Of a DNA stretch of 64,000 bases, positions 1 through 64,000 are shown one piece after another. Below the pieces are notes generated by a model, which had not been told where the DNA came from, did no database searches, and worked only from the letters and a program-made list of their open reading frames with translations. Both the position numbers and the translations under genes were made by a program. Source of the DNA: an uncultured Candidatus Saccharibacteria bacterium (GTDB lineage: Bacteria > Patescibacteriota > Saccharimonadia > Saccharimonadales > JAGQNJ01). The stretch covers positions 241 through 64,240 of the forward strand of contig CAZNZL010000003.1 of NCBI GenBank assembly GCA_964577565.1, written 5' to 3'. How positions within the stretch are numbered: the stretch's first letter is position 1; the number at the start of each line of letters is the position of its first letter.

Positions 1-1
1 A

Positions 2-1825
2 TTCGAGGAACGACTTCAGTCAGTGCTAAAAGAAGTTGAGGAAGCTGCTGGTGAGATTATTCTTTTCATTGATGAAATACACACAATAGTAGGAGCCGGA
101 AAAGCAGAAGGTGCTGTAGATGCAGCTAATATGCTCAAGCCGATGATGGCACGGGGTAAACTGCATCTTATTGGCGCCACTACGCTCAACGAATATAGAC
201 AGTATATTGAAAAAGACGCCGCACTCGAGCGTCGCTTGCAGCCAGTATATGTTGGGGAGCCGGATTTTGAAGATACGGTAGCAATACTTCGCGGACTTCA
301 GGAAAAGTATGAAGTGCACCATGGAGTTATAATCCTTGATGATGCAATCGTAGCTGCTGCTCGACTCAGTGACCGTTACATTACCGAGCGATTTTTGCCC
401 GACAAGGCTGTCGATCTAATAGACGAAGCAACGTCCGCTTTGAAAATGCAGCTTGATTCTAAACCAATAGAGCTTGATCGTTTGAACAGACGTATTATGC
501 AACTGCAGATTGAACAAACGGCACTTAAGAAGGACAAGAGTGAGACTGCAAAAACCAGGAAAGCAGAAATAGAGAAAGAAATTGACTCTTTATCCCAACA
601 AGCAAAGACGCTTGAGTCTGCCTGGCAGAAAGAGAAAGAATTAATCGATAAACTGAACGCCGAGGGCGAGAAGCTTGAAGCCGCAAAGACAAAATTAGAA
701 TTAGCCGAAAACGAAAGTGATCTTGGCGCAGCAAGTCGAATTAAATACGGTGAAATCCCCGAAATTGAACAAAACATAGCTGAGTATCGACGGCAGATCA
801 ACATGATACCGGCAGATAAAAGGCTATTAAGAGATGAAGTGACTGCTGATGACATTGCATCGGTAGTGTCGCGGTGGACAGGCATACCGGTAGATCGACT
901 CAAAGAAAGTGAAACGAAGAAATTGAGCCATTTAGAAGATGATTTACATAAACGGGTTATTGGTCAGAATCGAGCGGTCGAATCCGTAGCAAATGCAATT
1001 AGGCGTTCACGAGCTGGAATAGGTGATCAAAGACGGCCTATCGGTTCTTTCTTATTCCTTGGCCCGACAGGTGTAGGAAAGACCGAACTTGCCAAAAGTC
1101 TGGCAGCGTCTTTATTTGATGATGAGCGAGCTATTACGCGAATTGACATGAGTGAATACATGGAAAAGCATGCGGTATCCCGATTGATTGGTTCCCCGCC
1201 AGGATACGTAGGATACGAACAAGGTGGTCAGCTGACTGAAGCCGTTCGGCGCAGGCCATATAGCATCATTCTCTTTGATGAAATCGAAAAAGCGCATCAG
1301 GATGTCTTTAATGTATTATTACAAGTATTGGATGATGGAAGGCTCACGGACGGTCAGGGGCGAACTGTGAACTTTTCTAACACCGTAATCATTATGACAA
1401 GTAATATAGGCTCGCAATATATTCAGGAGTGGGATGGCAACAATTTTGGTACTCTGGAGAACACGCTACAAAAAGAATTGACGGTCCATTTTCGTCCTGA
1501 GTTTATAAATCGTATTGATGATATTGTAATTTTTGACCGCATCAAAGAAGAAGACATGAAGCATATTGTTGAGGTACAGCTAGAGAGCATGCTTGCGGAG
1601 ATTGAAAAATCGAAAGGTATTAAAATTACTCTCACTTCAAATGCGAAAGAGGCGCTAGCTAAAGAGGGCTACGACGAGGCATTTGGCGCAAGACCGCTGA
1701 AGCGAGTTATACAAAAACGCATTCTCAACAAACTCGCTCGACAAATCATTGATGGTGGCGTAACAGAGAACTCGGAAGTTGCTGTTGATTATGATGGTGA
1801 AAATTTTGCAATAAAAATGAAATAA
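2..1825 (+). CDS. clpB: ClpB-type AAA+ disaggregase, C-terminal ~600 aa (5' end outside window)
   Basis: ORF is open to the window edge. It has a long coiled-coil middle domain, an NBD2 Walker A ([12 protein letters not shown]) and a Walker B ([11 protein letters not shown]). Confidence 0.93.
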
Positions 1826-1885
1826 CTTGATTAATAACAGATGTAAGCTAAAGTAAAGCGAGCCTAAAGTTAGGTGGTAGTTTCG

Positions 1886-1913
1886 CTTGGTTCGAATCCA
1901 GTTCCCGGAGCCA
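1886..1913 (+). pseudogene. tRNA-derived 3' fragment: T-arm with GGTTCGAATCC loop, acceptor 3' strand, G discriminator and CCA, but no matching 5' half
   Basis: Sequence is cttgg-TTCGAAT-ccagt-tcccgga-g-CCA. No complementary TCCGGGA lies within 80 nt upstream. Confidence 0.5.
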
Positions 1914-2026
1914 AAGCAGAGAAGTGAAAGTCTGTACCGAAAAATGATTCCGGCATTCTACATGCTCCGAACAAAAGTGAGGTCGAGAACAAGTAGCAGA
2001 AATAACAGTAATATTATAATAAATAT

Positions 2027-2827
2027 ATGTTACTCTATGGCAGACCATACTTTGTTAACGAAGATGATCCAAGGCAATTGCCCCGATTGCTTGAGGGAGA
2101 CCCCGAGAGAGATAGAGCTTCTGAATACGAAGCCTTATTCATGGGCGAACCATGCTGGGCCCCTGTACTTGCAGCAACTATTTTTACAGCAGACAGTAAT
2201 GGTATTGCAGAGATCCTTGTGGCAGTTCGCGATCCCGAAACCAACATTACACACCCAAACGTTGTCAGTACGCCAACTAGGAGACTTACGCCCGAAGCTT
2301 TTGCACTTGCGGCTGCAGCAGTTCCCGTAATCGAACAGACCCCGCGTCGCCATAAATTTTTAATTGACCGAGGTTGGCGTCGTTCTACGAGTGATGCAGA
2401 TAATGATTGGACTGGCATACAGTGGGAAATTGATATGCTGCTGCAAGACAAATTAGGTGTTCCCTTTGGGGGTCGCAATAGTACGGTACTGGGTTACAGG
2501 CCGGCACAGCATGCAGTGACACTAGGGAATAGTCGTGTTGGTGTTGATGAATATGGCAGAGATGTTATAGAAAAAGTAGCAATGTTAAATGTGCTTGTAC
2601 AAACCACGACAAGCCAGAAGGAGCTTTTTGCTGAGTCGACTGAGCACTACAGAGATATAAGATGGGTATCCCCTGATCAATATCGCGACATGCAGGCAAG
2701 AAAAAACCTATTACCTGTATTCGATGAAATGGCTGCCGAGCTCTGTATTCATGGAGTATGTATTGCAACTAGTCGTTCTGCACTTGATGATATGGAATCT
2801 TTGATAAGGCTAGCTTCAAGCCGGTAA
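2027..2827 (+). CDS. hypothetical protein (266 aa)
   Basis: Long ORF. TATAAT at 2015-2020 sits 6 nt before the ATG, matching the leaderless layout. No family recognised. Confidence 0.7.
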   Translation: MLLYGRPYFVNEDDPRQLPRLLEGDPERDRASEYEALFMGEPCWAPVLAATIFTADSNGIAEILVAVRDPETNITHPNVVSTPTRRLTPEAFALAAAAVPVIEQTPRRHKFLIDRGWRRSTSDADNDWTGIQWEIDMLLQDKLGVPFGGRNSTVLGYRPAQHAVTLGNSRVGVDEYGRDVIEKVAMLNVLVQTTTSQKELFAESTEHYRDIRWVSPDQYRDMQARKNLLPVFDEMAAELCIHGVCIATSRSALDDMESLIRLASSR

Positions 2828-2912
2828 AATCCGAAACATTACTTTCATACTGCTTGATCACTTTTATAACTTTATCTACCGCTATGGCGGGTTTAGCTTT
2901 ACAATGCCAACT

Positions 2913-3479
2913 ATGATAAAGGCGATTATTTTTGATTGTTTTGGTGTTTTAGTTCGCGGAACACTGGTTTCATTTAATGAAACGTACCTAAAAAATAACC
3001 CAGCGTTGGTGTCAAAAGTGTGGGAGCTAGACAGGAAATCAAACCTCGGGGACTTATCGTATCAAGATTTTGTTGATTGTTTAGCAAAACTTGCAAAAAT
3101 TTCTGTTGAAGAGACTCAGGCGTTTTTAGACCATACACCGCCTAATGTAGAGCTCCTTGAGTACATTAAAAACTTAAAGAAAACGTATAAAATTGGTATG
3201 CTATCAAATGCCTCTCAAAACTGGTTGTCGGAGCTATTTACGCCAGATCAGCTTGAGTTGTTTGATGATACCGTTATTTCGTCTGAAGTCTATATGGCAA
3301 AGCCAGACCCGGCTATCTTTAGGTTGGCGGCACAACGTCTGGGCTGCAAAACAGAAGAGTGTGTTATGGTGGATGATTTAGAGCGCTACTGCTTGGCGGC
3401 AGAAGAAGTTGGTATGTACGCCGTGCACTACAAAGACTTTAGCTCGTTTAAAAAAGAGTTAAAAAAGATTTTGCCGTAA
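2913..3479 (+). CDS. HAD-superfamily hydrolase
   Basis: N-terminal IIFDCFGVLV motif I variant and a late MVDD motif. TACAAT at 2900-2905 lies 7 nt before the ATG at 2913. An alternative ATG at 2904 overlaps the -10 box. Confidence 0.8.
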   Translation: MIKAIIFDCFGVLVRGTLVSFNETYLKNNPALVSKVWELDRKSNLGDLSYQDFVDCLAKLAKISVEETQAFLDHTPPNVELLEYIKNLKKTYKIGMLSNASQNWLSELFTPDQLELFDDTVISSEVYMAKPDPAIFRLAAQRLGCKTEECVMVDDLERYCLAAEEVGMYAVHYKDFSSFKKELKKILP

Positions 3480-3506
3480 GCGTTATAGCTGTCACAATAG
3501 AAGTAG

Positions 3507-3716
3507 ATGGCAGAAAAACCAAAACCACCACATCATATTGCGCCAGTTGATGTTTCTAGCTCGGAAGGCAAAGTTGTGCACGCTGTCAATGTAGGGCGTG
3601 AAAGCGGTTTTGGAATGGTGGTTATCTTATCGGCCGTAGAAAGAGAAGATGTTTTTCCAGAGTTGTATGGCTCAGCGGCTGATGCGGATGATAAGCCGCG
3701 CCGAGCTACCGGTTAA
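3507..3716 (+). CDS. small hypothetical protein (69 aa)
   Basis: Extended -10 (TGtCACAAT, 3490-3498) lies 8 nt before the ATG. The 3' end overlaps the convergent gene by 45 nt. Confidence 0.4.
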   Translation: MAEKPKPPHHIAPVDVSSSEGKVVHAVNVGRESGFGMVVILSAVEREDVFPELYGSAADADDKPRRATG

Positions 3717-3920
3717 TTGCTGTAAGTCATAAATATCAAAACGTAAATTGCCGGCAATGGCAGCATTGGGCACGCCAATAGTAAGACCTGATTTGCTTAC
3801 CGACAATTTTGGTGTGACTGAGTATTTATCTTGTACAAATTTACGAATAATTATAAATTCTTCTGGCTCATTGCTGGCTTGGCCGCGTTTCTTAAGGATG
3901 TCTCCGAGTGAATTGCTCAT
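3672..3920 (-). CDS. DUF721/DciA-like small protein
   Basis: MSNSLGDIL start and a C-terminal L.IGV.NAA.A..LRF...L pattern typical of DUF721. A TATACT box lies 7 nt upstream of this ATG. The ORF-track start at 3965 is rejected. Confidence 0.55.
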   Translation of the reverse strand: MSNSLGDILKKRGQASNEPEEFIIIRKFVQDKYSVTPKLSVSKSGLTIGVPNAAIAGNLRFDIYDLQQLTGSSARLIIRISR

Positions 3921-4000
3921 AGGTTTTAGTATAAACCAGGCTGGTGTAGTAATTATTATTTGCAAGACTTTTTGAGCGAAGGCGTTGTTACAATAGAGGT

Positions 4001-5074
4001 ATGCCAGAATTGCCAGAGGTAGAAACTATTAAAACTGGCCTGCAGCGTTTGCTGCCAGGTCGCATTATTGTTGATGTCGCGTTTGATTGGGATAAAAGCT
4101 TTCCAAACGCGGCAGCGGATGTTGAGACGTTTTTAATCGGGGCTACTATTGAACGCGTAAAACGCCGGGCCAAAGTGCTGTTAATTGAGTTAAGTACAAA
4201 ATATAGCTTAATTATTCATCTAAAAATGACGGGGCAGCTGGTGTTTGTCGGTAAGGCGATTGGCGATGCAACTCGTAAGGCATCCAGCGGTTTTGCAGGC
4301 GAGCATAATATTGGTGCGTCAGCGAGCAACGGAGCGAAACGTACAGCCGGTACGAAGAAGCGAGTAGCACAAGCTGCAAACCAAAAGTATGCCGCCAGCC
4401 AAGCTACTCAGGTTACTGGATCAGCTGAGCTGCTTGGCGATGCAACTCGCTGGGGCGGGGGCCACCCTAACGATTCGTTAATAGGCAACCTTCCCGATAA
4501 ATCTACTCGCGTAATATTGACGTTTAAAGATGGTGCACATCTTTACTTTAATGACTTTAGAAAATTTGGTTGGATGCGATTACTGCCAACGGCCGAAGTA
4601 CCCAACATCGATTTCTTTAAAAAAGTTGGCCCCGAACCACTGAGTAAAAACACTACGGCCAAAGAATTTATTACGCGTATTCGGCGCCGAGCGAATACTT
4701 CTATAAAGGCGGCACTGCTCGACCAGACTGTTATTGCGGGGGTTGGCAATATTTATGCTGACGAAGCGCTATTTGCTGCTAAAATTCACCCCGCTACGCG
4801 CGTAAAACTCGTAAGCGACAAAAAACTACACACGCTTTTAAAAGAGCTGCGCGCGGTACTGCAGCTAAGCATCGATAAGGGCGGCTCAAGCGATAAAAAT
4901 TATGTTAACGCCGAGGGTAAAAAGGGCAGTTATTTAAGTTTTGCCCAAGTATTTCGACGCCAAGGCCAACCGTGCCCGCGCTGTGGCCATATAATAGAAA
5001 AGATTAAGGTTGCAGGCCGCGGGACACACATTTGCCCACATGAGCAACGATTGCCAAAGGAAGACAATGATTAA
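4001..5074 (+). CDS. mutM: formamidopyrimidine-DNA glycosylase with a 58-aa low-complexity insertion
   Basis: MPELPEVET N-terminus, H2TH region (VGNIYADEALF) and a C-terminal CPRCG...ICPH zinc-finger-like end. Confidence 0.9.
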   Translation: MPELPEVETIKTGLQRLLPGRIIVDVAFDWDKSFPNAAADVETFLIGATIERVKRRAKVLLIELSTKYSLIIHLKMTGQLVFVGKAIGDATRKASSGFAGEHNIGASASNGAKRTAGTKKRVAQAANQKYAASQATQVTGSAELLGDATRWGGGHPNDSLIGNLPDKSTRVILTFKDGAHLYFNDFRKFGWMRLLPTAEVPNIDFFKKVGPEPLSKNTTAKEFITRIRRRANTSIKAALLDQTVIAGVGNIYADEALFAAKIHPATRVKLVSDKKLHTLLKELRAVLQLSIDKGGSSDKNYVNAEGKKGSYLSFAQVFRRQGQPCPRCGHIIEKIKVAGRGTHICPHEQRLPKEDND

Positions 5075-5981
5075 ATTTTTTACCGGCGCTAATAAGCACG
5101 AACTTACGCAAGCACTTCAGCAAGCGGTGGCGGGTTTTGTAAAACGCCACGGCGACTTGGCGGTAGAGCGTATTGACGCAGAAGAGGCTAATCCAGATCA
5201 AATAATAGAAGCTACGCAAAGTGTATCGTTTTTGGCGCCTGCCAAAATGATAGTTATTTCTAATGCCAACGGCAAAGATTTGCTTGAAAAACTGGTTGAA
5301 CTTGAAGTAGTTGATACAACCGAGGTAATTGCGGTTATACCAAAAGTAGATAAACGTGCCCAGTATTATAAAAAACTGCAAAAGCACCCAGACTTTACAT
5401 TGTTTGAAGAGGTTGCACCACAACAATTACCAAAATGGTTGCAAGCGCAAGTAGTTGCAGGCGGCGGCACTATTTCTCTGGCGGATGCGCGCTATCTTAT
5501 TGAGCGGGTGGGGACTAATCAGTTGCAACTTAGTAATGAAGTTCAAAAATTACTTTTATATAACGACACAATTACCAAAAGTTCGATCGATGCCTTAACG
5601 GAACCCTTACCACAAACCACGGTTTTTCAGCTTATAGAAGCGGCTTTTGGTGGCAACCTCAGGCGCGCAATAGAAATTTACCACGAACAACGCGCACAAA
5701 AAGTAGAACCACATGCGATTGTTGGCATGATCGCCTGGCAGCTACATATTTTGGCGGTTATCAAGGCAGCGGGTAATAGGCCGCAAGATGAGATCGCCAA
5801 ACAAGCCAAGCTAAACCCCTTCGTTGTAAAGAAAAGCTCAGCAATTGCTAAACGAATGTCGCTAACAACCATAAAACAACTTGTGAGCGATGCCATTGCA
5901 CTTGATAAAGCGCTAAAAACCACCTCGATCGATGCTGACGAAGCCGTCCAGACCTATTTATTGAAGTTGCCTATTTCTTAG
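5067..5981 (+). CDS. holA: DNA polymerase III delta subunit
   Basis: Size, position and a delta-like N-terminal pattern. ATGATTAA overlaps the mutM stop. The upstream TTG at 5010 is rejected. Confidence 0.7.
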   Translation: MIKFFTGANKHELTQALQQAVAGFVKRHGDLAVERIDAEEANPDQIIEATQSVSFLAPAKMIVISNANGKDLLEKLVELEVVDTTEVIAVIPKVDKRAQYYKKLQKHPDFTLFEEVAPQQLPKWLQAQVVAGGGTISLADARYLIERVGTNQLQLSNEVQKLLLYNDTITKSSIDALTEPLPQTTVFQLIEAAFGGNLRRAIEIYHEQRAQKVEPHAIVGMIAWQLHILAVIKAAGNRPQDEIAKQAKLNPFVVKKSSAIAKRMSLTTIKQLVSDAIALDKALKTTSIDADEAVQTYLLKLPIS

Positions 5982-6348
5982 TAGGGGTCTTTTTTGCGGC
6001 TGGTTTTTTAGCCACAGGTTTCTTGGCAGGAGCTTTTTTGGTTGCTGCAGGCTTAGTAGCTTTTTTGGCAGCAGCTGAGGTTGGTTTAACGCCGGCAGCT
6101 TTAGCAGCTTCGGCAAGTTTAGCTTTTTTACGGGCAGCTGTATTTTTATGAAGCACGCCTTTTTTTACCGCTGTATCAATAGCACTTTGAGCTTCTTTTT
6201 GAAGTTCAGGAGCTTTCTTTTTATCGCTAATCAGGCTAGCGAGAAACGCTTTGGTTGCGCCGCGGTAGCTTCGCTTAGTTTTACGGTTGCGAATAGTTGC
6301 TTTTGTGGCAACTCGAACACGCTTTTTTGCAGATTTGATAATTGGCAT
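5971..6348 (-). CDS. rpsT: 30S ribosomal protein S20 with an Ala/Lys/Pro-rich C-terminal extension
   Basis: MPIIKSAKKRVRV... S20 signature. The tail is AAKKATKPAATKKAPAKKPVAKKPAAKK. Confidence 0.92.
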   Translation of the reverse strand: MPIIKSAKKRVRVATKATIRNRKTKRSYRGATKAFLASLISDKKKAPELQKEAQSAIDTAVKKGVLHKNTAARKKAKLAEAAKAAGVKPTSAAAKKATKPAATKKAPAKKPVAKKPAAKKTPTKK

Positions 6349-6387
6349 TAAGTATCCTCTTTAGATTTAATAATGTATATCAGAGAA

Positions 6388-6416
6388 ACTATAGCGCATT
6401 ACCTCTGTTTTGTAAA
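6388..6416 (-). promoter_or_regulatory. rpsT promoter (TTTACA-17-TATAGT on the minus strand)
   Basis: Hexamers at 6411-6416 and 6388-6393 with a 17-nt spacer. An AAGAGGA Shine-Dalgarno sequence lies before the ATG. Confidence 0.6.
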
Positions 6417-6455
6417 GAGGCTTACCGCGGGCCTTATCCGCCTTCTAGAAATCCC

Positions 6456-6549
6456 GTTTCGCTCGCTTGCTAACGCAAGCTACGAGCGACCCACTTTTCT
6501 CAGTAGCAAGAAAAGATGGGGCAAAAGTGCCACTGGCGACTGTCAGTTC
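6456..6549 (-). repeat. structured intergenic repeat family 1, copy A
   Basis: About 95% identical over ~95 nt to the reverse complement of 21689-21783. Contains two strong hairpins. Confidence 0.85.
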
Positions 6550-6693
6550 TTGGCTTGTTCGTTGTTAAGAGCTACCATACTTGTCACTGTGTTGTAGGGT
6601 TATATCACGCCTACAACTTCGCAACTACGCTCTAATGGTAGCTTTAACACTCACTAGTCCAGGAACTGTCAGAGCCAGGAATAGAGGCGATCC

Positions 6694-7077
6694 TTACACG
6701 TATGGGTTATCAAAAAGTTGTTTTAGGTTCAGCTGTTTAGGGTGAATGCCCTGGCTTTCGGCAAATTGTACTATGGTATCAAGCTCATCCTTATTATTCG
6801 CAGCGAACAGGATTGCCCTTGGTAGTACAATATACAGCCTGTCTTTATTAACTAAATGAAAATACCATCCTGGAGTCTTTAAATTCTGTGCCACTTTTTC
6901 AAGAACAACCCATAGTTTATGCTCTTCAACGTCAATGTTATAAAACGTGACTACTCCCCGAAAAGACTCACCTTCAAGTTTGGTCTTGCGCGATCCGACT
7001 ACTTTAGTACTTTTCAAAATCTCAACAGAGTTTTCAACCGATTCTGCAATAAGTACACCTTTATAGATTACGGACAT
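6694..7077 (-). CDS. hypothetical protein (127 aa)
   Basis: Clean ORF with no recognised family. Confidence 0.65.
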   Translation of the reverse strand: MSVIYKGVLIAESVENSVEILKSTKVVGSRKTKLEGESFRGVVTFYNIDVEEHKLWVVLEKVAQNLKTPGWYFHLVNKDRLYIVLPRAILFAANNKDELDTIVQFAESQGIHPKQLNLKQLFDNPYV

Positions 7078-7261
7078 GCAATTATTGTATCATTCCTGAT
7101 AGTTAGATGTTCTCCGCGGCTTTCTTTGTGTGGCTTGGCTTGCTCCTGGTACAAGGTGCGTCAAAAATACAATTAAAGCCTGAGGACTTGTTTGATCCGG
7201 CAAATGCCGGGGAGTTGTCCGAAGCATTGTATTTATTGACAAGCACCTTGCCAAGAGTAAA

Positions 7262-7344
7262 CCATTGCCACGAGGGGTTTTGCCTTCTTTTGACCCAAGT
7301 GCAAAAGAAGGTCGCTGGTAGCTTGCGTTAGCAAGCGGGCGAAA
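7262..7344 (+). repeat. structured intergenic repeat family 1, diverged copy C
   Basis: Same architecture as 21689-21783. The first hairpin stem is rewritten with compensatory changes (CCTTCTTTTG/CAAAAGAAGG). Confidence 0.7.
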
Positions 7345-7505
7345 GAATAAGTATTCACAAAACTTGTCCGGCCGGACAAAAAGTGAGAATAATTATTGCC
7401 GAAACAAAAAGAAACATGAAGCTTGGTTCTTTGCTCAAGAGCGCTACTCTAGACATGGCAACCCGGTTATGGTAGTCTGACAATATATTCTAACGAAACA
7501 AAAAA

Positions 7506-9155
7506 ATGGATCCGAATATAAAACAAAGTATTATTGACCGTTTAAAGCAGACCAACAATGTCTTGGTTACGGTTAAAAGCAACCCTACCGTTGATCAACT
7601 TGCTGCCTGTATAGGTTTGACACTGTTTTTGAATAAGCAGGGCAAGCATGCCACCGCCGTTTTTAGCGGCGAGGTGCCGCCCGTTATAGAGTTTTTAAAG
7701 CCAGAAGACACGCTCGAGAAAAACACCAATAGTTTGCGGGATTTTATTATTTCTCTCGATAAAAGCAAGGCCGATAAGCTTCGTTATAAGGTAGAAGACA
7801 AAGTTGTTAAGATTTTTATAACTCCGTATCGCACCAGTCTGAGTTCAGATGACCTTGAGTTTAGCCAGGGTGATTTTAACGTAGACGTTGTCGTAGCGTT
7901 GGGCGTACATGCGCGGGAAGAGCTTGATCAGGCAATCATGGCTCATGGACGTATTTTGCATGACGCAACGGTGATATCGGTTAATAATACAAAGCCGGCT
8001 GACCTTGGTGCGCTCAACTGGAATGATGAAAAAGCAAGTAGCTTAAGCGAAATGATTGTCAGCCTGGTTGATGGACTGCAGGCTAACAGCCTTGACGGGC
8101 AAATGGCAACAGCCTTTTTGACGGGGATCGTTGCCGAAACAGAGCGCTTTAGCAACACTAAGACTACGTCTCAAACAATGAGTATAAGCGCTAAGTTAAT
8201 GGCGGCTGGCGCAAATCAGCAACTTGTCGCTAGCAAGTTGCAAGAACCTTCATCAGTAGCAGAGACCAGTGGTACTAAACAAGATTCTGAAGAAGGAATG
8301 TTGGCGATTGAGCACTCGGATTCAAAATCTAAGCAAACTGAGTTGCCGCAGCCTTTTGACGGTGATGAGGACGGCTCTACCATCCACATAGATAGTGACG
8401 GGAATATTGATACTGGCTTACAAGAGACAGCAGCAAGGGAACAATCCGAATCAAATGAAAAGTCAGACAAGCCTAGCGCAAACTTTGACTTACCTAGTAT
8501 TGATAGTAGGCCGGCTGACAAAGTGCACGCTATTGCGCCTAACCCTACCGTAGATCCGATGAGTATTAAAAACAATGCACGCATTTTAACGCACGAAAAG
8601 TCAGTAACCCCCTTACCAGACGATAAACCACATCTGACTGATACGGGCGACAAAAAACCCCAAGATACACCGACCCCAAACAAAACCCTAAGCACGCTTG
8701 AGCACGAGCTAGATAGCCCTCATGTAAGCAGTGCGGCGCCAAAGATTGATGACATGCTTAGCCAGACAAAAGCAGTTGAAAGCACTCCAAAACCAGACGT
8801 ACATCCTGCAGAAGCCGCGCAAAGCCTTGATGAAGCCAGACAGGCCGTAGAGCAGGCTGCTTTGAGCAATCTAAGTACACCGCCTGAGCCGGTCCAATCT
8901 CTTAATGCTCAGCCTCTTGGAGAACCCCTTAATCCCCCCACTCCTTTAGACGGCCAGGCTGGTAACCCTGCAGAAACACCATTGCCTCCGGTAGCGAGTA
9001 CGGCTCCATCGGCTTCTACACCTCCTTCAAATGGTCTTAATTTACCGCCTAATCTCGTGCCTCCTGACAAAGGCCTACCGCCAGAACAGACAGGTGTAAG
9101 TGGCTCTCCTACGCCTCCACCACCCGTTCCACCGCCGCTACCTCCTACAATGTAA
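7506..9155 (+). CDS. DHH/NrnA-like domain protein (degenerate metal motifs) with a long Pro/Thr/Ser-rich C-terminal region
   Basis: N-terminal ~230 aa resemble NrnA-type DHH phosphoesterases, but motif I reads NPTVD. The C-terminal ~300 aa are low complexity and end PPPVPPPLPPTM. Confidence 0.6.
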   Translation: MDPNIKQSIIDRLKQTNNVLVTVKSNPTVDQLAACIGLTLFLNKQGKHATAVFSGEVPPVIEFLKPEDTLEKNTNSLRDFIISLDKSKADKLRYKVEDKVVKIFITPYRTSLSSDDLEFSQGDFNVDVVVALGVHAREELDQAIMAHGRILHDATVISVNNTKPADLGALNWNDEKASSLSEMIVSLVDGLQANSLDGQMATAFLTGIVAETERFSNTKTTSQTMSISAKLMAAGANQQLVASKLQEPSSVAETSGTKQDSEEGMLAIEHSDSKSKQTELPQPFDGDEDGSTIHIDSDGNIDTGLQETAAREQSESNEKSDKPSANFDLPSIDSRPADKVHAIAPNPTVDPMSIKNNARILTHEKSVTPLPDDKPHLTDTGDKKPQDTPTPNKTLSTLEHELDSPHVSSAAPKIDDMLSQTKAVESTPKPDVHPAEAAQSLDEARQAVEQAALSNLSTPPEPVQSLNAQPLGEPLNPPTPLDGQAGNPAETPLPPVASTAPSASTPPSNGLNLPPNLVPPDKGLPPEQTGVSGSPTPPPPVPPPLPPTM

Positions 9156-9182
9156 TGAGCTAGTGGTACACTGTCTTCATGG

Positions 9183-9225
9183 ACAGCGTGCTATTAATCG
9201 ACAAGCCAAAGGGCTGGACGAGTCA
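9183..9225 (+). repeat. 43-bp direct repeat, copy 1 (truB 5' coding sequence)
   Basis: Identical to 9332-9374. Confidence 0.95.
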
Positions 9226-9231
9226 CACAAC

Positions 9232-9302
9232 TGAGACAAACCTACGGTTTTTCTCGTCGCGCCGGCAAAATGGTGCGACATTTTGTCGGGCTGCTCTTTT
9301 CC
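9232..9302 (-). repeat. structured intergenic repeat family 2, copy 1
   Basis: TGAGAC...TTTTCTCGTCGCGCCGG, then a CAAAATG/CATTTTG hairpin, then TCGGGCTGCTCTTTTCC. Near-identical flanks occur at 22851-22917. Confidence 0.8.
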
Positions 9303-9324
9303 CTTTGAAATATAAGAGTCACAT

Positions 9325-10062
9325 ATGTTAAACAGCGTGCTATTAATCGACAAGCCAAAGGGCTGGACGAGTCATGACGTGGTTGCTAAAGTTCGTTCCC
9401 TTATTCGGCAGGGAAATGTAACGCAGTTGAAAAAACTCGGGATTTCGCATTTTGATGCAGTGCAAGGTGGCCAGGCACTACGAAAGATCCGTGTAGGGCA
9501 TGCGGGTACGCTGGACCCATTGGCTACCGGACTGCTCATTGTATTGGTTGGTAAAGCTACCAAGCGCCAAGATGAGTTTATGAAGCAAGATAAAGTTTAT
9601 GAAGTAACACTCCATTTAGGTCAAACAAGTACCACAGCAGATGCAGAAGGCGAAAAAACAGTAGTATCAACCAAAAAACCAAGCCAAGAAGAGGTAAAGA
9701 AGGCCCTGCAGTCATTTGTTGGCACGATTCAACAGGTGCCACCGGTTTTTTCAGCCATTAAAGTTGACGGTAAGCGTGCCTATAAATTGGCGCGAGCCGG
9801 CAAAGAAGTTGCACTAGAGCCTCGAACAGTCACCATTTATTCAGTTAATGACGTTAGCTATGGCTATCCGCATGTTCGGTTTACGACGAAAGTATCAAGC
9901 GGTACGTATATTCGATCATTGGCTGTCGATATAGGTGATAGGCTACAAACCGGAGCCTATATGTCAGATTTACACCGAACAGCTATCGGCAATTTTAACG
10001 TTTCTGAGGCGCAAAACATTGATGAACTGGATCCATCGGAGCGTAACTCTGTTGAGACGTGA
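9325..10062 (+). CDS. truB: tRNA pseudouridine(55) synthase
   Basis: LLIDKPKGWTSHDVV and GHAGTLDPLATGLL catalytic-Asp motif. Confidence 0.92.
   Translation: MLNSVLLIDKPKGWTSHDVVAKVRSLIRQGNVTQLKKLGISHFDAVQGGQALRKIRVGHAGTLDPLATGLLIVLVGKATKRQDEFMKQDKVYEVTLHLGQTSTTADAEGEKTVVSTKKPSQEEVKKALQSFVGTIQQVPPVFSAIKVDGKRAYKLARAGKEVALEPRTVTIYSVNDVSYGYPHVRFTTKVSSGTYIRSLAVDIGDRLQTGAYMSDLHRTAIGNFNVSEAQNIDELDPSERNSVET
9332..9374 (+). repeat. 43-bp direct repeat, copy 2 (inside functional truB)
   Basis: Identical to 9183-9225. Confidence 0.95.
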
Positions 10063-10071
10063 AAATCTTGT

Positions 10072-10100
10072 TGCCAAAATAGCTCTAAACTGATATAATC
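10072..10100 (+). promoter_or_regulatory. rpsO promoter (TTGCCA-17-TATAAT)
   Basis: Hexamers at 10072-10077 and 10095-10100. The ATG lies 9 nt after the -10 box and there is no Shine-Dalgarno sequence. Confidence 0.65.
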
Positions 10101-10109
10101 GAAGCACGA

Positions 10110-10376
10110 ATGATAACAAGTGAGAAGAAAAAGGCAGTAATCTCTGATTTGGCAAAGCACAAGTCTGACACCGGTAGCAGCGCGGTGCAGGTTGGTATTT
10201 TAACGAAGCGCATTGAAGAAATTACCGAACACTTAAAGACGAATAAAAAAGACCACATGGCACGCCGTGGTCTGCTACAAATGGTAGGGCAACGTAAACG
10301 CCATTTGGCTTACATTGCTAAAAAAGACAGCAATGAGTATCTTGCGTTAATCAAGAAGCTCGGGCTTCGCCGATAG
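10110..10376 (+). CDS. rpsO: 30S ribosomal protein S15
   Basis: 88 aa with GSSAVQVGILTKRIEEITEHLK...HMARRGLLQMVGQRKRHLAY. Confidence 0.93.
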   Translation: MITSEKKKAVISDLAKHKSDTGSSAVQVGILTKRIEEITEHLKTNKKDHMARRGLLQMVGQRKRHLAYIAKKDSNEYLALIKKLGLRR

Positions 10377-10631
10377 GATTGTAAAAAAATGCACATTTTG
10401 CACAAAAACTTGCGCGCTGAACCTCGACGTATCGTTGCATGCGCCTCGGTTACAGTGCTCGGTTTTAATACAAACTGTACTGTTTTCAAAAAATCCTCTT
10501 GTGTATAGACTGGATGTCTTGAACTTCAAGGCCTTAAGCTTGTGCACATTAAAAGATAATAATTCCGGTTTGGTGTATTGCAACAGATATATGTTTGCCG
10601 TTTTTGCACAAGAGGCGCGTATATTTGCACA

Positions 10632-12809
10632 ATGCACCAAAATTTTACCTGGAAAGAGAGCGAGTATATTTTGGGAAAAACTATAAATCCACTCGGAAAA
10701 AAAATAACCTCTGTCTCGACAGAATTTTGCGGACAAAAACTAGAACTTGAAGTTGGTCGGGTAGGCTTTCGGTCTACATCAGCAGTGATTGCTCGATACG
10801 GCGAAACAGTTGTACTAGCAACTGCTATGGTTGGCGATAAGCCCTTGCAGGGTTTTGACTACTTTCCTTTGAGTATTGATTACGAAGAAAAAATGTATGC
10901 AGCAGGCAAAATTAGCGGCTCACGCTTTATTAAGCGAGAGGGTCGCCCAAGCGAAGACGCCATTTTAATTGGTCGCTTGATTGATCGCCCAATCCGCCCC
11001 CTGTGGCCAAAAGGTTATCGCCACGAAGTGCAGGGTGTAGCAACCGTTTTAAGCATGGACCCAGCTTTTCGGCCTGACATGGTTGCGATGGTTGCCATGA
11101 GTGCTGCTTTTATGCTTACGGGCGCACCATTTGAAGGCCCAATTGCCGGCGTTCGAGTTGGTATTAAAAACGGTAAGCCGCAAGCCTTCATGAGTAATCA
11201 AGAGCTTACTAACGGCAAGCTTGACCTTGTGGTGGCTGGTACCAAAGACGCCATAATGATGGTTGAAGCTGGCGCCAACGAGGTAGCCGAAGAGGAGCTA
11301 ACGACTGCGCTTGAGTTTGCACAAAAAGCCATAAAACCAGCTGTTGAGCTACAAGAAGAATTGGTTAAAAAAGTTGGCGTGTCAGCGCAAGCGTATGAAC
11401 TGAGCCTGCCTGATAAAGATATTCAACAGCGCGTTGAGACATGGCTAGAAGGTAAATTGGGCGCTGGTTTGCGAGCGCCGTATCCTGAGCGTAATAACCT
11501 TGTCAACAACCTGCGCAGTCAAATGCAAGAGCACTTTAAAGAAGAGCTCGGCGAAGAAGCATTTGCTGAATTGCGACAAGAATATGATGATGCGTTCGTA
11601 CTAGCCACCCATAAAGATGTACGCAAGGGTATTATTGAAGAAGGTATTCGTCCTGACGGCCGTACATTAACTGAAGTTCGTCAACTTTCAAGCGAGATTG
11701 GTATTTTACCGCGTGCCCATGGTTCAAGTTTATTTACCCGTGGCGTCACGCAGGCTATGAACATCGTCACCCTAGCGCCTTTAAGTTACGCTCAGCTGGT
11801 TGACACCATGGAAAAAGACGAAGAAAAGCGCTATATGCACCACTACAATGCACCTGGTTATACTGTTGGCGAGGTGCGTCGGTTAGGCAGCCCTGGCCGT
11901 CGAGAAATTGGCCATAGCGCATTGGCAGAGCGGGCGTTACAAGCGGTATTGCCAAGTGAAGCAGACTTTCCATACGCCATCAGAAGCGTAACCGAGATCA
12001 TGAGCCAGAATGGTTCTACCAGCATGGCTGCAACCTGCGCCAGCTGTTTGGCCTTGCTTGATGCGGGTGTTCCATTGAAGCGGCCTGTCAGTGGTATTGC
12101 CATGGGGTTGATGATGAATGGTAGCGATCCAATTATCTTAACCGATATTGCTGACGCCGAAGATTTTGCCGGCGATATGGACTTTAAAGTTACCGGTACG
12201 TCAAAAGGCATTACCGCACTGCAAATGGATATGAAAGTACATGGACTACCAGTTACGGTGCTTGCCCAAGCACTAGAGCAGGCTAAAGAAGGTCGCGCCC
12301 ATATTTTGGCGCACATGCTCGAAACCATCGACCAACCCAATGAAATGAGCCAATATGCCCCACGCGTTGAGGCCATTAAAATAAACCCAGAGAAAATCCG
12401 TGATGTTATTGGTAAGGGCGGTGAAACCATCAATAAGATCATTGCTGAAACCGGTGCTGAAATTGATATTAAAGACGACGGTACGGTAATGATTGCCAGC
12501 CCTGATAAGACATCAATTGACGCCGCCATTCAATGGGTTAAAAACTTAACCGCCGAGCCAGAAGTCGGCAAAATTTATGAGAATTGCCGAGTTGTTAGTG
12601 TGCTTGATTTCGGTGCCTTTGTAGAGATTATGCCTGGGCATGAGGGTTTGGTACACGTGAGCGAAATGAAAGAAGAGCGCGTTAACAAGCCGAGCGATGT
12701 TGTCAGCGAGGGCGACCGCGTAAGCGTAAAATTAGTAGCTATTGATGACCGTGGCAGGCTACAATTAAGTATGAAAGCTGCCACACGAGAAAAGAAAAAT
12801 AAGGGATAA
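10632..12809 (+). CDS. pnp: polynucleotide phosphorylase
   Basis: Two RNase PH domains, then KH (GKGGETINKI) and S1 domains, in rpsO-pnp synteny. The start is uncertain: ATG 10632 lies 6 nt after TATATT, with TTG 10671 as an alternative. TTG 10578 is rejected. Confidence 0.9.
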   Translation: MHQNFTWKESEYILGKTINPLGKKITSVSTEFCGQKLELEVGRVGFRSTSAVIARYGETVVLATAMVGDKPLQGFDYFPLSIDYEEKMYAAGKISGSRFIKREGRPSEDAILIGRLIDRPIRPLWPKGYRHEVQGVATVLSMDPAFRPDMVAMVAMSAAFMLTGAPFEGPIAGVRVGIKNGKPQAFMSNQELTNGKLDLVVAGTKDAIMMVEAGANEVAEEELTTALEFAQKAIKPAVELQEELVKKVGVSAQAYELSLPDKDIQQRVETWLEGKLGAGLRAPYPERNNLVNNLRSQMQEHFKEELGEEAFAELRQEYDDAFVLATHKDVRKGIIEEGIRPDGRTLTEVRQLSSEIGILPRAHGSSLFTRGVTQAMNIVTLAPLSYAQLVDTMEKDEEKRYMHHYNAPGYTVGEVRRLGSPGRREIGHSALAERALQAVLPSEADFPYAIRSVTEIMSQNGSTSMAATCASCLALLDAGVPLKRPVSGIAMGLMMNGSDPIILTDIADAEDFAGDMDFKVTGTSKGITALQMDMKVHGLPVTVLAQALEQAKEGRAHILAHMLETIDQPNEMSQYAPRVEAIKINPEKIRDVIGKGGETINKIIAETGAEIDIKDDGTVMIASPDKTSIDAAIQWVKNLTAEPEVGKIYENCRVVSVLDFGAFVEIMPGHEGLVHVSEMKEERVNKPSDVVSEGDRVSVKLVAIDDRGRLQLSMKAATREKKNKG

Positions 12810-12811
12810 CA

Positions 12812-13063
12812 ATGGCTAAACGAAAGAAGCTAACCAAAGAACAGCGGGCGTTTCGGTTTTATAATACTGCCCCTGGCCATTTAGTATTGGCGGCACTCAT
12901 TTGGGTAATTGGCTTCAATCTATTTTTATTAGCGACTGATACTGGTAGCTTGCTGCAGTGGAGCGGCGTAATAGTTTGTTTAATTTGGGGTTTGTACCAC
13001 TTGGTGGTAGCCACACAGATGTTCCTTAAAAAATTATGGCAGAGAGCAAACAGCAAAAATTAG
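12812..13063 (+). CDS. small membrane protein (83 aa, 2 TM)
   Basis: Two hydrophobic helices and an AAGGGA Shine-Dalgarno sequence. Confidence 0.6.
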   Translation: MAKRKKLTKEQRAFRFYNTAPGHLVLAALIWVIGFNLFLLATDTGSLLQWSGVIVCLIWGLYHLVVATQMFLKKLWQRANSKN

Positions 13064-13671
13064 ACCAAATTCGTCAGGCAATTATTGACGACCGTATTTG
13101 CCTGGAACTTGCAGAGACCGCAACCCAGCTTGTTTTTGGCGATGGCAGCGTGGATGCCAAGCTACTTTTTATTGGCGAAGCACCAGGCAAGAATGAAGAT
13201 CTACAGGGCAAACCATTTGTCGGTGCCGCCGGTAAATTTTTGGATGAGATGTTAGAATCAGTCGGTTTACAACGCAAAGACGTGTATATAACAAATATTG
13301 TGAAATATCGCCCGCCCAACAATCGTGACCCATTACCCAAAGAAAAAGCAGCTTTTCTGCCTTATTTGCAAGCCCAGATAGAGGTAATTCAACCCAAACT
13401 AGTCATTCCACTCGGGAGACACAGTATGAATTGCTTCTTACCAGATTTGCAAATTAGCAAAGCCCATGGCCAAGCCTTCCGCAAGAAAGTCCGTTCTAAC
13501 CCTAGGACAAACGCTGACGGATCGGCCTCGACCAGTCAGGACGTGCAGGCTACAAAGTCGCTCGTCTTCCTACCGCTGTATCATCCAGCAGCTGCTTTGT
13601 ATAACGGTGGCATGCGCCAGACGCTCCTGGATGACTTTGCCAAAATTCCCAAACTACTAACCATGATTTAG
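13036..13671 (+). CDS. uracil-DNA glycosylase superfamily protein (family 4/5-like)
   Basis: GEAPG..ED..GKPFVGAAGKFL, NIVKYRPPNNRDP and LYHPAAAL motifs. The Fe-S cysteines are not evident. Confidence 0.8.
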   Translation: MAESKQQKLDQIRQAIIDDRICLELAETATQLVFGDGSVDAKLLFIGEAPGKNEDLQGKPFVGAAGKFLDEMLESVGLQRKDVYITNIVKYRPPNNRDPLPKEKAAFLPYLQAQIEVIQPKLVIPLGRHSMNCFLPDLQISKAHGQAFRKKVRSNPRTNADGSASTSQDVQATKSLVFLPLYHPAAALYNGGMRQTLLDDFAKIPKLLTMI

Positions 13672-13693
13672 AACAATAAGGAGAAAACATTAC

Positions 13694-15757
13694 ATGAACG
13701 AAAAACAAGCCAGGCCAAATAGACGTGGCAATCAGCAAAAAACCAGCTCGCAAAAACCTAAAACCACGACAAAGAAAACTGCCAACGGCAACGGGCGCAG
13801 CGTATCGCGCAGCCAAGCTATCAGAGCCCAGAAACGCAGCCTTGAAGATGCGCAAAAAATGCTTAATCAATACGCTGCGGCAGCCCAAAAACAAAGTAGC
13901 GATAAGTCTCGCCGCGCAAACGTTGTTGTTGATGATTTTAATAAGCTTAAGATCACCTTCTTGGGCGGTTTAGAAGATGTGGGCGAGAAAAATACAACCG
14001 TCATTGAATATCAAAATGACGCTATTATTATCGATTGTGGTAACAATCTCGGCGTTGACTTGCCGGGTATTAACTATGAAATCGTCGATCCAACGTATCT
14101 AGAGAGTATTCGTCACAAGATAAAAGGTTACGTTATAACCCATGGTCACCTTGACCATATCGGTGGCCTAAAGCACATCGTTCCTAAGTTTCCGGCACCA
14201 ATTTATGGAACTCGATACACGATTGGCGTGGTCGAGAAGACATTTGAGGACGTTCCAGCCGGCGAAGAGCATTTTGATCCCAAAACCATCATTCTAAACA
14301 TGGACAATCACGAACGGCTTAAGGTAGGTGCTTTTTTTATAGAGTTTTTGCGCTTAACCCACGCAATTCCTGATGCAGCCGCAGCAGTCGTTAAATCACC
14401 TGTCGGGACCATAATTGCAGCTGGAGATTTTCGACTTGACCCTGAGCCGCTTGATCAAAAACCAAGCGATAAAGAGCGCCTTAAGCAACTAGGCGATGAA
14501 GGCGTGCTTGCATTATTGTCAGATAGTACCAATGCCGAAAAAGAAGGCAGAACGCCCACAGAACACACCTTACAAGAAAGCTTTAACGACATAATAAAAA
14601 ATGCACCGGGACGTATCATGGTGGCGGTTTTCTCAAGTAATATGAACCGAACCCAAATGATTATCAATGCTGCCGTGGAAGCGGGACGTAAGGTTGCATT
14701 AGATGGCCGTAGCATGATGGCGTATGCCGAAATTGCCGTGAGACAAGGTATTTTACGGGTGCCAAAAGGCACCATTATGGCCATGAAAGATGCTGCTAAT
14801 ATTCCTGATGAGCAGCTACTGGTTATGTGTACCGGTGGGCAGGGTGAACCCAACGCAGCTTTACAGCGTATGAGCGAGGGCAACCATCAGTACATCAAGC
14901 TTAAGCCTGGTGACACCGTGGTGGTTAGCTCGACGCCAATTCCTGGTAACGAAGTTCGTTACGATGCAATTGGTAATAATTTAGCAAAAATAGGCGTACA
15001 TTTGTTCCGCCATCCAACCCATGAAATTGACGGCTGCGGGCCGTTGCACGTTTCTGGGCACGGTCGCCGAGATGAATTGCGCGAGATGATCCAGCTCGTG
15101 AGACCAATCTTCCATATTCCGGCTCATGGCGGAATGTTACGGCGGCGTTATCATGCAGAAATTGCCATTGAGGAAGGCTGGAAACGAGACCACGTGATTT
15201 TAGCTAACAATGGTGATAGCTACTTACTTACGCCCGAAAAGGCAGAGTTTGCCGGTGAAGTGCCGCATGGTAGTTTGTTGGTTGACCAAACGGGTGCAGT
15301 GGTAAGCAATGTGGTGGTTAAAGACCGTATTGTGTTAGCAGGAGAAGGTATGGTTGCCGTTGTGCTTACGATTGATCGTAAGTCAGGTGCCTTGCTCACA
15401 AGCCCTGATATTTTAACTCGTGGCTTCATCTACATTCGTGACTCAGAAGAAATTATGAACGGCTTGCGTCAAGAGTTGCGCCGTGCGGTGCAGCAACGCT
15501 TTAAGCGCATTGACCTCGATCGTTTCAAACAAGAGTTAAAAGACCACATTACGCACTTCTTGTACGAGCAAACGCAGCGCTCGCCAATTGTGATACCGGT
15601 TGTAAATGTAGTGGGTATTAAAAATGGCGACGGTGGTCGAAACGGTAAAAAAGTCACGGTTGAGACTAAAACGCCAGACCAAATCGCCGAAGAGCAACAA
15701 CAACGGTTTGCCGAGCTTAGGGCCAAGTTGCTTAACTCTTCGCGAAAAGGCGATTAA
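13694..15757 (+). CDS. rnj: ribonuclease J with a basic ~80-aa N-terminal extension
   Basis: Metallo-beta-lactamase motif ITHGHLDHIGG plus beta-CASP and C-terminal domains. Shine-Dalgarno sequence AAGGAG. Confidence 0.9.
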   Translation: MNEKQARPNRRGNQQKTSSQKPKTTTKKTANGNGRSVSRSQAIRAQKRSLEDAQKMLNQYAAAAQKQSSDKSRRANVVVDDFNKLKITFLGGLEDVGEKNTTVIEYQNDAIIIDCGNNLGVDLPGINYEIVDPTYLESIRHKIKGYVITHGHLDHIGGLKHIVPKFPAPIYGTRYTIGVVEKTFEDVPAGEEHFDPKTIILNMDNHERLKVGAFFIEFLRLTHAIPDAAAAVVKSPVGTIIAAGDFRLDPEPLDQKPSDKERLKQLGDEGVLALLSDSTNAEKEGRTPTEHTLQESFNDIIKNAPGRIMVAVFSSNMNRTQMIINAAVEAGRKVALDGRSMMAYAEIAVRQGILRVPKGTIMAMKDAANIPDEQLLVMCTGGQGEPNAALQRMSEGNHQYIKLKPGDTVVVSSTPIPGNEVRYDAIGNNLAKIGVHLFRHPTHEIDGCGPLHVSGHGRRDELREMIQLVRPIFHIPAHGGMLRRRYHAEIAIEEGWKRDHVILANNGDSYLLTPEKAEFAGEVPHGSLLVDQTGAVVSNVVVKDRIVLAGEGMVAVVLTIDRKSGALLTSPDILTRGFIYIRDSEEIMNGLRQELRRAVQQRFKRIDLDRFKQELKDHITHFLYEQTQRSPIVIPVVNVVGIKNGDGGRNGKKVTVETKTPDQIAEEQQQRFAELRAKLLNSSRKGD

Positions 15758-15849
15758 ATAACTTTTATAAGTGCTCATGATAAAATATATTAGAGACTAT
15801 TGTTTATGTATATGCATGCAAAGTCTAAAAGATAACAGGAGCACTTACT

Positions 15850-16677
15850 ATGCCAACAGACGGTGAACCATCAGGTCAAGATCCAAACTTTGATGATGAG
15901 GTAGTTCAGAGAGCACATGAGATACTTGAAGGTGCTCATGATACCCTTATGGATGAAAAGTATCATAGAACTAGAATTGATGACCATGAGAGTACGATGA
16001 GTGTGCTAGCAAGTGGCGATAATCCAGACACGCCGTTACCTCATGATAGGGGGACATTATTAGATCTTGCAGACATCAAGTATCAGAAATCGTATGATGC
16101 AGGCGAAATTGATGGACCATTTGAGTTTCCTTCAGTACGAGCAAATCGACTAAGGAGAGAGGCTGCACAAGAAGGCCGACCACCAATACTAGAAAATATT
16201 GGCGATTATAAACGTGTTGTTCACCAACCTATTCGACCTGAAAACCCAGAAGATGAAGTGTTCTTAGATGACTATCGAAAAAAGCTTGAATCACGTGATT
16301 GGGATTCAATAAGCGATGCCGATAGTGAACGGGCTAGGCGGATTCACAATGAATTTGAAAAAAAACGCAAACAACAAAAGCTAGATGAAGTTGCTGTCGT
16401 AATGGAAAATTTACCCGCTGGTTCAGCCGTTATAGAAGAAGTCATAAGGGATAATGACGCAATACAACCACAACATTCTACAGTATGGTTACGTTGCGAA
16501 GATCCAGAACAAGCAGCAAGATATGTATACAAAGCTGGCGATGATTACTACGAACCTGGCCCAGGTGAATATGACGGAATCCATACAGGACGCTATATTT
16601 ATGTAAAAGGAAGTGATGGTACTGTTCAAGAGGTAAAAAAGGCGGATATTATACCCTATAACGAGTACTACTTCTAA
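15850..16677 (+). CDS. hypothetical acidic protein (275 aa)
   Basis: Long ORF with a CAGGAG Shine-Dalgarno sequence. No family recognised. Confidence 0.65.
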   Translation: MPTDGEPSGQDPNFDDEVVQRAHEILEGAHDTLMDEKYHRTRIDDHESTMSVLASGDNPDTPLPHDRGTLLDLADIKYQKSYDAGEIDGPFEFPSVRANRLRREAAQEGRPPILENIGDYKRVVHQPIRPENPEDEVFLDDYRKKLESRDWDSISDADSERARRIHNEFEKKRKQQKLDEVAVVMENLPAGSAVIEEVIRDNDAIQPQHSTVWLRCEDPEQAARYVYKAGDDYYEPGPGEYDGIHTGRYIYVKGSDGTVQEVKKADIIPYNEYYF

Positions 16678-17392
16678 ATTGGACAGAACGCTCAGATGTT
16701 TCGTCCTTCAGTAATTCGTTCATTAATTCTTTCAATTGTTCTGTATGCTCTGGTAGCCAGCTCATGAGAGCGTGTGAAGCACCATTTAGCTCTATGAAAG
16801 TTAAGTTCTTCGAGGCTGCTTTGAGCAGTTCAATGACATCTTGAGGGATTACATCGTCCTTGTCGCCAATGCAGATGACCGTTTTACCCTCATAGTCAGC
16901 AAGATATTTGATTGCATTGCTAGTCCGCCAGCTATCCGGTTCACGCAGCTTATCTGTAAAAATATCTGTACCGAAAGGCAAATCTTGAACATCGGCTCGG
17001 TAAATTGCTGGGCACCCAAGTAAAATTGCCTCTATACGGCTGCCATAATATGGCAATAGGTCACATACCGTATGTGCTCCCATGCTGAAACCTATTAAAT
17101 ACAAGCCTCTGCCCGACGGAATCAAGGCATTAATAACACCTATCGTTTGCTGCTTACGTCTTTCTAATGACAGCTTCGCTAATGTGCCGCTGCTCTCACC
17201 GTGCCCTGATAGGTCAAAGAGTATGACACCGACACCACGTTTGAGTAATTCTTCGGCGACAGGGTAGTATTTTTTACGCTGTGTTTTTGCGCCACCGCCG
17301 TGGATGATAACAGCATTTTTATCTGCTAGTTTGTACTCGCAAACAATGCTTTCGCCATTAACTTCTAAAATTATCTGCTTTAAGTTCTGCAT
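16649..17392 (-). CDS. alpha/beta-fold hydrolase
   Basis: HGGG oxyanion region and nucleophile elbow GFSMGA. TATTAT lies 6 nt upstream of ATG 17392. The upstream extension to 17491 is rejected. Confidence 0.8.
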   Translation of the reverse strand: MQNLKQIILEVNGESIVCEYKLADKNAVIIHGGGAKTQRKKYYPVAEELLKRGVGVILFDLSGHGESSGTLAKLSLERRKQQTIGVINALIPSGRGLYLIGFSMGAHTVCDLLPYYGSRIEAILLGCPAIYRADVQDLPFGTDIFTDKLREPDSWRTSNAIKYLADYEGKTVICIGDKDDVIPQDVIELLKAASKNLTFIELNGASHALMSWLPEHTEQLKELMNELLKDETSERSVQFRSSTRYRV

Positions 17393-17454
17393 GACTAAAT
17401 AATAGCAGGACTTGGGAATATAATTCTGTTCAGCCAGTCTGATATACTTCCCAT

Positions 17455-18414
17455 ATGGATGAAATAGATAAATCACAAGAGATACAAACACCTGAACAAT
17501 TAGCAGCTGCGGAGCTTAGTAGATTTGCGAGCAATGAAGGACTGGATGAGTTAGCCTCGTTGTACGGCGTGGAGCTTCCTGAAGGAACTTTAGATCGTCT
17601 ATCTACCTTAAAGCAACTTGGCGCAGAACACTGGGACTTCCGTAAAGGCGCAGAGCGTCAGGAGGTTAACTGGGACGAGGGCCTAATTGATGAAGAAGGC
17701 AGCGAACAGCACGATGCTATCTTTGCTGCTGCAGATAAACTTGGTCTAGTGCAAGATACTGAACCTAAAAACAAACACCCAAATTCGTTAGTCATACTTG
17801 GGGGTGCGAATAGGGCTCCTCTTGACCGTCTACGATATGGTCTCGAACATGTTGAAGATTTTGATAGAGTGGCTTATCTTGGCTCATCACGAGCTGTATC
17901 TGATGCCGAACGCGAAAAGGCGGCAGAGTATGCACCTGAAGCTCAAACTGAATTTGATCTAGGCTGTGGCGCTATCGAAACATTACTCGGTGCGAAAATG
18001 ATAGATGAAATCAGTATTGAGCGCGACGGCGATACGTGGGGTATGCGCCTATATGAATTTGAAAGAAATGGCGAGATGAAGCACGGTTTTGTCTTGAGTA
18101 CACCGCAGATGATTGGTAAGCGCAGAGCAACAACTTATGATAATTACCGATTTTTCGCTGATCGAGCAGAATTAGCAGATGATCCTGGACATAGTGTTGT
18201 AGCTGTTACTACCGGCTTTTATACACAAGGCCAACACATGCCAGGTGTTCAAGAACTAACTTTGCCATTTGGTACTACTGTTGAGACGATTGGTCATAGC
18301 GCAGAGTATTCGGGTGTAACCCGTAAGGCCAGCCAACTACTGCAGGAAACGAAATCGGCAGTAGATGCTGCAGTAAGATTAGAAGCTGCAATCAATGAGC
18401 GAACTGAATCATAG
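17455..18414 (+). CDS. hypothetical protein (319 aa)
   Basis: TATACT at 17443-17448 lies 6 nt before the ATG. LVILGGANRAPLDR weakly resembles DUF218/YdcF. Confidence 0.65.
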   Translation: MDEIDKSQEIQTPEQLAAAELSRFASNEGLDELASLYGVELPEGTLDRLSTLKQLGAEHWDFRKGAERQEVNWDEGLIDEEGSEQHDAIFAAADKLGLVQDTEPKNKHPNSLVILGGANRAPLDRLRYGLEHVEDFDRVAYLGSSRAVSDAEREKAAEYAPEAQTEFDLGCGAIETLLGAKMIDEISIERDGDTWGMRLYEFERNGEMKHGFVLSTPQMIGKRRATTYDNYRFFADRAELADDPGHSVVAVTTGFYTQGQHMPGVQELTLPFGTTVETIGHSAEYSGVTRKASQLLQETKSAVDAAVRLEAAINERTES

Positions 18415-18691
18415 ACTATTAGAACGGTTTGAGTTAGTAGACGTAGACGCTCTAACACGGCCAATCCCAGAGATGGACGAGCTGAGAGAGCGTAAAAGGG
18501 CTATGGTGATATCCCGATTGATACTACTCACCCTAAGTTTGACGAACCATTGGTTAGTATTACAGATTATGGAATTGCCGGACAAGGTTACTATTCGCGA
18601 CCAAATGCAGCAACAAGGGAATCAGTACCAGACGCGCCGACTAAACAGAAGGCAATTATTGACAAACGTTGTTAAATTTGCTATAATATAA
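18395..18691 (+). pseudogene. possible frameshifted gene remnant
   Basis: The annotated frame gives an implausible Q/R/L-rich tail. A second frame from ~18496 reads GYGDIPIDTTHPKFDEPLVSITDYGIAGQGYYSRPNAATRE and resembles the N-terminus of M15 D-Ala-D-Ala dipeptidases. Confidence 0.3.
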
Positions 18692-18693
18692 GT

Positions 18694-18978
18694 ATGGGCG
18701 AAACTCCACAACCTCCTGAGCCAAAAGACGTAAAAAAAGTATGGCCTGATGCTATTGGTTCACCTAAAGATGAAAAGCGTGCCAGAAGAACTCAGAAAAC
18801 GAATCTGGAATCAGAAATCGATAAACTAACAGAGGGCATAGAAGACACTCAAGATATGATGCGCCGTACGGGTGATCCGGCTTTGCCTCAAGCGCTTGAT
18901 GATGCGACTGATGCTGCTTTGCGTGCACAGCGAGACTTACGTCAACTTGAAGAAGATGATAATAACTTTAACGGATGA
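18694..18978 (+). CDS. small hypothetical acidic protein (94 aa)
   Basis: Extended -10 (TGcTATAAT, 18679-18687) lies 6 nt before the ATG. Confidence 0.6.
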   Translation: MGETPQPPEPKDVKKVWPDAIGSPKDEKRARRTQKTNLESEIDKLTEGIEDTQDMMRRTGDPALPQALDDATDAALRAQRDLRQLEEDDNNFNG

Positions 18979-18993
18979 TATAATAATCAAGCG

Positions 18994-21138
18994 ATGGCAA
19001 AAAAGAGAAAACAAACAAGAAAAAAGAAGACAGAACCGGTAGAAAAATCACCGTTTTGGGCGATGGCTGGCGGTGTGATCATGTTGCTGTTGGCGGTCTT
19101 TTTGCTGCTGGGCGGCTTCGGGGCCGGCGGGCCGTTGCCACAAGGCATGTTTAATGCCGCTTACTGGGCATTGGGCTGGGGCGCGTACGCTACACCGCTC
19201 GCGCTCGCTTTTTTTGGAATCTTAAAGTTTACCGAAGAAGATCACGAGATACCGCTTGGCAAGCTGGTGAGCATGATTGCATTTCTCGTAATGTTGGCAA
19301 GCTGGCTACATGTTGCGTTTGCTACTGAAGATCTTGTAGGCGAATTTACGGGTGGCCGCGGCGGTGCAATCGGCGAACTCATCGGCGGTATTACCCTAAG
19401 CGCGTTATCAAAAATGCCAGCTAGCGTCATGTTTTTTGTTTTTACGCTTCTAGCGTTCTTTTTTGCATTTAACATATCGCTTGATATCTTTTTGAGGCTA
19501 GGCGACTTGTTTAAGCGCGAAGAAGGCGACGAAAGTGAGCTCGGCAAGCTTAAAACAAACGCCGGCTTTCAATTGAACGAAGGCGTACCGGTTGAGCATG
19601 CTAAGGGTAGGCCAGTCGGTATTAAAAACAGCGCTCAAAAGCTAACCGCAGAAGAAAATCACGAGGCGCTAACGGTAGCCAGTGACCCAACGTGGAAGTT
19701 GCCTGGCTTTGACTTGCTTAATCAAAAACAAGACAAAGCTGATGCCGGTGATGTTGAGGGTAATGCTCGCACCATTAAAGAGTCGCTCTCTAATTTTAAT
19801 ATTGATGTAGAGATGGAAGGCGCTAACATTGGCCCGCGCGTAACGCAGTATACCCTGAAGCCTTCTACCGGTGTAAAGCTCAATAAAATTACCGGCCATG
19901 CTGACAACTTGGCGTATGACCTTGCGGCACATTCAATTAGAATTGAGGCGCCAATTCCGGGTAAACGAGCGGTAGGTATAGAAGTACCGAATGTAAAATC
20001 AGCCACCGTTCGCATTAGCAGCATTATGCAATCGCCCGAGTGGAAGGGTATAAATAGCCCACTGGGTTTTGCGATTGGTAAAGACATCTCTGGTAAAGCT
20101 ATTACCGCCTCATTAGATAAAATGCCGCACCTGCTTGTGGCTGGTCAGACAGGTTCTGGTAAGTCGGTCATGATCAATACCATTTTAACAAGCTTGCTTT
20201 ACCGCAATAGCCCCAGTGATCTTAAGCTTATTTTGGTTGACCCCAAACAGGTTGAATTAAAGCCGTATGATGAAATTCCACATCTATTAACACCGGTTAT
20301 AACCGAGCCAGAGAAATGCATCAGCGCGCTTAAATGGACGGTCGCCGAGATGGAGCGTCGCTATAAAGCACTTGCAGAGCTGCGCGTGCGCAATGTTGTT
20401 GAATACAACAACAAGAAGAAAGAAGAAGGTATGCCGTATATTGTGGTTGTGATTGACGAGTTGGCAGATCTGATGATGATGGCCGCTCGTGACGTCGAGG
20501 CACTGATCGTACGCATTGCCCAAAAAGCGCGCGCCGTTGGTATTCACCTTATTTTGGCAACACAGCGCCCGAGCGTAGATGTTATTACTGGTCTGATAAA
20601 AGCTAACGTGCCGGCTCGTATTGCCTTTACGGTTGCCAGCCAAGTTGACTCTCGTACCATTATTGACCAAATCGGCGCCGAAAAGCTGCTGGGCCAGGGT
20701 GACATGTTGCTCTTAACGGCCGACATGCCAAAACCGGTTCGCGTCCAAGGTGCGTTAATCACTGATGAAGAAACCAATAGGGTTACTGACTTTATTCGTG
20801 ACCAACGCGAACCGCAATATGACGAAGAGGTTGTAAGCCAGCCGGTGCAACTAAACGGACGCGGTGGCGTTGTGGCTCAAATTGATGACACTGATGAGCC
20901 TATCTTTAAAGATGCCGTACGGGTAGTGATTGAAGGTCGCAAAGCCAGTACGAGCCTCTTGCAGCGGCGCTTGCGTATTGGTTACGCCAAGGCAGCACGC
21001 TTAATCGAAGCCATGGAAGAGCAAGGTATTATAGGACAAGCAGATGGATCACGGCCACGTGAAGTGCTGGTGAGTTCAATGGACGAAGTCTTTGGTGGTG
21101 GAGCTGACAACACCGTGGCCGAAGATGAGGCGCTGTAG
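18994..21138 (+). CDS. ftsK: DNA translocase FtsK/SpoIIIE
   Basis: N-terminal TM helices, motor Walker A (GQTGSGKSV), Walker B (VVVIDELADLM) and a gamma winged-helix (LLQRRLRIGYAKAARLIE). Confidence 0.93.
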   Translation: MAKKRKQTRKKKTEPVEKSPFWAMAGGVIMLLLAVFLLLGGFGAGGPLPQGMFNAAYWALGWGAYATPLALAFFGILKFTEEDHEIPLGKLVSMIAFLVMLASWLHVAFATEDLVGEFTGGRGGAIGELIGGITLSALSKMPASVMFFVFTLLAFFFAFNISLDIFLRLGDLFKREEGDESELGKLKTNAGFQLNEGVPVEHAKGRPVGIKNSAQKLTAEENHEALTVASDPTWKLPGFDLLNQKQDKADAGDVEGNARTIKESLSNFNIDVEMEGANIGPRVTQYTLKPSTGVKLNKITGHADNLAYDLAAHSIRIEAPIPGKRAVGIEVPNVKSATVRISSIMQSPEWKGINSPLGFAIGKDISGKAITASLDKMPHLLVAGQTGSGKSVMINTILTSLLYRNSPSDLKLILVDPKQVELKPYDEIPHLLTPVITEPEKCISALKWTVAEMERRYKALAELRVRNVVEYNNKKKEEGMPYIVVVIDELADLMMMAARDVEALIVRIAQKARAVGIHLILATQRPSVDVITGLIKANVPARIAFTVASQVDSRTIIDQIGAEKLLGQGDMLLLTADMPKPVRVQGALITDEETNRVTDFIRDQREPQYDEEVVSQPVQLNGRGGVVAQIDDTDEPIFKDAVRVVIEGRKASTSLLQRRLRIGYAKAARLIEAMEEQGIIGQADGSRPREVLVSSMDEVFGGGADNTVAEDEAL

Positions 21139-21209
21139 CTAGCAAATAAACTTGCTTCTGACTGTAAAATTGCTTACGATTAAATAAGAAACAAAAACTG
21201 GGTAAAAGA

Positions 21210-21248
21210 GGTCGGCTGGAGTCCTAATGGCTCTGACCGACCTTTTTT
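21210..21248 (+). terminator. intrinsic terminator after ftsK
   Basis: GGTCGG...CCGACC stem followed by TTTTTT. Confidence 0.7.
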
Positions 21249-21375
21249 GAACCTTATTTGCATCATCTGCTTCTGACAGTTCTTTCAAAAAGAACCAAAG
21301 CCTTTGTTCCTTTTTGTTTCGGCAAAAAAGAACCCAAAAAGCCGACTGGCGACTGAAAAACAATGATGTTCATTC

Positions 21376-21465
21376 ACGTGTCTGGTATCCGGATTCTACG
21401 TAACGACCCTTCGGGGTCGCCCGGCTACTGCCGGGTGAGCCTCGAATCACGGTATACCAGACTAC
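21376..21465. mobile_element. 90-nt MITE-like palindromic element flanked by an 8-bp direct repeat (GTTCATTC)
   Basis: Imperfect terminal inverted repeats: ACGTGTCTGGTATCCGGATTC versus the reverse complement of GAATCACGGTATACCAGACTACGT. Direct repeats at 21368-21375 and 21466-21473. Internal GACCC-ttcg-GGGTC and CCCGGC-tact-GCCGGG hairpins. Confidence 0.55.
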
Positions 21466-21688
21466 GTTCATTCTCTTCAGTTTTTCAGAGCCAGGTTTTC
21501 AGTATCAGGTGTGGCTTATTTCATACCTGGTTTAGATTACGCCAAACTTGACTTTGATTTTTTCTGGCTCTGGCAGTTCATGATGAGTGAATGTCAAATG
21601 AACAATTAAGCAAGCGACAAACTTGCCCCGTACGGGGATGCTTGTCACTGTTTGGAGCCATTGTTCTATTTGACAATGAAATTATAAA

Positions 21689-21783
21689 GAACTGGCAGTC
21701 GCCAGTGGCACTTTTGCCCCATCTTTTCTTGCTACTGAGAAAAGTGGGTCGCTGGACAGCTTGCGTTAGCAAGCGAGCGAAAC
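21689..21783 (+). repeat. structured intergenic repeat family 1, copy B
   Basis: Reverse complement of 6456-6549 at ~95% identity. Confidence 0.85.
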
Positions 21784-21832
21784 TGCAAAAACTTTGGTTA
21801 TACCTTTTGTCCATTTAAATAGGTGTTGGGGT

Positions 21833-21861
21833 TTGACAAACAGGGGTGATTTTAGTAAAAT
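21833..21861 (+). promoter_or_regulatory. rpsF operon promoter (TTGACA-17-TAAAAT)
   Basis: Consensus-like hexamers about 75 nt upstream of the GTG start. The leader contains a GC hairpin and a GGAAGGAG Shine-Dalgarno sequence. Confidence 0.7.
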
Positions 21862-21937
21862 TAACGCATTATTAACTTATTCAGCTCGTAGCCTCTAGGG
21901 CGTACGGGCCGAGACCAAAGGAAGGAGTTTAGACTTA

Positions 21938-22324
21938 GTGAATAAGTACGAACTAGCCGTACTGTATCACCCTGATCTTGAAGTAGATCTTGATAAGGGC
22001 GAACAGCGCGTTAAAAAAATCATTGAAGACAATAAGGGCAAGATTGTCGAGAGTGATAACTGGGGCAAAAAGAAGCTTGCGTACCCAATCAACAGATTAG
22101 AGTCAGCTGTATATGTGTTCTATGCAACAGAGTTAGAGCCAACCAGCCTCGCAAAAATTGAGTCAACCCTTAACATCACCGACGAAGTTATTCGTTATTT
22201 GATAGTTAAGATTGACCCTAAAGAAGAAGCAAAAGTCGCGGCAGCCAAAGAAGCCGCCGCCAAGAAGCAAGCAGCACGTGCCGAAGCCGCAAACGATGAT
22301 TCAAAAGAAGAACCCGAAGAATAA
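21938..22324 (+). CDS. rpsF: 30S ribosomal protein S6 (GTG start) with an acidic/Ala-rich tail
   Basis: YELAVLYHPDLE...WGKKKLAYPI signature. Confidence 0.92.
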   Translation: MNKYELAVLYHPDLEVDLDKGEQRVKKIIEDNKGKIVESDNWGKKKLAYPINRLESAVYVFYATELEPTSLAKIESTLNITDEVIRYLIVKIDPKEEAKVAAAKEAAAKKQAARAEAANDDSKEEPEE

Positions 22325-22359
22325 ATAAGGTACACTAGGGGCAGTAAGGAGATTTAGGG

Positions 22360-22830
22360 ATGGCAAAGGGATTTAACAAAGTAATTTTAATGGGTAACCT
22401 CACGCGTGACCCAGAAGTTCGCACGACCCCAAATGGTCAAAGTGTCGCTAACTTTTCATTAGCGGTAAATCGTACCTGGAAGGGTGCGGATGGCAACCAG
22501 CAAGAATCAGTCAGCTATATTGATTGTGTTGCATGGGGTCGCACCGGTGAAGTGATTGCGCAGTACATGCAAAAAGGTCGACCAATTTTAGTTTCTGGTC
22601 GTTTAGATCAGCGAAGCTGGGAACAAGATGGTCAAAAGCGCAGCAAGGTTGAAGTAGTGATTGAAGACTTTAACTTTGTTGGTGGCGGTGGTGGTGACTT
22701 TGGTGGTAATAACGGTGGCGGTGCATCGCGACAAAGCTCCGGCGGAAGTCAGAGTAAAAAGTCTGATGACGTGGTGATTGAAGATATTAAGGATGATGAA
22801 GAGATTAACCTCGACGACATCCCATTTTAA
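22360..22830 (+). CDS. ssb: single-stranded DNA-binding protein
   Basis: OB fold (NKVILMGNLTRDPEVRTTPNG), Gly-rich linker and an acidic DDIPF tip. Confidence 0.93.
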   Translation: MAKGFNKVILMGNLTRDPEVRTTPNGQSVANFSLAVNRTWKGADGNQQESVSYIDCVAWGRTGEVIAQYMQKGRPILVSGRLDQRSWEQDGQKRSKVEVVIEDFNFVGGGGGDFGGNNGGGASRQSSGGSQSKKSDDVVIEDIKDDEEINLDDIPF

Positions 22831-22850
22831 GCCACGCTTACGCTGGCTTA

Positions 22851-22917
22851 TGAGACAACCAAGGGTTTTCTCATCGCGCCGGCAAAATGGTTCACATTTT
22901 GTCGGGCTGCTCTTTCC
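22851..22917 (-). repeat. structured intergenic repeat family 2, copy 2
   Basis: Same flanks and CAAAATG/CATTTTG stem as 9232-9302, with a different loop. Confidence 0.8.
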
Positions 22918-23058
22918 TAACTGGGGTGGATCAACGGAGATTTAAAAATGAGTAATATATGTGAAAGTTCTAATATATGCATCCAAGCATAAATGCTTGA
23001 ACTGAAAAGCGGTGACTTTACAGCAATCAACTAAACTAAAGAAAGGAGAGGGGCTAAA

Positions 23059-23143
23059 GGAAAAAGAGCAGGGCCGGTCTGTCCATAGACAGATCACGAT
23101 TCATTCGTGAAGGCCCGATGAGAAAAAACGTAGTTTAGTCTCA
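23059..23143 (+). repeat. structured intergenic repeat family 2, copy 3 (inverted relative to copy 2)
   Basis: GGAAAAAGAGCAG, then a GGGCC...GGCCC branched hairpin, then CGATGAGAAAAAA...GTCTCA. Confidence 0.7.
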
Positions 23144-23159
23144 TTAGCCCCGCGTTATT

Positions 23160-23363
23160 ATGGCGAAGATATTTAGAAAACGAGACGAAGTAGCATTTTT
23201 TGACTATAAAGACTTTAAGACCTTACAACGTTACGTAAACGTATATGGTCAGATTGAGGGCCGCAAAAAAACCGGTCTAACTGAGAGTCAACAGCGTCAC
23301 TTGGCGCGTGCTATTAAGCGTGCACGACATCTAGCATTGTTACCATTCGTTGCTAACAATTAG
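23160..23363 (+). CDS. rpsR: 30S ribosomal protein S18
   Basis: FFDYKDFKTLQRYV...GLT..QQR.LA.AIKRAR.LALLPF. Confidence 0.92.
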   Translation: MAKIFRKRDEVAFFDYKDFKTLQRYVNVYGQIEGRKKTGLTESQQRHLARAIKRARHLALLPFVANN

Positions 23364-23374
23364 AGGATCCGTAG

Positions 23375-23941
23375 ATGGCGTTTGGAATTACTGATCTTAA
23401 AAAAGGCACGTTGTTTCAGTGGAATGGCGAGCCTTACAAAGTTATTGAATATGCTCAAAAAGTAATGGGCCGTGGTGGCTCAATTGTGAATGTTCGCATT
23501 AAGAGTTTGCTTGACGGTAAGGTTTTAGAAAAAACCTTTAAGGGCAATGAACAGCTAGAACCCGCAGAAGTAACAAACAAAAATGTGCAGTACTTGTATA
23601 ACGACGGTACAACCTTTTACTTCATGGAGGATGATACATACGAACAGTTTGAGATATCAGCAGACTTAATTGGTGACCAGCAAGGATATTTAAAAGAGGG
23701 TGATCGTGTAGTGGCGCAACTTTTTAACGGTAGGGTTATAAATGTAGAGTTGCCTAAAAATGTGTACCTCAAAGTTACTTATGCAGAAGATGTTGTGAAG
23801 GGTGACACAACCTCAAGCGTGCAAAAAGATGCCGAGCTAGAAACTGGCATTACCGTAAAAGTACCATCTTTTATTAAGACTGGCGATGTAATTAGCGTCG
23901 ATACAGCCACGGGGGCTTACCGTGAACGAAAAAAAGATTAG
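23375..23941 (+). CDS. efp: translation elongation factor P
   Basis: 188 aa with DLKKGTLFQWNGEPYKVIEY...GRGGSIV. Confidence 0.92.
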   Translation: MAFGITDLKKGTLFQWNGEPYKVIEYAQKVMGRGGSIVNVRIKSLLDGKVLEKTFKGNEQLEPAEVTNKNVQYLYNDGTTFYFMEDDTYEQFEISADLIGDQQGYLKEGDRVVAQLFNGRVINVELPKNVYLKVTYAEDVVKGDTTSSVQKDAELETGITVKVPSFIKTGDVISVDTATGAYRERKKD

Positions 23942-24434
23942 CTTAGAGCACGAACCTGGAGCGCTTGACCCGTCGTACTTACTGACGTATTTTGTAGAGC
24001 CAATGCAGATTGGTCGGACCTTTTCGGATTGGCCGCTGCACATAACTATCATTCCATGGTTTAGCGTTAAAAACATAGAGCAAGCCGATGAAGCGCTTGA
24101 GCAAATTGCTGGCAACCATCAACCATTAAAGGCAATTGGTTCTACGCGTGAGACTTTTGGTGAGCATGATGTGTGTTTGGTTGAGCCAGCAGACGTGCTT
24201 CGTACCATTCACAAAGCAGTTTATGCATCACTACAATCGCTTGATGCGCGCTTTATAAGCACCGAATTTTTTGGTGATAATTATAATCCCCACGTCACCA
24301 CTCAAGGCGAAGCTATTTTTGCAGTTGGTGAACATATTCTACTCAACGGCTTCTACTTAGTGCGGCGCCATCGTGAACAAGAGACGGATCAGTATGTAAA
24401 AACCATAGCTAAAAATTACAGCTTTAGCAGATAA
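23922..24434 (+). CDS. 2H phosphoesterase (LigT-like) family protein
   Basis: Two HxTx motifs (LHITIIPWF and PHVTTQG). The GTG start overlaps the efp end. Confidence 0.65.
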   Translation: MNEKKISLEHEPGALDPSYLLTYFVEPMQIGRTFSDWPLHITIIPWFSVKNIEQADEALEQIAGNHQPLKAIGSTRETFGEHDVCLVEPADVLRTIHKAVYASLQSLDARFISTEFFGDNYNPHVTTQGEAIFAVGEHILLNGFYLVRRHREQETDQYVKTIAKNYSFSR

Positions 24435-24448
24435 AAAACGCAACCACT

Positions 24449-24475
24449 TTCTAACTTTCTTAAGAATGTTAGAAT
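24449..24475. promoter_or_regulatory. near-palindromic operator overlapping the extended -10 (TGtTAGAAT) of the ArsR-family gene
   Basis: TTCTAACtTTCTT|AAGAAtGTTAGAA has 13-bp arms with 1 mismatch. The ATG lies 6 nt after the -10 box. Confidence 0.6.
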
Positions 24476-24481
24476 GAAATT

Positions 24482-24748
24482 ATGAATAGTGTTCAGAAAG
24501 CAGAGGTAGTGAAGGGTTTTTCTAACCACTACCGAATAGAAATCTTAAGATTATTGCACAAGCATCCCCGCCTTTCCGTTGAGGAAATAGCTGATGAAAT
24601 TGGGGCAGAATACAAAACGATGGCCGCCCACATCCGCCGTATGTATACAAGTGGTTTGGTTTTAAAGAGATACCGCGGTCGAAGAGTAGAGCACATCTTA
24701 ACAAAGCGCGGTCTCAATGTTCTAACATTCTTAAGAAAGTTAGCATGA
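24482..24748 (+). CDS. ArsR/SmtB-family winged-helix transcriptional regulator
   Basis: 88 aa with HYRIEILRLL...LSVEEIADEIG...AHIRRMYTSGLV. Confidence 0.8.
   Translation: MNSVQKAEVVKGFSNHYRIEILRLLHKHPRLSVEEIADEIGAEYKTMAAHIRRMYTSGLVLKRYRGRRVEHILTKRGLNVLTFLRKLA
24722..24743. promoter_or_regulatory. second copy of the operator palindrome, at the arsR-like 3' end just upstream of tlyA
   Basis: CTAACATTCTT|AAGAAAGTTAG has 11-bp arms with 1 mismatch. Confidence 0.5.
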
Positions 24749-25461
24749 AACAGAGGCTGGATGTACGGCTTTTAAATAGAAAATTTGCAGAAAGCCGCTC
24801 TCAAGCGGAGAACTTTATTAAGCTTGGCGAAGTTACGGTAGACGGCAAATTAATCACCAAGCCGGGCTATTTTGTCAGTGATTCGTCAGAAATAAAAGTG
24901 ACCGCTAATGAGCGATATGTCTCACGTGCTGGCCTTAAGCTAGCGTCAGTAGCTCAAATATTTAAACTACATTTTAAAAATAAAACCGTTTTAGATGTAG
25001 GCTCGTCTACCGGCGGGTTTACAGATTATGCTCTCCAGCATGGTGCACAAAAAGTTATTGCAGTAGATGTTGGCACTAATCAGCTGCACCCGAAGTTGCG
25101 CGCAGATAAAAGAATCGAGCTGCATGAACAAACCGACATCAGAGACTTAAAAAAGTTGACTTCAGAACCCGATATTGTCGTGATTGACGTCTCGTTTATA
25201 TCGCTTAAAGAGGTTTTGCCTCACGTATCAACACTTCTATCTAAAGACGCACTTATTGCCGCTATGTTAAAGCCGCAATTTGAAGCCGGTGCTCAGCATA
25301 AACATAAGGGAGTTATAAAAAACGAAAAAATTCGGCGCGAGATTCTAAAAGACTTTGAACAGTGGGTGAAGGGTTACTTTGTTATTTTACAAAAAGCTGA
25401 CAGCGGTATTACGGGTACAAAAGGCAACCAAGAACGATTTTATTTATTAAAAAGATCGTAG
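24745..25461 (+). CDS. tlyA: TlyA-family rRNA 2'-O-methyltransferase
   Basis: S4 domain followed by an FtsJ fold (VLDVGSSTGGFTDYAL). Confidence 0.88.
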   Translation: MKQRLDVRLLNRKFAESRSQAENFIKLGEVTVDGKLITKPGYFVSDSSEIKVTANERYVSRAGLKLASVAQIFKLHFKNKTVLDVGSSTGGFTDYALQHGAQKVIAVDVGTNQLHPKLRADKRIELHEQTDIRDLKKLTSEPDIVVIDVSFISLKEVLPHVSTLLSKDALIAAMLKPQFEAGAQHKHKGVIKNEKIRREILKDFEQWVKGYFVILQKADSGITGTKGNQERFYLLKRS

Positions 25462-25462
25462 T

Positions 25463-25512
25463 GGAGAGCAGCCTGAGCAACGAATTTATTTCGTGCCCGG
25501 CGCGCCGAGAGG
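25463..25512 (+). repeat. structured intergenic repeat family 2, copy 4
   Basis: GGAGAGCAGCC, then a GCAACGAA-ttta-TTTCGTGC hairpin, then CCGGCGCGCCGAGAGG. Confidence 0.6.
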
Positions 25513-25589
25513 GTATATTCTCCTCTCAAGTGAGTGGCAATAAATAACGTTTTTACTTATTAAAACTGGTAAACTGATAAAATTAAGAT

Positions 25590-26465
25590 ATGAATTATTA
25601 CTCAAGTTACAACGGTTACAAACCTACAAAAAAGAAATCATCTAAAAAATGGTTTTTACTGTTGATAGTTGCATTACTAATTGGGGCAGGAGTATGGTAT
25701 GCCTTTTTAAGAGAATCAAGCGTGCTACAACCGCAGACCGAAAATAATCAGCAAAGTGCGCAAGAACCAGAACCACAAAAACCCTCGCTGCCAAACCTGC
25801 AGCCGGTTGTTGATGAATGGGTCGCCAATCATCCGGGCACCTATGCAATTAAAATTACAGACACAGATGGTAATAGCTTGGCTGAGGTTGACGGTGACCG
25901 ACCGTTTTTTGCGGCGAGTATCTATAAGCTGTACGTGGCATATATTGGCTACCAAAAAATTGCAGACGGAACATACAACCCAAACGAACCGTATTCTTCA
26001 GGTTATAGCCGTCTTGAGTGTCTTGATGAAATGATTCGTAGCTCGTTTAGCCCGTGTGCCGAGAAAATGTGGGCTGAGCTTGGTAAAGATTCACTGACCG
26101 CTTTACTTAAAAATACCTATGGTCTTACTGGTACTAACATGACGGCGCTTCGCACTACCCCTAACGATGCAGCTATAATTTTGGGTAATATTTATAATCA
26201 AAAAAAATTATCTAAAGAGCACCGCGATGCGTATCTTGACTCAATGAAAACGCAAGATGCAAAATACCGTCGTGGCCTGCCGTCTGGGATTACTAACGGA
26301 ACAGTCTATAACAAGGTTGGCTGGAACCTTGATCAAGAATGGCACGACACGGCTATCATTGAACTACAAAATGACAAAACGGTCATTGTTTCAATTTTTA
26401 CTGAGGGTGCGGGCTATCGTAATGTAGCTAGCCTTGGCGCGGCGCTTGAGCAAGCGTTACAGTAA
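25590..26465 (+). CDS. membrane-anchored class A beta-lactamase-like serine hydrolase
   Basis: N-terminal TM helix and an SxxK motif (ASIYKL). Confidence 0.7.
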   Translation: MNYYSSYNGYKPTKKKSSKKWFLLLIVALLIGAGVWYAFLRESSVLQPQTENNQQSAQEPEPQKPSLPNLQPVVDEWVANHPGTYAIKITDTDGNSLAEVDGDRPFFAASIYKLYVAYIGYQKIADGTYNPNEPYSSGYSRLECLDEMIRSSFSPCAEKMWAELGKDSLTALLKNTYGLTGTNMTALRTTPNDAAIILGNIYNQKKLSKEHRDAYLDSMKTQDAKYRRGLPSGITNGTVYNKVGWNLDQEWHDTAIIELQNDKTVIVSIFTEGAGYRNVASLGAALEQALQ

Positions 26466-27104
26466 TTGCTTTAAGGCATCGGTATCTTTTAAGGTAATAC
26501 AAGCTTGTTTAGTGCTGAGTAAACCTTTGCGTTCAAGAATACTAAGTTCGCGGCTGGTTGTCTCGCGGCTGGCGTTGATTGAGCTAGCGATATCTTGTTG
26601 TTTTAGGGGTACATCAATTATCACAGCGCTACCATCTTGTTTACCAAAGCGATTAGACATAGTAATCAAAAACGAGATTAAGCGCTCGCGTACGCTACGG
26701 TACTCGAGGTTTAAAATGCGCTCGGAGTGCATCTGATATTGCTCAATTAATAGATCAAGCAGCGGATACATTGCTTTGGGGTTAGACTCAAGATATTGTG
26801 TAAACTCTTTGCGATCCACGCGCAAAACAGTAGTAGGGGCAAGTGCTTGATAAATAATGTGACGCTCACGGCCCTTTAACGCCCAAATAATAGGGAACAT
26901 TTCGTGAGGGCGGCGTATAACTAACAGGTTTTCTTCGCCGTATTTACTAATGTTAAATGCCTTAACCAGGCCGCTTTCAATATAAAAGATATGAGAAGGG
27001 GATTCACCGGGCCGTATAATATACTCGCCCTTTTGATACGTAAGACTCGTACCTTGCTTAAAGAACTGTAAAAATTTGTCTAATTGGCTATCATCGCCCA
27101 ACAT
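26457..27104 (-). CDS. Crp/Fnr-family transcriptional regulator
   Basis: cNMP-binding beta-barrel plus a C-terminal HTH (RETTSRELSILERKGLL). ATG 27104 lies 6 nt after TGtCATAAT. The longer ORF to 27161 is rejected. Confidence 0.85.
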   Translation of the reverse strand: MLGDDSQLDKFLQFFKQGTSLTYQKGEYIIRPGESPSHIFYIESGLVKAFNISKYGEENLLVIRRPHEMFPIIWALKGRERHIIYQALAPTTVLRVDRKEFTQYLESNPKAMYPLLDLLIEQYQMHSERILNLEYRSVRERLISFLITMSNRFGKQDGSAVIIDVPLKQQDIASSINASRETTSRELSILERKGLLSTKQACITLKDTDALKQLL

Positions 27105-27144
27105 AGAATAATTATGACACAAATTTCGAATAAATATAGTGTAA

Positions 27145-27162
27145 TGTGATAAATCTCTCACA
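27145..27162. promoter_or_regulatory. TGTGA-N8-TCACA palindrome upstream of the Crp/Fnr-family gene
   Basis: TGTGAtaaatctcTCACA lies ~40-58 nt upstream of ATG 27104. The spacer is 8 nt rather than the canonical 6. Confidence 0.4.
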
Positions 27163-27235
27163 CCATATGTGCTTAACTTAACTGCCGCTCTTTATGAATC
27201 ATGTCATTATAAAAGCGGAAAAGGAGGTGTGAGAT

Positions 27236-27919
27236 ATGGTATCACTAACCGATGTAGATGCTCAGCTTGCAAAGGTCGGCATAAAAAACCGCTTCTTTGG
27301 CAGGCCCGAGGTTAAGGAGCTGTGCCATATTCTGGCACCCGGCGAGGTCATTCAACACGCCGTGAACGGGCAATACGAAGGCGGCTTTGCTATGATGTTA
27401 GCAACAGACCGGCGCATATTGCTCATAGATAAAAAACCGTGGTTTCTAACCATGGAAGACATTCGTTACGACATGGTTTCAGAGGTTGATTACTATGCGC
27501 GCTTACTCGACGCTACGCTTTCACTGGTGACATTTAGCAAAACACTACGCTTTACCAGCTGGCGCCAGGCGCGGCTACGTGAATTTGTACGCTATATTCA
27601 GTACCGCGTGATGGAGTTGCGGCAAATAGATAACAGCTGGCAGGCGCAGCAACAGGCAACCAGCAACCACTCATCTCAGAGTACGCAACCAACTAACTAT
27701 ATACCTGCTCAACAAGTTCAAAATGATTTTGCCACCAATTACCAAACACACATGAAGCGACACTCTCTTGCTCATGTTGCCGGTAAAGTAGCAATGGGGA
27801 TCCAGCGGCACAAGCCAATCGTTAAACCGCTTTACCCGCGGCCATCGCTTGTCGCTCGATATCGTTCTGGCACTTTTGGTCAAAATCGGCCCACGCCATC
27901 TTCTGTTCAGCACGGTTAG
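27236..27919 (+). CDS. bacterial PH-domain (YokE-like) protein with a Q/S-rich C-terminus
   Basis: GGAGGTG Shine-Dalgarno sequence and GEVIQHAVNGQYEGGFAMMLATDRRILLID. Confidence 0.6.
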   Translation: MVSLTDVDAQLAKVGIKNRFFGRPEVKELCHILAPGEVIQHAVNGQYEGGFAMMLATDRRILLIDKKPWFLTMEDIRYDMVSEVDYYARLLDATLSLVTFSKTLRFTSWRQARLREFVRYIQYRVMELRQIDNSWQAQQQATSNHSSQSTQPTNYIPAQQVQNDFATNYQTHMKRHSLAHVAGKVAMGIQRHKPIVKPLYPRPSLVARYRSGTFGQNRPTPSSVQHG

Positions 27920-27939
27920 TTTTGGGTAATTGATAGGGT

Positions 27940-29040
27940 TTAAACGTTAAACCGAAACTCCACCACGTCGTCTGGTTGCATTATGTAGGTTTTGCCTTCG
28001 GTCCGGACTTTGCCGGCAGCCTTGGCGGCCGTTTCTGACCCAGCCGCGATAAGATCGTGGTAATTAACCACCTGGGCGGCAATAAAACCGCGCTCAAAGT
28101 CGGTGTGAATAACGCCAGCGGCTTGCGGAGCCGTAGCTCCTTTTTTGATGGTCCAAGCCCGCACTTCTTTTTGGCCTGCGGTCAGATAACTCTGTAGCCC
28201 TAACGTTTCATAAGCCGCATGGATTAATTGTTCCAAGCCAGATTGCTCTACGTTATAACTGGCAAGTAGTTCGCTTCGATCATCCTCATCAAGGGCCTGA
28301 AGCTCGTGCTCTAGTTTGGCACAAACAAAAATACTTTGCGCATGTGGCACTAGCGTAGCCAGGGCTGCTTTTTTGCTATTGTCTGCTAGGGTGTTTTCAT
28401 CCACATTAAACACGTAGATAACTGGCTTAGCTGTCAATAATTGCAATTCGTCAAGCAGAGCTTCTCCCTCCAAATTATTTCTAACATTCTTAAGAATGTT
28501 AGAATGAAACAGGGGTATATCATTAGAAAGTTCGACGTGAATGGCACTAAGGAGCTTGACTAGCGGAGCAAGCTTTGGGTTAGCGCGGGCTTCTTTGTCT
28601 AGGCGGGGTAGGCGCTTTTCAACGGTTTGCAGATCTGCCAGCACAAGTTCAGTGTTGATAATATCTATGTCTTTTTTAGGGTCATGTGCTTCATCTACGT
28701 GCTGCACGTTTGGGTCATCAAAAGCCCGCACCACATGTGCAATCGCATTAGTGCTGCGTATATTAGCCAAAAATTGATTACCTAAACCTTCGCCCTGTGA
28801 TGCTCCGGCGACCAAACCGGCAATGTCAACAAATGTCACCGTTGCGGGCACAACTTTTTGGCTGTTGTATAACTTGGCTAATTGATTAAGCCGCTCATCG
28901 GGGATCGGTACAATACCGGTATTCGGCTCAATGGTCGCAAACGGATAATTAGCCGCCAAAATATTATTATTGGTCAGGGCATTAAACAAGGTAGACTTAC
29001 CCACATTCGGTAATCCCACAATCCCAATTGATAAACTCAT
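27940..29040 (-). CDS. ychF: ribosome-binding ATPase YchF
   Basis: GIVGLPNVGKSTLFNALT G1 motif and a TGS-like C-terminus. Confidence 0.93.
   Translation of the reverse strand: MSLSIGIVGLPNVGKSTLFNALTNNNILAANYPFATIEPNTGIVPIPDERLNQLAKLYNSQKVVPATVTFVDIAGLVAGASQGEGLGNQFLANIRSTNAIAHVVRAFDDPNVQHVDEAHDPKKDIDIINTELVLADLQTVEKRLPRLDKEARANPKLAPLVKLLSAIHVELSNDIPLFHSNILKNVRNNLEGEALLDELQLLTAKPVIYVFNVDENTLADNSKKAALATLVPHAQSIFVCAKLEHELQALDEDDRSELLASYNVEQSGLEQLIHAAYETLGLQSYLTAGQKEVRAWTIKKGATAPQAAGVIHTDFERGFIAAQVVNYHDLIAAGSETAAKAAGKVRTEGKTYIMQPDDVVEFRFNV
28479..28509. repeat. perfect 26-bp palindrome plus 5 nt, a near-identical copy of the arsR-like promoter/operator, inside the ychF coding sequence
   Basis: TTCTAACATTCTTAAGAATGTTAGAA followed by TGAAA. 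30 of 31 nt match 24449-24479. Confidence 0.9.
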
Positions 29041-29161
29041 GAGTACCTATTATAACAGAGGTATATACGGTGGTGTAATCAAAATAATTTGAACTGAGGT
29101 TGTTGTTTTATGGACATTTTAAAATTGCTACTGCTTGCATTTTAAAAATTCATAAAAAATA

Positions 29162-29788
29162 ATGGCAGACAAACAAGGAGGGAAACTTGTGAATGGGGTA
29201 GGTAATACGAGTATCGCTAGGGTCATGATTGTATTAGTGGTGACAGCGATTATTGGCCTTGGATTCACTGGGTGGATGGCCTTTGCTCATGAAAATAAAA
29301 AAACAGAATCGCATAAAAGCAGCCAGCAAGCTAATCAAAATTTTGATAAAAGAACCGAAGAAGATCCTTCTGAAGGTGGCAAATATCTTGTTATCACTGA
29401 ATGGGGCGTAAAGGCCTTACTTCCATCTAGTTTGCAAGGAAAAATTAGTTACTTGCTTGGTGAAACGGTCGTGGATGAGCAAGGCAATTCTATAAATTCT
29501 GCGAGGATTTACATTGAAGAAGACGCAGTGATAAATCATGAGTGTAACCTTAATCAAACTTCTTTAGGTGAATCAATAGATACAGCTATACAGTACATTC
29601 GTTCTGAGAAAACAAAGCCCTTCAATGTAAGTAGATATAGATGGGAATTTAAGCAAGACGTATACCAGAATGAAGCTCACGCTTTTCACTTAAACTTTGC
29701 AGATCAAATGTGTATCAATGAAGAAACTGATGGCGAGAGCATAGCCGAGCTAAGAGGGGCATTAGAAAATATTAAGCCTATAAATTAA
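29162..29788 (+). CDS. membrane-anchored hypothetical protein (208 aa)
   Basis: N-terminal TM helix (IARVMIVLVVTAIIGLGFTGWMAF). Confidence 0.65.
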   Translation: MADKQGGKLVNGVGNTSIARVMIVLVVTAIIGLGFTGWMAFAHENKKTESHKSSQQANQNFDKRTEEDPSEGGKYLVITEWGVKALLPSSLQGKISYLLGETVVDEQGNSINSARIYIEEDAVINHECNLNQTSLGESIDTAIQYIRSEKTKPFNVSRYRWEFKQDVYQNEAHAFHLNFADQMCINEETDGESIAELRGALENIKPIN

Positions 29789-29819
29789 TGTTTTTAGACG
29801 GTGGGCAAAGGAGGGGTAT

Positions 29820-31367
29820 ATGTCTGCTAGTCCAGAAACATCACTTTCACAAGGAGTTGAAATTGAGCCAAGTGTGCCTGAAGCTCACTTCTTAAAAGAC
29901 ACTATTTTTCGAGCGCGACAGTTACTTGGTAGAGGATTATTAATCTTAAGCCTAATTTCTGGTGGAGCAATTGCCAGCGATTCTGACAACGAATACGTTG
30001 AAGCGGCCGATACCATTAATACCTATCCTGACGCTGATGCTAAAGACTGCTCAGCAACGTATGGAATTTATTCTTGGTGCAAGGGAAGTCCTTATTACTG
30101 GAGTTCCCCAAGAGGATATGCTTATCGTAACTGTACTGACTGGGCAGCATATAGAATACCCCAGCTTACTGGTAAAAGTGTACCGAAAGGTTGGAGTCAT
30201 GGAGGTAATTGGGACGATGCTGCAAGGAAGGCAGGCTTTAGTGTGGATACCACACCAGAGCCGGGTGATATTGCCGTATGGAATGGTACAGACAAGAACA
30301 TATACGGGCATGTTGAAGTAGTAGAGTCAGTAAATTCCAATGGATCTGTAAACACATCTAGCTACAATAGCCGTGGCAATGGCAATTATGAATACCGAAC
30401 AGGCAGAGTGGCCAATCATTATATTGACATGAATGGAGCTGGCAAAGGCGTAAATAGCCAACCGACCACAGCGCAACCACAATCGAAGCCAGAAGATTTT
30501 ATGATTTATCGAGCATCAGATCATGGCAAATGGTATGCCAAATCTGGCCCAAGCGGAAACACATATAATGTGAACGGCATACCTCACGGCGGCTGGCCCG
30601 GTGATGTGCCGCTAGCGGGTGATTTTAACGGTGATAACGTAGAAGACCTTGTTATTTATCGAAACGGTGTATGGTACGTAAAAGATAAAAACGGTAATTT
30701 TATTGGCCCCGGACCAAACGGATTAGCTCATGGAGGTTGGCCTGGCGACGTTCCGATGGTGGGTGACATTGATGGTAATGGCATTGATGATTTTGTGATC
30801 ATACGTACCGCAAATGGGACCACCCGCTGGATTACTAAATCCGGCCCAACGGGTACGTCTTATATTTCAGACATTGCGCATGGTGGCTGGCCGGGTGATG
30901 AGTATATGCTTGGTGATATTGATGGTAATAAGACTGATGACTTTGTTTTGTTAAGAAATACCGGTGGAACACTGAACTGGATAACAAAAGCTGCCCCCGG
31001 TGGGCATAACTATATTTCTCACGTATTCCATGGCGGCTGGCCAGAAGATATCCCCATGCTGGGTGATGTGAATGGTGATGACAAAAAAGACTTCGTTATT
31101 TATAGGAATGGTGAGTGGATCAGCAAGGCAGCACCAAGCGGTACTACTTACATATCACATATCTTTCATGGCGGCTGGCCCGGCGATAAACCCAAAATGG
31201 GAGATATTGATGGTAACGGCACAGATGACTTTGTGCTACTAAGACGCTCTGGTGGAACCCTAAACTGGATAACTAAGGCAGCGCCAGGTGGAAGCAATTA
31301 TATCTCACATGTATTTCATGGCGGCTGGGAGGGTGATGTACCTCTGGTCGGCGACTTTGGCTCGTAG
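29820..31367 (+). CDS. exported CHAP-domain peptidoglycan amidase/peptidase fused to six FG-GAP/VCBS-like repeats
   Basis: CHAP Cys (NCTDWAAYR) and His (GHVEVVESV). The unit HGGWPGD.P..GD.(D/N)G(D/N)..DDFV occurs six times. Confidence 0.8.
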   Translation: MSASPETSLSQGVEIEPSVPEAHFLKDTIFRARQLLGRGLLILSLISGGAIASDSDNEYVEAADTINTYPDADAKDCSATYGIYSWCKGSPYYWSSPRGYAYRNCTDWAAYRIPQLTGKSVPKGWSHGGNWDDAARKAGFSVDTTPEPGDIAVWNGTDKNIYGHVEVVESVNSNGSVNTSSYNSRGNGNYEYRTGRVANHYIDMNGAGKGVNSQPTTAQPQSKPEDFMIYRASDHGKWYAKSGPSGNTYNVNGIPHGGWPGDVPLAGDFNGDNVEDLVIYRNGVWYVKDKNGNFIGPGPNGLAHGGWPGDVPMVGDIDGNGIDDFVIIRTANGTTRWITKSGPTGTSYISDIAHGGWPGDEYMLGDIDGNKTDDFVLLRNTGGTLNWITKAAPGGHNYISHVFHGGWPEDIPMLGDVNGDDKKDFVIYRNGEWISKAAPSGTTYISHIFHGGWPGDKPKMGDIDGNGTDDFVLLRRSGGTLNWITKAAPGGSNYISHVFHGGWEGDVPLVGDFGS

Positions 31368-31420
31368 ATAGTCAAAAACATTTCAAAGCACTAGCATTGT
31401 AGTGTAAAATAAGTATAACC

Positions 31421-31990
31421 ATGGCGTTTAAGGAACAAAAGCCAGAATCTAATGTGGTAATTGGCAAGAGTATTAAACTTTCAGCTAAGATTCGTAATAG
31501 ACTTCAAAACACATCAAAAAGACAACGGATTATTGCACTGGTCGGTGGTTTATTGTTATTGGTCTTCGCACTAGTTTGTTTGTATTTATATGGAGCGTCA
31601 AGGGGCCAACAAACACCAACCAATGAAGATGTGGTTTCGATAATACCCAATGCTAATGGTGAACATGCTAAATTGTTGTTAATAAGCGAAGCGCTAGATA
31701 AAGGTGACACGAAAACAGCTGAAACAGAAATTAACAATCTTGAAACAGGTAGTCCTTCGCAAAACGGCCAAATCCTTTTCTTGAAGGCTCGTTTAGCGTT
31801 ACAAACGCAACAATATGAAAAAGCCATTCAGTATGTCAATGAAATTGATAGTGAATCCCTGCCTGAAGAGTTAGCTATACCAGTATCACAAGAAAATATC
31901 GACACTATAAGGTCGGTTGCAGAAATGGCCCTAAACAAGTCTGATGATTCGATGAGTGAGCCGAGTCTTGGAGGTGTTTCAGGTGAGTGA
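31421..31990 (+). CDS. membrane-anchored helical (TPR-like) protein (189 aa)
   Basis: TM helix (IIALVGGLLLLVFALVCLYLY) followed by a helical repeat region. Confidence 0.6.
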   Translation: MAFKEQKPESNVVIGKSIKLSAKIRNRLQNTSKRQRIIALVGGLLLLVFALVCLYLYGASRGQQTPTNEDVVSIIPNANGEHAKLLLISEALDKGDTKTAETEINNLETGSPSQNGQILFLKARLALQTQQYEKAIQYVNEIDSESLPEELAIPVSQENIDTIRSVAEMALNKSDDSMSEPSLGGVSGE

Positions 31991-34220
31991 GAAGATTCAC
32001 CAACAGCTATTCTTATGGGCGGTATGTGTTTTAAGCCTTGTTGTCGTACTTCTTGTGCACACTCAGTCAAATGCCCAAGCCGCCATTGGAGCGCCTCCTG
32101 CAATCAATACTGATTATTTTAATAACAGGGTGTTTTTTAATGATGCATATCCATGTAGCGATTATGGGGCGACCCGCTACTTAAAAGATTTTAGTAGTCC
32201 AGATCTTTCTAATATTTGGGGAGTAGGAGTAGTATCAAATAAGCGTACCATCAAGATAACTCCTTACAGTGGCTACTATGTGTGTCCTAAGGCACGTCCA
32301 GGCTATAGGTATGATTCGTATCATTACATAAGATTGTCACATGCTGGCGGTGAGCGAAGTGCTGACCACATGAAAAATTTAAATAATGGGCCGGCTTCTA
32401 GTGGGCGACTACCGAGTCGTGTAAACCCTGGTCATGGGTCAGCCTGGCTTTCTCATCCGCAGGCTGATATTACGTTACAGCCCGGCTGGAATACACTTTC
32501 GGTTAACTTTCAGGGCAATACTTGTACAAGCCTACCAAGCGGAACATGTTCTCCTATTCAGGGAATTGCTCCAAGCTTATATCGTGTTTACTATAATTCT
32601 ATTCCAGAGGCAGACTTTAATGGTTTTTCTTGTGACACCGGTTTTAGGGGTTGGGCATTTGATCGAGACGACACAAACCGATCAATACAAGTACATATTT
32701 ATATAACCAATACAGTAACGGGCGAAAGAGTGGGGTATAATATTCCAACAAATATTTTACGTCAAGACGTTAATGATGTTTTTAATATTAGCGGCCGTCA
32801 TGGTTTCAGCTTTAATTTGCCTGGACAGTATAAGAATAATGTTAGGTATAGATACGAGGTATACGCAATTAATATTGGTCACGGCTTAAGTCAGAGAAAA
32901 TTTGCCGATGATTACTTTCGATGCGGTACTCCACAGCAGAATTCTTTTGATTTGAGGCCGAGAAGAAGAATAAACGTTGATGACGCAAGAGTTGAATTTG
33001 AAGTTACAAACAATGGTCGGGGTGAGTCACGTTTAAGCGATAATGGCGGCTCAAGGGTAAACATGAGGTTGACAAAAAATGGTCAAAGTATTCCAATTAA
33101 CCCTAGTGAAAATGATCAACGCCGCATTATAGGTCCGGGTATAACCTGGTCATATTCTGTTAATATCGGTTCACTTAATCCTGGTGATGTTGTATGCGCT
33201 GCAATATCGGTAAAGCCTGTTACGGGTATTACTGGTCTGGCGCAATGGCTAGGAGATAATCACCCGAGCTATCAATCTGGTGGAGCTCAAGAGCGACACG
33301 ATGGCTCGATGTCAGAAAATTGCGAAACGGTTTCTACTGCTCCGTACTTCCGTGTTTATGGCGGCGATGTCGTAGTAGGACGGGGCTTTTACGAGGCTGA
33401 ATCATGCGTTAGTAACCCAGACGCTAAAATCCAAGCTTTTACTCGATCTGTCAATGGTAGGTATGCAGGTGCTGGTTCGCAGTTTGCTGCGAGTGCAACA
33501 AACGTAATTGAGCAGTTTTTGACCGCCAGCATGCATAACCCTAGTTTGTCTAATGAAGTGCGTTCGCCAAATGGTCTTGGGTTTGGAAATACGGGGTCAA
33601 GTAGTGGTAAGGATGCCGGAGCCTATAGTGGTTGTATACAAGACTATTTTGACTGGGTAACAAACACGTATTCTGGCCCCGGTAAGGCGCAAGCAGCAAG
33701 CAGCATAGGGAACGTTGTAGTTGGTAGTGGCGACCCGGTGATACTGTACCGCGATGGTGACGTACACATAAACGGCAATATTACGTTTAACACCGCTACA
33801 AATCGCGATAGTCTTGAAAAGATACCAAGCTTCATCTTGATTGTGCGCGGCAACATCACCATTGCGCCGGGCGTAACACAATTAGATGGTGTCTATATTG
33901 CTCAGCCGCAAAACGGTAACCCCGATAGCGGACAAATTGATACGTGCGTTCCCGGGCCAGTCGGTTGCACAAACCAACTGGTAGTTAACGGCGCTTTTGC
34001 AGCTAATAACGTAAAACTTAACCGTATTCATGGTGACGTTGCAAGCGCTGACCCTAACGAAGCTGGTACTATTCAGCCGCTACCTGCCAATCAAACAAAC
34101 ATTGCCGAGGTCTTTAACTTTACGCCTGAAATTTTGCTTGGTCTTACCAGTCTGAACACCGGCACAACTCCAACGATGGGGCGGTACGATTCAATTGTTG
34201 GTTTACCGCCCATTCTATAA
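31983..34220 (+). CDS. large secreted protein, paralog 1 (745 aa from GTG), with the shared C-terminal module
   Basis: GGAGGTG lies 6 nt before GTG 31983. Signal peptide ...LLVHTQSNAQA|A. The C-terminal ~290 aa are homologous to 36691-37550. Confidence 0.8.
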   Translation: MSEKIHQQLFLWAVCVLSLVVVLLVHTQSNAQAAIGAPPAINTDYFNNRVFFNDAYPCSDYGATRYLKDFSSPDLSNIWGVGVVSNKRTIKITPYSGYYVCPKARPGYRYDSYHYIRLSHAGGERSADHMKNLNNGPASSGRLPSRVNPGHGSAWLSHPQADITLQPGWNTLSVNFQGNTCTSLPSGTCSPIQGIAPSLYRVYYNSIPEADFNGFSCDTGFRGWAFDRDDTNRSIQVHIYITNTVTGERVGYNIPTNILRQDVNDVFNISGRHGFSFNLPGQYKNNVRYRYEVYAINIGHGLSQRKFADDYFRCGTPQQNSFDLRPRRRINVDDARVEFEVTNNGRGESRLSDNGGSRVNMRLTKNGQSIPINPSENDQRRIIGPGITWSYSVNIGSLNPGDVVCAAISVKPVTGITGLAQWLGDNHPSYQSGGAQERHDGSMSENCETVSTAPYFRVYGGDVVVGRGFYEAESCVSNPDAKIQAFTRSVNGRYAGAGSQFAASATNVIEQFLTASMHNPSLSNEVRSPNGLGFGNTGSSSGKDAGAYSGCIQDYFDWVTNTYSGPGKAQAASSIGNVVVGSGDPVILYRDGDVHINGNITFNTATNRDSLEKIPSFILIVRGNITIAPGVTQLDGVYIAQPQNGNPDSGQIDTCVPGPVGCTNQLVVNGAFAANNVKLNRIHGDVASADPNEAGTIQPLPANQTNIAEVFNFTPEILLGLTSLNTGTTPTMGRYDSIVGLPPIL

Positions 34221-34256
34221 CCTCATAGTTTGTAGCCAGCACGCAACGTAAATTTA

Positions 34257-34284
34257 TTTACAATTACGCTTCGATTGTTATAAT
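34257..34284 (+). promoter_or_regulatory. promoter (TTTACA-16-TGtTATAAT) for paralog 2
   Basis: Hexamers at 34257-34262 and 34279-34284, followed by a ~115-nt leader. Confidence 0.6.
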
Positions 34285-34406
34285 GAGACTCAATAGCACT
34301 AGCGGTTTGCAGCTGAGGGTAAAGCGATAATTATGCGAACAATAAAAACTGGCAAACGTAACATGTTTAGTTTATATGCACCTCAAGCTGTACGGGGTAT
34401 TCTGCA

Positions 34407-37400
34407 ATGAAATTCAAGTGGTTTGCAAAAACAGAAAAAGATAAGCAGGTAGCCTTACCCGCAGACAATGAGCAAAATAACACTAGGGCAAACAAGCCTG
34501 AAGGTGCGTTTATAGTGGAAGCAAAACGTACAAACTCTCTTAAAAAGTTCTTGCCAAAACCATCAAGGCGTGTGGTCGTTGTGTTGGTATTTATAATGAT
34601 ACTGTTAGCTGGCGGTATTACGTACTGGGTAATTGATCAAAAGCCATTTATGATTGGTAGCCACACGGTACTAAAGAAAGATTTAGCAAACTCTAGCAAT
34701 GCGATTAAGAACGCCTACGAGGCTAACGATCACGATGCCTCTGAGGCAGAGCGACTAGGCCGCGAGCAAGCTGTCTTGCTTGCCGCGCTTAAAACCGAAG
34801 CAGATAAACGGAATATTAAATACGGCAAAGCAGAGATAGATAAAATATTACAAGAATCTTTTGATTTTTATGGTAGCAGAGAGCAGTTTTTCAGGCATAT
34901 GCAAGATGAAAACAAATGGACTGAAGAGGATGTTTACAGATACAGAACTGTCGAGTACTTGAAAGAAAAATTGCAAGCAGATTTGATTGCCAGAAGAACG
35001 TACGCGCTGATGTTTGTTCGGTGGGATAATTTAAGGGCGAATAACCCTGATAATTTTGAACAATTATATAAACAAAAAGAAGAGCTACTAAAGAACAAGT
35101 ACCTGCCTTATTTTAGGCTCAAGGCTGATGTGAATACCCTTGCCTCGTTGGCTGATTACGCAGATGGAGCGAGCGAAGAGCAGCAAATGAAAGCTTTTTC
35201 AAGTAGTGATGGGGTGCCAGTATCGTTTACGGTTACAGAAATGGGGTTCGGTGATTTGCTAAAGTACGATGAGGGTGAAGACATGCTTGCCACACTGCAA
35301 GCAATCGAGAACGTGGGTGATTTTATTGGTCCCTTCAAATCAAATATGGGCATTTTAGTCATTGCAAGACTTGAAAAGTCTGAGGGTGGGCCATATAGAA
35401 ACTGGGATCACTTTCGTGAGCATTATGAGAAAATATCCGGGGTTTCTTTTGGCCCGTCGGTATTTTCTAGAATAGTTTCGTCGGTTAAATCGCTTGTCGG
35501 CAATAGCCAGCACAATCCTATTCTGCCCAAAAAAGCTGAGGCTGCCGCAACAAACTGTTTAGAGACTCACCCTGTACGCTATGAACTTGTATATATAGAC
35601 AAAGATACAGGTGCTCCGTTGCCTGCAGGTGCAATAAGCGGTATACAGTTTGGCTTTGGCGCTAATCGGGCCATGCATCTTTGTACGGCAGGGGGTTATA
35701 CAAGTAATGGTTGGAGTGTAGGGAAGCCCTTTCAATACGCCAACCATACCTGGAGAAATGTCAGCAAGTTATTTAAGATCAACACATCAAACGCAAACGT
35801 AAGGGTTGAGGTTGATTGTAACGGGCCCCAGTGGGGAATATTCGGTGATCCTATACGGTCAATACCGGGGTACGTTTACGTTAATAAAACGATGCCACCT
35901 GGCCAGTCATCACCATTTGAGTGGAAAGCATCATTAAATGGCGATGCGAACCATTTAACATATTTGTTTTACCGTAAAGTAGCAAAACCGTTTGACGTGT
36001 CTCCTTCTAGAACAATTGACCCCAATACCGGAAGGGTTAACTTTGCCGCTAGCAACCGAAAAGAAGGGGAAGCTCGTCTTAATGACCGTAAGGGTGTCAT
36101 GATTGATCGGCGTGTGTGGGTGAATAATGTAATAAGATACACAAAAAGCCAAAGAATTATTATTAACGGCAATGCCACCTGGGCAGAGAGCTGGACTCCG
36201 TCGAACCCATTACCTGGCGGTGCTAAGGTGTGTGCTTCTATTTCAGTACGACCACCAACAGGGTATACTGATACAACTGTATATAACCCAAATGCCGCCT
36301 CGAGAAGTGCTGGCTCACGTACCGCAGACTGCGTTACGATTCCGCGCCCTACTAAAATTTCTTGCGACAATATAGTTATTAATCCAAGCCCGCCAATACC
36401 AGGACAAGATTTAAGTATCCAGGGTAATTTCCGGTATTCCGGTGGGGTGGGGAGCGGTAATCGCAGCTACACCATTACGCTTAATGCGCCCGGCTTTGGT
36501 ATTACTAATAGAGAGGTAGGCAACGGTAGTTTTCCTAATAATGGCAACGGGGTTATTTCTACAGAAGTAGTCAATATTTCAGGATCAGATGTCAATCCCG
36601 GGTCTCACCAGGTAACCTTCACTATTAGTGCTAACGGTGTTACCTATGATTCTCCGGCGCCTAATTGTAGCGAAACAATAAACGTAAGTCGTAAACCATA
36701 TTTCAGGGTATTTGGCGGAGACGTGGTGGTTGGTCGTGGATTTAAAAATGGCAATAGTTGTACTCCGACTGAAGCTAAAATCCAAGCCTTTACAAGGCAA
36801 GATGGTTCTAATTGGGCAGGCGCTGGGTCGCAGTTTGCCGCTAGTGCAGTTAGTGAGATTAACGACTTTCTCACCGCCAGCATGCATAACCCTGATACGG
36901 GGGGTACGTCTCGTCCTCCAACGGCTTTGGCGCTCGGTAACATAGCCAGTCCATTTGGTAAAGATAGGGGTGCCTACCAGGATTGCGTGACGGATTATTT
37001 TGCTTGGGCCACAGACCCGAATGGGGGAGCAGGCAGTAATCCAGGAGATGAAATCAATGGTTTAACTATAGGTAAGGGGCAGTCCAAGATTTTTGTACAC
37101 ACCGGCGACCTCCGTATTACAAATAATATTGAATACAATACAGAAGACCGCGGTAGTGATCTTGCAAACATTCCAAGCTTCTTCTTGGTAGTTAAGGGCA
37201 ACATACATATTGCACCGGGCGTAACCCAATTGGATGGCGTCTATATTGCCCAGCCAAATGGCGGGTCAGGCGGTGATATAAACACTTGTTATCACCCGGA
37301 TCCTGATGATTATACGGGTTGCGATAACCAACTAGTGGTTAACGGCGCATTTGCGGCTAAAAATGTCTTATTAAGACGCACAAACGGTAATGTTTCAGTA

Positions 37401-37553
37401 GCTAGTACGAATGAACCTGCTGGCTCGGGTGAAATAGCAGAAGTCTTTAATTTTACGCCTGAAATATTACTAGGGCTTACTAATGTACAATCTGGTAACA
37501 CCTCATCACTTGGCCGTTATGACGCCGTTGTTGGCTTGCCGCCAATATTGTAG
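34407..37553 (+). CDS. large membrane-anchored surface protein, paralog 2 (1048 aa)
   Basis: TM anchor (VVVVLVFIMILLAGGITYWVI), a SurA-N/parvulin-like N-terminal region, beta-rich middle domains and the shared C-terminal module ending VGLPPIL. Confidence 0.85.
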   Translation: MKFKWFAKTEKDKQVALPADNEQNNTRANKPEGAFIVEAKRTNSLKKFLPKPSRRVVVVLVFIMILLAGGITYWVIDQKPFMIGSHTVLKKDLANSSNAIKNAYEANDHDASEAERLGREQAVLLAALKTEADKRNIKYGKAEIDKILQESFDFYGSREQFFRHMQDENKWTEEDVYRYRTVEYLKEKLQADLIARRTYALMFVRWDNLRANNPDNFEQLYKQKEELLKNKYLPYFRLKADVNTLASLADYADGASEEQQMKAFSSSDGVPVSFTVTEMGFGDLLKYDEGEDMLATLQAIENVGDFIGPFKSNMGILVIARLEKSEGGPYRNWDHFREHYEKISGVSFGPSVFSRIVSSVKSLVGNSQHNPILPKKAEAAATNCLETHPVRYELVYIDKDTGAPLPAGAISGIQFGFGANRAMHLCTAGGYTSNGWSVGKPFQYANHTWRNVSKLFKINTSNANVRVEVDCNGPQWGIFGDPIRSIPGYVYVNKTMPPGQSSPFEWKASLNGDANHLTYLFYRKVAKPFDVSPSRTIDPNTGRVNFAASNRKEGEARLNDRKGVMIDRRVWVNNVIRYTKSQRIIINGNATWAESWTPSNPLPGGAKVCASISVRPPTGYTDTTVYNPNAASRSAGSRTADCVTIPRPTKISCDNIVINPSPPIPGQDLSIQGNFRYSGGVGSGNRSYTITLNAPGFGITNREVGNGSFPNNGNGVISTEVVNISGSDVNPGSHQVTFTISANGVTYDSPAPNCSETINVSRKPYFRVFGGDVVVGRGFKNGNSCTPTEAKIQAFTRQDGSNWAGAGSQFAASAVSEINDFLTASMHNPDTGGTSRPPTALALGNIASPFGKDRGAYQDCVTDYFAWATDPNGGAGSNPGDEINGLTIGKGQSKIFVHTGDLRITNNIEYNTEDRGSDLANIPSFFLVVKGNIHIAPGVTQLDGVYIAQPNGGSGGDINTCYHPDPDDYTGCDNQLVVNGAFAAKNVLLRRTNGNVSVASTNEPAGSGEIAEVFNFTPEILLGLTNVQSGNTSSLGRYDAVVGLPPIL

Positions 37554-37577
37554 GTTTAGCTTGTACATTACATCAAC

Positions 37578-37592
37578 GCTTATGCTATAATT
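37578..37592 (+). promoter_or_regulatory. extended -10 promoter box GCTTATGCTATAATT, 8 nt before the pilM ATG
   Basis: The identical 15-mer recurs at 46028-46042. There is no Shine-Dalgarno sequence. Confidence 0.65.
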
Positions 37593-37599
37593 CTCACTA

Positions 37600-38637
37600 A
37601 TGAGTTTATTAACCGGCGTCTCCGATTTTTTTGGACTGGACATCGGCACCTCAGCAGTTAGAATAGTTGAACTTAGAGGGGGTGGGCCAGTAAAGCAGCT
37701 TGTTCGCTATGGGTACGTTCCGATAGACATCAAGCTCTCTATGAGCGATGCTAAAGCCGATCAGCAAAAGGTAGCGCAAATTATTCAAGATTTGCTTTCG
37801 CAGGCTCGAGTATCAAGTAGAAACGTAGTAGTTGGCATACCCTCGCAGCGGGTTTTTACTACGGTGGTAGATATAGATAAAATTGATGAACATGAGCTAG
37901 AGCAATCAATTAAGTATCAGGCGGATTCAATTATTCCTACCTCAATAGAAGAGTCTAAAATTGACTGGGCTGTGTTGGGTGATTCGCCAAAAGAACAAGG
38001 TAAGGTTGAAATTTTGCTTACTAGCGTGCCTACCAAATACATCGAAGGGCACCTTGATTTGCTTGAATCAATAGGCTTAAACGTTATTGCGTTTGAACCT
38101 GATAATTTAGCACTTACCAGGGCATTGGTTGCGCCTGATGCCACCGCGCCTCAAATGGTGTTAGACGTTGGTCATAACAGCACAGACTTAGTGATAACCA
38201 TGAACGGAGCACCGCGCTTAACCCGGTCAATCGCAACCGGCTCAGAGGCAATCGTACGCGCTGCCATGCAAAACCTAAGCATTGATCAGTTGCAAGCTAA
38301 CCAGTTTGTATATAAATTTGGTTTAAGTAAAGACCGTCTAGAGGGCCAAATTTTTAACGCCATTATTGGTACGGTAGACATATTGACATCAGAAGTTGAA
38401 AAATCTATAAAGTTCTTTGCTAATCGATATCAAACAAATCTCGAGCGCATTATTGTAGCTGGTGCAGCCGCCGTTTTACCTGAAATGCCAGCCTACATTG
38501 CCACCAAAGCTGGCCTGAATGTAGAGATTGGCAATGCATGGCGCAATGTAAACCCCGGTTCTGCCCAGCAAAGCGATTTAATGGCGATGTCTCCTTATTT
38601 TGGAGTGGCTGCAGGGTTAGCGGAGCGTGAGGAGTAA
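37600..38637 (+). CDS. pilM: type IV pilus assembly protein PilM (actin-like ATPase fold)
   Basis: FGLDIGTSAVRIVEL start, 345 aa, followed by pilN and pilO. Confidence 0.88.
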   Translation: MSLLTGVSDFFGLDIGTSAVRIVELRGGGPVKQLVRYGYVPIDIKLSMSDAKADQQKVAQIIQDLLSQARVSSRNVVVGIPSQRVFTTVVDIDKIDEHELEQSIKYQADSIIPTSIEESKIDWAVLGDSPKEQGKVEILLTSVPTKYIEGHLDLLESIGLNVIAFEPDNLALTRALVAPDATAPQMVLDVGHNSTDLVITMNGAPRLTRSIATGSEAIVRAAMQNLSIDQLQANQFVYKFGLSKDRLEGQIFNAIIGTVDILTSEVEKSIKFFANRYQTNLERIIVAGAAAVLPEMPAYIATKAGLNVEIGNAWRNVNPGSAQQSDLMAMSPYFGVAAGLAEREE

Positions 38638-38639
38638 AA

Positions 38640-39338
38640 ATGGTCCAGTTTAACTTATTACCAGATGTAAAGCTAGAATATATAAAAGCCCAGCGTACCA
38701 AGCGTTTGGTTATGCTAGCAGCATTTACTGCCACCGGGCTGGCGGTGTTTGTGCTGGTTTTGTTGTTTTTAGTAGTTAATGTGTTTCAAAAGCAGCACCT
38801 TTCAAACCTAAACAACGATATAAAGGCTAAAACCGAACAATTAAAGTCAGTTGAAGATCTTGAAAAGGTCTTGACGATTCAGAATCAACTAAAGAGCCTA
38901 ACCCCGCTGCATGAGTCTAAGCCTGCAACCAGTCGCCTCAACGACTATTTGGTTCAACTTACTCCCAATGATGCAAAAATATCAGAAGTTGAAATAGATT
39001 TTAGTCAAAGTTCAATGACAATTTCAGGCTCGGCAGGAGCGCTTGAAACAATAAACCGGTTTGCAGATATTTTGAAGTTTACTGATTACAAAGCAGGCGA
39101 AACAAGCGACAAGGCCTTTTCAGAGGTAGTGCTTGAAAGCTATGGCTCTGCAGGTGGGCGTGCAGATAACGGCCGAAGCCCTTACTCATTTACGTTTAAG
39201 TTTGACCCGGTAATTTTTGATAATACTAAAACTGTGCAACTTGTGGTGCCAAATATTATTTCAACCCGTTCTGTCATCGAGACTCCAACAGACTTATTTG
39301 AGCCTAAGCCACAAGTAGAAGTGGAGCAGAACCAATGA
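38640..39338 (+). CDS. pilN: type IV pilus assembly protein PilN
   Basis: FNLLPD start, a single TM helix and a coiled coil. Confidence 0.8.
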   Translation: MVQFNLLPDVKLEYIKAQRTKRLVMLAAFTATGLAVFVLVLLFLVVNVFQKQHLSNLNNDIKAKTEQLKSVEDLEKVLTIQNQLKSLTPLHESKPATSRLNDYLVQLTPNDAKISEVEIDFSQSSMTISGSAGALETINRFADILKFTDYKAGETSDKAFSEVVLESYGSAGGRADNGRSPYSFTFKFDPVIFDNTKTVQLVVPNIISTRSVIETPTDLFEPKPQVEVEQNQ

Positions 39339-40006
39339 CAACCTCGCAGCAATCAAATACCAAACGCGTACTAATTGATAAGGCTAATAGCACTATGGTT
39401 GCTTCAATTGCTATTGCTGGCTTCTTGATTATGTTTTCGATAGTAGCGAGCCGCGCACTATTAAGCCAAAGAGGCTACCAAGCCCGAGTTATAACCGAGA
39501 AAGAAAAAGCCGTAAAACAACTAGATGACAATATTACCGCGGTTGATAAGCTAGCCATCACCTACCAAGAGTTTATTAAAACCCCCGATAACGTCATTGG
39601 TGGCAACCCTACTGGTGTAGGTGATAAAGACGGCAATAACGCAAAGATTGTTTTGGATGCATTGCCAAGCAAATATGACTTTCCGGCCTTTATTACCAGC
39701 GTACAGAAGTTGCTTAGTATCAAAAACTTTACGCTTGAAAACATTGGCGGAAACGACGAAGAAACAAAATATACAGACAGCAAAGACAAAGATCCGGTTG
39801 AAATACCGTTTCAAATTTCTAGCACTGTTGAGAACTATGGGCGAGCCAAAGAGCTACTTACCACCTTAGAACAATCGATCAGGCCTATTAAAGTTAATAC
39901 AGTCACCATTGGCGGAGAACAAGGAACCCTCAGCCTTGATATCGATGCGGTATCATACTTCAAGGCATCTCGCGGACTAACGATTGAAAAGAAGGAAGTA
40001 AAGTGA
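39335..40006 (+). CDS. pilO: type IV pilus assembly protein PilO-like
   Basis: Single TM helix plus coiled coil plus ferredoxin-like C-terminus. Its position fits and the start/stop overlap suggests translational coupling. Confidence 0.65.
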   Translation: MTTSQQSNTKRVLIDKANSTMVASIAIAGFLIMFSIVASRALLSQRGYQARVITEKEKAVKQLDDNITAVDKLAITYQEFIKTPDNVIGGNPTGVGDKDGNNAKIVLDALPSKYDFPAFITSVQKLLSIKNFTLENIGGNDEETKYTDSKDKDPVEIPFQISSTVENYGRAKELLTTLEQSIRPIKVNTVTIGGEQGTLSLDIDAVSYFKASRGLTIEKKEVK

Positions 40007-40239
40007 AACAAAAAGATATAACCTTAATTATTATCGTGGTCTTTATTTCTGGTGTTATTTCATTTATTTTGTCTAACATGCTCATAACGAGCCCAGAGAA
40101 TCGCAAAGAACAGGTAGAGGTTGTCGAGCCGATTACTGCCGAGTTTACTAAACCTGATGAACGGTATTTTAATGCCAACTCTATCAACCCAACTCAGTTA
40201 ATACAAATTGGTAATCAAGATAATCAGCAACCATTCTAG
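40003..40239 (+). CDS. small single-TM pilus-locus protein (78 aa)
   Basis: TM helix (ITLIIIVVFISGVISFILSNMLI), translationally coupled to pilO. Confidence 0.55.
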   Translation: MKQKDITLIIIVVFISGVISFILSNMLITSPENRKEQVEVVEPITAEFTKPDERYFNANSINPTQLIQIGNQDNQQPF

Positions 40240-40266
40240 GTTGCCTGGTTTGGGCATGGTAGCAGT

Positions 40267-42096
40267 ATGAGTGTCTTGTCAACAGAGATACAGAAAAAGG
40301 TCGAAGATACCTTAGTGGCAGAGGGCGTACTTACGACTGACATTATTCGAAACCTAAAAAAGAAATCCAAGCTTGAAGGCAAACCGTTTTTTTCGCTGCT
40401 GTTGAGTGAGGCTAAAATTTCTGACGAAATCTTAACAAAAACCATCGCCCATGCGTCAGGGGTGCCTTATGTAAATCTTAGCAAGGCAGTCATACCTGGC
40501 AAGACACTCGATTTATTACCCAAAGATATCGCGGAGCGATACATGGCGGTACCTTTAGGCGAAATGCAAAATCGCCTTGTTATTGCAATGCTTGATGCCG
40601 GTAACGTACAGGCCATTGATTTTCTTTCTAATAAAATTGGCCGGCCGGTTAAAGTCTTTGCAGCCAGCGAAACAGGCATTCGAAACGTCATAAAACAATA
40701 TAAAGTTGATGTCTCGGCGGCTATGAAAATGGCTATTTCCGGTGAAGACATAAAAAGCAATATTGCCGAGGTAGAGACGGGGGCAAAAGATCACAAAGAT
40801 GAGTCTAACAAAGGCACGTTTAAGGCAGAGAAGCGTGATATTAAGTCAATTGTGCAGGATTCGCCAATCAGTAAAGTACTTTCAGCCATTCTTGACTATG
40901 CCGCTACTAACGGCGCAAGTGATATTCATATTGAGCCGCTTGAGAATGAGCTGAAAATTCGCTGCCGTATTGATGGGGTATTGCGTGAAGTTATGCGTTT
41001 GCCTAAGGCGGCAGAACCACCCTTGGTTTCACGTGTTAAGATTCTTTCTAACCTTAAAATTGATGAACATCGCCTGCCGCAAGACGGCCAGTTTACGGTT
41101 AACGTCGCAAACAGAAGTATTGATCTTCGTATTGCAATTTCGCCGGTGGTATGGGGTGAACAAGTGGTTATACGTTTGCTTGATAAGTCGGGCACAAGCC
41201 TCAAGCTTGAAGACATGGGCTATAAGGGCCGTGCCCTTAGAACGATTAGAAACGCTCTCAAACACCCGAACGGCATGGTTTTAACCTCGGGTCCGACGGG
41301 CTCTGGTAAGTCAACCTCTATGTATGCTTTGTTGCAAGAAATTAAAAACGATTCAATTAACATCGTGACGCTTGAAGATCCGGTGGAATATAAGATGGAG
41401 GGGGTTAACCAGATACAGGTTAACGCTGACATTGGGCTAACGTTTGCGTCAGGCTTGCGCTCTATATTGCGCCAAGACCCCAACGTTGTAATGGTGGGTG
41501 AAATTCGCGACAAAGAAACGGCCACGCTAGCCGTACAGGCTGCCTTAACGGGGCACCTTGTCTTTTCTACGCTTCACACCAACTCGGCAGCGGGTATTTT
41601 GCCACGCTTGCTTGACATGGGGATTGAGCCGTTCTTGATTGCCTCAACCGTGCGTACTGTTATTGGGCAGCGGTTAGTGCGTCGGTTGGCGCCCGGTGCG
41701 GTTTCGTACCAGTCGTCGCCGTCAGAAACCCAGGCTATTCAGCAAGTTCTGGGCCCATTGTTGCCGCCAAGCGCCCAAGAAGTACCAAAGTATGCAGCTG
41801 ATCTTGGGTATAAAACCTTGCCACTACGAGGCCAAAACGCTTATACTTTATTCAAGAGCGAAGATAGCAGCTCAGCACCTGGCGGTTATAAGGGCAGAAT
41901 GGGCTTGTATGAGGTATTCGATGTTACGCCTGAAATACAACAACTCATTTTAAAACGGGCAACCAGCAGCGAGATTCAGAGAATGGCCTTGCAGCAGGGT
42001 ATGGTTAGTATGCGACAAGATGGCTTTTTGAAAGCTCTTGAAGGCGCAACGACCCTAGCCGAAGTTAACCGTGTTGCCGCTGAGGAAAGCGTTTAA
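40267..42096 (+). CDS. pilB: type IV pilus extension ATPase PilB (GspE family)
   Basis: T2SSE N-terminal domain, Walker A (GPTGSGKST), Asp box and His box. Confidence 0.92.
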   Translation: MSVLSTEIQKKVEDTLVAEGVLTTDIIRNLKKKSKLEGKPFFSLLLSEAKISDEILTKTIAHASGVPYVNLSKAVIPGKTLDLLPKDIAERYMAVPLGEMQNRLVIAMLDAGNVQAIDFLSNKIGRPVKVFAASETGIRNVIKQYKVDVSAAMKMAISGEDIKSNIAEVETGAKDHKDESNKGTFKAEKRDIKSIVQDSPISKVLSAILDYAATNGASDIHIEPLENELKIRCRIDGVLREVMRLPKAAEPPLVSRVKILSNLKIDEHRLPQDGQFTVNVANRSIDLRIAISPVVWGEQVVIRLLDKSGTSLKLEDMGYKGRALRTIRNALKHPNGMVLTSGPTGSGKSTSMYALLQEIKNDSINIVTLEDPVEYKMEGVNQIQVNADIGLTFASGLRSILRQDPNVVMVGEIRDKETATLAVQAALTGHLVFSTLHTNSAAGILPRLLDMGIEPFLIASTVRTVIGQRLVRRLAPGAVSYQSSPSETQAIQQVLGPLLPPSAQEVPKYAADLGYKTLPLRGQNAYTLFKSEDSSSAPGGYKGRMGLYEVFDVTPEIQQLILKRATSSEIQRMALQQGMVSMRQDGFLKALEGATTLAEVNRVAAEESV

Positions 42097-42113
42097 AAGG
42101 TGGGAAATAAAAC

Positions 42114-43181
42114 ATGAACGGACAACCAAGAATCGAACTTTTACTAGAAGAAGTCGTTAAAAAGAAGGCTTCAGATCTTCACATCCAAGTTGGCTTACCG
42201 CCGATGTTGCGTATCGATGGCAAATTAACACCTGTACAGGGCCAAGAAGCACTAACTGAAGAGCTCGTTGAGACCCTGGTTTTCTCAATCCTTGATGAAG
42301 ACCAAAAACAAATTTTACTTAAAGATAAAGAGTTTGACTTTAGCTTTGCCTTTGGTGACCTAGGGCGTTTTCGTGTCAATGCCTTTCATGAGCGGGGCAA
42401 CATGGCGGCAGCACTGCGCCTTATCCCCAACGAGATTCGCACCGTAGAACAGCTTGGCTTACCGCCGATTATAAACAAATTTGCTCAGCATCCGCGGGGT
42501 CTTGTTCTGGTAACAGGTCCAACCGGCTCTGGTAAATCTACTACATTAGCTGCTTTAATAGATAAAATTAACAGCGAACGAGCCGACCACATTATTACCA
42601 TAGAGGACCCAATTGAATATACGCACCGGTCTAAAAAATCCGTCGTGGCGCAGCGAGAAGTCCATTATGATACGTTCTCGTTCTCGGCAGCTCTACGCAG
42701 TACCTTGCGTGAAGACCCGGATGTCGTCTTGATTGGTGAAATGCGCGATCTTGAAACAATAGCGTCAGCCATCACCATTGCTGAGACAGGACACTTGGTA
42801 TTTGCAACGTTGCACACCAACTCGGCCTCTCAGAGTATTGACCGTATGATTGACGTCTTTCCGCCGCACCAGCAGCCGCAAATTCGTGCGCAGTTGTCAA
42901 ACATTTTAATGGCTATTTGTTCACAGCGGCTTATTCCATCAATTGGCGGCGGTCGTGTCGCAGCAGCAGAAATTCTTATTGCAACACCGGCGGTCCGTAA
43001 CATTATTCGCGAGGGCAAAACACACCAACTAGAGGCAGTGATCCAAACCGGTGCTGAGTTTGGTATGCAATCTATGGATAAAACTCTCGTATCGCTTATT
43101 CATAGCGGAACAATTACCTATGATGAAGCGAGGAACTATGCTGTTGATCTTGATGAGCTTGATAGGCTAATGAGAGGTTAG
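42114..43181 (+). CDS. pilT: type IV pilus retraction ATPase PilT
   Basis: 355 aa with ASDLHI, GPTGSGKSTTLA and GHLVFATLHTNSA. Confidence 0.92.
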   Translation: MNGQPRIELLLEEVVKKKASDLHIQVGLPPMLRIDGKLTPVQGQEALTEELVETLVFSILDEDQKQILLKDKEFDFSFAFGDLGRFRVNAFHERGNMAAALRLIPNEIRTVEQLGLPPIINKFAQHPRGLVLVTGPTGSGKSTTLAALIDKINSERADHIITIEDPIEYTHRSKKSVVAQREVHYDTFSFSAALRSTLREDPDVVLIGEMRDLETIASAITIAETGHLVFATLHTNSASQSIDRMIDVFPPHQQPQIRAQLSNILMAICSQRLIPSIGGGRVAAAEILIATPAVRNIIREGKTHQLEAVIQTGAEFGMQSMDKTLVSLIHSGTITYDEARNYAVDLDELDRLMRG

Positions 43182-43182
43182 C

Positions 43183-44400
43183 ATGCAGACGTTTAAATAC
43201 GAGGCAAGAAACCCTGAATCTGGCGAGATGGTCAAAGCAGTTGTCGATGCAGACAGCGAGCAAACCGCAGCCAAGATTATAAAAAGAGAAGGCTTAATGC
43301 CTATTTCAATTAAACCGTTAGAGGAATCGTTTAACCCATTATCTAAATTTAAAAACCGCGTTAAATCTAAAGATAAAGTATTATTCTCGCGGCAACTCTC
43401 TACGCTTATTAATGCTGGTTTGCCACTGGTGCAATCACTGCGAAATGTTTCTGGTCAGACACAGAACAAAACGTTGAAGATGATTATCTCTAAAGTAATA
43501 GCAGACGTAGAGGCTGGTAACTCGTTCTCTAAGGCGCTATCACGGCACCCCAGGGTCTTTAATGAGGTATTTATTAATCTTGTGGCAGCCGGGGAAGCCT
43601 CCGGTACGCTAGATAAAGCGTTAGAGCGTATTGCTAACCAGCAAGAAAAAGATGCCGAGATTATCAGCAAAATTCGTGGGGCTATGGTCTATCCTGCTGT
43701 AGTTGTGGTGGTGATGATTGCAGTAGTTGGATTTATGGTGGTTACGGTTATGCCGCAGGTAGAAAACATCTATAAAGACTTGCCTGGAGCTAATTTACCT
43801 CTAGTGACAAGAATTCTCTTAGGTCTTTCTCATTTTGTTACTGATTATTGGTGGGTTACATTAATCTTAATTGCGCTTATTGTATTTTTGGGTTCTCGAT
43901 GGGCGCGTTCTTTAGGGGGCAAAGAGGCGATTGATAAGTTTAAAATCAAGGCGCCCATGTTCGGGCCATTGTTTATGAAGATGTACATGGCACGATTTAC
44001 GCGCACTGGCGCTACGTTGGTATCAAGCGGCGTACCGTTAATTCAAATGCTTGAAATTGTTGCTAGATCAGTTAACAACGTACACATAACTCGTTCAGTA
44101 AAAAAAGCCATCGAAAAAGTCAAAGGGGGTAAATCGCTATCGCAGTCTTTAGCTGGTGACCCATACTTTTTACAGTTAGTGCCCGATATGATCCATATCG
44201 GTGAAGAGTCCGGTTCATTAGAAGATATGCTGTCAAAAACCGCTGATTATTATGAAAAAGAGGTTGATAACGAGATTAAAACTATTTCAACCGTTATCGA
44301 GCCTATTTTAATGATTATGCTTGGTATCGTAGCCTTTATTATTGTTGCAGCCGTGCTACTACCGGTATATGGCCTGGTTAATCAAACCAACATTATCTAA
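43183..44400 (+). CDS. pilC: type IV pilus platform protein PilC (GspF family)
   Basis: Duplicated GspF domains and three TM segments. Confidence 0.9.
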   Translation: MQTFKYEARNPESGEMVKAVVDADSEQTAAKIIKREGLMPISIKPLEESFNPLSKFKNRVKSKDKVLFSRQLSTLINAGLPLVQSLRNVSGQTQNKTLKMIISKVIADVEAGNSFSKALSRHPRVFNEVFINLVAAGEASGTLDKALERIANQQEKDAEIISKIRGAMVYPAVVVVVMIAVVGFMVVTVMPQVENIYKDLPGANLPLVTRILLGLSHFVTDYWWVTLILIALIVFLGSRWARSLGGKEAIDKFKIKAPMFGPLFMKMYMARFTRTGATLVSSGVPLIQMLEIVARSVNNVHITRSVKKAIEKVKGGKSLSQSLAGDPYFLQLVPDMIHIGEESGSLEDMLSKTADYYEKEVDNEIKTISTVIEPILMIMLGIVAFIIVAAVLLPVYGLVNQTNII

Positions 44401-44412
44401 ACAAAGAAAAGC

Positions 44413-44441
44413 TTGCATTTGCCCACAAAAAGGCATAGTAT
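44413..44441 (+). promoter_or_regulatory. candidate major-pilin promoter (TTGCAT-17-TAGTAT) giving a ~225-nt leader
   Basis: Hexamers at 44413-44418 and 44436-44441. Confidence 0.5.
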
Positions 44442-44672
44442 TTTAACCATAAGCACAAAATGCTTTGCATATATAAAATTCTACGTGGCTCAGACTTGAG
44501 CTAGTTTCGGTAAAGTCTTGAGGAGCGCAACGAAACGTATGTTTAATACGTAGAGTGAGCACCACAAAGTACTGAACCGGAAATAGCCAAGAGGCAAACA
44601 GGCGACTAGCTTAGCTAGGCGGTAGATTGCTGGTACGAGTGCGTAGTCACCTTAAAAGGGGGATATAAGGCA

Positions 44673-45149
44673 ATGTTACAAAAATATAAAACTAAAAGAG
44701 ATGAAGGCTTTACTATCATAGAAGTCTTGATCGTGTTGGCGATCGCAGGTTTAATCTTATTGATTGTATTCTTGGCGGTGCCAGCCTTGCAGCGAAACTC
44801 GCGCAATAACGCACGTACTAACGATGCGAGTAGAATATCTGCAGCGGTATCGGAGTGTTTAGCTAATCGTAACGGTAATGTGGACCAATGTGTTAATCCT
44901 GATAATATTGCCGTAGGAAATCGTGCACAACTAACAGATGAGATTGCTGTGTTTGATAAGCCTGGGGCAAATCCAAATGATAACGCAAATATGACAGGTT
45001 CAACAAGTAAGGCAGTAGTTGTGTTTGGTGCGCGATGTAATGCTGATGGTGATCAAACTTTGGATGATAGTGAAGGCATCGCTGCTAGAGAGTTTGCAGT
45101 CCGTTTCCAAAACGAACCAGACACACAACAACGTTGTGTAGGTAGCTAA
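44673..45149 (+). CDS. pilA: major type IV pilin (class III signal peptide)
   Basis: KRDEG|FTIIEVLIVLAIAGLILLIV prepilin cleavage motif, GGGGGA Shine-Dalgarno sequence and a strong terminator downstream. Confidence 0.88.
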   Translation: MLQKYKTKRDEGFTIIEVLIVLAIAGLILLIVFLAVPALQRNSRNNARTNDASRISAAVSECLANRNGNVDQCVNPDNIAVGNRAQLTDEIAVFDKPGANPNDNANMTGSTSKAVVVFGARCNADGDQTLDDSEGIAAREFAVRFQNEPDTQQRCVGS

Positions 45150-45170
45150 TAGATTCTAGGTAAATATTAA

Positions 45171-45197
45171 AGAGCGAGGCAACTCGCTCTTTTTTTA
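45171..45197 (+). terminator. intrinsic terminator after the pilin gene
   Basis: AGAGCGAG-gcaa-CTCGCTCT followed by TTTTTTT. Confidence 0.85.
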
Positions 45198-45225
45198 TTG
45201 CTGCAAAATCAGTACTATTAAATAA

Positions 45226-46017
45226 ATGATAATTGTAATGCTTTTTATATTAGGGCTGATCTTCGGCAGTTTTATAAATGCCTTGGTATGGCGCATAAAA
45301 AACAAAAAAGATTGGGTCAATCAACGTTCTATCTGCCCACACTGCAAACATGTTCTTGCCCCTAAAGACCTTATACCGGTCATTAGCTGGCTGTTTTTAA
45401 AAGGAAGGTGCCGTTACTGCAAAAAAGCTATATCATTGCAGTATCCGCTTGTAGAGCTTCTGACGGCATTATTGTTTGTCGTCTCATACGTTTTTTGGCC
45501 ACATAGTTTTAGTTTGGTAGGCATTACGCTGTTTGTAAGCTGGCTAGGCACCTTAGTGTTACTGATTGCGTTGTTTGTATACGACCTTAAGTGGATGCTA
45601 CTACCTAACACATTAGTGGCGTCTGTTACGGTTACCGCAGGGCTTACGGTTATGTTGCGTGGCCTTCACGCTTCAGACCCCATAAAGATTCTTTGGGCCG
45701 TGCTGGCGGGCCTATTGCTGACAGGCCTTTTTTGGGGTTTGTTTGAGGTGTCAAAAGGCAAATGGATAGGCGGCGGAGATGTAAAGATAGCATTTGCCCT
45801 TGGTTTGTTGGCGGGGAATCCGCTGAATGCCTTGACCCTGCTCTTTGTTGCCTCGTTTATAGGTACAGTAATTATTGTGCCCCTGTTAGCTACTATGCGG
45901 CTTAAAGCCGGGTCTGTTATACCGTTCGGCCCTTTATTGATTGGTGCCGCCGTTATAATGTTTTTGTTTGGGCCAAGGCTTATTAGCTGGTATTCACAGT
46001 CATTTATATACATGTAA
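45226..46017 (+). CDS. pilD: prepilin peptidase (A24 family)
   Basis: CPHC...CRYC zinc motif, multiple TM helices and a GGGDVK catalytic-Asp motif. Confidence 0.9.
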   Translation: MIIVMLFILGLIFGSFINALVWRIKNKKDWVNQRSICPHCKHVLAPKDLIPVISWLFLKGRCRYCKKAISLQYPLVELLTALLFVVSYVFWPHSFSLVGITLFVSWLGTLVLLIALFVYDLKWMLLPNTLVASVTVTAGLTVMLRGLHASDPIKILWAVLAGLLLTGLFWGLFEVSKGKWIGGGDVKIAFALGLLAGNPLNALTLLFVASFIGTVIIVPLLATMRLKAGSVIPFGPLLIGAAVIMFLFGPRLISWYSQSFIYM

Positions 46018-46027
46018 AACATTACGT

Positions 46028-46042
46028 GCTTATGCTATAATT
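46028..46042 (+). promoter_or_regulatory. extended -10 promoter box GCTTATGCTATAATT, 7 nt before the minor-pilin operon ATG
   Basis: Identical 15-mer to 37578-37592. Confidence 0.65.
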
Positions 46043-46047
46043 TGCCT

Positions 46048-46923
46048 ATGATTCGTGGCAAGCGTCCACACCAAGGTGGGTATACCATCATAGAGGTTAT
46101 TACTGTTCTGACAATTAGCACGGTGCTAATTGTCAGTGCAATGGCGCTGTTTAACTCGAGGATTCCTCGAACCCAGTTCTCACAGGCGGTTACCGAGCTT
46201 GAGACGAAGTTGCGTGGTGTTACTAATGACGTGCAGAATGGGTTTTACCCGTCAACCAATAATATTAAATGTGACGCTACTAGTGGAGTCCAGGCCGCCC
46301 CTGGTGAACAGGGCACGAATTCGGACTGTATTTTTATGGGTAAGGCTATACAATTTGCGTCTCAAAAAGGCGATTGCGATCTTAATAGCCCACCAGTCGA
46401 TCATGCTGATTGCGACCAAATCGGCATTTACACAGTGTGGGGCCTGAGAAAAGACCTGTCAACAACACAAAATAATACCGAGTTGGCAGAACCTAAGATT
46501 ATTGACCCTACTACAGTTGGCGCTGGCGAAACGTACACTATTCCGCATGGTTTGCATATAACAAAAATTATCGGACCCGTTGCCAATCCTAACGGTGTAG
46601 CCTATTTACAAACTTTTGGGAGCGGTGCCGTAACTGTAGATGGTGGTGAGGAGAGGGTTACTGGTTCGCAATCAGTTGAAATGAGAGTATTTAATACCAA
46701 CTCCGGTAATTTGGCACTCGGTCAGCCTGCTTCTGTCTTTGCGGGCTTTACTAATATAAAGGCTGCTTCAAAAAACCCTGCGAATGGCGTTATCATTTGT
46801 CTAAAAAGCGGCACTACCGACCAGTTGGCAGCAATCACGTTGGGTGAAAACAATAACCCAATGAGTGTGACCCAAAGAATTCTATCAGCAGCTGAATGGG
46901 GTGTAGGAGGTGCTGGATGCTAA
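46048..46923 (+). CDS. minor pilin / pseudopilin 1
   Basis: HQGG|YTIIEVITVLTISTVLIV class III signal. ATG 46048 is preferred over TTG 46042. Confidence 0.8.
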   Translation: MIRGKRPHQGGYTIIEVITVLTISTVLIVSAMALFNSRIPRTQFSQAVTELETKLRGVTNDVQNGFYPSTNNIKCDATSGVQAAPGEQGTNSDCIFMGKAIQFASQKGDCDLNSPPVDHADCDQIGIYTVWGLRKDLSTTQNNTELAEPKIIDPTTVGAGETYTIPHGLHITKIIGPVANPNGVAYLQTFGSGAVTVDGGEERVTGSQSVEMRVFNTNSGNLALGQPASVFAGFTNIKAASKNPANGVIICLKSGTTDQLAAITLGENNNPMSVTQRILSAAEWGVGGAGC

Positions 46924-47435
46924 AGCTACTGCGGTTGAGTCCAAAAGGTGACACTATTGTAGAAGTATTGATTGCGTTAGCGGTCTTAGGCGTAGTTATG
47001 ACTGCTGGTTACGCCATCTCTACTAGGAGCCTTAGCTCGGTGCGGGCTGCACAAGAGCGTAGCGAGGCCTTAAAAATAGCAGAATCGCAACTAGAGCTGC
47101 TGAGAAATAAAATTTACGAGCTAGGTGGTGTTCCAAACGAAGATATAAAAGTGGACCCTCCCGAAACGGCCTTCTGCTTTGACGGGGTAGATATTCGAAA
47201 ATTTGACATTGACCCTATTAATAAAATTGAAGACTATGCAGGTCACTCGGAAGCAAGCCACTGTATCATTAACCAGCTATATCATATAGCAATTGAGAGT
47301 GACGATATAACATACACTACACCTGGGGGGATAGATATCGAAGAGTTAAAATATACCGTTAACGTGTTTTGGGAGCCAATTAGTGGCTCTGATCAGCTGC
47401 AGCAAGTTAAATTATCGTATAAGGCGCCACAGTAA
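46917..47435 (+). CDS. minor pilin / pseudopilin 2
   Basis: SPKG|DTIVEVLIALAVLGVV. GGAGG Shine-Dalgarno sequence. The ATG overlaps the upstream stop. Confidence 0.75.
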   Translation: MLKLLRLSPKGDTIVEVLIALAVLGVVMTAGYAISTRSLSSVRAAQERSEALKIAESQLELLRNKIYELGGVPNEDIKVDPPETAFCFDGVDIRKFDIDPINKIEDYAGHSEASHCIINQLYHIAIESDDITYTTPGGIDIEELKYTVNVFWEPISGSDQLQQVKLSYKAPQ

Positions 47436-47440
47436 ACGCC

Positions 47441-48130
47441 ATGAAGCTCTCTAAAGTACCCACCAGCAAAGGTTTTACTATCATCGAGCTGTTAATAGCT
47501 ACAACTGCACTATCGGTCCTTATTTTAGGCGCAAGCTACATGATTATTCACATAGGGCGTATGTACTACAAAGGTGTCATTATGTCGCGTACGCAAGACG
47601 CCGCTAGAAATATTGTCGATAATATCGCAAGGCCAATTCAGCTGCACGATCAAGAAGTTCTGCGAGAGCCACTGCCTCCCGGAGAGTACGGTAGTGTTAT
47701 TAGCGATGAGGGTAATCATCCTAAAAAACATGCACTTTGTGTTGGTGACCAGCTCTTTTCATTTGTAACCGATATGATGGTTGATAAAGATGTTTCTAAT
47801 GGTATTGCAGAAGGGCGCATTCGACATGGTATATGGAAGAGCCAGAAGGGCCCGACAGGGTGTAGCCCAGTTGATCTTAGTGGTGCTATACCTTCAGGTG
47901 GAGGGGAAGACCTCTTGCCTGAAAAAATGAGACTAAACTCTCTAGAGGTTACAAATATCACCCCATCTGGTAGCGCGCCAGAAACAGTCTGGCAAATAAT
48001 CGTAGACGTGTCTTATGGAGAAATTGATGATATGGACAACAATGGCAAGTGTAAAGCACAGGTATCAAGCAGTCAGTTTTGTGCAAATGCTCGGTACGAA
48101 ACAACAGTTGTTAAAAGAGTAAAAAATTGA
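47441..48130 (+). CDS. minor pilin / pseudopilin 3
   Basis: TSKG|FTIIELLIATTALSVLILG. Confidence 0.78.
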   Translation: MKLSKVPTSKGFTIIELLIATTALSVLILGASYMIIHIGRMYYKGVIMSRTQDAARNIVDNIARPIQLHDQEVLREPLPPGEYGSVISDEGNHPKKHALCVGDQLFSFVTDMMVDKDVSNGIAEGRIRHGIWKSQKGPTGCSPVDLSGAIPSGGGEDLLPEKMRLNSLEVTNITPSGSAPETVWQIIVDVSYGEIDDMDNNGKCKAQVSSSQFCANARYETTVVKRVKN

Positions 48131-48144
48131 GGTACAATATAACC

Positions 48145-49188
48145 ATGAACAAGATAGAAGATTTTAAACACAAAGAATCGGGCGCAATAGCTATTACGGT
48201 AACCATGATTATCATGGTGCTTATTACACTGGTGGTACTAAGCTTTTCTTTGGTAGTTAGACGTGAGCAGCGGCAAAGTCTTGACCGACAATTAAGTACA
48301 CAGGCATTTTATGCTGCTGAGTCTGGCGTTCAGGCTGCTGCAGCGTTTCTGGGTGCGAATAATAATTACTCGACCAACAACTGCAACGAGTTTAATAATA
48401 TATCTGGTTACTCGAATGAAGTAGCCGACAACGTTTCATACACATGTGTACTTATAGACAACAAGCCATCAGATTGGGTCGCAAATTCGGTAGACCCAAA
48501 TGGATCAGTCGTGGTGCCAATTAGTACAACCGGTCAACCTGCTTCTTTACGCATAAGCTGGGAGAATGATGATGGCACAGAAAACTTTGCGTCATCTTCT
48601 GCGCCTATGACGTTCCCGCAAAGTGGTGGTGACAACTTGGGGACGGGTGTTTTAAGAGCTACCTTAATGAAGGCCAGCCAACTAGATAGGGCTAGCTTAA
48701 TAAATAACGCACAAACAATGTTTTTGTATCCAAAAAGCGGTTCTGGAGATGGAAGCACTGCATATGACCCCGTCAACAGCCCACAGAATCAATCTCGTCC
48801 AACGCAAGGGGCTATAGTTTCTGGCAACTGTGATGCGGGTAAGACTGACTCGCATGCGTGCAGCGTTAAAGTAAACCTCAGTAGCACCGATCGTAATAAT
48901 AAGTACTATCTCCATATTATGCCGCTATATCACAAAGTTAAAATCAAAGTAGAAGCGTATGATATTAATGGTAATCGTTTACAACTTGAAGATACGCAAG
49001 CTGTAGTTGACGTAACTGGCAAGGCAGCGGATGTTTTGCGTCGTATTCAGGTAAGAATACCTATTGGCGCGGCCCAGAAGTTGAATTTAAATGATAACCT
49101 CATGCCTGATGCCGCGCTAGAGTCAACCACGGGTATTTGTAAAAAGCTTTTAGTTGCAAACAATAATGTTTCAAACCAGTGCAATTAG
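48145..49188 (+). CDS. PilX-like large minor pilin / pilus-associated protein
   Basis: N-terminal hydrophobic helix (AIAITVTMIIMVLITLVVLSF). It is the last gene of the pilin operon. Confidence 0.65.
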   Translation: MNKIEDFKHKESGAIAITVTMIIMVLITLVVLSFSLVVRREQRQSLDRQLSTQAFYAAESGVQAAAAFLGANNNYSTNNCNEFNNISGYSNEVADNVSYTCVLIDNKPSDWVANSVDPNGSVVVPISTTGQPASLRISWENDDGTENFASSSAPMTFPQSGGDNLGTGVLRATLMKASQLDRASLINNAQTMFLYPKSGSGDGSTAYDPVNSPQNQSRPTQGAIVSGNCDAGKTDSHACSVKVNLSSTDRNNKYYLHIMPLYHKVKIKVEAYDINGNRLQLEDTQAVVDVTGKAADVLRRIQVRIPIGAAQKLNLNDNLMPDAALESTTGICKKLLVANNNVSNQCN

Positions 49189-49243
49189 ATTAGCAATTTT
49201 CTAGTATAAACATACAAAATAAATAGAGACAGTCCTTGGCTAT

Positions 49244-50161
49244 CTAATCTGATTGGCGGTGAAACTTTTGGTGTACTTGCTTTAGGTGTGGGTCGGTAAC
49301 GTGTGTATATATTTGAGTGGTGGCAATGTTGCTGTGGCCGAGCAAGGCTTGGACGCTTCTTAGGTCAGCTCCGTTCATTAATAGGTCGGTCGCAAAACTA
49401 TGCCGTAAGGTATGAGGCGATACGTGTTTAGTGATACCTGCCAGCAGGGCATAGCGACTTACCATCCGTTGTATACTCCGTGCCGTAAGCCGTTTGTAAT
49501 CACCAGAACTATCAGGGTTATTCTTTTGGTTGCCATGTCGAATAAACAGGGCAGGGATGGTATCGTTGCGTTGTTCAATATAGTTCGTGAGCCATTCTGC
49601 TGCTGAATCGCTAATAAAAATTGGGCGATCTTTTTGACCCTTGCCTCTAACCATAAACTCTTTTCGCTTTAGATTGACGTGCTCTTTGTTAAGGCTGACT
49701 AACTCTGATACGCGCAAACCACTCGAGAATAATAGTTCTAAAATTGCTCTGTCTCTTAGACCTTGTAAGGTGTTAATGTTTGGTTGAGCAAATAAATTAC
49801 TCAATTCTTCAGCACTTAAAAATGTAACTTGTTTGCGAACAACTTTTGCCAACTCTATTTTGTCGGCGGGCAAGGCCTTGATTTCACGCTTAGTGCACCA
49901 TTTGAGAAAACTTCTTAACGCAATGAGATGATAGTTAAGCGTGTTTTTTTGTAGCTCTTCGCTTGTATTGGTACCCAAGCGGTTTAGCCATAAACGCCAT
50001 TTGCGAATAAAATCTTGATTAATGTCTTCAACCTTTATGTCACCGGCAAAATCTTCAAGCCGGGTGAGGTAATGATCATAATTACGAATGGTACGCTGAG
50101 AGCGATTTTGCTCAATCTCTAAGTATTCTAAAAAATCTACTTTAGCTTTATTGAATAGCAT
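49244..50161 (-). CDS. XerC/XerD-family tyrosine recombinase
   Basis: SAM-like N-domain and catalytic R...HTLRHSFAT...LLGH...TQIYTHV. TACAAT lies 6 nt upstream of ATG 50161. Confidence 0.88.
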   Translation of the reverse strand: MLFNKAKVDFLEYLEIEQNRSQRTIRNYDHYLTRLEDFAGDIKVEDINQDFIRKWRLWLNRLGTNTSEELQKNTLNYHLIALRSFLKWCTKREIKALPADKIELAKVVRKQVTFLSAEELSNLFAQPNINTLQGLRDRAILELLFSSGLRVSELVSLNKEHVNLKRKEFMVRGKGQKDRPIFISDSAAEWLTNYIEQRNDTIPALFIRHGNQKNNPDSSGDYKRLTARSIQRMVSRYALLAGITKHVSPHTLRHSFATDLLMNGADLRSVQALLGHSNIATTQIYTHVTDPHLKQVHQKFHRQSD

Positions 50162-50294
50162 ACCTATATTGTACGACCCCACACAAACATTCCCAAAACC
50201 TGCCTGAGCTGGACAATTTGAGAACGTTCTGACAAAGCGAAGGGGTTTAATGAATGGTGCTAATCTGTTAAAATGATAATAAATTCTAAACGAT

Positions 50295-50332
50295 AAGGAT
50301 AAAATTATGGAGCAAGGATAAAATTATGGAAC
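50295..50332 (+). repeat. tandem 19-bp duplication of the ndk ribosome-binding/start region
   Basis: AAGGATAAAATTATGGAGC and AAGGATAAAATTATGGAAC. The first ATG opens MEQG-stop. Confidence 0.9.
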
Positions 50333-50883
50333 AAACGTTGATTATTTTAAAACCTGATACGGTTCAACGAGCAATTGCGGGTGAAATTATTACTCGTTTT
50401 GAGCGCGTGGGATTGAAAATCATTGGAATGAAAATGATGATTCCTGAAATGGAACTATTAAGAAATCATTATCCCGATGAGCTGATTCCTATTGTGGGCA
50501 ATAAGACAAAAGAAGACTGGGATAATTACGGGGTAGAGTACAGTGAATCAGTCGAAGAAATTGGCAAAATGATTGTGGACGCAACAAGAGACTTTATGAA
50601 AAGTTCTCCGGTAATAGCCATCGTACTTGAAGGCGGCCATGCAGTAGAGATTGTTCGTAAGATGGTTGGTAATACGGGGCCGAAGGATTCGCCACCCGGA
50701 ACAATTAGAGGGGACTATGCGCACTTGAGCTTGGGTCGTGCCTCATTACAAAAAAGAGGTGCGGCAAATATTGTTCACGCCTCAGGCTCGGTTAAAGAAG
50801 CCCAACATGAAATCGACATGTGGTTTGATAAGCATGAGCTATTTAACTATAAGACGGTCCATGAACAGCTGACACAAGCGTAA
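50326..50883 (+). CDS. ndk: nucleoside diphosphate kinase (long form with an insertion)
   Basis: TLIILKPD start, and NIVHASGS containing the active-site His. Confidence 0.85.
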   Translation: MEQTLIILKPDTVQRAIAGEIITRFERVGLKIIGMKMMIPEMELLRNHYPDELIPIVGNKTKEDWDNYGVEYSESVEEIGKMIVDATRDFMKSSPVIAIVLEGGHAVEIVRKMVGNTGPKDSPPGTIRGDYAHLSLGRASLQKRGAANIVHASGSVKEAQHEIDMWFDKHELFNYKTVHEQLTQA

Positions 50884-50967
50884 TATCTATTACTCATGGA
50901 TTAGGTGTGTGGCAGTATAAAACAATTGTTTTTTCATTTTAAACATTAAATAGATAAAATTGAGATG

Positions 50968-51042
50968 AGTCCCCATAGTTCAATGGATAGAATACCTCCG
51001 TCCTAAGGAGTAGATCTACGTTCGAATCGTAGTGGGGATACC
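50968..51042 (+). tRNA. tRNA-Arg (anticodon CCT), CCA encoded
   Basis: Cloverleaf folded by hand: acceptor GTCCCCA/TGGGGAT, T-arm CTACG-TTCGAAT-CGTAG, anticodon loop GTCCTAA. Confidence 0.8.
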
Positions 51043-51065
51043 ATAATAAAAGCGAGCCATTGCAC

Positions 51066-51521
51066 ATGAGAGATTTACAGAGCGACATATTAATTGAATT
51101 GCATGTTCCTGATTTTGAAACAGTAAAAGATTTTTACTGCAAACTTGGATATGAGGTTGTTTGGGAAAAAACTCCACGAGAACGGGAAGGGTATCTAGTT
51201 TTGCGTTCGGGCCATAGTGTACTGAACTTTTATTGTGGGAACGATCATGTCTATGAGCACTCGTATTTTAAAAGATTTTCAAGAAACACACCCAGAGGCT
51301 ATGGTGTAGAGATCATCATACCTGTGACGGGTATAGCTAAGTTTTATGACCAATTCAAACGGATATATCCTGACAACATAGTCGGTGAACTATACAAGAG
51401 GCATAGTCGTGCAGATTTTAGGGTGACTGATCCGTTCGGATATTATTTGCGATTCGTTGAACGTTATAACTGGGTAGATGGAAGAGACAAGAAAGGGAAT
51501 GTGGTTAAGAAAGAGGGTTAA
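51066..51521 (+). CDS. VOC (glyoxalase/bleomycin-resistance) fold protein
   Basis: A beta-alpha-beta-beta-beta pattern is inferred from the sequence (HVPDFETVKDFYCKLGYEV...FRVTDPFGYYLRF). Confidence 0.55.
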   Translation: MRDLQSDILIELHVPDFETVKDFYCKLGYEVVWEKTPREREGYLVLRSGHSVLNFYCGNDHVYEHSYFKRFSRNTPRGYGVEIIIPVTGIAKFYDQFKRIYPDNIVGELYKRHSRADFRVTDPFGYYLRFVERYNWVDGRDKKGNVVKKEG

Positions 51522-51578
51522 TATAACCTTACTAAGATTGGAAAAAGAATTAGTTGTAAAATAGAGTAAAATAAGGTT

Positions 51579-52151
51579 ATGGCTAAAAAAGAAAAAACAG
51601 CCCGAAAAGAGTTTGCCGATCAGTTTGATGATGAAGAGGTGCTGTATACGTTTAGAAAGCATCCGATCGTCATGCGCAAGGGTTTGGTTATATCAATGTT
51701 TGCCATCCTGCTGGGCACCATCCCGGCACTTATTAAACCAGAGATGTCGTACTTTTACGGCGGAATGGCCGGAGGGCTGGTGTTGGCCTTTTTGTTATTT
51801 TTGCCATCGTGGATTGTGTGGTTTTACAGTATTTTTATTGTGACCGACCAGCGCTTTGTGCAGATATCGCAAAAAGGCTTTTTTAGTAAGTCAGTGGTAG
51901 ATATTGGTTTAAGCAAAATTCAGTCCACCAACTATGAAATTAAAGGAGTGCAGGCAACACTGCTTGGATTTGGTACAATAATTATACAGACATACATGGG
52001 GGACTTAGTTGTTCACGAGGTGCATCATCCCGCAGAGGTCATAAGAAAAATGAACGAAATCTTGCGACAAGAGGGGGTTGAGGCTGAAGTTATGGATGAG
52101 GCAGAAATTAAAAGTGGGAACGAAGATGAAGAAATACTCGAAGAAATTTAA
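51579..52151 (+). CDS. membrane bPH (YdbS/YdbT-like PH domain) protein
   Basis: FRKHPIVM, two TM helices, a PH-like region and an acidic tail. TAAAAT lies 6 nt before the ATG. Confidence 0.65.
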   Translation: MAKKEKTARKEFADQFDDEEVLYTFRKHPIVMRKGLVISMFAILLGTIPALIKPEMSYFYGGMAGGLVLAFLLFLPSWIVWFYSIFIVTDQRFVQISQKGFFSKSVVDIGLSKIQSTNYEIKGVQATLLGFGTIIIQTYMGDLVVHEVHHPAEVIRKMNEILRQEGVEAEVMDEAEIKSGNEDEEILEEI

Positions 52152-53217
52152 AAGGCCAAAGCTTCGCCGCAAAAAGCAGCAAGAAGCTATTCCAGTTACA
52201 GCCTTGCCGCGCATTACAAATGATACCGTCGCCGAGCACCGTGAAGAGGTGTTGGGGAGCGCACGTAAATATATTTACCCGCTGCAACACTCAAAGCATA
52301 AAATTGTGATGTTAACAGTGTCTATCGTCTTGGTAGCATTAATTGCATTCTTTACGTATTGCACCATTGCGTTGTATCGCTTGCAGTCAACCTCGACGTT
52401 TTTATATAAAGCAACACAGGTTATTCCGTTTCCGATTGCTCGGCAGGGTGGGCGTTTTATAGCATATGAGAACTATCTGTTTGAAGTGCGCCGTTATATG
52501 CACTACTACGAAAACCAACAGAAGCTAGATTTTAACAGCGATGTTGGCAAGCAGCAGCTTGATGAATATAAGCGCCGCGCCCTAGAAAAGGTAATTGACG
52601 ACGCCTATATTAAGCAAATTGCCAAAGATAAAAATATAACCGTCACCGACAGAGAAGTAGAAGATCAAATTACGTTGTTGCGCAACCAGGAGCGGCTTGG
52701 CAGTAGTGACGAGGTGCTTGAAGATGTCTTGCGGCAGTATTTTGGCTGGTCAAGAGCCGATTTTAAACGTTATGCACGAGATACCTTGTTGCGCCAAAAG
52801 GTGCTGGCGGCTCTTGATACTGATACAAGGGGCAGGGCAGAGGCAGCCTTGGCCGAGATTAAAGCTGGCGGTGACTTTGCGGCTATTGCTCAGGCGTATT
52901 CAGATGACGCCTCCTCAAAAGATAGTGGCGGTGAGTTTGGTTTTTTGATAGAGAAATCTAACCGAGACCTCAACTCCCGTACGCTTGATGCAATTTTTAA
53001 TCTGCAGCCCGGCCAAACCTCAGACATTATCAACACCGGCAACGGTTTAGAAATTTATAAACTGCTCGAGCTTCAAGAGGGCACCAAGGCTAAAGCGGCG
53101 CACATAGTGTTTAATTTTAAAGACATCAACGAATTTTTAAATGACAGCAAAGACAAACAGCCAACCAGGACGTACATTAAACTGCCAGAGCTAGGGTCGG
53201 GCGAAGATCCTCGCTAA
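52126..53217 (+). CDS. membrane-anchored SurA-N/parvulin-type peptidyl-prolyl isomerase
   Basis: TM anchor and PpiC rotamase region (GGDFAAIAQAYSDD...GGEFGF...G.EIYKLLE). Confidence 0.8.
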   Translation: MKKYSKKFKRPKLRRKKQQEAIPVTALPRITNDTVAEHREEVLGSARKYIYPLQHSKHKIVMLTVSIVLVALIAFFTYCTIALYRLQSTSTFLYKATQVIPFPIARQGGRFIAYENYLFEVRRYMHYYENQQKLDFNSDVGKQQLDEYKRRALEKVIDDAYIKQIAKDKNITVTDREVEDQITLLRNQERLGSSDEVLEDVLRQYFGWSRADFKRYARDTLLRQKVLAALDTDTRGRAEAALAEIKAGGDFAAIAQAYSDDASSKDSGGEFGFLIEKSNRDLNSRTLDAIFNLQPGQTSDIINTGNGLEIYKLLELQEGTKAKAAHIVFNFKDINEFLNDSKDKQPTRTYIKLPELGSGEDPR

Positions 53218-53342
53218 CGGTACTAGTAGCTTTTTTATACGAAACAGGGTAAAATAAGGCGACAGGATTCTTGCTAGCCATTGTTTAGTGTGTGAGTAAA
53301 GATAGGTCGACCTGAAATAAAAGAAAGTAAAGGTTTTAAAAA

Positions 53343-53642
53343 ATGGCTAGTAAGTTATACGTAGGGGGTTTGCCCTACAGTACTACCGACCAAGAATTGC
53401 AAGATTTGTTTGCAGCTCATGGTACGGTTGCTTCAGCAACGGTTATTCAAGACCGCGAATCGGGCCGCTCAAAAGGCTTTGGTTTTGTGGAATTTGAATC
53501 TGCTGATGACGCTCAAGCTGCAATCAAAGCACTTGATGGTAGTGACCTTGGCGGACGCAAGATTGTCGTCAACGAGGCCCGCCCGCGCGAAGAACGCCCA
53601 TCAGGCGGCTTTAACCGCAACTCATCGTTTAGGCAACGATAG
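53343..53642 (+). CDS. RRM-type RNA-binding protein
   Basis: RNP2 (KLYVGGL) and RNP1 (KGFGFVEF) motifs. Confidence 0.9.
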   Translation: MASKLYVGGLPYSTTDQELQDLFAAHGTVASATVIQDRESGRSKGFGFVEFESADDAQAAIKALDGSDLGGRKIVVNEARPREERPSGGFNRNSSFRQR

Positions 53643-53644
53643 AC

Positions 53645-53674
53645 AAAAACCTCCTGGCAACGGGAGGTTTTTTC
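53645..53674 (+). terminator. intrinsic terminator
   Basis: AAAACCTCC-tggcaacg-GGAGGTTTTTT. Confidence 0.85.
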
Positions 53675-53798
53675 ATTGGTTTTGCTATTATCAATACCTG
53701 TTTAATAGTCCTTTTCAGGCAGACTTGTAAGAATTATCGCTGAAGCGGTGTAGCCGCTCGACTTAGAATAATGAGTGTTAGCTTAGAAAGGAGGTGGT

Positions 53799-53864
53799 AT
53801 GGGTATTGTTTGGGGAATACTAGCAGTTATAGGACTACTTGTTGTTTTATCATGGATATTTTAA
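53799..53864 (+). CDS. 21-aa hydrophobic peptide MGIVWGILAVIGLLVVLSWIF
   Basis: Near-perfect AAAGGAGGTGG Shine-Dalgarno sequence 3 nt before the ATG. The peptide spans a single TM helix. Confidence 0.5.
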   Translation: MGIVWGILAVIGLLVVLSWIF

Positions 53865-53911
53865 GCACAAATCGGCGGCCACACTCTAAAAAACCACGTA
53901 CAATGGGTGCA

Positions 53912-54127
53912 ATGAGTAGGCACGAGAGTCATATGGAGACGGTTCCGTATTTTACGCCAGGCCAAGAGACAGACCAGGGCAGTGAAGGCACGGTATTGAC
54001 ACCGTTATCAAAAGAAGAGGTTATTACGGCAGTTACCCAGGTTTTGGGGCAACGGCTGCGCGAACGCCAAGGTTTACCGCCAGAACTCGACCCACAGGTA
54101 ACCCGGTTTATTGATACACACTTTTAA
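53912..54127 (+). CDS. small hypothetical protein (71 aa)
   Basis: TACAAT at 53899-53904 lies 7 nt before ATG 53912. The long ORF-track start at 53771 is rejected. Confidence 0.45.
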   Translation: MSRHESHMETVPYFTPGQETDQGSEGTVLTPLSKEEVITAVTQVLGQRLRERQGLPPELDPQVTRFIDTHF

Positions 54128-54159
54128 GCTTAAGTTGCGAAACGCTTATAAATAAAATA

Positions 54160-54225
54160 GGACCCTTTTACTAACTGCAACCTTACAAAGTGCCGGTAGG
54201 GGCTAAGGGAGTTAGTTAAGGGTCC
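54160..54225. terminator. long hairpin between convergent genes (possible bidirectional terminator)
   Basis: GGACCCTTTTACTAACT...AGTTAGTTAAGGGTCC followed by GTTTT. Confidence 0.45.
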
Positions 54226-54315
54226 GTTTTCCAGGGGGGTGCTTAAGGTAGTAACACCACTTCAGCTAAGAACGTTTCTTAACCTACATACCCTGGAACC
54301 GTCATGTTCGTCAGT

Positions 54316-54771
54316 TCACCATGTGCTGGTGACCGAACCGTTGCCGTCGACAGCCTCACCCGCTTCGTTCACGAACTTGACCATGATGTCGATGCTGGGG
54401 AAGTCTTCTTTGATTGAAGGATGGATCACCCCGTTGATGTAGGCCAACACCCTGACGCGAATGCGGGCGACGAAGTCGTGCTTCTTGACCTCTCGGGCCT
54501 TCTTCCTGGCTGGGGAGATGGTGATGGCGATGTCGGGCTGGTTGCCGCTGCACAGGGCGTGGAACTTGATGATGTCGAATACGACCTCGCTCTCCTTCAG
54601 TGCTTCGTCGAACTGCTCGAGAAAGATGTCTGCGACGATGCTCGGCAACTTTCTCGCGATGGCCAGTGTCAGTGCCTGCTTCTCGGTGTGACGACGTTCG
54701 GAACCCCCGGTGCTCTCTGCCTTGTCGGCGGGGAACCACTCGTCACGAGTCTTGATGATTACTTCGGGCAC
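54316..54771 (-). CDS. GC3-rich hypothetical protein (151 aa, GTG start, Met-Pro N-terminus)
   Basis: GGAGGTG Shine-Dalgarno sequence. 22 of the first 30 codons end in G or C, unlike neighbouring genes. Open frames on both strands are typical of high-GC DNA. Confidence 0.7.
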   Translation of the reverse strand: MPEVIIKTRDEWFPADKAESTGGSERRHTEKQALTLAIARKLPSIVADIFLEQFDEALKESEVVFDIIKFHALCSGNQPDIAITISPARKKAREVKKHDFVARIRVRVLAYINGVIHPSIKEDFPSIDIMVKFVNEAGEAVDGNGSVTSTW

Positions 54772-54922
54772 GTTAGTGCACCTCCTGAATGTTCGCTGGG
54801 TGTTACCCAGAGGTCAATCCACCTTGGAAAGACAGTTTATTGTAGCACAAAAACAAACAATAGTCAATATACTGATAAGGGGTAGAATACATACATCAAA
54901 TAAGTTTTGATACTATTAACCC

Positions 54923-55096
54923 ATGCCTTCAAGCAGAGAAAAAGAAGCATGCAAGCGCAAGGCCAGGTACTCTAGTGACGCCGCCGCGCAAGCAGCCCTT
55001 AAAAAAATCAACTTACACAAGAAGTTGGGTAAACCGTACCGGGTTTATAAATGTCCGGTTTGCTCCGGCTGGCACTTAACTTCTAAACCAAAATAG
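54923..55096 (+). CDS. 57-aa zinc-ribbon protein (...YRVYKCPVCSGWHLTS...)
   Basis: Below the ORF-track size cutoff. TGaTACTAT lies 6 nt before the ATG. It has a CxxC..GWHLTS C-terminal motif. Confidence 0.6.
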   Translation: MPSSREKEACKRKARYSSDAAAQAALKKINLHKKLGKPYRVYKCPVCSGWHLTSKPK

Positions 55097-55128
55097 AGCA
55101 ATAGCCGCAATGTATCTTGTACTAAAGT

Positions 55129-55989
55129 TTATGTAGTTGACGCTGTGGCTGTAGCCGCCATAGATGAGTCTAAATCGTGGAGAATTTCTTTTAATTCTGG
55201 GTCATCAGCATACTTGCCGCCTGCAGTTTTTTGTAACCACCCCGCAAGAGCCGACATAGCCTCTTCATGATTGAGCCCAGAACGGCGCGTAAACGCATCG
55301 TACATATCAAGTGCAGCTATTAACTTTTCGGCTCGGTCAAATTTGCTGTTGGTGCCAAACTCATGCGCAAACGTATCATCTTCGTTCAAAATAGAGCCGG
55401 GGTTATCACCACGCAAACGATGATGTGAGGCAGCAGCGGCAACCGCCTCTTCAGGAATACCTGAATCTACCGTTAATTCTAGTGTCCATAATGTGTGCAG
55501 GTTATAGAGGTCTCGCATTTTTAGCTCTTTAATGTCGAGCCCAAGTTTCGCTAGCTGGGCTTTGGCTGCGTCTGCGTCTTCGCCAAAATAACTGTCAACA
55601 AAGTCTTCAATTGGTCCGTTCACCGTTTCGGGCGGCAGGTTTTCTGCGTTAAAAATAGAGGCCATAAGTTTAGATTGTTCAATCGTGGCTGACTTGGGGC
55701 CGCTTTTACCAATATCGGTAAATAATGATCCTACAATTACGGTTCGTTTTTCTTCTTCAGAGTAAGCGTGGCCGGCTTCTGCGGCGGTATCAAAAACGGC
55801 TTGAGACATGGTAATGGCGCGGAGTTCATCTTCTACGGTAGGGGTTGCCTCGTGCAAAATAGCCAAGCGCTGAATAATAATCGGGTCTAAGACAGAAGGG
55901 TTAAGCTCAACCGATTCTAATACATCTCTGATCGTATCTTCAGTTTGGGTGAGTTGTTCTTCGTCGGCTGGCAGGGTTGTGTTTATCAT
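55129..55989 (-). CDS. degenerate HD-GYP-like domain protein
   Basis: FTDIGK in place of HDIGK, SHHRLRGDNPGS in place of HHE.DG.GYP, and ALDMYDAFTRR in place of the DxxDA..s.R pattern. Confidence 0.6.
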   Translation of the reverse strand: MINTTLPADEEQLTQTEDTIRDVLESVELNPSVLDPIIIQRLAILHEATPTVEDELRAITMSQAVFDTAAEAGHAYSEEEKRTVIVGSLFTDIGKSGPKSATIEQSKLMASIFNAENLPPETVNGPIEDFVDSYFGEDADAAKAQLAKLGLDIKELKMRDLYNLHTLWTLELTVDSGIPEEAVAAAASHHRLRGDNPGSILNEDDTFAHEFGTNSKFDRAEKLIAALDMYDAFTRRSGLNHEEAMSALAGWLQKTAGGKYADDPELKEILHDLDSSMAATATASTT

Positions 55990-56128
55990 AATGTTTGTTT
56001 TAAGGGGTATAATTACATAGTAGCATAAATGTTATAAAAAGTCAACATTTTTTCTCACTTGGATAGAAGCGATCATGCTTGCCCTGGACAATCGCAAGGT
56101 GATATTGTTGCGGGAATGAGAGTCATGA

Positions 56129-56338
56129 ATGAAGTTGCGTTTTGAAAGCCAAATTGTTTCGGAGTATGCCGCAGGGGTCTCATTGCTGGTTGATCTAAAC
56201 CAGATACGTCCTGATGAGCCTGTCCAGAGTGTTGCACTCGACGGAGAAGAAATAGAGCTCGATGAAGAGTTAATAAAAACTTTCCAAGACGTGGTTTCTA
56301 CCATGCAGACGGAAGTATTACCTCAAAAAAAACTTTAG
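56129..56338 (+). CDS. small acidic hypothetical protein (69 aa)
   Basis: ORF only. The antisense ORF 56032-56304 is judged less likely. Confidence 0.45.
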   Translation: MKLRFESQIVSEYAAGVSLLVDLNQIRPDEPVQSVALDGEEIELDEELIKTFQDVVSTMQTEVLPQKKL

Positions 56339-56357
56339 GGATTGCGTACATTTTGTC

Positions 56358-56717
56358 ATGGCTATGAGTGGAGTATGGCTACCGACCTGCTCACCATTTT
56401 ATAGAGGTCAAACGCTAGATCAGATTTGTGATGATAGCGTTTCAAGACCAGATCACGAGGGGCCAGTTGCCATGGGGATTCCAAATGATGAGCGTTGTTT
56501 GGGTTTTGGTGACGCGCGTTTTGTATATTCACATTCAGTATTTGGTGTAGAAACTAACAGGGGTATTTTGTATCTTCAAAAATTAGGTACAGGCTCTCGA
56601 TATGCATTAATGGCACCCCAACAGACGTTAAGTATTTTTGATCACGAAGTTGCACACCCAATCAAAGAAGTGACTGTTGCAGTAGATGACCAAAGGGTGC
56701 AATGGCAAGCGGAGTAA
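56358..56717 (+). CDS. hypothetical protein (119 aa)
   Basis: TACATT lies 5 nt before the ATG. Confidence 0.55.
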   Translation: MAMSGVWLPTCSPFYRGQTLDQICDDSVSRPDHEGPVAMGIPNDERCLGFGDARFVYSHSVFGVETNRGILYLQKLGTGSRYALMAPQQTLSIFDHEVAHPIKEVTVAVDDQRVQWQAE

Positions 56718-56736
56718 AGGTGTACAATACATAGTT

Positions 56737-57498
56737 ATGGCAGAGCAGCAATCTCACGAACCACCTGACGATGTTTGGAGGAGCTTTCGGGCGGCAGAAG
56801 GCGTGCAAGAAACAGAGCGGTTAGAGGGGTGGTATCGAACAATTGAAGGTCAAAACGCACGGTCATTACACCAAGTAGTTGGGTTAGAGGATCTAACTTT
56901 TACCGATCAAGAACCAGTCGGCACTCCAGATTACCCAGATGATGACACCAAAGAAAATAAGCTACGTGTACATCTTAATCCAGTGTTGTTGCAGCCGGAT
57001 CGTCGCCAAGAGTATATTGATTATGGCGTCGCGCCCGAAACTGCACACCTATTCGGTGACCCGTATGTTATTAGAGGTGAGGTTCCGCCAAGAACACAAA
57101 AGCTAATTGAAGACCTTTTTGCCAGTACAAATGCCAAAAAAGATGACAAGGCGAGCACACTTGAATTAGAGGTCTGGCGGGGTGATGTAGCAGGAGAACC
57201 GGTAGAATTTGATGTGTACAGATTCATCGACCAGATTAACATTGAGGGTGGGTCTATTAACGTCCCAACCTTATCTATAAGGGTAGTTGGAGTACCAAGT
57301 GACACGACTAAGAGAGTAGAGCAAGAAGTAGCTGAGAGACGTGGTCCAAGTGTTAGTTGGGTTAATGAGGAGGAAGAAGCCACAACCGAAGAAGATTCTG
57401 GCACAGAAGACGATGGCTCTAAAGCTGAACAAGCTTCGTCACGCCGAATTTTCCAGGCAATTCGAAGAAAATTTACAACCAAAAGGCGTAGAATTTAA
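56737..57498 (+). CDS. hypothetical acidic protein with a basic C-terminal tail (253 aa)
   Basis: TACAAT at 56723-56728 lies 8 nt before ATG 56737. Confidence 0.6.
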   Translation: MAEQQSHEPPDDVWRSFRAAEGVQETERLEGWYRTIEGQNARSLHQVVGLEDLTFTDQEPVGTPDYPDDDTKENKLRVHLNPVLLQPDRRQEYIDYGVAPETAHLFGDPYVIRGEVPPRTQKLIEDLFASTNAKKDDKASTLELEVWRGDVAGEPVEFDVYRFIDQINIEGGSINVPTLSIRVVGVPSDTTKRVEQEVAERRGPSVSWVNEEEEATTEEDSGTEDDGSKAEQASSRRIFQAIRRKFTTKRRRI

Positions 57499-57605
57499 GC
57501 ACAGAATTGCGTAAGCGTTTTGGCTATTCGTAACGAAGACCGTATGTCACTAAGCTACTCATAACGTAGCTTAAGCTGGACTAGTGCTGGTTGATGATGC
57601 TATTG

Positions 57606-57863
57606 CTATTCTGCTGTTTGGCTATAAGCTCTAGATGCCACAAGGGTAGCGGTTCCTGACAGAGCGGTTACGGCCAGGCTTTGGACAAGCAGTCCGTACG
57701 AATTTAATCTGGCGGCTTCTGCTTCTTGCGATTCTGACGTTGTCAGGGCAGCCTCTTGTTCTGCAGTTTTAATCTCATTTACATTATAGCCTACAACCCC
57801 CAGACTTACCCCTGTGGCTATACCAAAAGCTACTGTTGCGTTTCTAAATCCTCTACGTCTCAT
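57606..57863 (-). CDS. small membrane protein (85 aa)
   Basis: TGcTATTAT lies 6 nt upstream of the ATG. Two hydrophobic segments. Confidence 0.55.
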   Translation of the reverse strand: MRRRGFRNATVAFGIATGVSLGVVGYNVNEIKTAEQEAALTTSESQEAEAARLNSYGLLVQSLAVTALSGTATLVASRAYSQTAE

Positions 57864-57974
57864 AATTTCATAATAGCACTTATATGAAATTCAGTTCTAT
57901 TTTTTGACGTGTATATGAAAAACGACAGTAATTAAGGTCATTCCAGCAAAAGTTCTTGTATTCGGTATATACAA

Positions 57975-58583
57975 CTACTGGTCAACTACGCCTAGTTCGA
58001 CAAAGTACCCAAAAAGGGCATCTAGTTTATCTTTCGTAAATGCCCGAAGCTTACCCTCCGCCTCATTAAGTGCGGTTTCTTCCTCGGTTAGCGGGTGGTG
58101 TCCAAATATAGCTTCAACAAGCCGGTCCGCAGGGGTAATAAGCGCTTGTCCACGCAAAAAGGGCCTAGAATCGTCATCTAAAAGAAACGTTCTTTGCGTC
58201 GCATCAAGCATGCCTGCGTATTCATGGTAACGCTGTATTTCGCCAGTTTCTGGGTCAATTCTGCACTCTTTTTGGATGCCCCGAAATTCGTTGTAGGGCG
58301 TAGATTCACGGATTGCAGCTTCTGTAGCTTCGATTTTTATTGGCTGGGTCTCTACGACAAATAATCGTAGGCGCTGATCTACCGTCCCGTTAGGTACATA
58401 TTGAACTTCAACAAAATCCACAGAGCCCGGCCGAGACAGGGGAAGTTGTACCATTACTTCTTTGTGTCGCTCTATAGCAAGGGGCGGAAGAAGCGACATG
58501 ACTGCATCACGCAGCTCGGTACTGCGCAGAACTTCACCGGTTGTAGGATCTAATTCACAACTCACAAGCTTATAATACCACAA
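57975..58583 (-). CDS. hypothetical protein (202 aa, TTG start)
   Basis: Long ORF with no family recognised. Confidence 0.6.
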   Translation of the reverse strand: MWYYKLVSCELDPTTGEVLRSTELRDAVMSLLPPLAIERHKEVMVQLPLSRPGSVDFVEVQYVPNGTVDQRLRLFVVETQPIKIEATEAAIRESTPYNEFRGIQKECRIDPETGEIQRYHEYAGMLDATQRTFLLDDDSRPFLRGQALITPADRLVEAIFGHHPLTEEETALNEAEGKLRAFTKDKLDALFGYFVELGVVDQ

Positions 58584-58633
58584 AAAGCTGTATATGTCTA
58601 TGCTTCGCGGTCCATAGCTTTAGCTATCTGGAA

Positions 58634-59122
58634 CTATTTTGGTACAGCGTGTTCGCGCTTATAGGGTTCAACATCCCAAATATCTAGTGTACGTGTACTT
58701 GCTAGTTCAGATAAGACTTCGATTACTTGAGGAGTGATAGTTTCAAGTGGCCCATCACCTACAGCAACGTGTCCAGTCTCATTCTCGCCGAATATTATTG
58801 AAGGGAATCTATATTCCACATTCAGAAATTGCTCACCGTCATTTGACCAATTCCATTGGCTCCACACGGTGCGGCAATGTAGACCTTCACGAACTGCTTG
58901 CGTGGTACTAGGGCGAGTAGTGGTCAGATGTTTTGATATTGATTGCACAACTCCTGTCTCAATCAGTACGGGTAGGTCTTGTCTCCAATCTTCATCATAT
59001 GGAAAGGGTTCTCTATTTGCCATAATGAAAAAATACCATATCTCAGGTATTTTTAGTATTGCTTCTGCTTGGCGGTCCATACTTTGGAGGTATGTAGCTA
59101 GTTTATTCTTTCGGCGTATCAA
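58634..59122 (-). CDS. hypothetical protein (start uncertain: 59122 or ATG 59023)
   Basis: Long ORF. The start at 59122 would overlap the upstream gene by 20 nt. Confidence 0.55.
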   Translation of the reverse strand: MIRRKNKLATYLQSMDRQAEAILKIPEIWYFFIMANREPFPYDEDWRQDLPVLIETGVVQSISKHLTTTRPSTTQAVREGLHCRTVWSQWNWSNDGEQFLNVEYRFPSIIFGENETGHVAVGDGPLETITPQVIEVLSELASTRTLDIWDVEPYKREHAVPK

Positions 59123-59414
59123 CTATACCAAGCAAAAACAATGCAAATGAGTGCCTTGATTTTGCCGTAATGCTGTCCCGTGTTATTCCTCGAGTTAAAT
59201 CGAGTCTTTGCTGAACTTCTTCAGGGGGGAGTGCTGTTTGCAATTCGATGGTTTCGCCGTCTACTTCAGAAGTACCATCAGCAACGGCATCAACTAATTC
59301 AGCTTCTTGCTTCAGATCATCAACCATGGTTCGGCATGCTTCAATACCACCATTGGCATAGTTTGCAATAAATGCATCTCTTATCTCTTGTAGATCAGGT
59401 GACAGCTCAACCAT
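59103..59414 (-). CDS. hypothetical acidic protein (103 aa)
   Basis: TGcTATAAT lies 7 nt upstream of the ATG. Confidence 0.6.
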   Translation of the reverse strand: MVELSPDLQEIRDAFIANYANGGIEACRTMVDDLKQEAELVDAVADGTSEVDGETIELQTALPPEEVQQRLDLTRGITRDSITAKSRHSFALFLLGIVDTPKE

Positions 59415-59525
59415 AATATATATTATAGCATGAGAGTAATAAAAAGTCTATACATGGCGAGATGTAGAGTCAGATTTCCGAACAGGCAGCTTGTCATAAG
59501 TCAGAAAAAGTATTAAATTGTACCT

Positions 59526-60014
59526 ATGATTGAGACGATGGAATTTGCGCCATTATTTAGTGAGGAGGAATGGAAGTATTTAATTGCAACATGTGTTGCG
59601 CCAGAGGATCTGGTTACAAGGTATACAGAACTCTTTGGTGATACCTATGATGGCGAACCCATTGTGACAACCACCTTTGACGGTGAGTCAGCTACTATTC
59701 AACCTGTTGCTACTGATGAAACTGATACATTGAGCATTCTGCTTGCGCTTTCAATCGGCGGGAAGCCGGAACAGTTCCAATATAGTATGTGTTTAACACC
59801 CGAAGCATTACGCCGATCCATAGATCAAATGTCTGGTAGTCTTGATAGACCTATTGATTTTTTCGACATAGTCGATCATTATAGCCCAGCTTTAAACCGT
59901 ATACGATACGCCTTTGGTGGCGTGTCTACACCTGAAACCGAAGCAATGCAAGAGAAGAGTAGTATTAGAAATATTGTGGCTCAAGCTATTCAAGCAGCAC
60001 TGCGGCAAAGATAA
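59526..60014 (+). CDS. hypothetical protein (162 aa)
   Basis: ORF only. Confidence 0.55.
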   Translation: MIETMEFAPLFSEEEWKYLIATCVAPEDLVTRYTELFGDTYDGEPIVTTTFDGESATIQPVATDETDTLSILLALSIGGKPEQFQYSMCLTPEALRRSIDQMSGSLDRPIDFFDIVDHYSPALNRIRYAFGGVSTPETEAMQEKSSIRNIVAQAIQAALRQR

Positions 60015-60078
60015 AATAGCCAGCACCTGTATATAGCCTACGAGGGAGCTGAGTCAGATTTCCGAACTATATAATCGC

Positions 60079-60939
60079 TTACCTATCAGTTGTAATCGCG
60101 CAAGCGCCAACAGCTTTTACAAAATCGAACGGAATATCTACTAACCTCTGTTCACCCCTCTCTGCCATAGTCGGTAGCGTAACGTTTGTTCTTAACCCAA
60201 TCACACCGGCTTTGTAGGGAAGTGTTTCTCCGTGCATGGCACCTACCAGAAACAACGGGTCTTTGCTTTTGTAACCTGCTTCATCAAGTCGCTTTAAATT
60301 GTACCCAATCGTTGCTAGCATGTACCACTCCCGCATAATGGTTGTGGCTGTAAGATTTATGCCGAGCGCTAACTTATGACCCTCTTGATCGTTAGAGGAT
60401 TGATCTATCATACTATTTAAAGTTTCAACCATTCCATTCCAGTCCAATAGGGCATGTTCGAACTCACCGCCATCACTTGGTAAGTCTGCAAAGTATACTG
60501 GCTTGTTTTGTCTTAAGAGAGCAGCAAGTTTGCGTTGACCGTATGGTCCAAACGATTGGCCTTCTTCATCCGTAAGTGTAGTCCTGTTTCCTAATGAAAC
60601 GTCCCAAATCAGTTTTCTCTGGTGTTCATTGTGCCCAACACCCTCAAAGAAAATAACATCATGGGCTGCAAATGCATCCATTAGTTCACGCATGTCATGT
60701 ACAGCATTATCCCCATGAGGGGCAGCATAGATAGCAAGTTGAAGATCACCAGACCTACTTCTTAAATAATCCATTCCTTCTTTGAGGTGTGGTTGTGCTT
60801 CGATAGATGCAGGGACTTTATATGGTGATAACAGTTCGTTCGAAAAAGGGTCAACGAATTCAATGTGCTTAGTACCATCCCTTAAGTCACGAGCATTAAA
60901 CGAAGAGTTGTGCAGTTCAGTCGAGAGGCGAGTTGCCAT
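60079..60939 (-). CDS. hypothetical protein (286 aa) with His-rich motifs (APHGDNAVHD, GVGHNEH)
   Basis: TGcTATAAT lies 9 nt upstream of ATG 60939. The ORF-track N-terminal extension to 61068 runs through tRNA-Gly and is rejected. Confidence 0.65.
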   Translation of the reverse strand: MATRLSTELHNSSFNARDLRDGTKHIEFVDPFSNELLSPYKVPASIEAQPHLKEGMDYLRSRSGDLQLAIYAAPHGDNAVHDMRELMDAFAAHDVIFFEGVGHNEHQRKLIWDVSLGNRTTLTDEEGQSFGPYGQRKLAALLRQNKPVYFADLPSDGGEFEHALLDWNGMVETLNSMIDQSSNDQEGHKLALGINLTATTIMREWYMLATIGYNLKRLDEAGYKSKDPLFLVGAMHGETLPYKAGVIGLRTNVTLPTMAERGEQRLVDIPFDFVKAVGACAITTDR

Positions 60940-60979
60940 ATTATTATAATTATAGCATAAACGCTTTGTGTAGTCAATA

Positions 60980-61054
60980 TGGTGCGGGTGGAGGGAGTCG
61001 AACCCTCGTCTCATCCTTGGGAAGGATACATAATAGCCGTTATACGACACCCGC
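60980..61054 (-). tRNA. tRNA-Gly (anticodon CCC), CCA encoded
   Basis: Reverse complement is GCGGGTG...TATCC-TTCCCAA-GGATG...GAGGG-TTCGACT-CCCTC-CACCCGC-A-CCA. Confidence 0.85.
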
Positions 61055-61059
61055 GAGCC

Positions 61060-61135
61060 TGGAGCCACCTGCCGGGATTGAACCGGCGACCTACACGTTA
61101 CGAATGTGTCGCTCTACCAACTGAGCTAAGGTGGC
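61060..61135 (-). tRNA. tRNA-Thr (anticodon CGT), CCA encoded
   Basis: Reverse complement is GCCACCT-TA-GCTC-AGTTGGTA-GAGC...TTCGTAA...GCCGG-TTCAATC-CCGGC-AGGTGGC-T-CCA. Confidence 0.88.
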
Positions 61136-61219
61136 ACGTTAACTTCAATATTGTAACAGATTGCCAACAGATACAAATTCTGCTAAAATTTTATGGTTGT
61201 GTTTAGGATTTAGATTGTT

Positions 61220-61296
61220 GGGCTCGTGGTGTAGAGGCCTAACATGCCTCCCTGTCACGGAGGAGATCGCCGGTTCGAATCCGGTCGGGCCCGCCA
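61220..61296 (+). tRNA. tRNA-Asp (anticodon GTC), CCA encoded
   Basis: GGGCTCG...CCTCC-CTGTCAC-GGAGG...GCCGG-TTCGAAT-CCGGT-CGGGCCC-G-CCA. Confidence 0.92.
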
Positions 61297-61340
61297 ATCT
61301 AAGTTCTAAAAGAGAAAGTTTGCTAGAATAAACTCGCGGT

Positions 61341-61483
61341 AAGCACTATAATTTATTCAAATGCACATACCAAAAAACTATTTTCATGATCGCATAATTT
61401 TGTTGCTCTTGAGTTCTGGGGTGTTTTTAACCGTACTAAACGCTTTATTAATCCTATTGCGTCTTGATAACAGCCGCGGCAGC
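61341..61483 (+). repeat. 143-bp perfect direct repeat, copy 1
   Basis: Identical to 62341-62483. Contains TATAAT plus the first 41 codons of the membrane-protein gene. Confidence 0.97.
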
Positions 61484-61510
61484 ATCCTTAACGTACAAGT
61501 AATAATTTAA
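61361..61510 (+). pseudogene. truncated duplicate of the 62361 membrane-protein gene (49 codons)
   Basis: The first 41 codons are identical to 62361-62483, then the sequence diverges to a stop. Confidence 0.75.
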
Positions 61511-61522
61511 TCAGGACTAGTT

Positions 61523-62296
61523 ATGGCAACAGACCCAAATACCATTAGGCATTACGACCAAAATGCCGAAGATTATCACCGTCATGTGACCAATCCGCAG
61601 GATGGGACGTACCACGCATTTTACGAAAAACCGGCTATACGCCGTGAACTGCCCAGTCTTCAAAATCTAGATGTAATCAGTATTGGCTGTGGTAGTGGGG
61701 TAGACGCACGCTGGTTAGCTGATAATGGTGCTAAAACGGTGGTGGGGGTAGACATATCAACAGGGCTACTTGAAATTGCCAGAAGAGAAAATCCTGACAT
61801 TGAGTTTATTCAGATGGATATGGAGGAGCTGGGCTTTGCCGCTGAAAGTTTTGATTTGGCCTATTCAAGCCTGGCTATTCATTATGTTGACGATTGGACA
61901 AAGTCGCTCAAAGAGGCGCGGAGAATCCTTAGGCCTGGCGGGCACTATGTGTTCTCGTGCGGTCATCCGCTCGATAGTGCCATGGAGTATATAACCGAGG
62001 GTGACTATAAGTACGCTCGACTCGGGCGACAAATTGACGTACACACTAAAAAACGCCGCATTTATGGTGATTACTTAGCGAAAGAGGGTGGCGGAATAAA
62101 GCGAATAACAGGCAAGGTTGGTGACATGGAAGTGACTTTTTATCATCGCACATTTAGCCGTATGCTTGAACATATCTGTGATTCTGGATTTACGATTGTA
62201 AGAATGGTTGAACCACAACCAATCGAAGGCGACCCAGAACACTACGAACAGCTAACAAAAACCCCTGCTTTTATGATTTGGGTACTTAAGAAGTGA
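61523..62296 (+). CDS. class I SAM-dependent methyltransferase
   Basis: Motif I (VISIGCGSGVDARWL), motif II (DLAYSSLAIHY) and LRPGGHYVFS. Confidence 0.88.
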   Translation: MATDPNTIRHYDQNAEDYHRHVTNPQDGTYHAFYEKPAIRRELPSLQNLDVISIGCGSGVDARWLADNGAKTVVGVDISTGLLEIARRENPDIEFIQMDMEELGFAAESFDLAYSSLAIHYVDDWTKSLKEARRILRPGGHYVFSCGHPLDSAMEYITEGDYKYARLGRQIDVHTKKRRIYGDYLAKEGGGIKRITGKVGDMEVTFYHRTFSRMLEHICDSGFTIVRMVEPQPIEGDPEHYEQLTKTPAFMIWVLKK

Positions 62297-62340
62297 ACGG
62301 TTTTATCCAGAAACAGCAACTACTAGCAAGATAGTTGTGA

Positions 62341-62483
62341 AAGCACTATAATTTATTCAAATGCACATACCAAAAAACTATTTTCATGATCGCATAATTT
62401 TGTTGCTCTTGAGTTCTGGGGTGTTTTTAACCGTACTAAACGCTTTATTAATCCTATTGCGTCTTGATAACAGCCGCGGCAGC
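62341..62483 (+). repeat. 143-bp perfect direct repeat, copy 2
   Basis: Identical to 61341-61483, offset by exactly 1000 bp. Confidence 0.97.
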
Positions 62484-62714
62484 TACATTGTGCAATATAG
62501 GGCAAATTTAGGGTTAAGCGCCTTTAAAGTAGGCGACAGCACAACCTTTATTAGCATGGTTTTGTTTGGTTTTATCATATTAGGCGTGCAAGTGATCTTA
62601 AGTATGCGGGCTTTTAAGATTCGCCGCCCGTACGCCATTGCTATATCGGCTTTGTGTATCTTGCTTTTAATGCTGACTATAATAGTTGGTAACGCGTTAT
62701 TGGCCTTGCGATAA
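62361..62714 (+). CDS. small integral membrane protein (117 aa, 3 TM)
   Basis: TATAAT lies 8 nt before the ATG. Three hydrophobic helices. The stop overlaps the next start (TAATG). Confidence 0.7.
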   Translation: MHIPKNYFHDRIILLLLSSGVFLTVLNALLILLRLDNSRGSYIVQYRANLGLSAFKVGDSTTFISMVLFGFIILGVQVILSMRAFKIRRPYAIAISALCILLLMLTIIVGNALLALR

Positions 62715-64000
62715 TGAAAAACATAGAAATACCCCTACAATCAGAAAAGAGCTGGCATTACCGTTTTTTTGAGATGTTACCTGGTTTACTTACTTGGTCA
62801 ATCTTGATACTACCGTTTGTGTTAAGTATTTTTGCGGCCCATATAACTGCAATTTTAATTATTGCTTTCTTTTTGTTGTGGTTTGCGCGGGCGGTGGGCC
62901 TAAACGTGCGTGTTGTTCAGGGCTGGAGAACGATGCATCAGCATCAAAAGCTCAACTGGCCTAAAATGCTCAGCCAACTTGAAAACCCCGAGAAAGACTA
63001 TCAAAAAACCAAAGATTTGCCCAAATGGCACTTTGACAACCTACGGCGGCTTGCACATAACCAGGCATTCAAGCCAGACGACATTTATCACGCCGTCATT
63101 ATTGCTACCTACAATGAAAGCCGTGAGGTGTTAGAGCCGACGTTTCAGTCGGTACAAAACTCTCACTACGACATGGATAAAGTGATTTTAGTACTAGCCT
63201 ATGAAGAGCGGGGCGGTGAGGCAGTTGAGCAACAGGCCCATCAACTGATTAAAGAGTATAAAAGCAAGTTTGGGCATATTTTCGCTGTTAAGCATCCGCG
63301 CGACCTGCCTAATGAGGTGATCGGTAAGGGGGGTAATATTACTTATGCGGCTAAAGAGCTTGAGCGGTACTTAACAAAAGAGAAGATTGAGCCCAAAAAC
63401 GTCATCGTAACAACGCTTGATGCTGATAATCGGCCCCATGCTAACTACCTGGCAGCGCTAACCTATACCTTTGTACTGTCGCCTGACCCTATTCACGTCT
63501 CGTATCAGCCAATTCCGCAGTTTACAAATAATATTTGGGACGTGCCGGCGCCAATGCGCGTGGTTGCAACCGGTAACTCGTTTTGGAACATTATTTTGTC
63601 GTTGCGGCCACATATGCTGCGTAACTTTGCGTCTCATGCCCAAAGTATGCAAGGGCTCATCGAAACAGATTACTGGAGCGTGCGAACGATCGTAGAAGAC
63701 GGGCATCAATTTTGGCGCAGCTATTTTGCGTTTGAGGGCAACTACGAGGTTTACCCCATTTATTTGCCCATTTACCAAGATGCCGTGCTAGACAAAACCT
63801 ATCGTAAAACCTTGCGCGCCCAGTTTATACAAATGCGCCGCTGGGCCTACGGTGCGTCAGACATCGCTTATGTGGCCGATAAAGCCTGGTTTACGCCTAA
63901 CAGCATTCCTAAGCTGGACAAGCTCTTTAAATTTTTACGCCTGCTAGAAGGGCATATTAGCTGGTCAACTGCACCGCTTATATTGGCGTTTGCCGCCTTT
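62714..64000 (+). CDS. membrane GT2 processive glycosyltransferase (3' end outside window)
   Basis: Not in the ORF track because there is no stop in the window. IIATYNE, TLDADN and QxxRW-like QFIQMRRWAYG motifs, with N-terminal TM helices. Confidence 0.85.
   Translation, partial: MKNIEIPLQSEKSWHYRFFEMLPGLLTWSILILPFVLSIFAAHITAILIIAFFLLWFARAVGLNVRVVQGWRTMHQHQKLNWPKMLSQLENPEKDYQKTKDLPKWHFDNLRRLAHNQAFKPDDIYHAVIIATYNESREVLEPTFQSVQNSHYDMDKVILVLAYEERGGEAVEQQAHQLIKEYKSKFGHIFAVKHPRDLPNEVIGKGGNITYAAKELERYLTKEKIEPKNVIVTTLDADNRPHANYLAALTYTFVLSPDPIHVSYQPIPQFTNNIWDVPAPMRVVATGNSFWNIILSLRPHMLRNFASHAQSMQGLIETDYWSVRTIVEDGHQFWRSYFAFEGNYEVYPIYLPIYQDAVLDKTYRKTLRAQFIQMRRWAYGASDIAYVADKAWFTPNSIPKLDKLFKFLRLLEGHISWSTAPLILAFAAF

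Follow-up and report, generated by a model that had tools for sequence, protein, structure and literature searches.

Two intergenic regions of a Saccharibacteria genome, one between rpsT and a DHH-like gene and the other between ftsK and rpsF, carry inserted DNA that is bounded by inverted pairs of a strongly structured unit of about 220 nucleotides (nt). We consider it fairly probable (about 0.6) that these units constitute a new, lineage-restricted family of nonautonomous mobile repeats with structured ends, comparable to MITEs and mobile insertion cassettes (MICs). Both regions lie within a single stretch of 64,000 nt, the whole of which was analyzed and is here called the window. Judged from sequence comparison, the DNA that contains the units appears to have been inserted recently in this Saccharibacteria lineage; mobility itself is what we infer.

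The contigs of the closest relatives, chosen via their FtsK homologues, were L052 (FtsK 93% identical) and L053 (85%), and both have the same gene order as the window. The window belongs to a genome of the Saccharimonadales, and most of the close FtsK homologues that bear a name are labeled Saccharibacteria or Saccharimonadales. The gap between rpsT and the DHH-like gene is 1,157 bp here versus 152 bp in L052 and 150 bp in L053, and that between ftsK and rpsF is 799 bp here versus 297 and 233 bp, respectively. Alignment indicates that window positions 6428 to 7447 stand in place of about 9 bp of L052 and that positions 21254 to 21832 stand in place of 78 bp. Both sites are empty of units in L052 and L053, such that the units are polymorphic in presence and absence at orthologous sites. 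A preliminary description of the window had reported a dispersed module of about 95 nt upstream of rpsT, rpsF, and the DHH-like gene; all of the copies it listed fall inside these two lineage-specific insertions.

Across relatives more broadly, the rpsT-DHH gap is mostly 150 to 215 bp and the ftsK-rpsF gap 123 to 297 bp. Gaps were likewise usually short at 49 further related loci, where the long ones hold unrelated protein genes (in some distant relatives), a pattern that marks the two sites as recurrent insertion sites. L052 has its own 78-nt segment between ftsK and rpsF (L052 positions 12261 to 12338), which contains GGTTCAAATCC, resembles a tRNA T-arm, and may be what is left of another insertion into this hot spot. 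Elsewhere in the window, a 2.9-kb segment (15761 to 18658) with three ORFs, one of them encoding an alpha/beta hydrolase, replaces about 560 bp of L052; this is a variable site that contains no units of the family described here.

The module of about 95 nt proved real but is not the whole repeat, as it makes up only the 3' third of a unit of about 220 nt. Each unit consists of a long hairpin of about 145 nt, followed by a small hairpin, hairpin 1, and hairpin 2. H0, the core of the long hairpin, includes an outer stem of 14 bp that is interrupted by one bulge. Scores labeled R1 refer to a covariance model covering hairpins 1 and 2. Insertion 1, between rpsT and the DHH-like gene, is about 1.0 kb long and reads on the plus strand as unit A (minus), ORF127 (minus), unit C (plus), a GC-rich palindrome, and D' (plus):

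6444 to 6449: left copy of TCTAGA, a candidate target-site duplication (sequence match).
6453 to 6680, minus strand: unit A, with the H0 stem at 6564 to 6648 (folds, alignments, and pair counts).
6456 to 6551, minus strand: module A (blastn; R1, 120.7 bits; fold).
6694 to 7077, minus strand: ORF127, the putative cargo gene between units A and C (homologues, AF2 model).
7135 to 7348, plus strand: unit C, with the H0 stem at 7160 to 7240, then module C (fold, pair counts).
7253 to 7348, plus strand: module C (R1, 89.7 bits).
7363 to 7380: GC-rich palindrome TTGTCCGGCCGGACAA, between unit C and D'; its minus strand is terminator-like.
7393 to 7447, plus strand: D', a degenerate remnant of a D-type module (40 nt, 80% identical to 21289 to 21328; alignment).
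7448 to 7453: right copy of TCTAGA, overlapping the -35 region (TAGACA) of the promoter of the DHH-like gene.

Insertion 2, between ftsK and rpsF, is about 0.58 kb long, carries no gene, and consists of unit D (minus), a spacer of about 80 nt, and unit B (plus):

21267 to 21480, minus strand: unit D, diverged, with a composite hairpin H0 at 21380 to 21462, then a degenerate module.
21481 to 21562: spacer between the 5' ends of D and B, holding the inverted repeat CAGAGCCAGG...TCTGGCTCTG.
21563 to 21786, plus strand: unit B, with the H0 stem at 21593 to 21674, then module B.
21687 to 21783, plus strand: module B (blastn; R1, 115.8 bits).

The window thus holds four units and one remnant at two sites. 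A (minus) and C (plus), and likewise D (minus) and B (plus), form inverted pairs whose 3' ends, with hairpin 2, face outward. Unit A lies directly downstream of the ORF127 stop codon, and its 3' part, module A (small hairpin, hairpin 1, and hairpin 2), has its outer end facing the rpsT promoter; unit D is the left, outward-facing end of insertion 2. Over their terminal 42 nt, A and C show 90% complementarity, and these inverted repeats are 804 bp apart. D and B have a common stretch of only about 20 nt. No promoter-like site was found in the spacer between them.

blastn detected exactly three copies of the module (A, B, and C) within the window, at the places claimed in the preliminary description, and the R1 scores agree. 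Identity between A and B, put at about 95% in that description, is 95.9% over 97 nt by blastn; we count this as a sign of recent spread. For module C, the blastn alignment is restricted to hairpin 2 (7310 to 7344, 94%). Its hairpin 1 had been described as rewritten with at least three compensated pairs, and we count three pairs changed on both sides relative to A and B, with every pair canonical and none broken. Both hairpins and the sequences quoted for them are as described, and hairpin 2 is constant among the three copies save for one U-A to U-G change. R1 with filters off revealed a fourth, degenerate module, D, at 21267 to 21364 on the minus strand (17.6 bits; E, 0.012), where hairpins 1 and 2 occur in versions peculiar to this copy. 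An R1 match of 15 bits at 53573 to 53672 lies in a region that seems unrelated and was taken as a chance match. The peptide shared by several ORFs, RPTFLSSKKRWGKSATGDCQF, is a reading frame through the repeat, which bears out its earlier dismissal as an artifact. It has no protein homologue, and a protein search for spurious ORFs over other copies, made with the module translated in six frames, gave no match.

The long hairpins extend the pattern seen in hairpin 1. In unit A, the outer inverted repeat of the long hairpin is CTGGCTCTGACAGTTC / GAACTGACAGTCGCCAG. The outer stem of H0 reads GTTAAAGCTACCAT / ATGGTAGCTCTTAAC in A, GTCAAATGAACAAT / ATTGTTCTATTTGAC in B, and GTCAAAAATACAAT / ATTGTATTTATTGAC in C; five of its 14 pairs vary among the copies, and all are canonical. 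An additional outer stem also covaries, being CTGGCTCTGRCAGTTC / GAACTGRCAGTCGCCAG in A and B and another complementary pair in C. The long hairpins of A and B differ strongly in sequence, although the adjoining modules are 96% identical.

The preliminary description had argued that pairing rather than sequence is conserved, and the full units make that case more strongly than it did. RNAalifold, applied to the three long units, yielded 68 pairs, of which 23 are changed on both sides. Paired cells amount to 93.1%, versus 32 to 50% when partners are slid by one to three columns, doubly changed pairs number 23 versus 1 to 6 with slid partners, and none of 500 shuffles reached the observed values, in a test that comprises three sequences only and a structure derived from these same sequences. 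Because pairing stands so far above both the slid-partner and the shuffle controls, the units are not neutral debris. The compensated changes indicate that the folded or inverted-repeat geometry matters.

Consistent with these folds, the window's four strongest-folding regions, corrected for GC content, lie in or overlap the two insertions, with folding z-scores of -8.3 for 21254 to 21800 and -5.75 for 6440 to 6700. The long hairpins are bordered by the motif GAACTGNCAG, of which the window contains five copies against an expected 0.44; none of the five lies outside the insertions.

We examined the borders of the insertions for target-site duplications. TCTAGA occurs only twice between 6300 and 7600, at 6444 and 7448, and the two copies flank insertion 1, with D' adjoining the right one. 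Homology to the relatives resumes at the right copy, and L052 has a single TCTAGA at this site. The match can be extended to TCTAGAAATCCC versus TCTAGACATGGC (9 of 12 positions), which would put the ends of the element exactly at 6456 and 7447, but such matches are prone to chance, as 27% of random 41-nt pairs share a 6-mer. The tips of insertion 1 (A versus D') match poorly (GTTTCGCT versus GTAGCGCT; 11 of 25 ungapped). At insertion 2, the best candidate duplication matches at 7 of 12 positions and begins with TGCA.

To characterize the genes beside the insertions, we used Pfam, which confirmed rpsT (5971 to 6348, minus strand), rpsF (21938 to 22324, plus strand), ssb, ftsK, and holA. The neighbors named in the preliminary description are therefore as stated, the gene at 7506 matching DHH only weakly. 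The promoters of interest are as follows:

6388 to 6416, minus strand: predicted rpsT promoter, TTTACA-17-TATAGT, outside the repeat.
21833 to 21861, plus strand: predicted rpsF promoter, TTGACA-17-TAAAAT, outside the repeat.
6398 to 6409, minus strand, and 21839 to 21850, plus strand: AACAGRGGTRAT motif in the spacers of these predicted promoters.

The distance from the end of the module to the predicted -35 box is 39 nt for A and rpsT and 49 nt for B and rpsF, in line with the 40 to 50 nt given earlier. Since the modules are upstream of the -35 boxes, they are outside the rpsT and rpsF leaders, and both predicted promoters are kept in relatives that lack the modules. A leader or regulator role for rpsT or rpsF is not supported, and the functional link that had been suggested to rpsT, rpsF, and the DHH-like gene likewise finds no support, given this position and the absence of the modules from the closest relatives. 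The module had also been said to point the same way as its downstream gene. That is true of A, B, and C, but unit D points against ftsK. The pattern arises because the inverted pairs have their 3' ends outward: between divergent genes (rpsT and the DHH-like gene), both outward units obey the rule, and between tandem genes (ftsK and rpsF), only B does. The AACAGRGGTRAT motif, common to the rpsT and rpsF promoters, lies right after the -35 box and is also present in relatives, which suggests a common regulatory site of ribosomal-protein promoters.

ORF127, the gene enclosed by units A and C, has its own promoter-like site. It is a real protein family, with 24 homologues that are all 119 to 129 amino acids long and share several invariant residues; those with a source name come from Saccharibacteria. 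The AF2 model (pLDDT, 91.6) has a ferredoxin-like alpha/beta fold. ORF127 was considered as a transposase or nuclease and rejected, as it has no match in Pfam or PADLOC and a marginal one in PHROG (E, 0.095), and its model has no significant match in the PDB. Its homologues occupy varied accessory islands with genes for 2'-5' RNA ligase, CYTH, aminoglycoside phosphotransferase/acetyltransferase, and toxin-antitoxin pairs, and one such island has relaxase- and recombinase-like genes. Units were found at none of the loci of the ORF127 homologues. ORF127 is a passenger, not the mobilizing enzyme. The idea of a cassette array was also dropped, since the spacers around one homologue (L115) are without repeated structured units.

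We next consider searches for related elements and for a partner enzyme. The further copies and covariation for which the preliminary description had looked to related genomes did not appear: R1 had no match in 617 kb of related Saccharibacteria DNA or, with filters off, in the closest loci. The Rfam scan that it had proposed identified only four tRNAs in the window at the gathering threshold and, at E values up to 10, nothing credible over either insertion, so that no family matches the units. An exact scan of GTDB genomes with an 18-mer from hairpin 2 returned 51 loci, in Campylobacteraceae, Bradyrhizobium-like, clostridial, and other genomes. Similarity to the module ends there at 19 to 38 nt (19 to 25 nt in all but three), and we rejected these loci as relatives because they are the centers of unrelated hairpin repeats in other phyla, matched by chance. 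One of these hairpin repeats, gtcattgcgAGCTTGCGTTAGCAAGCGtggcaatcc, occurs 13 times in one Campylobacteraceae MAG (L002 to L049) and once in a Methylocystaceae MAG (L028); it is a multicopy REP-like family unrelated to the window. A 25-mer gave no hits in JGI metagenomes and viral contigs, a 19-base gapped pattern common to A, B, and D gave none in viral contigs, and blastn found no match in phage and plasmid collections. A literature search found nothing relevant. Because no related element was present in the other genomes searched, mobility rests on a single lineage comparison.

Among the window ORFs tested, none encodes a transposase or other partner enzyme, and the only recombinase is a Xer-like tyrosine recombinase at 49244 to 50182, 28 kb or more from either insertion; no invertase or integrase is next to either one. 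Read on the reverse strand, the combination of small hairpins with one long hairpin recalls a retron; this reading was discarded, as there is no reverse transcriptase and there are no flanking a1/a2 repeats. A sigma-54-like reading of TGGCAC-TTTTGC was discarded for its wrong spacing.

Several other repeats in the window are distinct from the units. A perfect direct repeat of 143 nt, at 61341 to 61483 and 62341 to 62483, is spaced by exactly 1,000 nt just after tRNA-Asp, brackets a methyltransferase gene (61523 to 62296), and holds the 5' end of the next ORF; a recent insertion by single crossover or an artifact of assembly could account for it. The 5' end of truB is repeated perfectly over 43 nt (9183 to 9225 and 9332 to 9374), bracketing about 106 nt with a terminator-like repeat, and a short decoy ORF upstream of truB results. 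A second intergenic repeat family, a hairpin CCGGCAAAATG...CATTTTGTCGG followed by a T-rich run, lies at 9235 to 9274, after the DHH-like gene, and at 22852 to 22891, after ssb; unlike the units, it is also found in L052 (2797 to 2864). The palindrome TTCTAACWTTCTTAAGAAWGTTAGAA followed by TGAAA has three copies (24449 to 24485, 24720 to 24756, and 28479 to 28515), two of which lie on either side of the spacer that follows a gene of the 2'-5' RNA ligase family (23922 to 24434). This gene sits between efp and an ftsJ-like gene and is missing at that place in L053. The palindrome copies look like an operator or another insertion-associated repeat.

Taken as mobile repeats, the unit pairs would bound DNA inserted at permissive, promoter-proximal intergenic sites that vary across the group. 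The A/C pair, together with D', would enclose the accessory gene ORF127 in the manner of a MIC, and the D/B pair, enclosing a spacer only, would be MITE-like. A transposase or recombinase whose gene lies elsewhere may act on the structured ends. The compensated changes would then have arisen because the enzyme needs the hairpin or inverted-repeat geometry for recognition. Stabilization of the 3' end of the ORF127 transcript, or a block to incoming antisense transcription, would be possible secondary effects.

That the units are instead a structured RNA gene or a part of one, whether a small RNA of about 220 nt or a 3' or 5' untranslated element on neighboring transcripts, seems to us quite unlikely. 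Such an RNA would fit the strong covariation in all helices and the position of unit A just after the ORF127 stop codon, hence in the 3' end of an mRNA. It would also fit the folding of the forward strand, which is better by 2 to 8 kcal/mol in four of four units and counts against the mobile-repeat reading, and the few G-U pairs that become A-C if the strand is reversed, although forward G-U pairs stand to A-C mismatches at about 3 to 2, which is not decisive for strand. Yet none of the units has a sigma-70-like promoter in front of it or a terminator of its own, hairpin 2 lacks a U-tract behind it, B and D sit behind the strong canonical terminator of ftsK, and unit A would enter a transcript solely at the 3' end of the ORF127 message. 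The position of the modules outside the rpsT and rpsF leaders, their absence from close relatives with the same promoters, and the lack of an Rfam match also speak against it. An unlikely further reading takes the units for the ends of a so far undescribed cargo-carrying mobile element of Saccharibacteria (CPR bacteria), recognized through folded single-stranded DNA or RNA and not through terminal sequence, or else for a new structured-RNA class carried along with small accessory genes; in either case it would be understandable that compensated changes rewrite the long helices and leave only the outermost hairpin constant.

If the inverted modules were recombination sites, they might delimit an invertible ORF127 segment or serve as gene-cassette attachment sites. 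The 42-nt inverted repeats of A and C around a gene with a promoter-like site, the shape of hairpin 2 (an imperfect inverted repeat with a 4-nt center), and the presence of other small insertions with perfect direct repeats in this genome are compatible with such sites. We nevertheless hold them very unlikely given the distance to the Xer-like gene with no invertase or integrase adjacent, the short common stretch of D and B, and the cassette-like gene spacers around ORF127 homologues elsewhere, which are without units; moreover, inversion of the segment would have no obvious regulatory effect. Highly improbable, too, is that terminators or other ordinary hairpins between genes gave rise to the copies through segmental duplication or gene conversion, with neither mobility nor further function. 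The copies are few and all within 15 kb, and other terminator-like repeats are common to intergenic regions here and in L052. Neutral decay, however, would not leave many helix positions changed yet paired, and these hairpins are without U-tracts, occur in inverted pairs at the borders of inserted DNA, and are missing from both sites in the relatives.

To our knowledge, the mobile DNA of the reduced Saccharibacteria genomes is poorly described. If the units are mobile repeats, this locus offers a concrete case: DNA of recent acquisition, an accessory gene among it, lies between members of a small repeat family that depends on structure and directly adjoins strong ribosomal-protein promoters. 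It also illustrates that a regulatory RNA is not proved by compensated base pairs alone; in this case, the question is settled by comparison with close relatives. Recognition of the units in folded form would point to an unknown mobilizing enzyme in the phylum.

Among known systems, ribosomal-protein leaders (S6:S18 of rpsF and S20 of rpsT) resemble the units in placing structure near rpsF and rpsT. Those leaders follow the promoter, as parts of the 5' untranslated region, and have been conserved in relatives, whereas the modules are upstream of the -35 boxes and missing in relatives. Integron attC sites are single imperfect hairpins with R''/R' cores (RYYYAAC / GTTRRRY) that lie beside an integrase and a cassette array; the units have no such cores at their ends and no integron integrase nearby.

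Pneumococcal BOX, enterobacterial ERIC and BIME, and Neisseria Correia repeats are, like the units, modular, strongly folding, intergenic, and often near promoters, and they can alter transcript stability or supply promoters. These families are species-wide and of high copy number, and Correia elements carry 26-bp repeats at their termini and duplicate a TA; the units match none of them by sequence or model. REPs and REPINs, which are mobilized by RAYT, share with the units the arrangement of intergenic nested hairpins in inverted doublets. REPs, 20 to 40 nt long and marked by a conserved tetranucleotide at the 5' end, reach copy numbers of tens to hundreds near a RAYT gene. In contrast, the units are about 220 nt long with four to five copies in the window; no such tetranucleotide, high copy number, or RAYT gene was seen there, and no IS200-like gene was among the tested ORFs. 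Bertels and Rainey reportedly found in 2011 that the hairpin structure of REPs and REPINs is preserved by selection.

MITEs and MICs, such as MIC231 of Bacillus cereus, are small, free of transposase genes, and bounded by inverted ends. The insertions described here are likewise small and free of transposase genes, and their inverted unit pairs may correspond to such ends, with 90% complementarity over 42 nt in A and C but poorly matching tips in insertion 1 and only about 20 nt in common between D and B. We know of no parent insertion sequence with the same tips as the units. MITE and MIC ends are short, near-identical terminal repeats, unlike the hairpin-rich ends of about 220 nt seen here, which have diverged with compensated pairs. 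A short flanking duplication is possible in both cases, TCTAGA being the candidate here, although not statistically secure. As with MITEs and MICs, the insertions are intergenic, are present or absent between close relatives, and exist in versions with and without a passenger gene.

Follow-up and report, generated by a model that had tools for sequence, protein, structure and literature searches.

A family of folded repeats in Saccharibacteria and the probable insertion of two inverted copies between ssb and rpsR

In the 64,000-nucleotide stretch of an uncultured Candidatus Saccharibacteria genome analysed here (the window), the open reading frames of rpsF (21938–22324), ssb (22360–22830, forward strand, supported also by tblastn against relatives), rpsR (23160–23363, forward strand) and efp (23375–23941) are accompanied by an unusual feature, a spacer of 329 nt at 22831–23159 that separates the ssb and rpsR coding sequences. 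The insertion lies directly 3′ of the ssb stop codon, TAA at 22828–22830. What this spacer is made of, and how it came to lie within the operon, are the questions raised by the locus. The initial annotation had described a normally tight operon junction split by an inverted pair of repeat elements, and comparison with relatives bears out the first part of this description. Among 69 relatives in which ssb is found directly upstream of rpsR, the spacer is no longer than 48 nt in 42 and spans 74–547 nt in the other 27. The canonical junction, TTTTAAGGAGAnnnnnATG, is 8–25 nt long, and its Shine–Dalgarno (SD) sequence is overlapped by the ssb stop codon.

A covariance model was built from 103 related copies of the repeat and run over the whole 64-kb window with filters off. 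It recovered exactly four copies, the same four that had been listed by inspection: copy A at 9229–9306 (reverse strand, 75 bits, E = 3.6e-18), copy B at 22848–22922 (reverse strand, 65 bits, E = 1.5e-15), copy C at 23056–23146 (forward strand, 46 bits, E = 1.6e-10) and copy D at 25459–25531 (forward strand, 34 bits, E = 2.3e-07). The fifth-ranked match had an E-value of 0.1. Copy D, which is divergent, starts on the stop codon of the gene at 24745–25461. Copies B and C, on opposite strands, are the inverted pair that had been proposed for the 329-nt spacer. Analysis of the whole window with Rfam 15 at gathering thresholds returned only four tRNAs, and the spacer was without a match when the region 21100–23400 was searched at E-values of up to 10; the repeat matches none of the covariance models of the Rfam families, including hammerhead, twister, pistol, hatchet and the rpsF/S6:S18 leader.

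A strict pattern, AAGAGCA-N20-50-GAYGAGAAAA-N6-12-GTCTCA, was searched in a collection of species-representative genomes and occurs at a minimum of 118 loci, compared with some 7 expected by chance on our own estimate; among the matches listed, nearly all are in Saccharibacteria / Saccharimonadia MAGs. Viral contigs contained no match to this pattern, our literature search found no paper describing the repeat, and exact-protein look-ups gave no recorded match for the SSB and TruB proteins of the window. The copies are single, with no tandem (VNTR) arrangement. This folded repeat of ~75 nt is a previously undescribed family of the Saccharibacteria.

The unit extends over ~75–95 nt. In the reading direction that we term the P sense, in which the tail comes first and H2 last, it consists of a purine tail S1 (AGGGAAAAGAGCA), a variable hairpin H1, a G, the hairpin H2 and, in many copies, a mini-hairpin H3. 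The first pair of H1 is G-C, and the hairpin is either simple or bifurcated. H2 is near-invariant, with the sequence AUGAGA.AAACC-loop-GGUUU.UCUCAU; it ends in GUCUCAU, harbours a conserved A.G mismatch and is followed in many copies by UAA and the mini-hairpin GGCGAAGCC or GCCGGAGGC. Across the 103 sequences, 92.7% of cells in H1 and H2 are paired, compared with 36–48% when the partners are slid by 1–3 columns. Double-sided changes are found at 15 pairs and are abundant in H1; pair 19–50, for instance, is CG in 66 sequences, GC in 19 and AU in 15, and pair 22–47 is GC in 66, CG in 23 and AU in 4. The stems that had been seen to differ between copies around conserved flanks correspond to this variable and covarying H1. 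Some 35 positions are invariant class-wide, many of them formally unpaired. H1 hairpins that are at least 85% identical make up 15% of within-genome pairs versus 2.4% of between-genome pairs, and this near-identity within genomes suggests recent copying there. In 83 of 120 cases, the complement gives the better H1 fold, a preference that is caused by one conserved A.C mismatch position; at the remaining positions, the G.U and A.C counts (14 versus 15) single out neither strand as the transcribed one.

Three simple functions for the conserved part of the unit were considered and rejected. It contains no sigma-70 hexamers that could constitute an internal promoter, promoters being located upstream. 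It does not encode a conserved peptide, as the full length of the unit is not divisible by 3 and only the operon copies show a frame constraint. Its complement, UGCUCUUUUCC, resembles boxA, which in Escherichia coli is UGCUCUUUAACAA, but an antitermination site of this kind would be on the wrong strand in 79 of 101 copies.

The purine-rich, mirror-like flanks that had attracted attention to these copies are real. Outward from the H1 junction, S1 reads ACGAGAAAAGG, and the 5′ arm of H2 reads AUGAGAAAAAC; the two are mirror images. The lengths of the A-runs in S1 and in the H2 5′ arm shift jointly, the combinations being 2/3, 3/4 (copy B), 4/5 (consensus) and 5/6 (copy C). In copy D and in L167, one of the loci from relatives, the A-runs are replaced by G-runs in both the tail and the H2 5′ arm, and the H2 3′ arm is changed complementarily (in copy D, these segments are GGAGAG, GAGAGG and CCUCUC, respectively). 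The mirror pattern also holds at position 10 in L051 and L099. Mirrored identity at variable positions is 92 versus 81.4 ± 2.7 in permuted combinations (p ~3e-4; 26 distinct S1/H2 combinations), the exceptions to the rule being L012, L053, L049 and L101. The sequences thus display a mirroring third strand and matching changes in all three strands, and a mirror repeat beside a duplex is what an intramolecular triple helix requires. Because S1 mirrors and covaries with the H2 5′ arm, a triple helix, or a tertiary contact equivalent to it, could form in the folded single strand. If formed, the triplex would be of the purine motif in the P sense and of the pyrimidine motif, with U.A-U and C+.G-C triples, on the complement. 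Whether RNA can physically adopt a purine-motif triplex is a matter of dispute (PMC7583470).

With the unit defined, the spacer between ssb and rpsR can be read from end to end. The ssb stop codon and copy B are linked by a small imperfect hairpin, AGCCACGCTTACGCTGGCT, recognised from the sequence at 22831–22849 on the reverse strand, which occupies the place taken by H3 in many copies. Copy B, defined by the covariance model and by its fold, is antisense to ssb and rpsR, with H2 at 22850–22874, H1 at 22876–22907 and the complement of the purine tail at 22908–22918. An AT-rich middle segment of 124 nt follows (22919–23042, forward strand) and leads to the rpsR SD sequence, AAGGAGA at 23043–23049 on the forward strand, which is assigned from its sequence, from the same GAAAGGAGAGGGGCU in L024 and from the canonical junctions of relatives. 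Immediately 3′ of it is the first strand of an outer helix, P0 (GGGGCUAA, 23050–23057, forward strand). Copy C, defined in the same way as copy B, is in the sense of rpsR and comprises the purine tail S1 at 23058–23070, a bifurcated H1 at 23071–23116 and H2 at 23118–23144. The 3′ strand of P0 (UUAGCCCC, 23144–23151, forward strand) is followed by 8 nt, in which there is no SD sequence, and then by the rpsR AUG at 23160. Copies B and C are 141 nt apart, opposite in orientation and unrelated in their H1 hairpins.

The middle segment has no detectable relative in the fetched loci. It contains a 14-codon ORF at 22948–22992 (MSNICESSNICIQA), with GGAGA at 22936–22940 ahead of it. The small ORFs present in the spacers of L003 and L167 show no similarity to this segment. 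The idea that it derives from a duplicated and since decayed rpsR start was rejected, as the similarity to the rpsR 5′ end is not significant (p = 0.15).

The long-range helix that had been proposed ahead of rpsR is recovered as P0 in the minimum-free-energy fold of copy C, which has an energy of −42.5 kcal/mol and a z-score of −6.6, with none of 200 shuffles equally stable. L024, from another species, has the equivalent helix, GGGGC/GCCCC, in its homologous copy close to rpsR. An outer helix closing every copy was considered and rejected, as the energies are −9.43 kcal/mol for real flanks and −9.39 kcal/mol for mismatched flanks (p = 0.40); such a helix is limited to a subset comprising copy C, L024, L085, L088, L025 and L090. 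A hairpin upstream, directed against the tail, shows weak enrichment (−6.1 versus −5.1 kcal/mol, p = 1.4e-4), again among some of the copies only. The position of P0 bears on the translation of rpsR. In the linear sequence, the SD sequence is 110 nt from the rpsR AUG; on the folded strand, it abuts P0 on the 5′ side, and P0 ends 8 nt from the AUG. Looping by P0 would therefore return the SD sequence to 8 nt from the AUG, and may in this way affect translation. The same SD–P0–AUG design is found in L024, with 7 nt to the AUG, and analogous SD–helix–AUG arrangements occur at dnaK (L085) and groEL (L088).

We next consider whether copies B and C belong to one element or to two. The repeat is present at the ssb–rpsR junction in six loci only, those of the window, L003, L024, L124, L134 and L167, and among 80 rpsR loci of relatives a nearby match was found in only 4. 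A lone B-like copy lies 4 nt past the ssb stop codon in L003, where it is accompanied by an 85-codon ORF, and in L134; in L167 the lone B-like copy is 12 nt past the stop codon and is accompanied by an ORF of ~100 codons. L124 has a B-like copy 3 nt past the ssb stop codon together with a second copy, in the P sense, that is situated upstream of ssb and not before rpsR. Conversely, L024 has a lone C-like copy ahead of rpsR, and only here and in the window does a P-sense copy precede rpsR. L004 encodes an S18 protein identical to that of the window, yet has no copy. As most relatives lack the repeat at this junction, we conclude that it is not a conserved rpsR leader; a known leader is likewise excluded by the spacer comparison and the lack of an Rfam match. 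The junction is instead an insertion hot spot.

The same comparison decides the fate of the ~290-bp element with TGAGAC/GTCTCA termini that the initial annotation had seen in the pair. The copies are indeed inverted, and the sequences TGAGAC and GTCTCA do exist at their outer ends. As termini, however, they do not stand, for each is the 3′ arm of its own copy's H2, an internal hairpin arm, and GTCTCA(T) marks exactly where each single ~75-nt unit ends on its H2 side. The B-like and C-like copies are independent of one another in relatives, which rules out a single 290-bp composite. Moreover, their H1 hairpins are unrelated, the 124 nt between them have no relative in the fetched loci and the pair is not flanked by a direct repeat. 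A composite element or MITE with inverted termini is accordingly an explanation to which we give almost no credence.

The flanks of the copies carry what looks like an insertion signature. Perfect direct repeats of 12–50 bp flank 14 of 118 copies; the longest are those of L046 (50 bp), L053 (48 bp), L054 (44 bp), copy A of the window (43 bp), L031 (29 bp), L111 (26 bp), L065 (24 bp) and L036 (23 bp), and six more are 12–16 bp in length. Random positions in the same loci reach 12 bp in 3 of 1428 cases, with a maximum of 16 bp, and flanks taken from different copies mostly share 10 bp or fewer, with 3 of 586 pairs at 12–17 bp. On the H2/H3 side, the direct repeat begins 3–19 nt past GUCUCAU. On the S1 side, it is separated from the unit by 3–27 nt of variable, non-conserved AT-rich filler. 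The H2/H3-side end of the unit is precise and the S1-side end is ragged. The duplicated segments are the ends or starts of genes, namely, a helicase C-terminus (L046 and L053), the start of tpiA (L031), the start of truB (copy A) and an SD-stop-start module (L065). Copy A sits inside the truB coding region, between perfect 43-bp repeats at 9183–9225 and 9332–9374 that are duplicates of the 5′ end of truB. The units lying between direct repeats do not end in inverted repeats, and this, together with the ill-defined boundary on the S1 side, makes classical cut-and-paste transposition a misfit. Beyond the perfect 48 bp of L053, only synonymous changes distinguish the duplicated gene ends, and the filler encodes the same C-terminal residues, which suggests that diverged alleles have recombined, for example after DNA uptake, rather than that simple transposition has taken place.

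Insertion within operons is accompanied by a distinctive arrangement of reading frames. Of 17 copies located between cistrons, 15 ahead of ribosomal-protein genes and the others at rnc and atpG, 16 lie within bridging ORFs of 33–40 codons. The bridging ORF has its own SD sequence and starts at an ATG overlapping the upstream stop codon (TAATG type); it crosses the element always in the same frame (AGG GAA AAG AGC AGC) and stops on the downstream start codon or within 5 nt of it. In 14 of 15 copies with such an ORF, the length of H1 leaves a remainder of 2 on division by 3; upstream of tRNAs, the remainders 0, 1 and 2 are represented by 15, 8 and 15 copies. The region of copy A (9179–9374) follows the same logic with the element in the opposite orientation. 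A 50-codon ORF at 9179–9331 on the forward strand opens at the old truB ATG and passes through the element, and its stop codon, TAA, overlaps the new truB start (ATGTTAA, 9325).

The placement of the repeat across the Saccharibacteria is far from uniform. Of 101 copies that could be classified, 79 have their P sense in the direction of the downstream gene and the other 22 are antisense; by the strands of the upstream and downstream genes, 55 copies are (+,+), 24 (−,+), 14 (−,−) and 8 (+,−). Thirty-eight copies sit 4–16 nt upstream of a tRNA gene, that of L067 is 12–14 nt ahead of 16S and that of L050 is in the rRNA spacer from tRNA-Ile to tRNA-Ala. In the divergent tRNA cases, a sigma-70-type −10 box ends 24–31 nt upstream of the tail. 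Ribosomal proteins account for 20 of the ~38 downstream ORFs and include S7, L4, L2, L22, S3, L16, S17, L14, S14, L13, S9, L10 and S18; further downstream ORFs encode SSB, EF-Tu, EF-Ts, DnaK, GroEL, IleRS, AlaRS and AtpG. Pfam confirmed ten of these assignments. Copies are also found within the 23S gene (L073 and L062, with L082 representing the same copy and flanks).

This distribution invites the main rival explanation, that the repeat is a conserved RNA module working in cis, as a leader or spacer that acts on RNA processing or stability in highly expressed genes (those for tRNA, rRNA, ribosomal proteins, EF-Tu and chaperones), its mobility being secondary or ancient. A fold with the tail in the groove might, for example, block 5′-to-3′ exonucleases in the P sense and 3′-to-5′ exonucleases in the opposite sense. 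The prevailing orientation, the fixed spacing from the promoter, the positions before tRNA, 16S and ribosomal-protein genes, the strong covariation and the invariant positions all speak for such a module. It is nevertheless rather unlikely to account for the repeat, as most relatives manage without the element at the orthologous ssb–rpsR junction, none of the window's four tRNAs has a copy in the covariance model search, and the 22 antisense copies, together with those within the 23S gene and coding regions and their long flanking duplications, are hard to reconcile with a leader. Nor do the G.U and A.C counts identify a transcribed strand, and in ribosomal-protein operons the ribosomes translating the bridging ORF would unfold the element. 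The last point, and the occurrence of both orientations, applies equally to a self-cleaving ribozyme or a dedicated endoribonuclease site that would separate the RNAs of polycistronic precursors. Copies do lie at sites of RNA processing, between tRNAs, before 16S, between cistrons and, in the manner of an intervening sequence, in 23S; many invariant nucleotides are formally unpaired, and the three-way-junction topology of copy C resembles that of the type I hammerhead. The core nucleotides, however, are unlike those of the hammerhead, the Rfam ribozymes are unmatched even at E-values of up to 10, and the outer helix is not general, so that we regard this explanation as very unlikely.

Transcription termination must also be weighed, since in the sense of ssb copy B is a hairpin followed by GCUGCUCUUUCC and looks like a terminator. 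A consensus terminator scan flags 22879–22905, with the tail GCTGCTCTTT; by such a simple scan, both A and B are flagged in the anti-P sense, and anti-P copies are positioned 3–20 nt past the ssb stop codon in five lineages. The copies might then be terminators in the anti-P sense, and the inverted pair a bidirectional stop between ssb and rpsR. The tail is U-poor, however (CUGCUCUUUUCC), and in 79 of 101 copies the orientation is the opposite one, in which the hairpin is followed by purines and not by a U-tract. Equivalent copies are found inside operons in L124 and L134, where they leave only ~25 nt before rpsR for the SD sequence, and a full terminator there would silence rpsR. For this reason, a complete transcription stop at copy B is unlikely, and termination as a general explanation of the repeat is quite improbable.

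Overall, we consider it probable that the unit is a mobile or duplicative structured repeat, specific to and common among the Saccharibacteria, and that two independent copies, inverted with respect to one another, have been inserted into a junction that normally measures 8–25 nt. The ~35 nt conserved class-wide weigh against a mobile repeat, since this exceeds the conservation of most selfish repeats; a domesticated leader or processing function of the sense copies, the main rival, is compatible with mobility. On the mobile-repeat reading, the folded single strand would be the recognition target of a putative mobilising activity. The element would land at gene boundaries, mostly in the sense orientation and beside highly transcribed genes, and its insertion would duplicate 12–50 bp of the target. 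The ssb–rpsR spacer would be the product of such insertions, with copy C looped out by P0 and the rpsR SD sequence restored to 8 nt from the AUG, and copy B may cause attenuation or termination of the rpsF-ssb transcript. Where the element lies in a ribosomal-protein operon, translational coupling would be kept by the bridging ORF that runs through it. A more specific proposal is that of a non-autonomous mobile element with a single-stranded RNA or DNA intermediate, recognition through a natural intramolecular triple helix of the purine.purine-pyrimidine type, one precise end joined to the target and duplications of 12–50 bp. We advance this proposal as a speculation, distinctly unlikely to be correct in all its parts; in its RNA version, copying would be SINE-like and target-primed, and transcripts would start ~17–27 nt upstream of the tail.

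The Saccharibacteria have genomes of ~1 Mb and very tight operons, yet they carry a class-wide structured repeat in their most highly expressed loci. The repeat accounts for puzzling long spacers, for gene ends present in duplicate and for 'extra' small ORFs in the annotation of these genomes, and the covariance model provides a tool for marking such sites. It raises the questions of what mobilises the element, whether the mirror repeat folds as a natural triple helix and how operon expression is maintained, whether by bridging ORFs or by an SD-to-AUG helix.

Comparison with known systems reveals partial likenesses. The REP, BIME and REPIN sequences, which are mobilised by RAYT (Y1) transposases, are likewise short, structured, multi-copy and intergenic; they are found either way round, at times paired in inverted order, operons tolerate their presence, and they can influence the ends of mRNAs. 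A REP, however, is one short imperfect palindrome of 20–40 nt with a GTAG-type head, whereas the unit described here has two hairpins and an invariant mirror-repeat purine tail; REPs are species- or genus-specific and cause no target duplication, whereas this repeat is class-wide and associated with duplications of 12–50 bp. A REPIN consists of two identical REPs inverted about a short spacer, and the pair in the window has different H1 hairpins and a gap of 141 nt. The repeat also departs from MITEs of the DDE type, in that it has no inverted ends, carries 3–27 nt of filler and is flanked by duplications that vary from 12 to 50 bp instead of being short and fixed. Insertion of IS1634 and IS1549 yields long direct repeats of variable length, 8–514 bp, for which there is no mechanistic model (PMC2266710). 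The resemblance to these elements is one of outcome only, as they are autonomous DDE elements of 1.5–2 kb with terminal inverted repeats, and the repeat is non-coding, ~75 nt long, without inverted termini and ragged at one end. Rickettsia palindromic elements and MITEs of the Correia and ERIC type are also small, palindromic mobile repeats that are tolerated in genes and transcripts and alter the expression of their neighbours, but their termini are inverted repeats, their duplications are short (TA) or absent, they have no mirror-repeat tail and they do not favour the 5′ edges of genes for tRNA, rRNA and ribosomal proteins.

Two further parallels concern the way in which the host accommodates the element. 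The small ORFs of MIRU (mycobacterial interspersed repetitive units), intercistronic elements of operons reportedly described by Supply et al. in 1997, overlap the upstream stop and downstream start codons and so preserve translational coupling. An intercistronic ORF that runs through the element and overlaps stop and start is likewise found here, in 16 of 17 intercistronic copies and at copy A of the window; MIRU, though, are tandem repeats of 46–101 bp with no conserved fold, and the Saccharibacteria repeat is single, strongly structured and found also beside tRNA and rRNA genes. In genes 38 and 25 of phage T4, a stable structure between the SD sequence and the AUG loops out and restores functional spacing. 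Copy C and P0 could serve rpsR in the same way, with 8 nt from helix to AUG; here, in contrast to T4, the looped-out segment is an inserted repeat of 95 nt, and the arrangement recurs at dnaK and groEL of other species.

The AT-rich middle part of the spacer between ssb and rpsR in the window contains a 14-codon open reading frame (ORF), MSNICESSNICIQA, at window positions 22948-22992, which is preceded at a distance of 7 nt by the sequence GGAGA. No relatives of this ORF were detectable among the fetched loci, and its similarity to the start of rpsR was tested and is not significant.

In some relatives, the ssb-rpsR junction contains an extra small ORF of 85-100 codons, situated 3' of the inverted copy of family 2, the structured interspersed repeat of Saccharibacteria. 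Such ORFs lie between ssb and rpsR at positions 210-467 of locus L003 and 1169-1471 of locus L167, and there is no obvious kinship between the two. The spacer of a further relative, L024, carries a GC-rich and apparently structured segment of ~120 nt (440-560) that is unrelated to family 2. In L004 (region 1-313), the SSB frame is not closed behind DDIPF, where its stop codon usually stands, but reads on for ~22 codons, and the space ahead of rpsR is occupied by a 92-codon ORF in a frame other than that of SSB. This arrangement could stem from a local rearrangement or from an assembly problem.

The window harbours a second repeat family besides family 2, at 6456-6568, 7303-7344 and 21670-21783. 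Its arms at 6485-6568 and 21670-21753 are 89% complementary over 84 nt, and perfect arms of 26 nt, GTTTCGCTCGCTTGCTAACGCAAGCT, are also present. One copy is housed in the unusually long ftsK-rpsF intergenic region (21139-21937, ~800 nt), within which there is also a strong promoter-like site at 21833-21861.

Three copies of a palindromic motif, TTCTAACATTCTTAAGAATGTTAGAA, are present, at 24449-24485, 24720-24756 and 28479-28515. Two of these copies flank a small gene of the HTH family (24482-24748, with HTH Pfam matches), and they are therefore probably operator sites for its product. A perfect direct repeat of 143 nt is found at 61341-61483 and 62341-62483; because the starts of its copies are separated by a round number, exactly 1000 nt, it looks more like an artefact of assembly or windowing than a biological feature. 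The tandem coding repeats of ~150 nt each at 30585-31342, with an HGGWPGD... motif, lie inside a large ORF that encodes a repeat-domain protein and has no connection to the family-2 finding.

Family-2 copies are also located inside 23S rRNA genes, at 5846-5924 of locus L073, ~780 nt from the 5' end of the gene, and at 3895-3973 of L062, as Rfam confirms for both. The same copy with the same flanks is present at 6127-6205 of L082, the Rfam check having covered the other two loci. In these copies, the GGG of the purine tail S1 is able to pair with a CCC directly past the near-invariant hairpin H2. Possible identities of the family-2 element here are an intervening sequence and an expansion segment.
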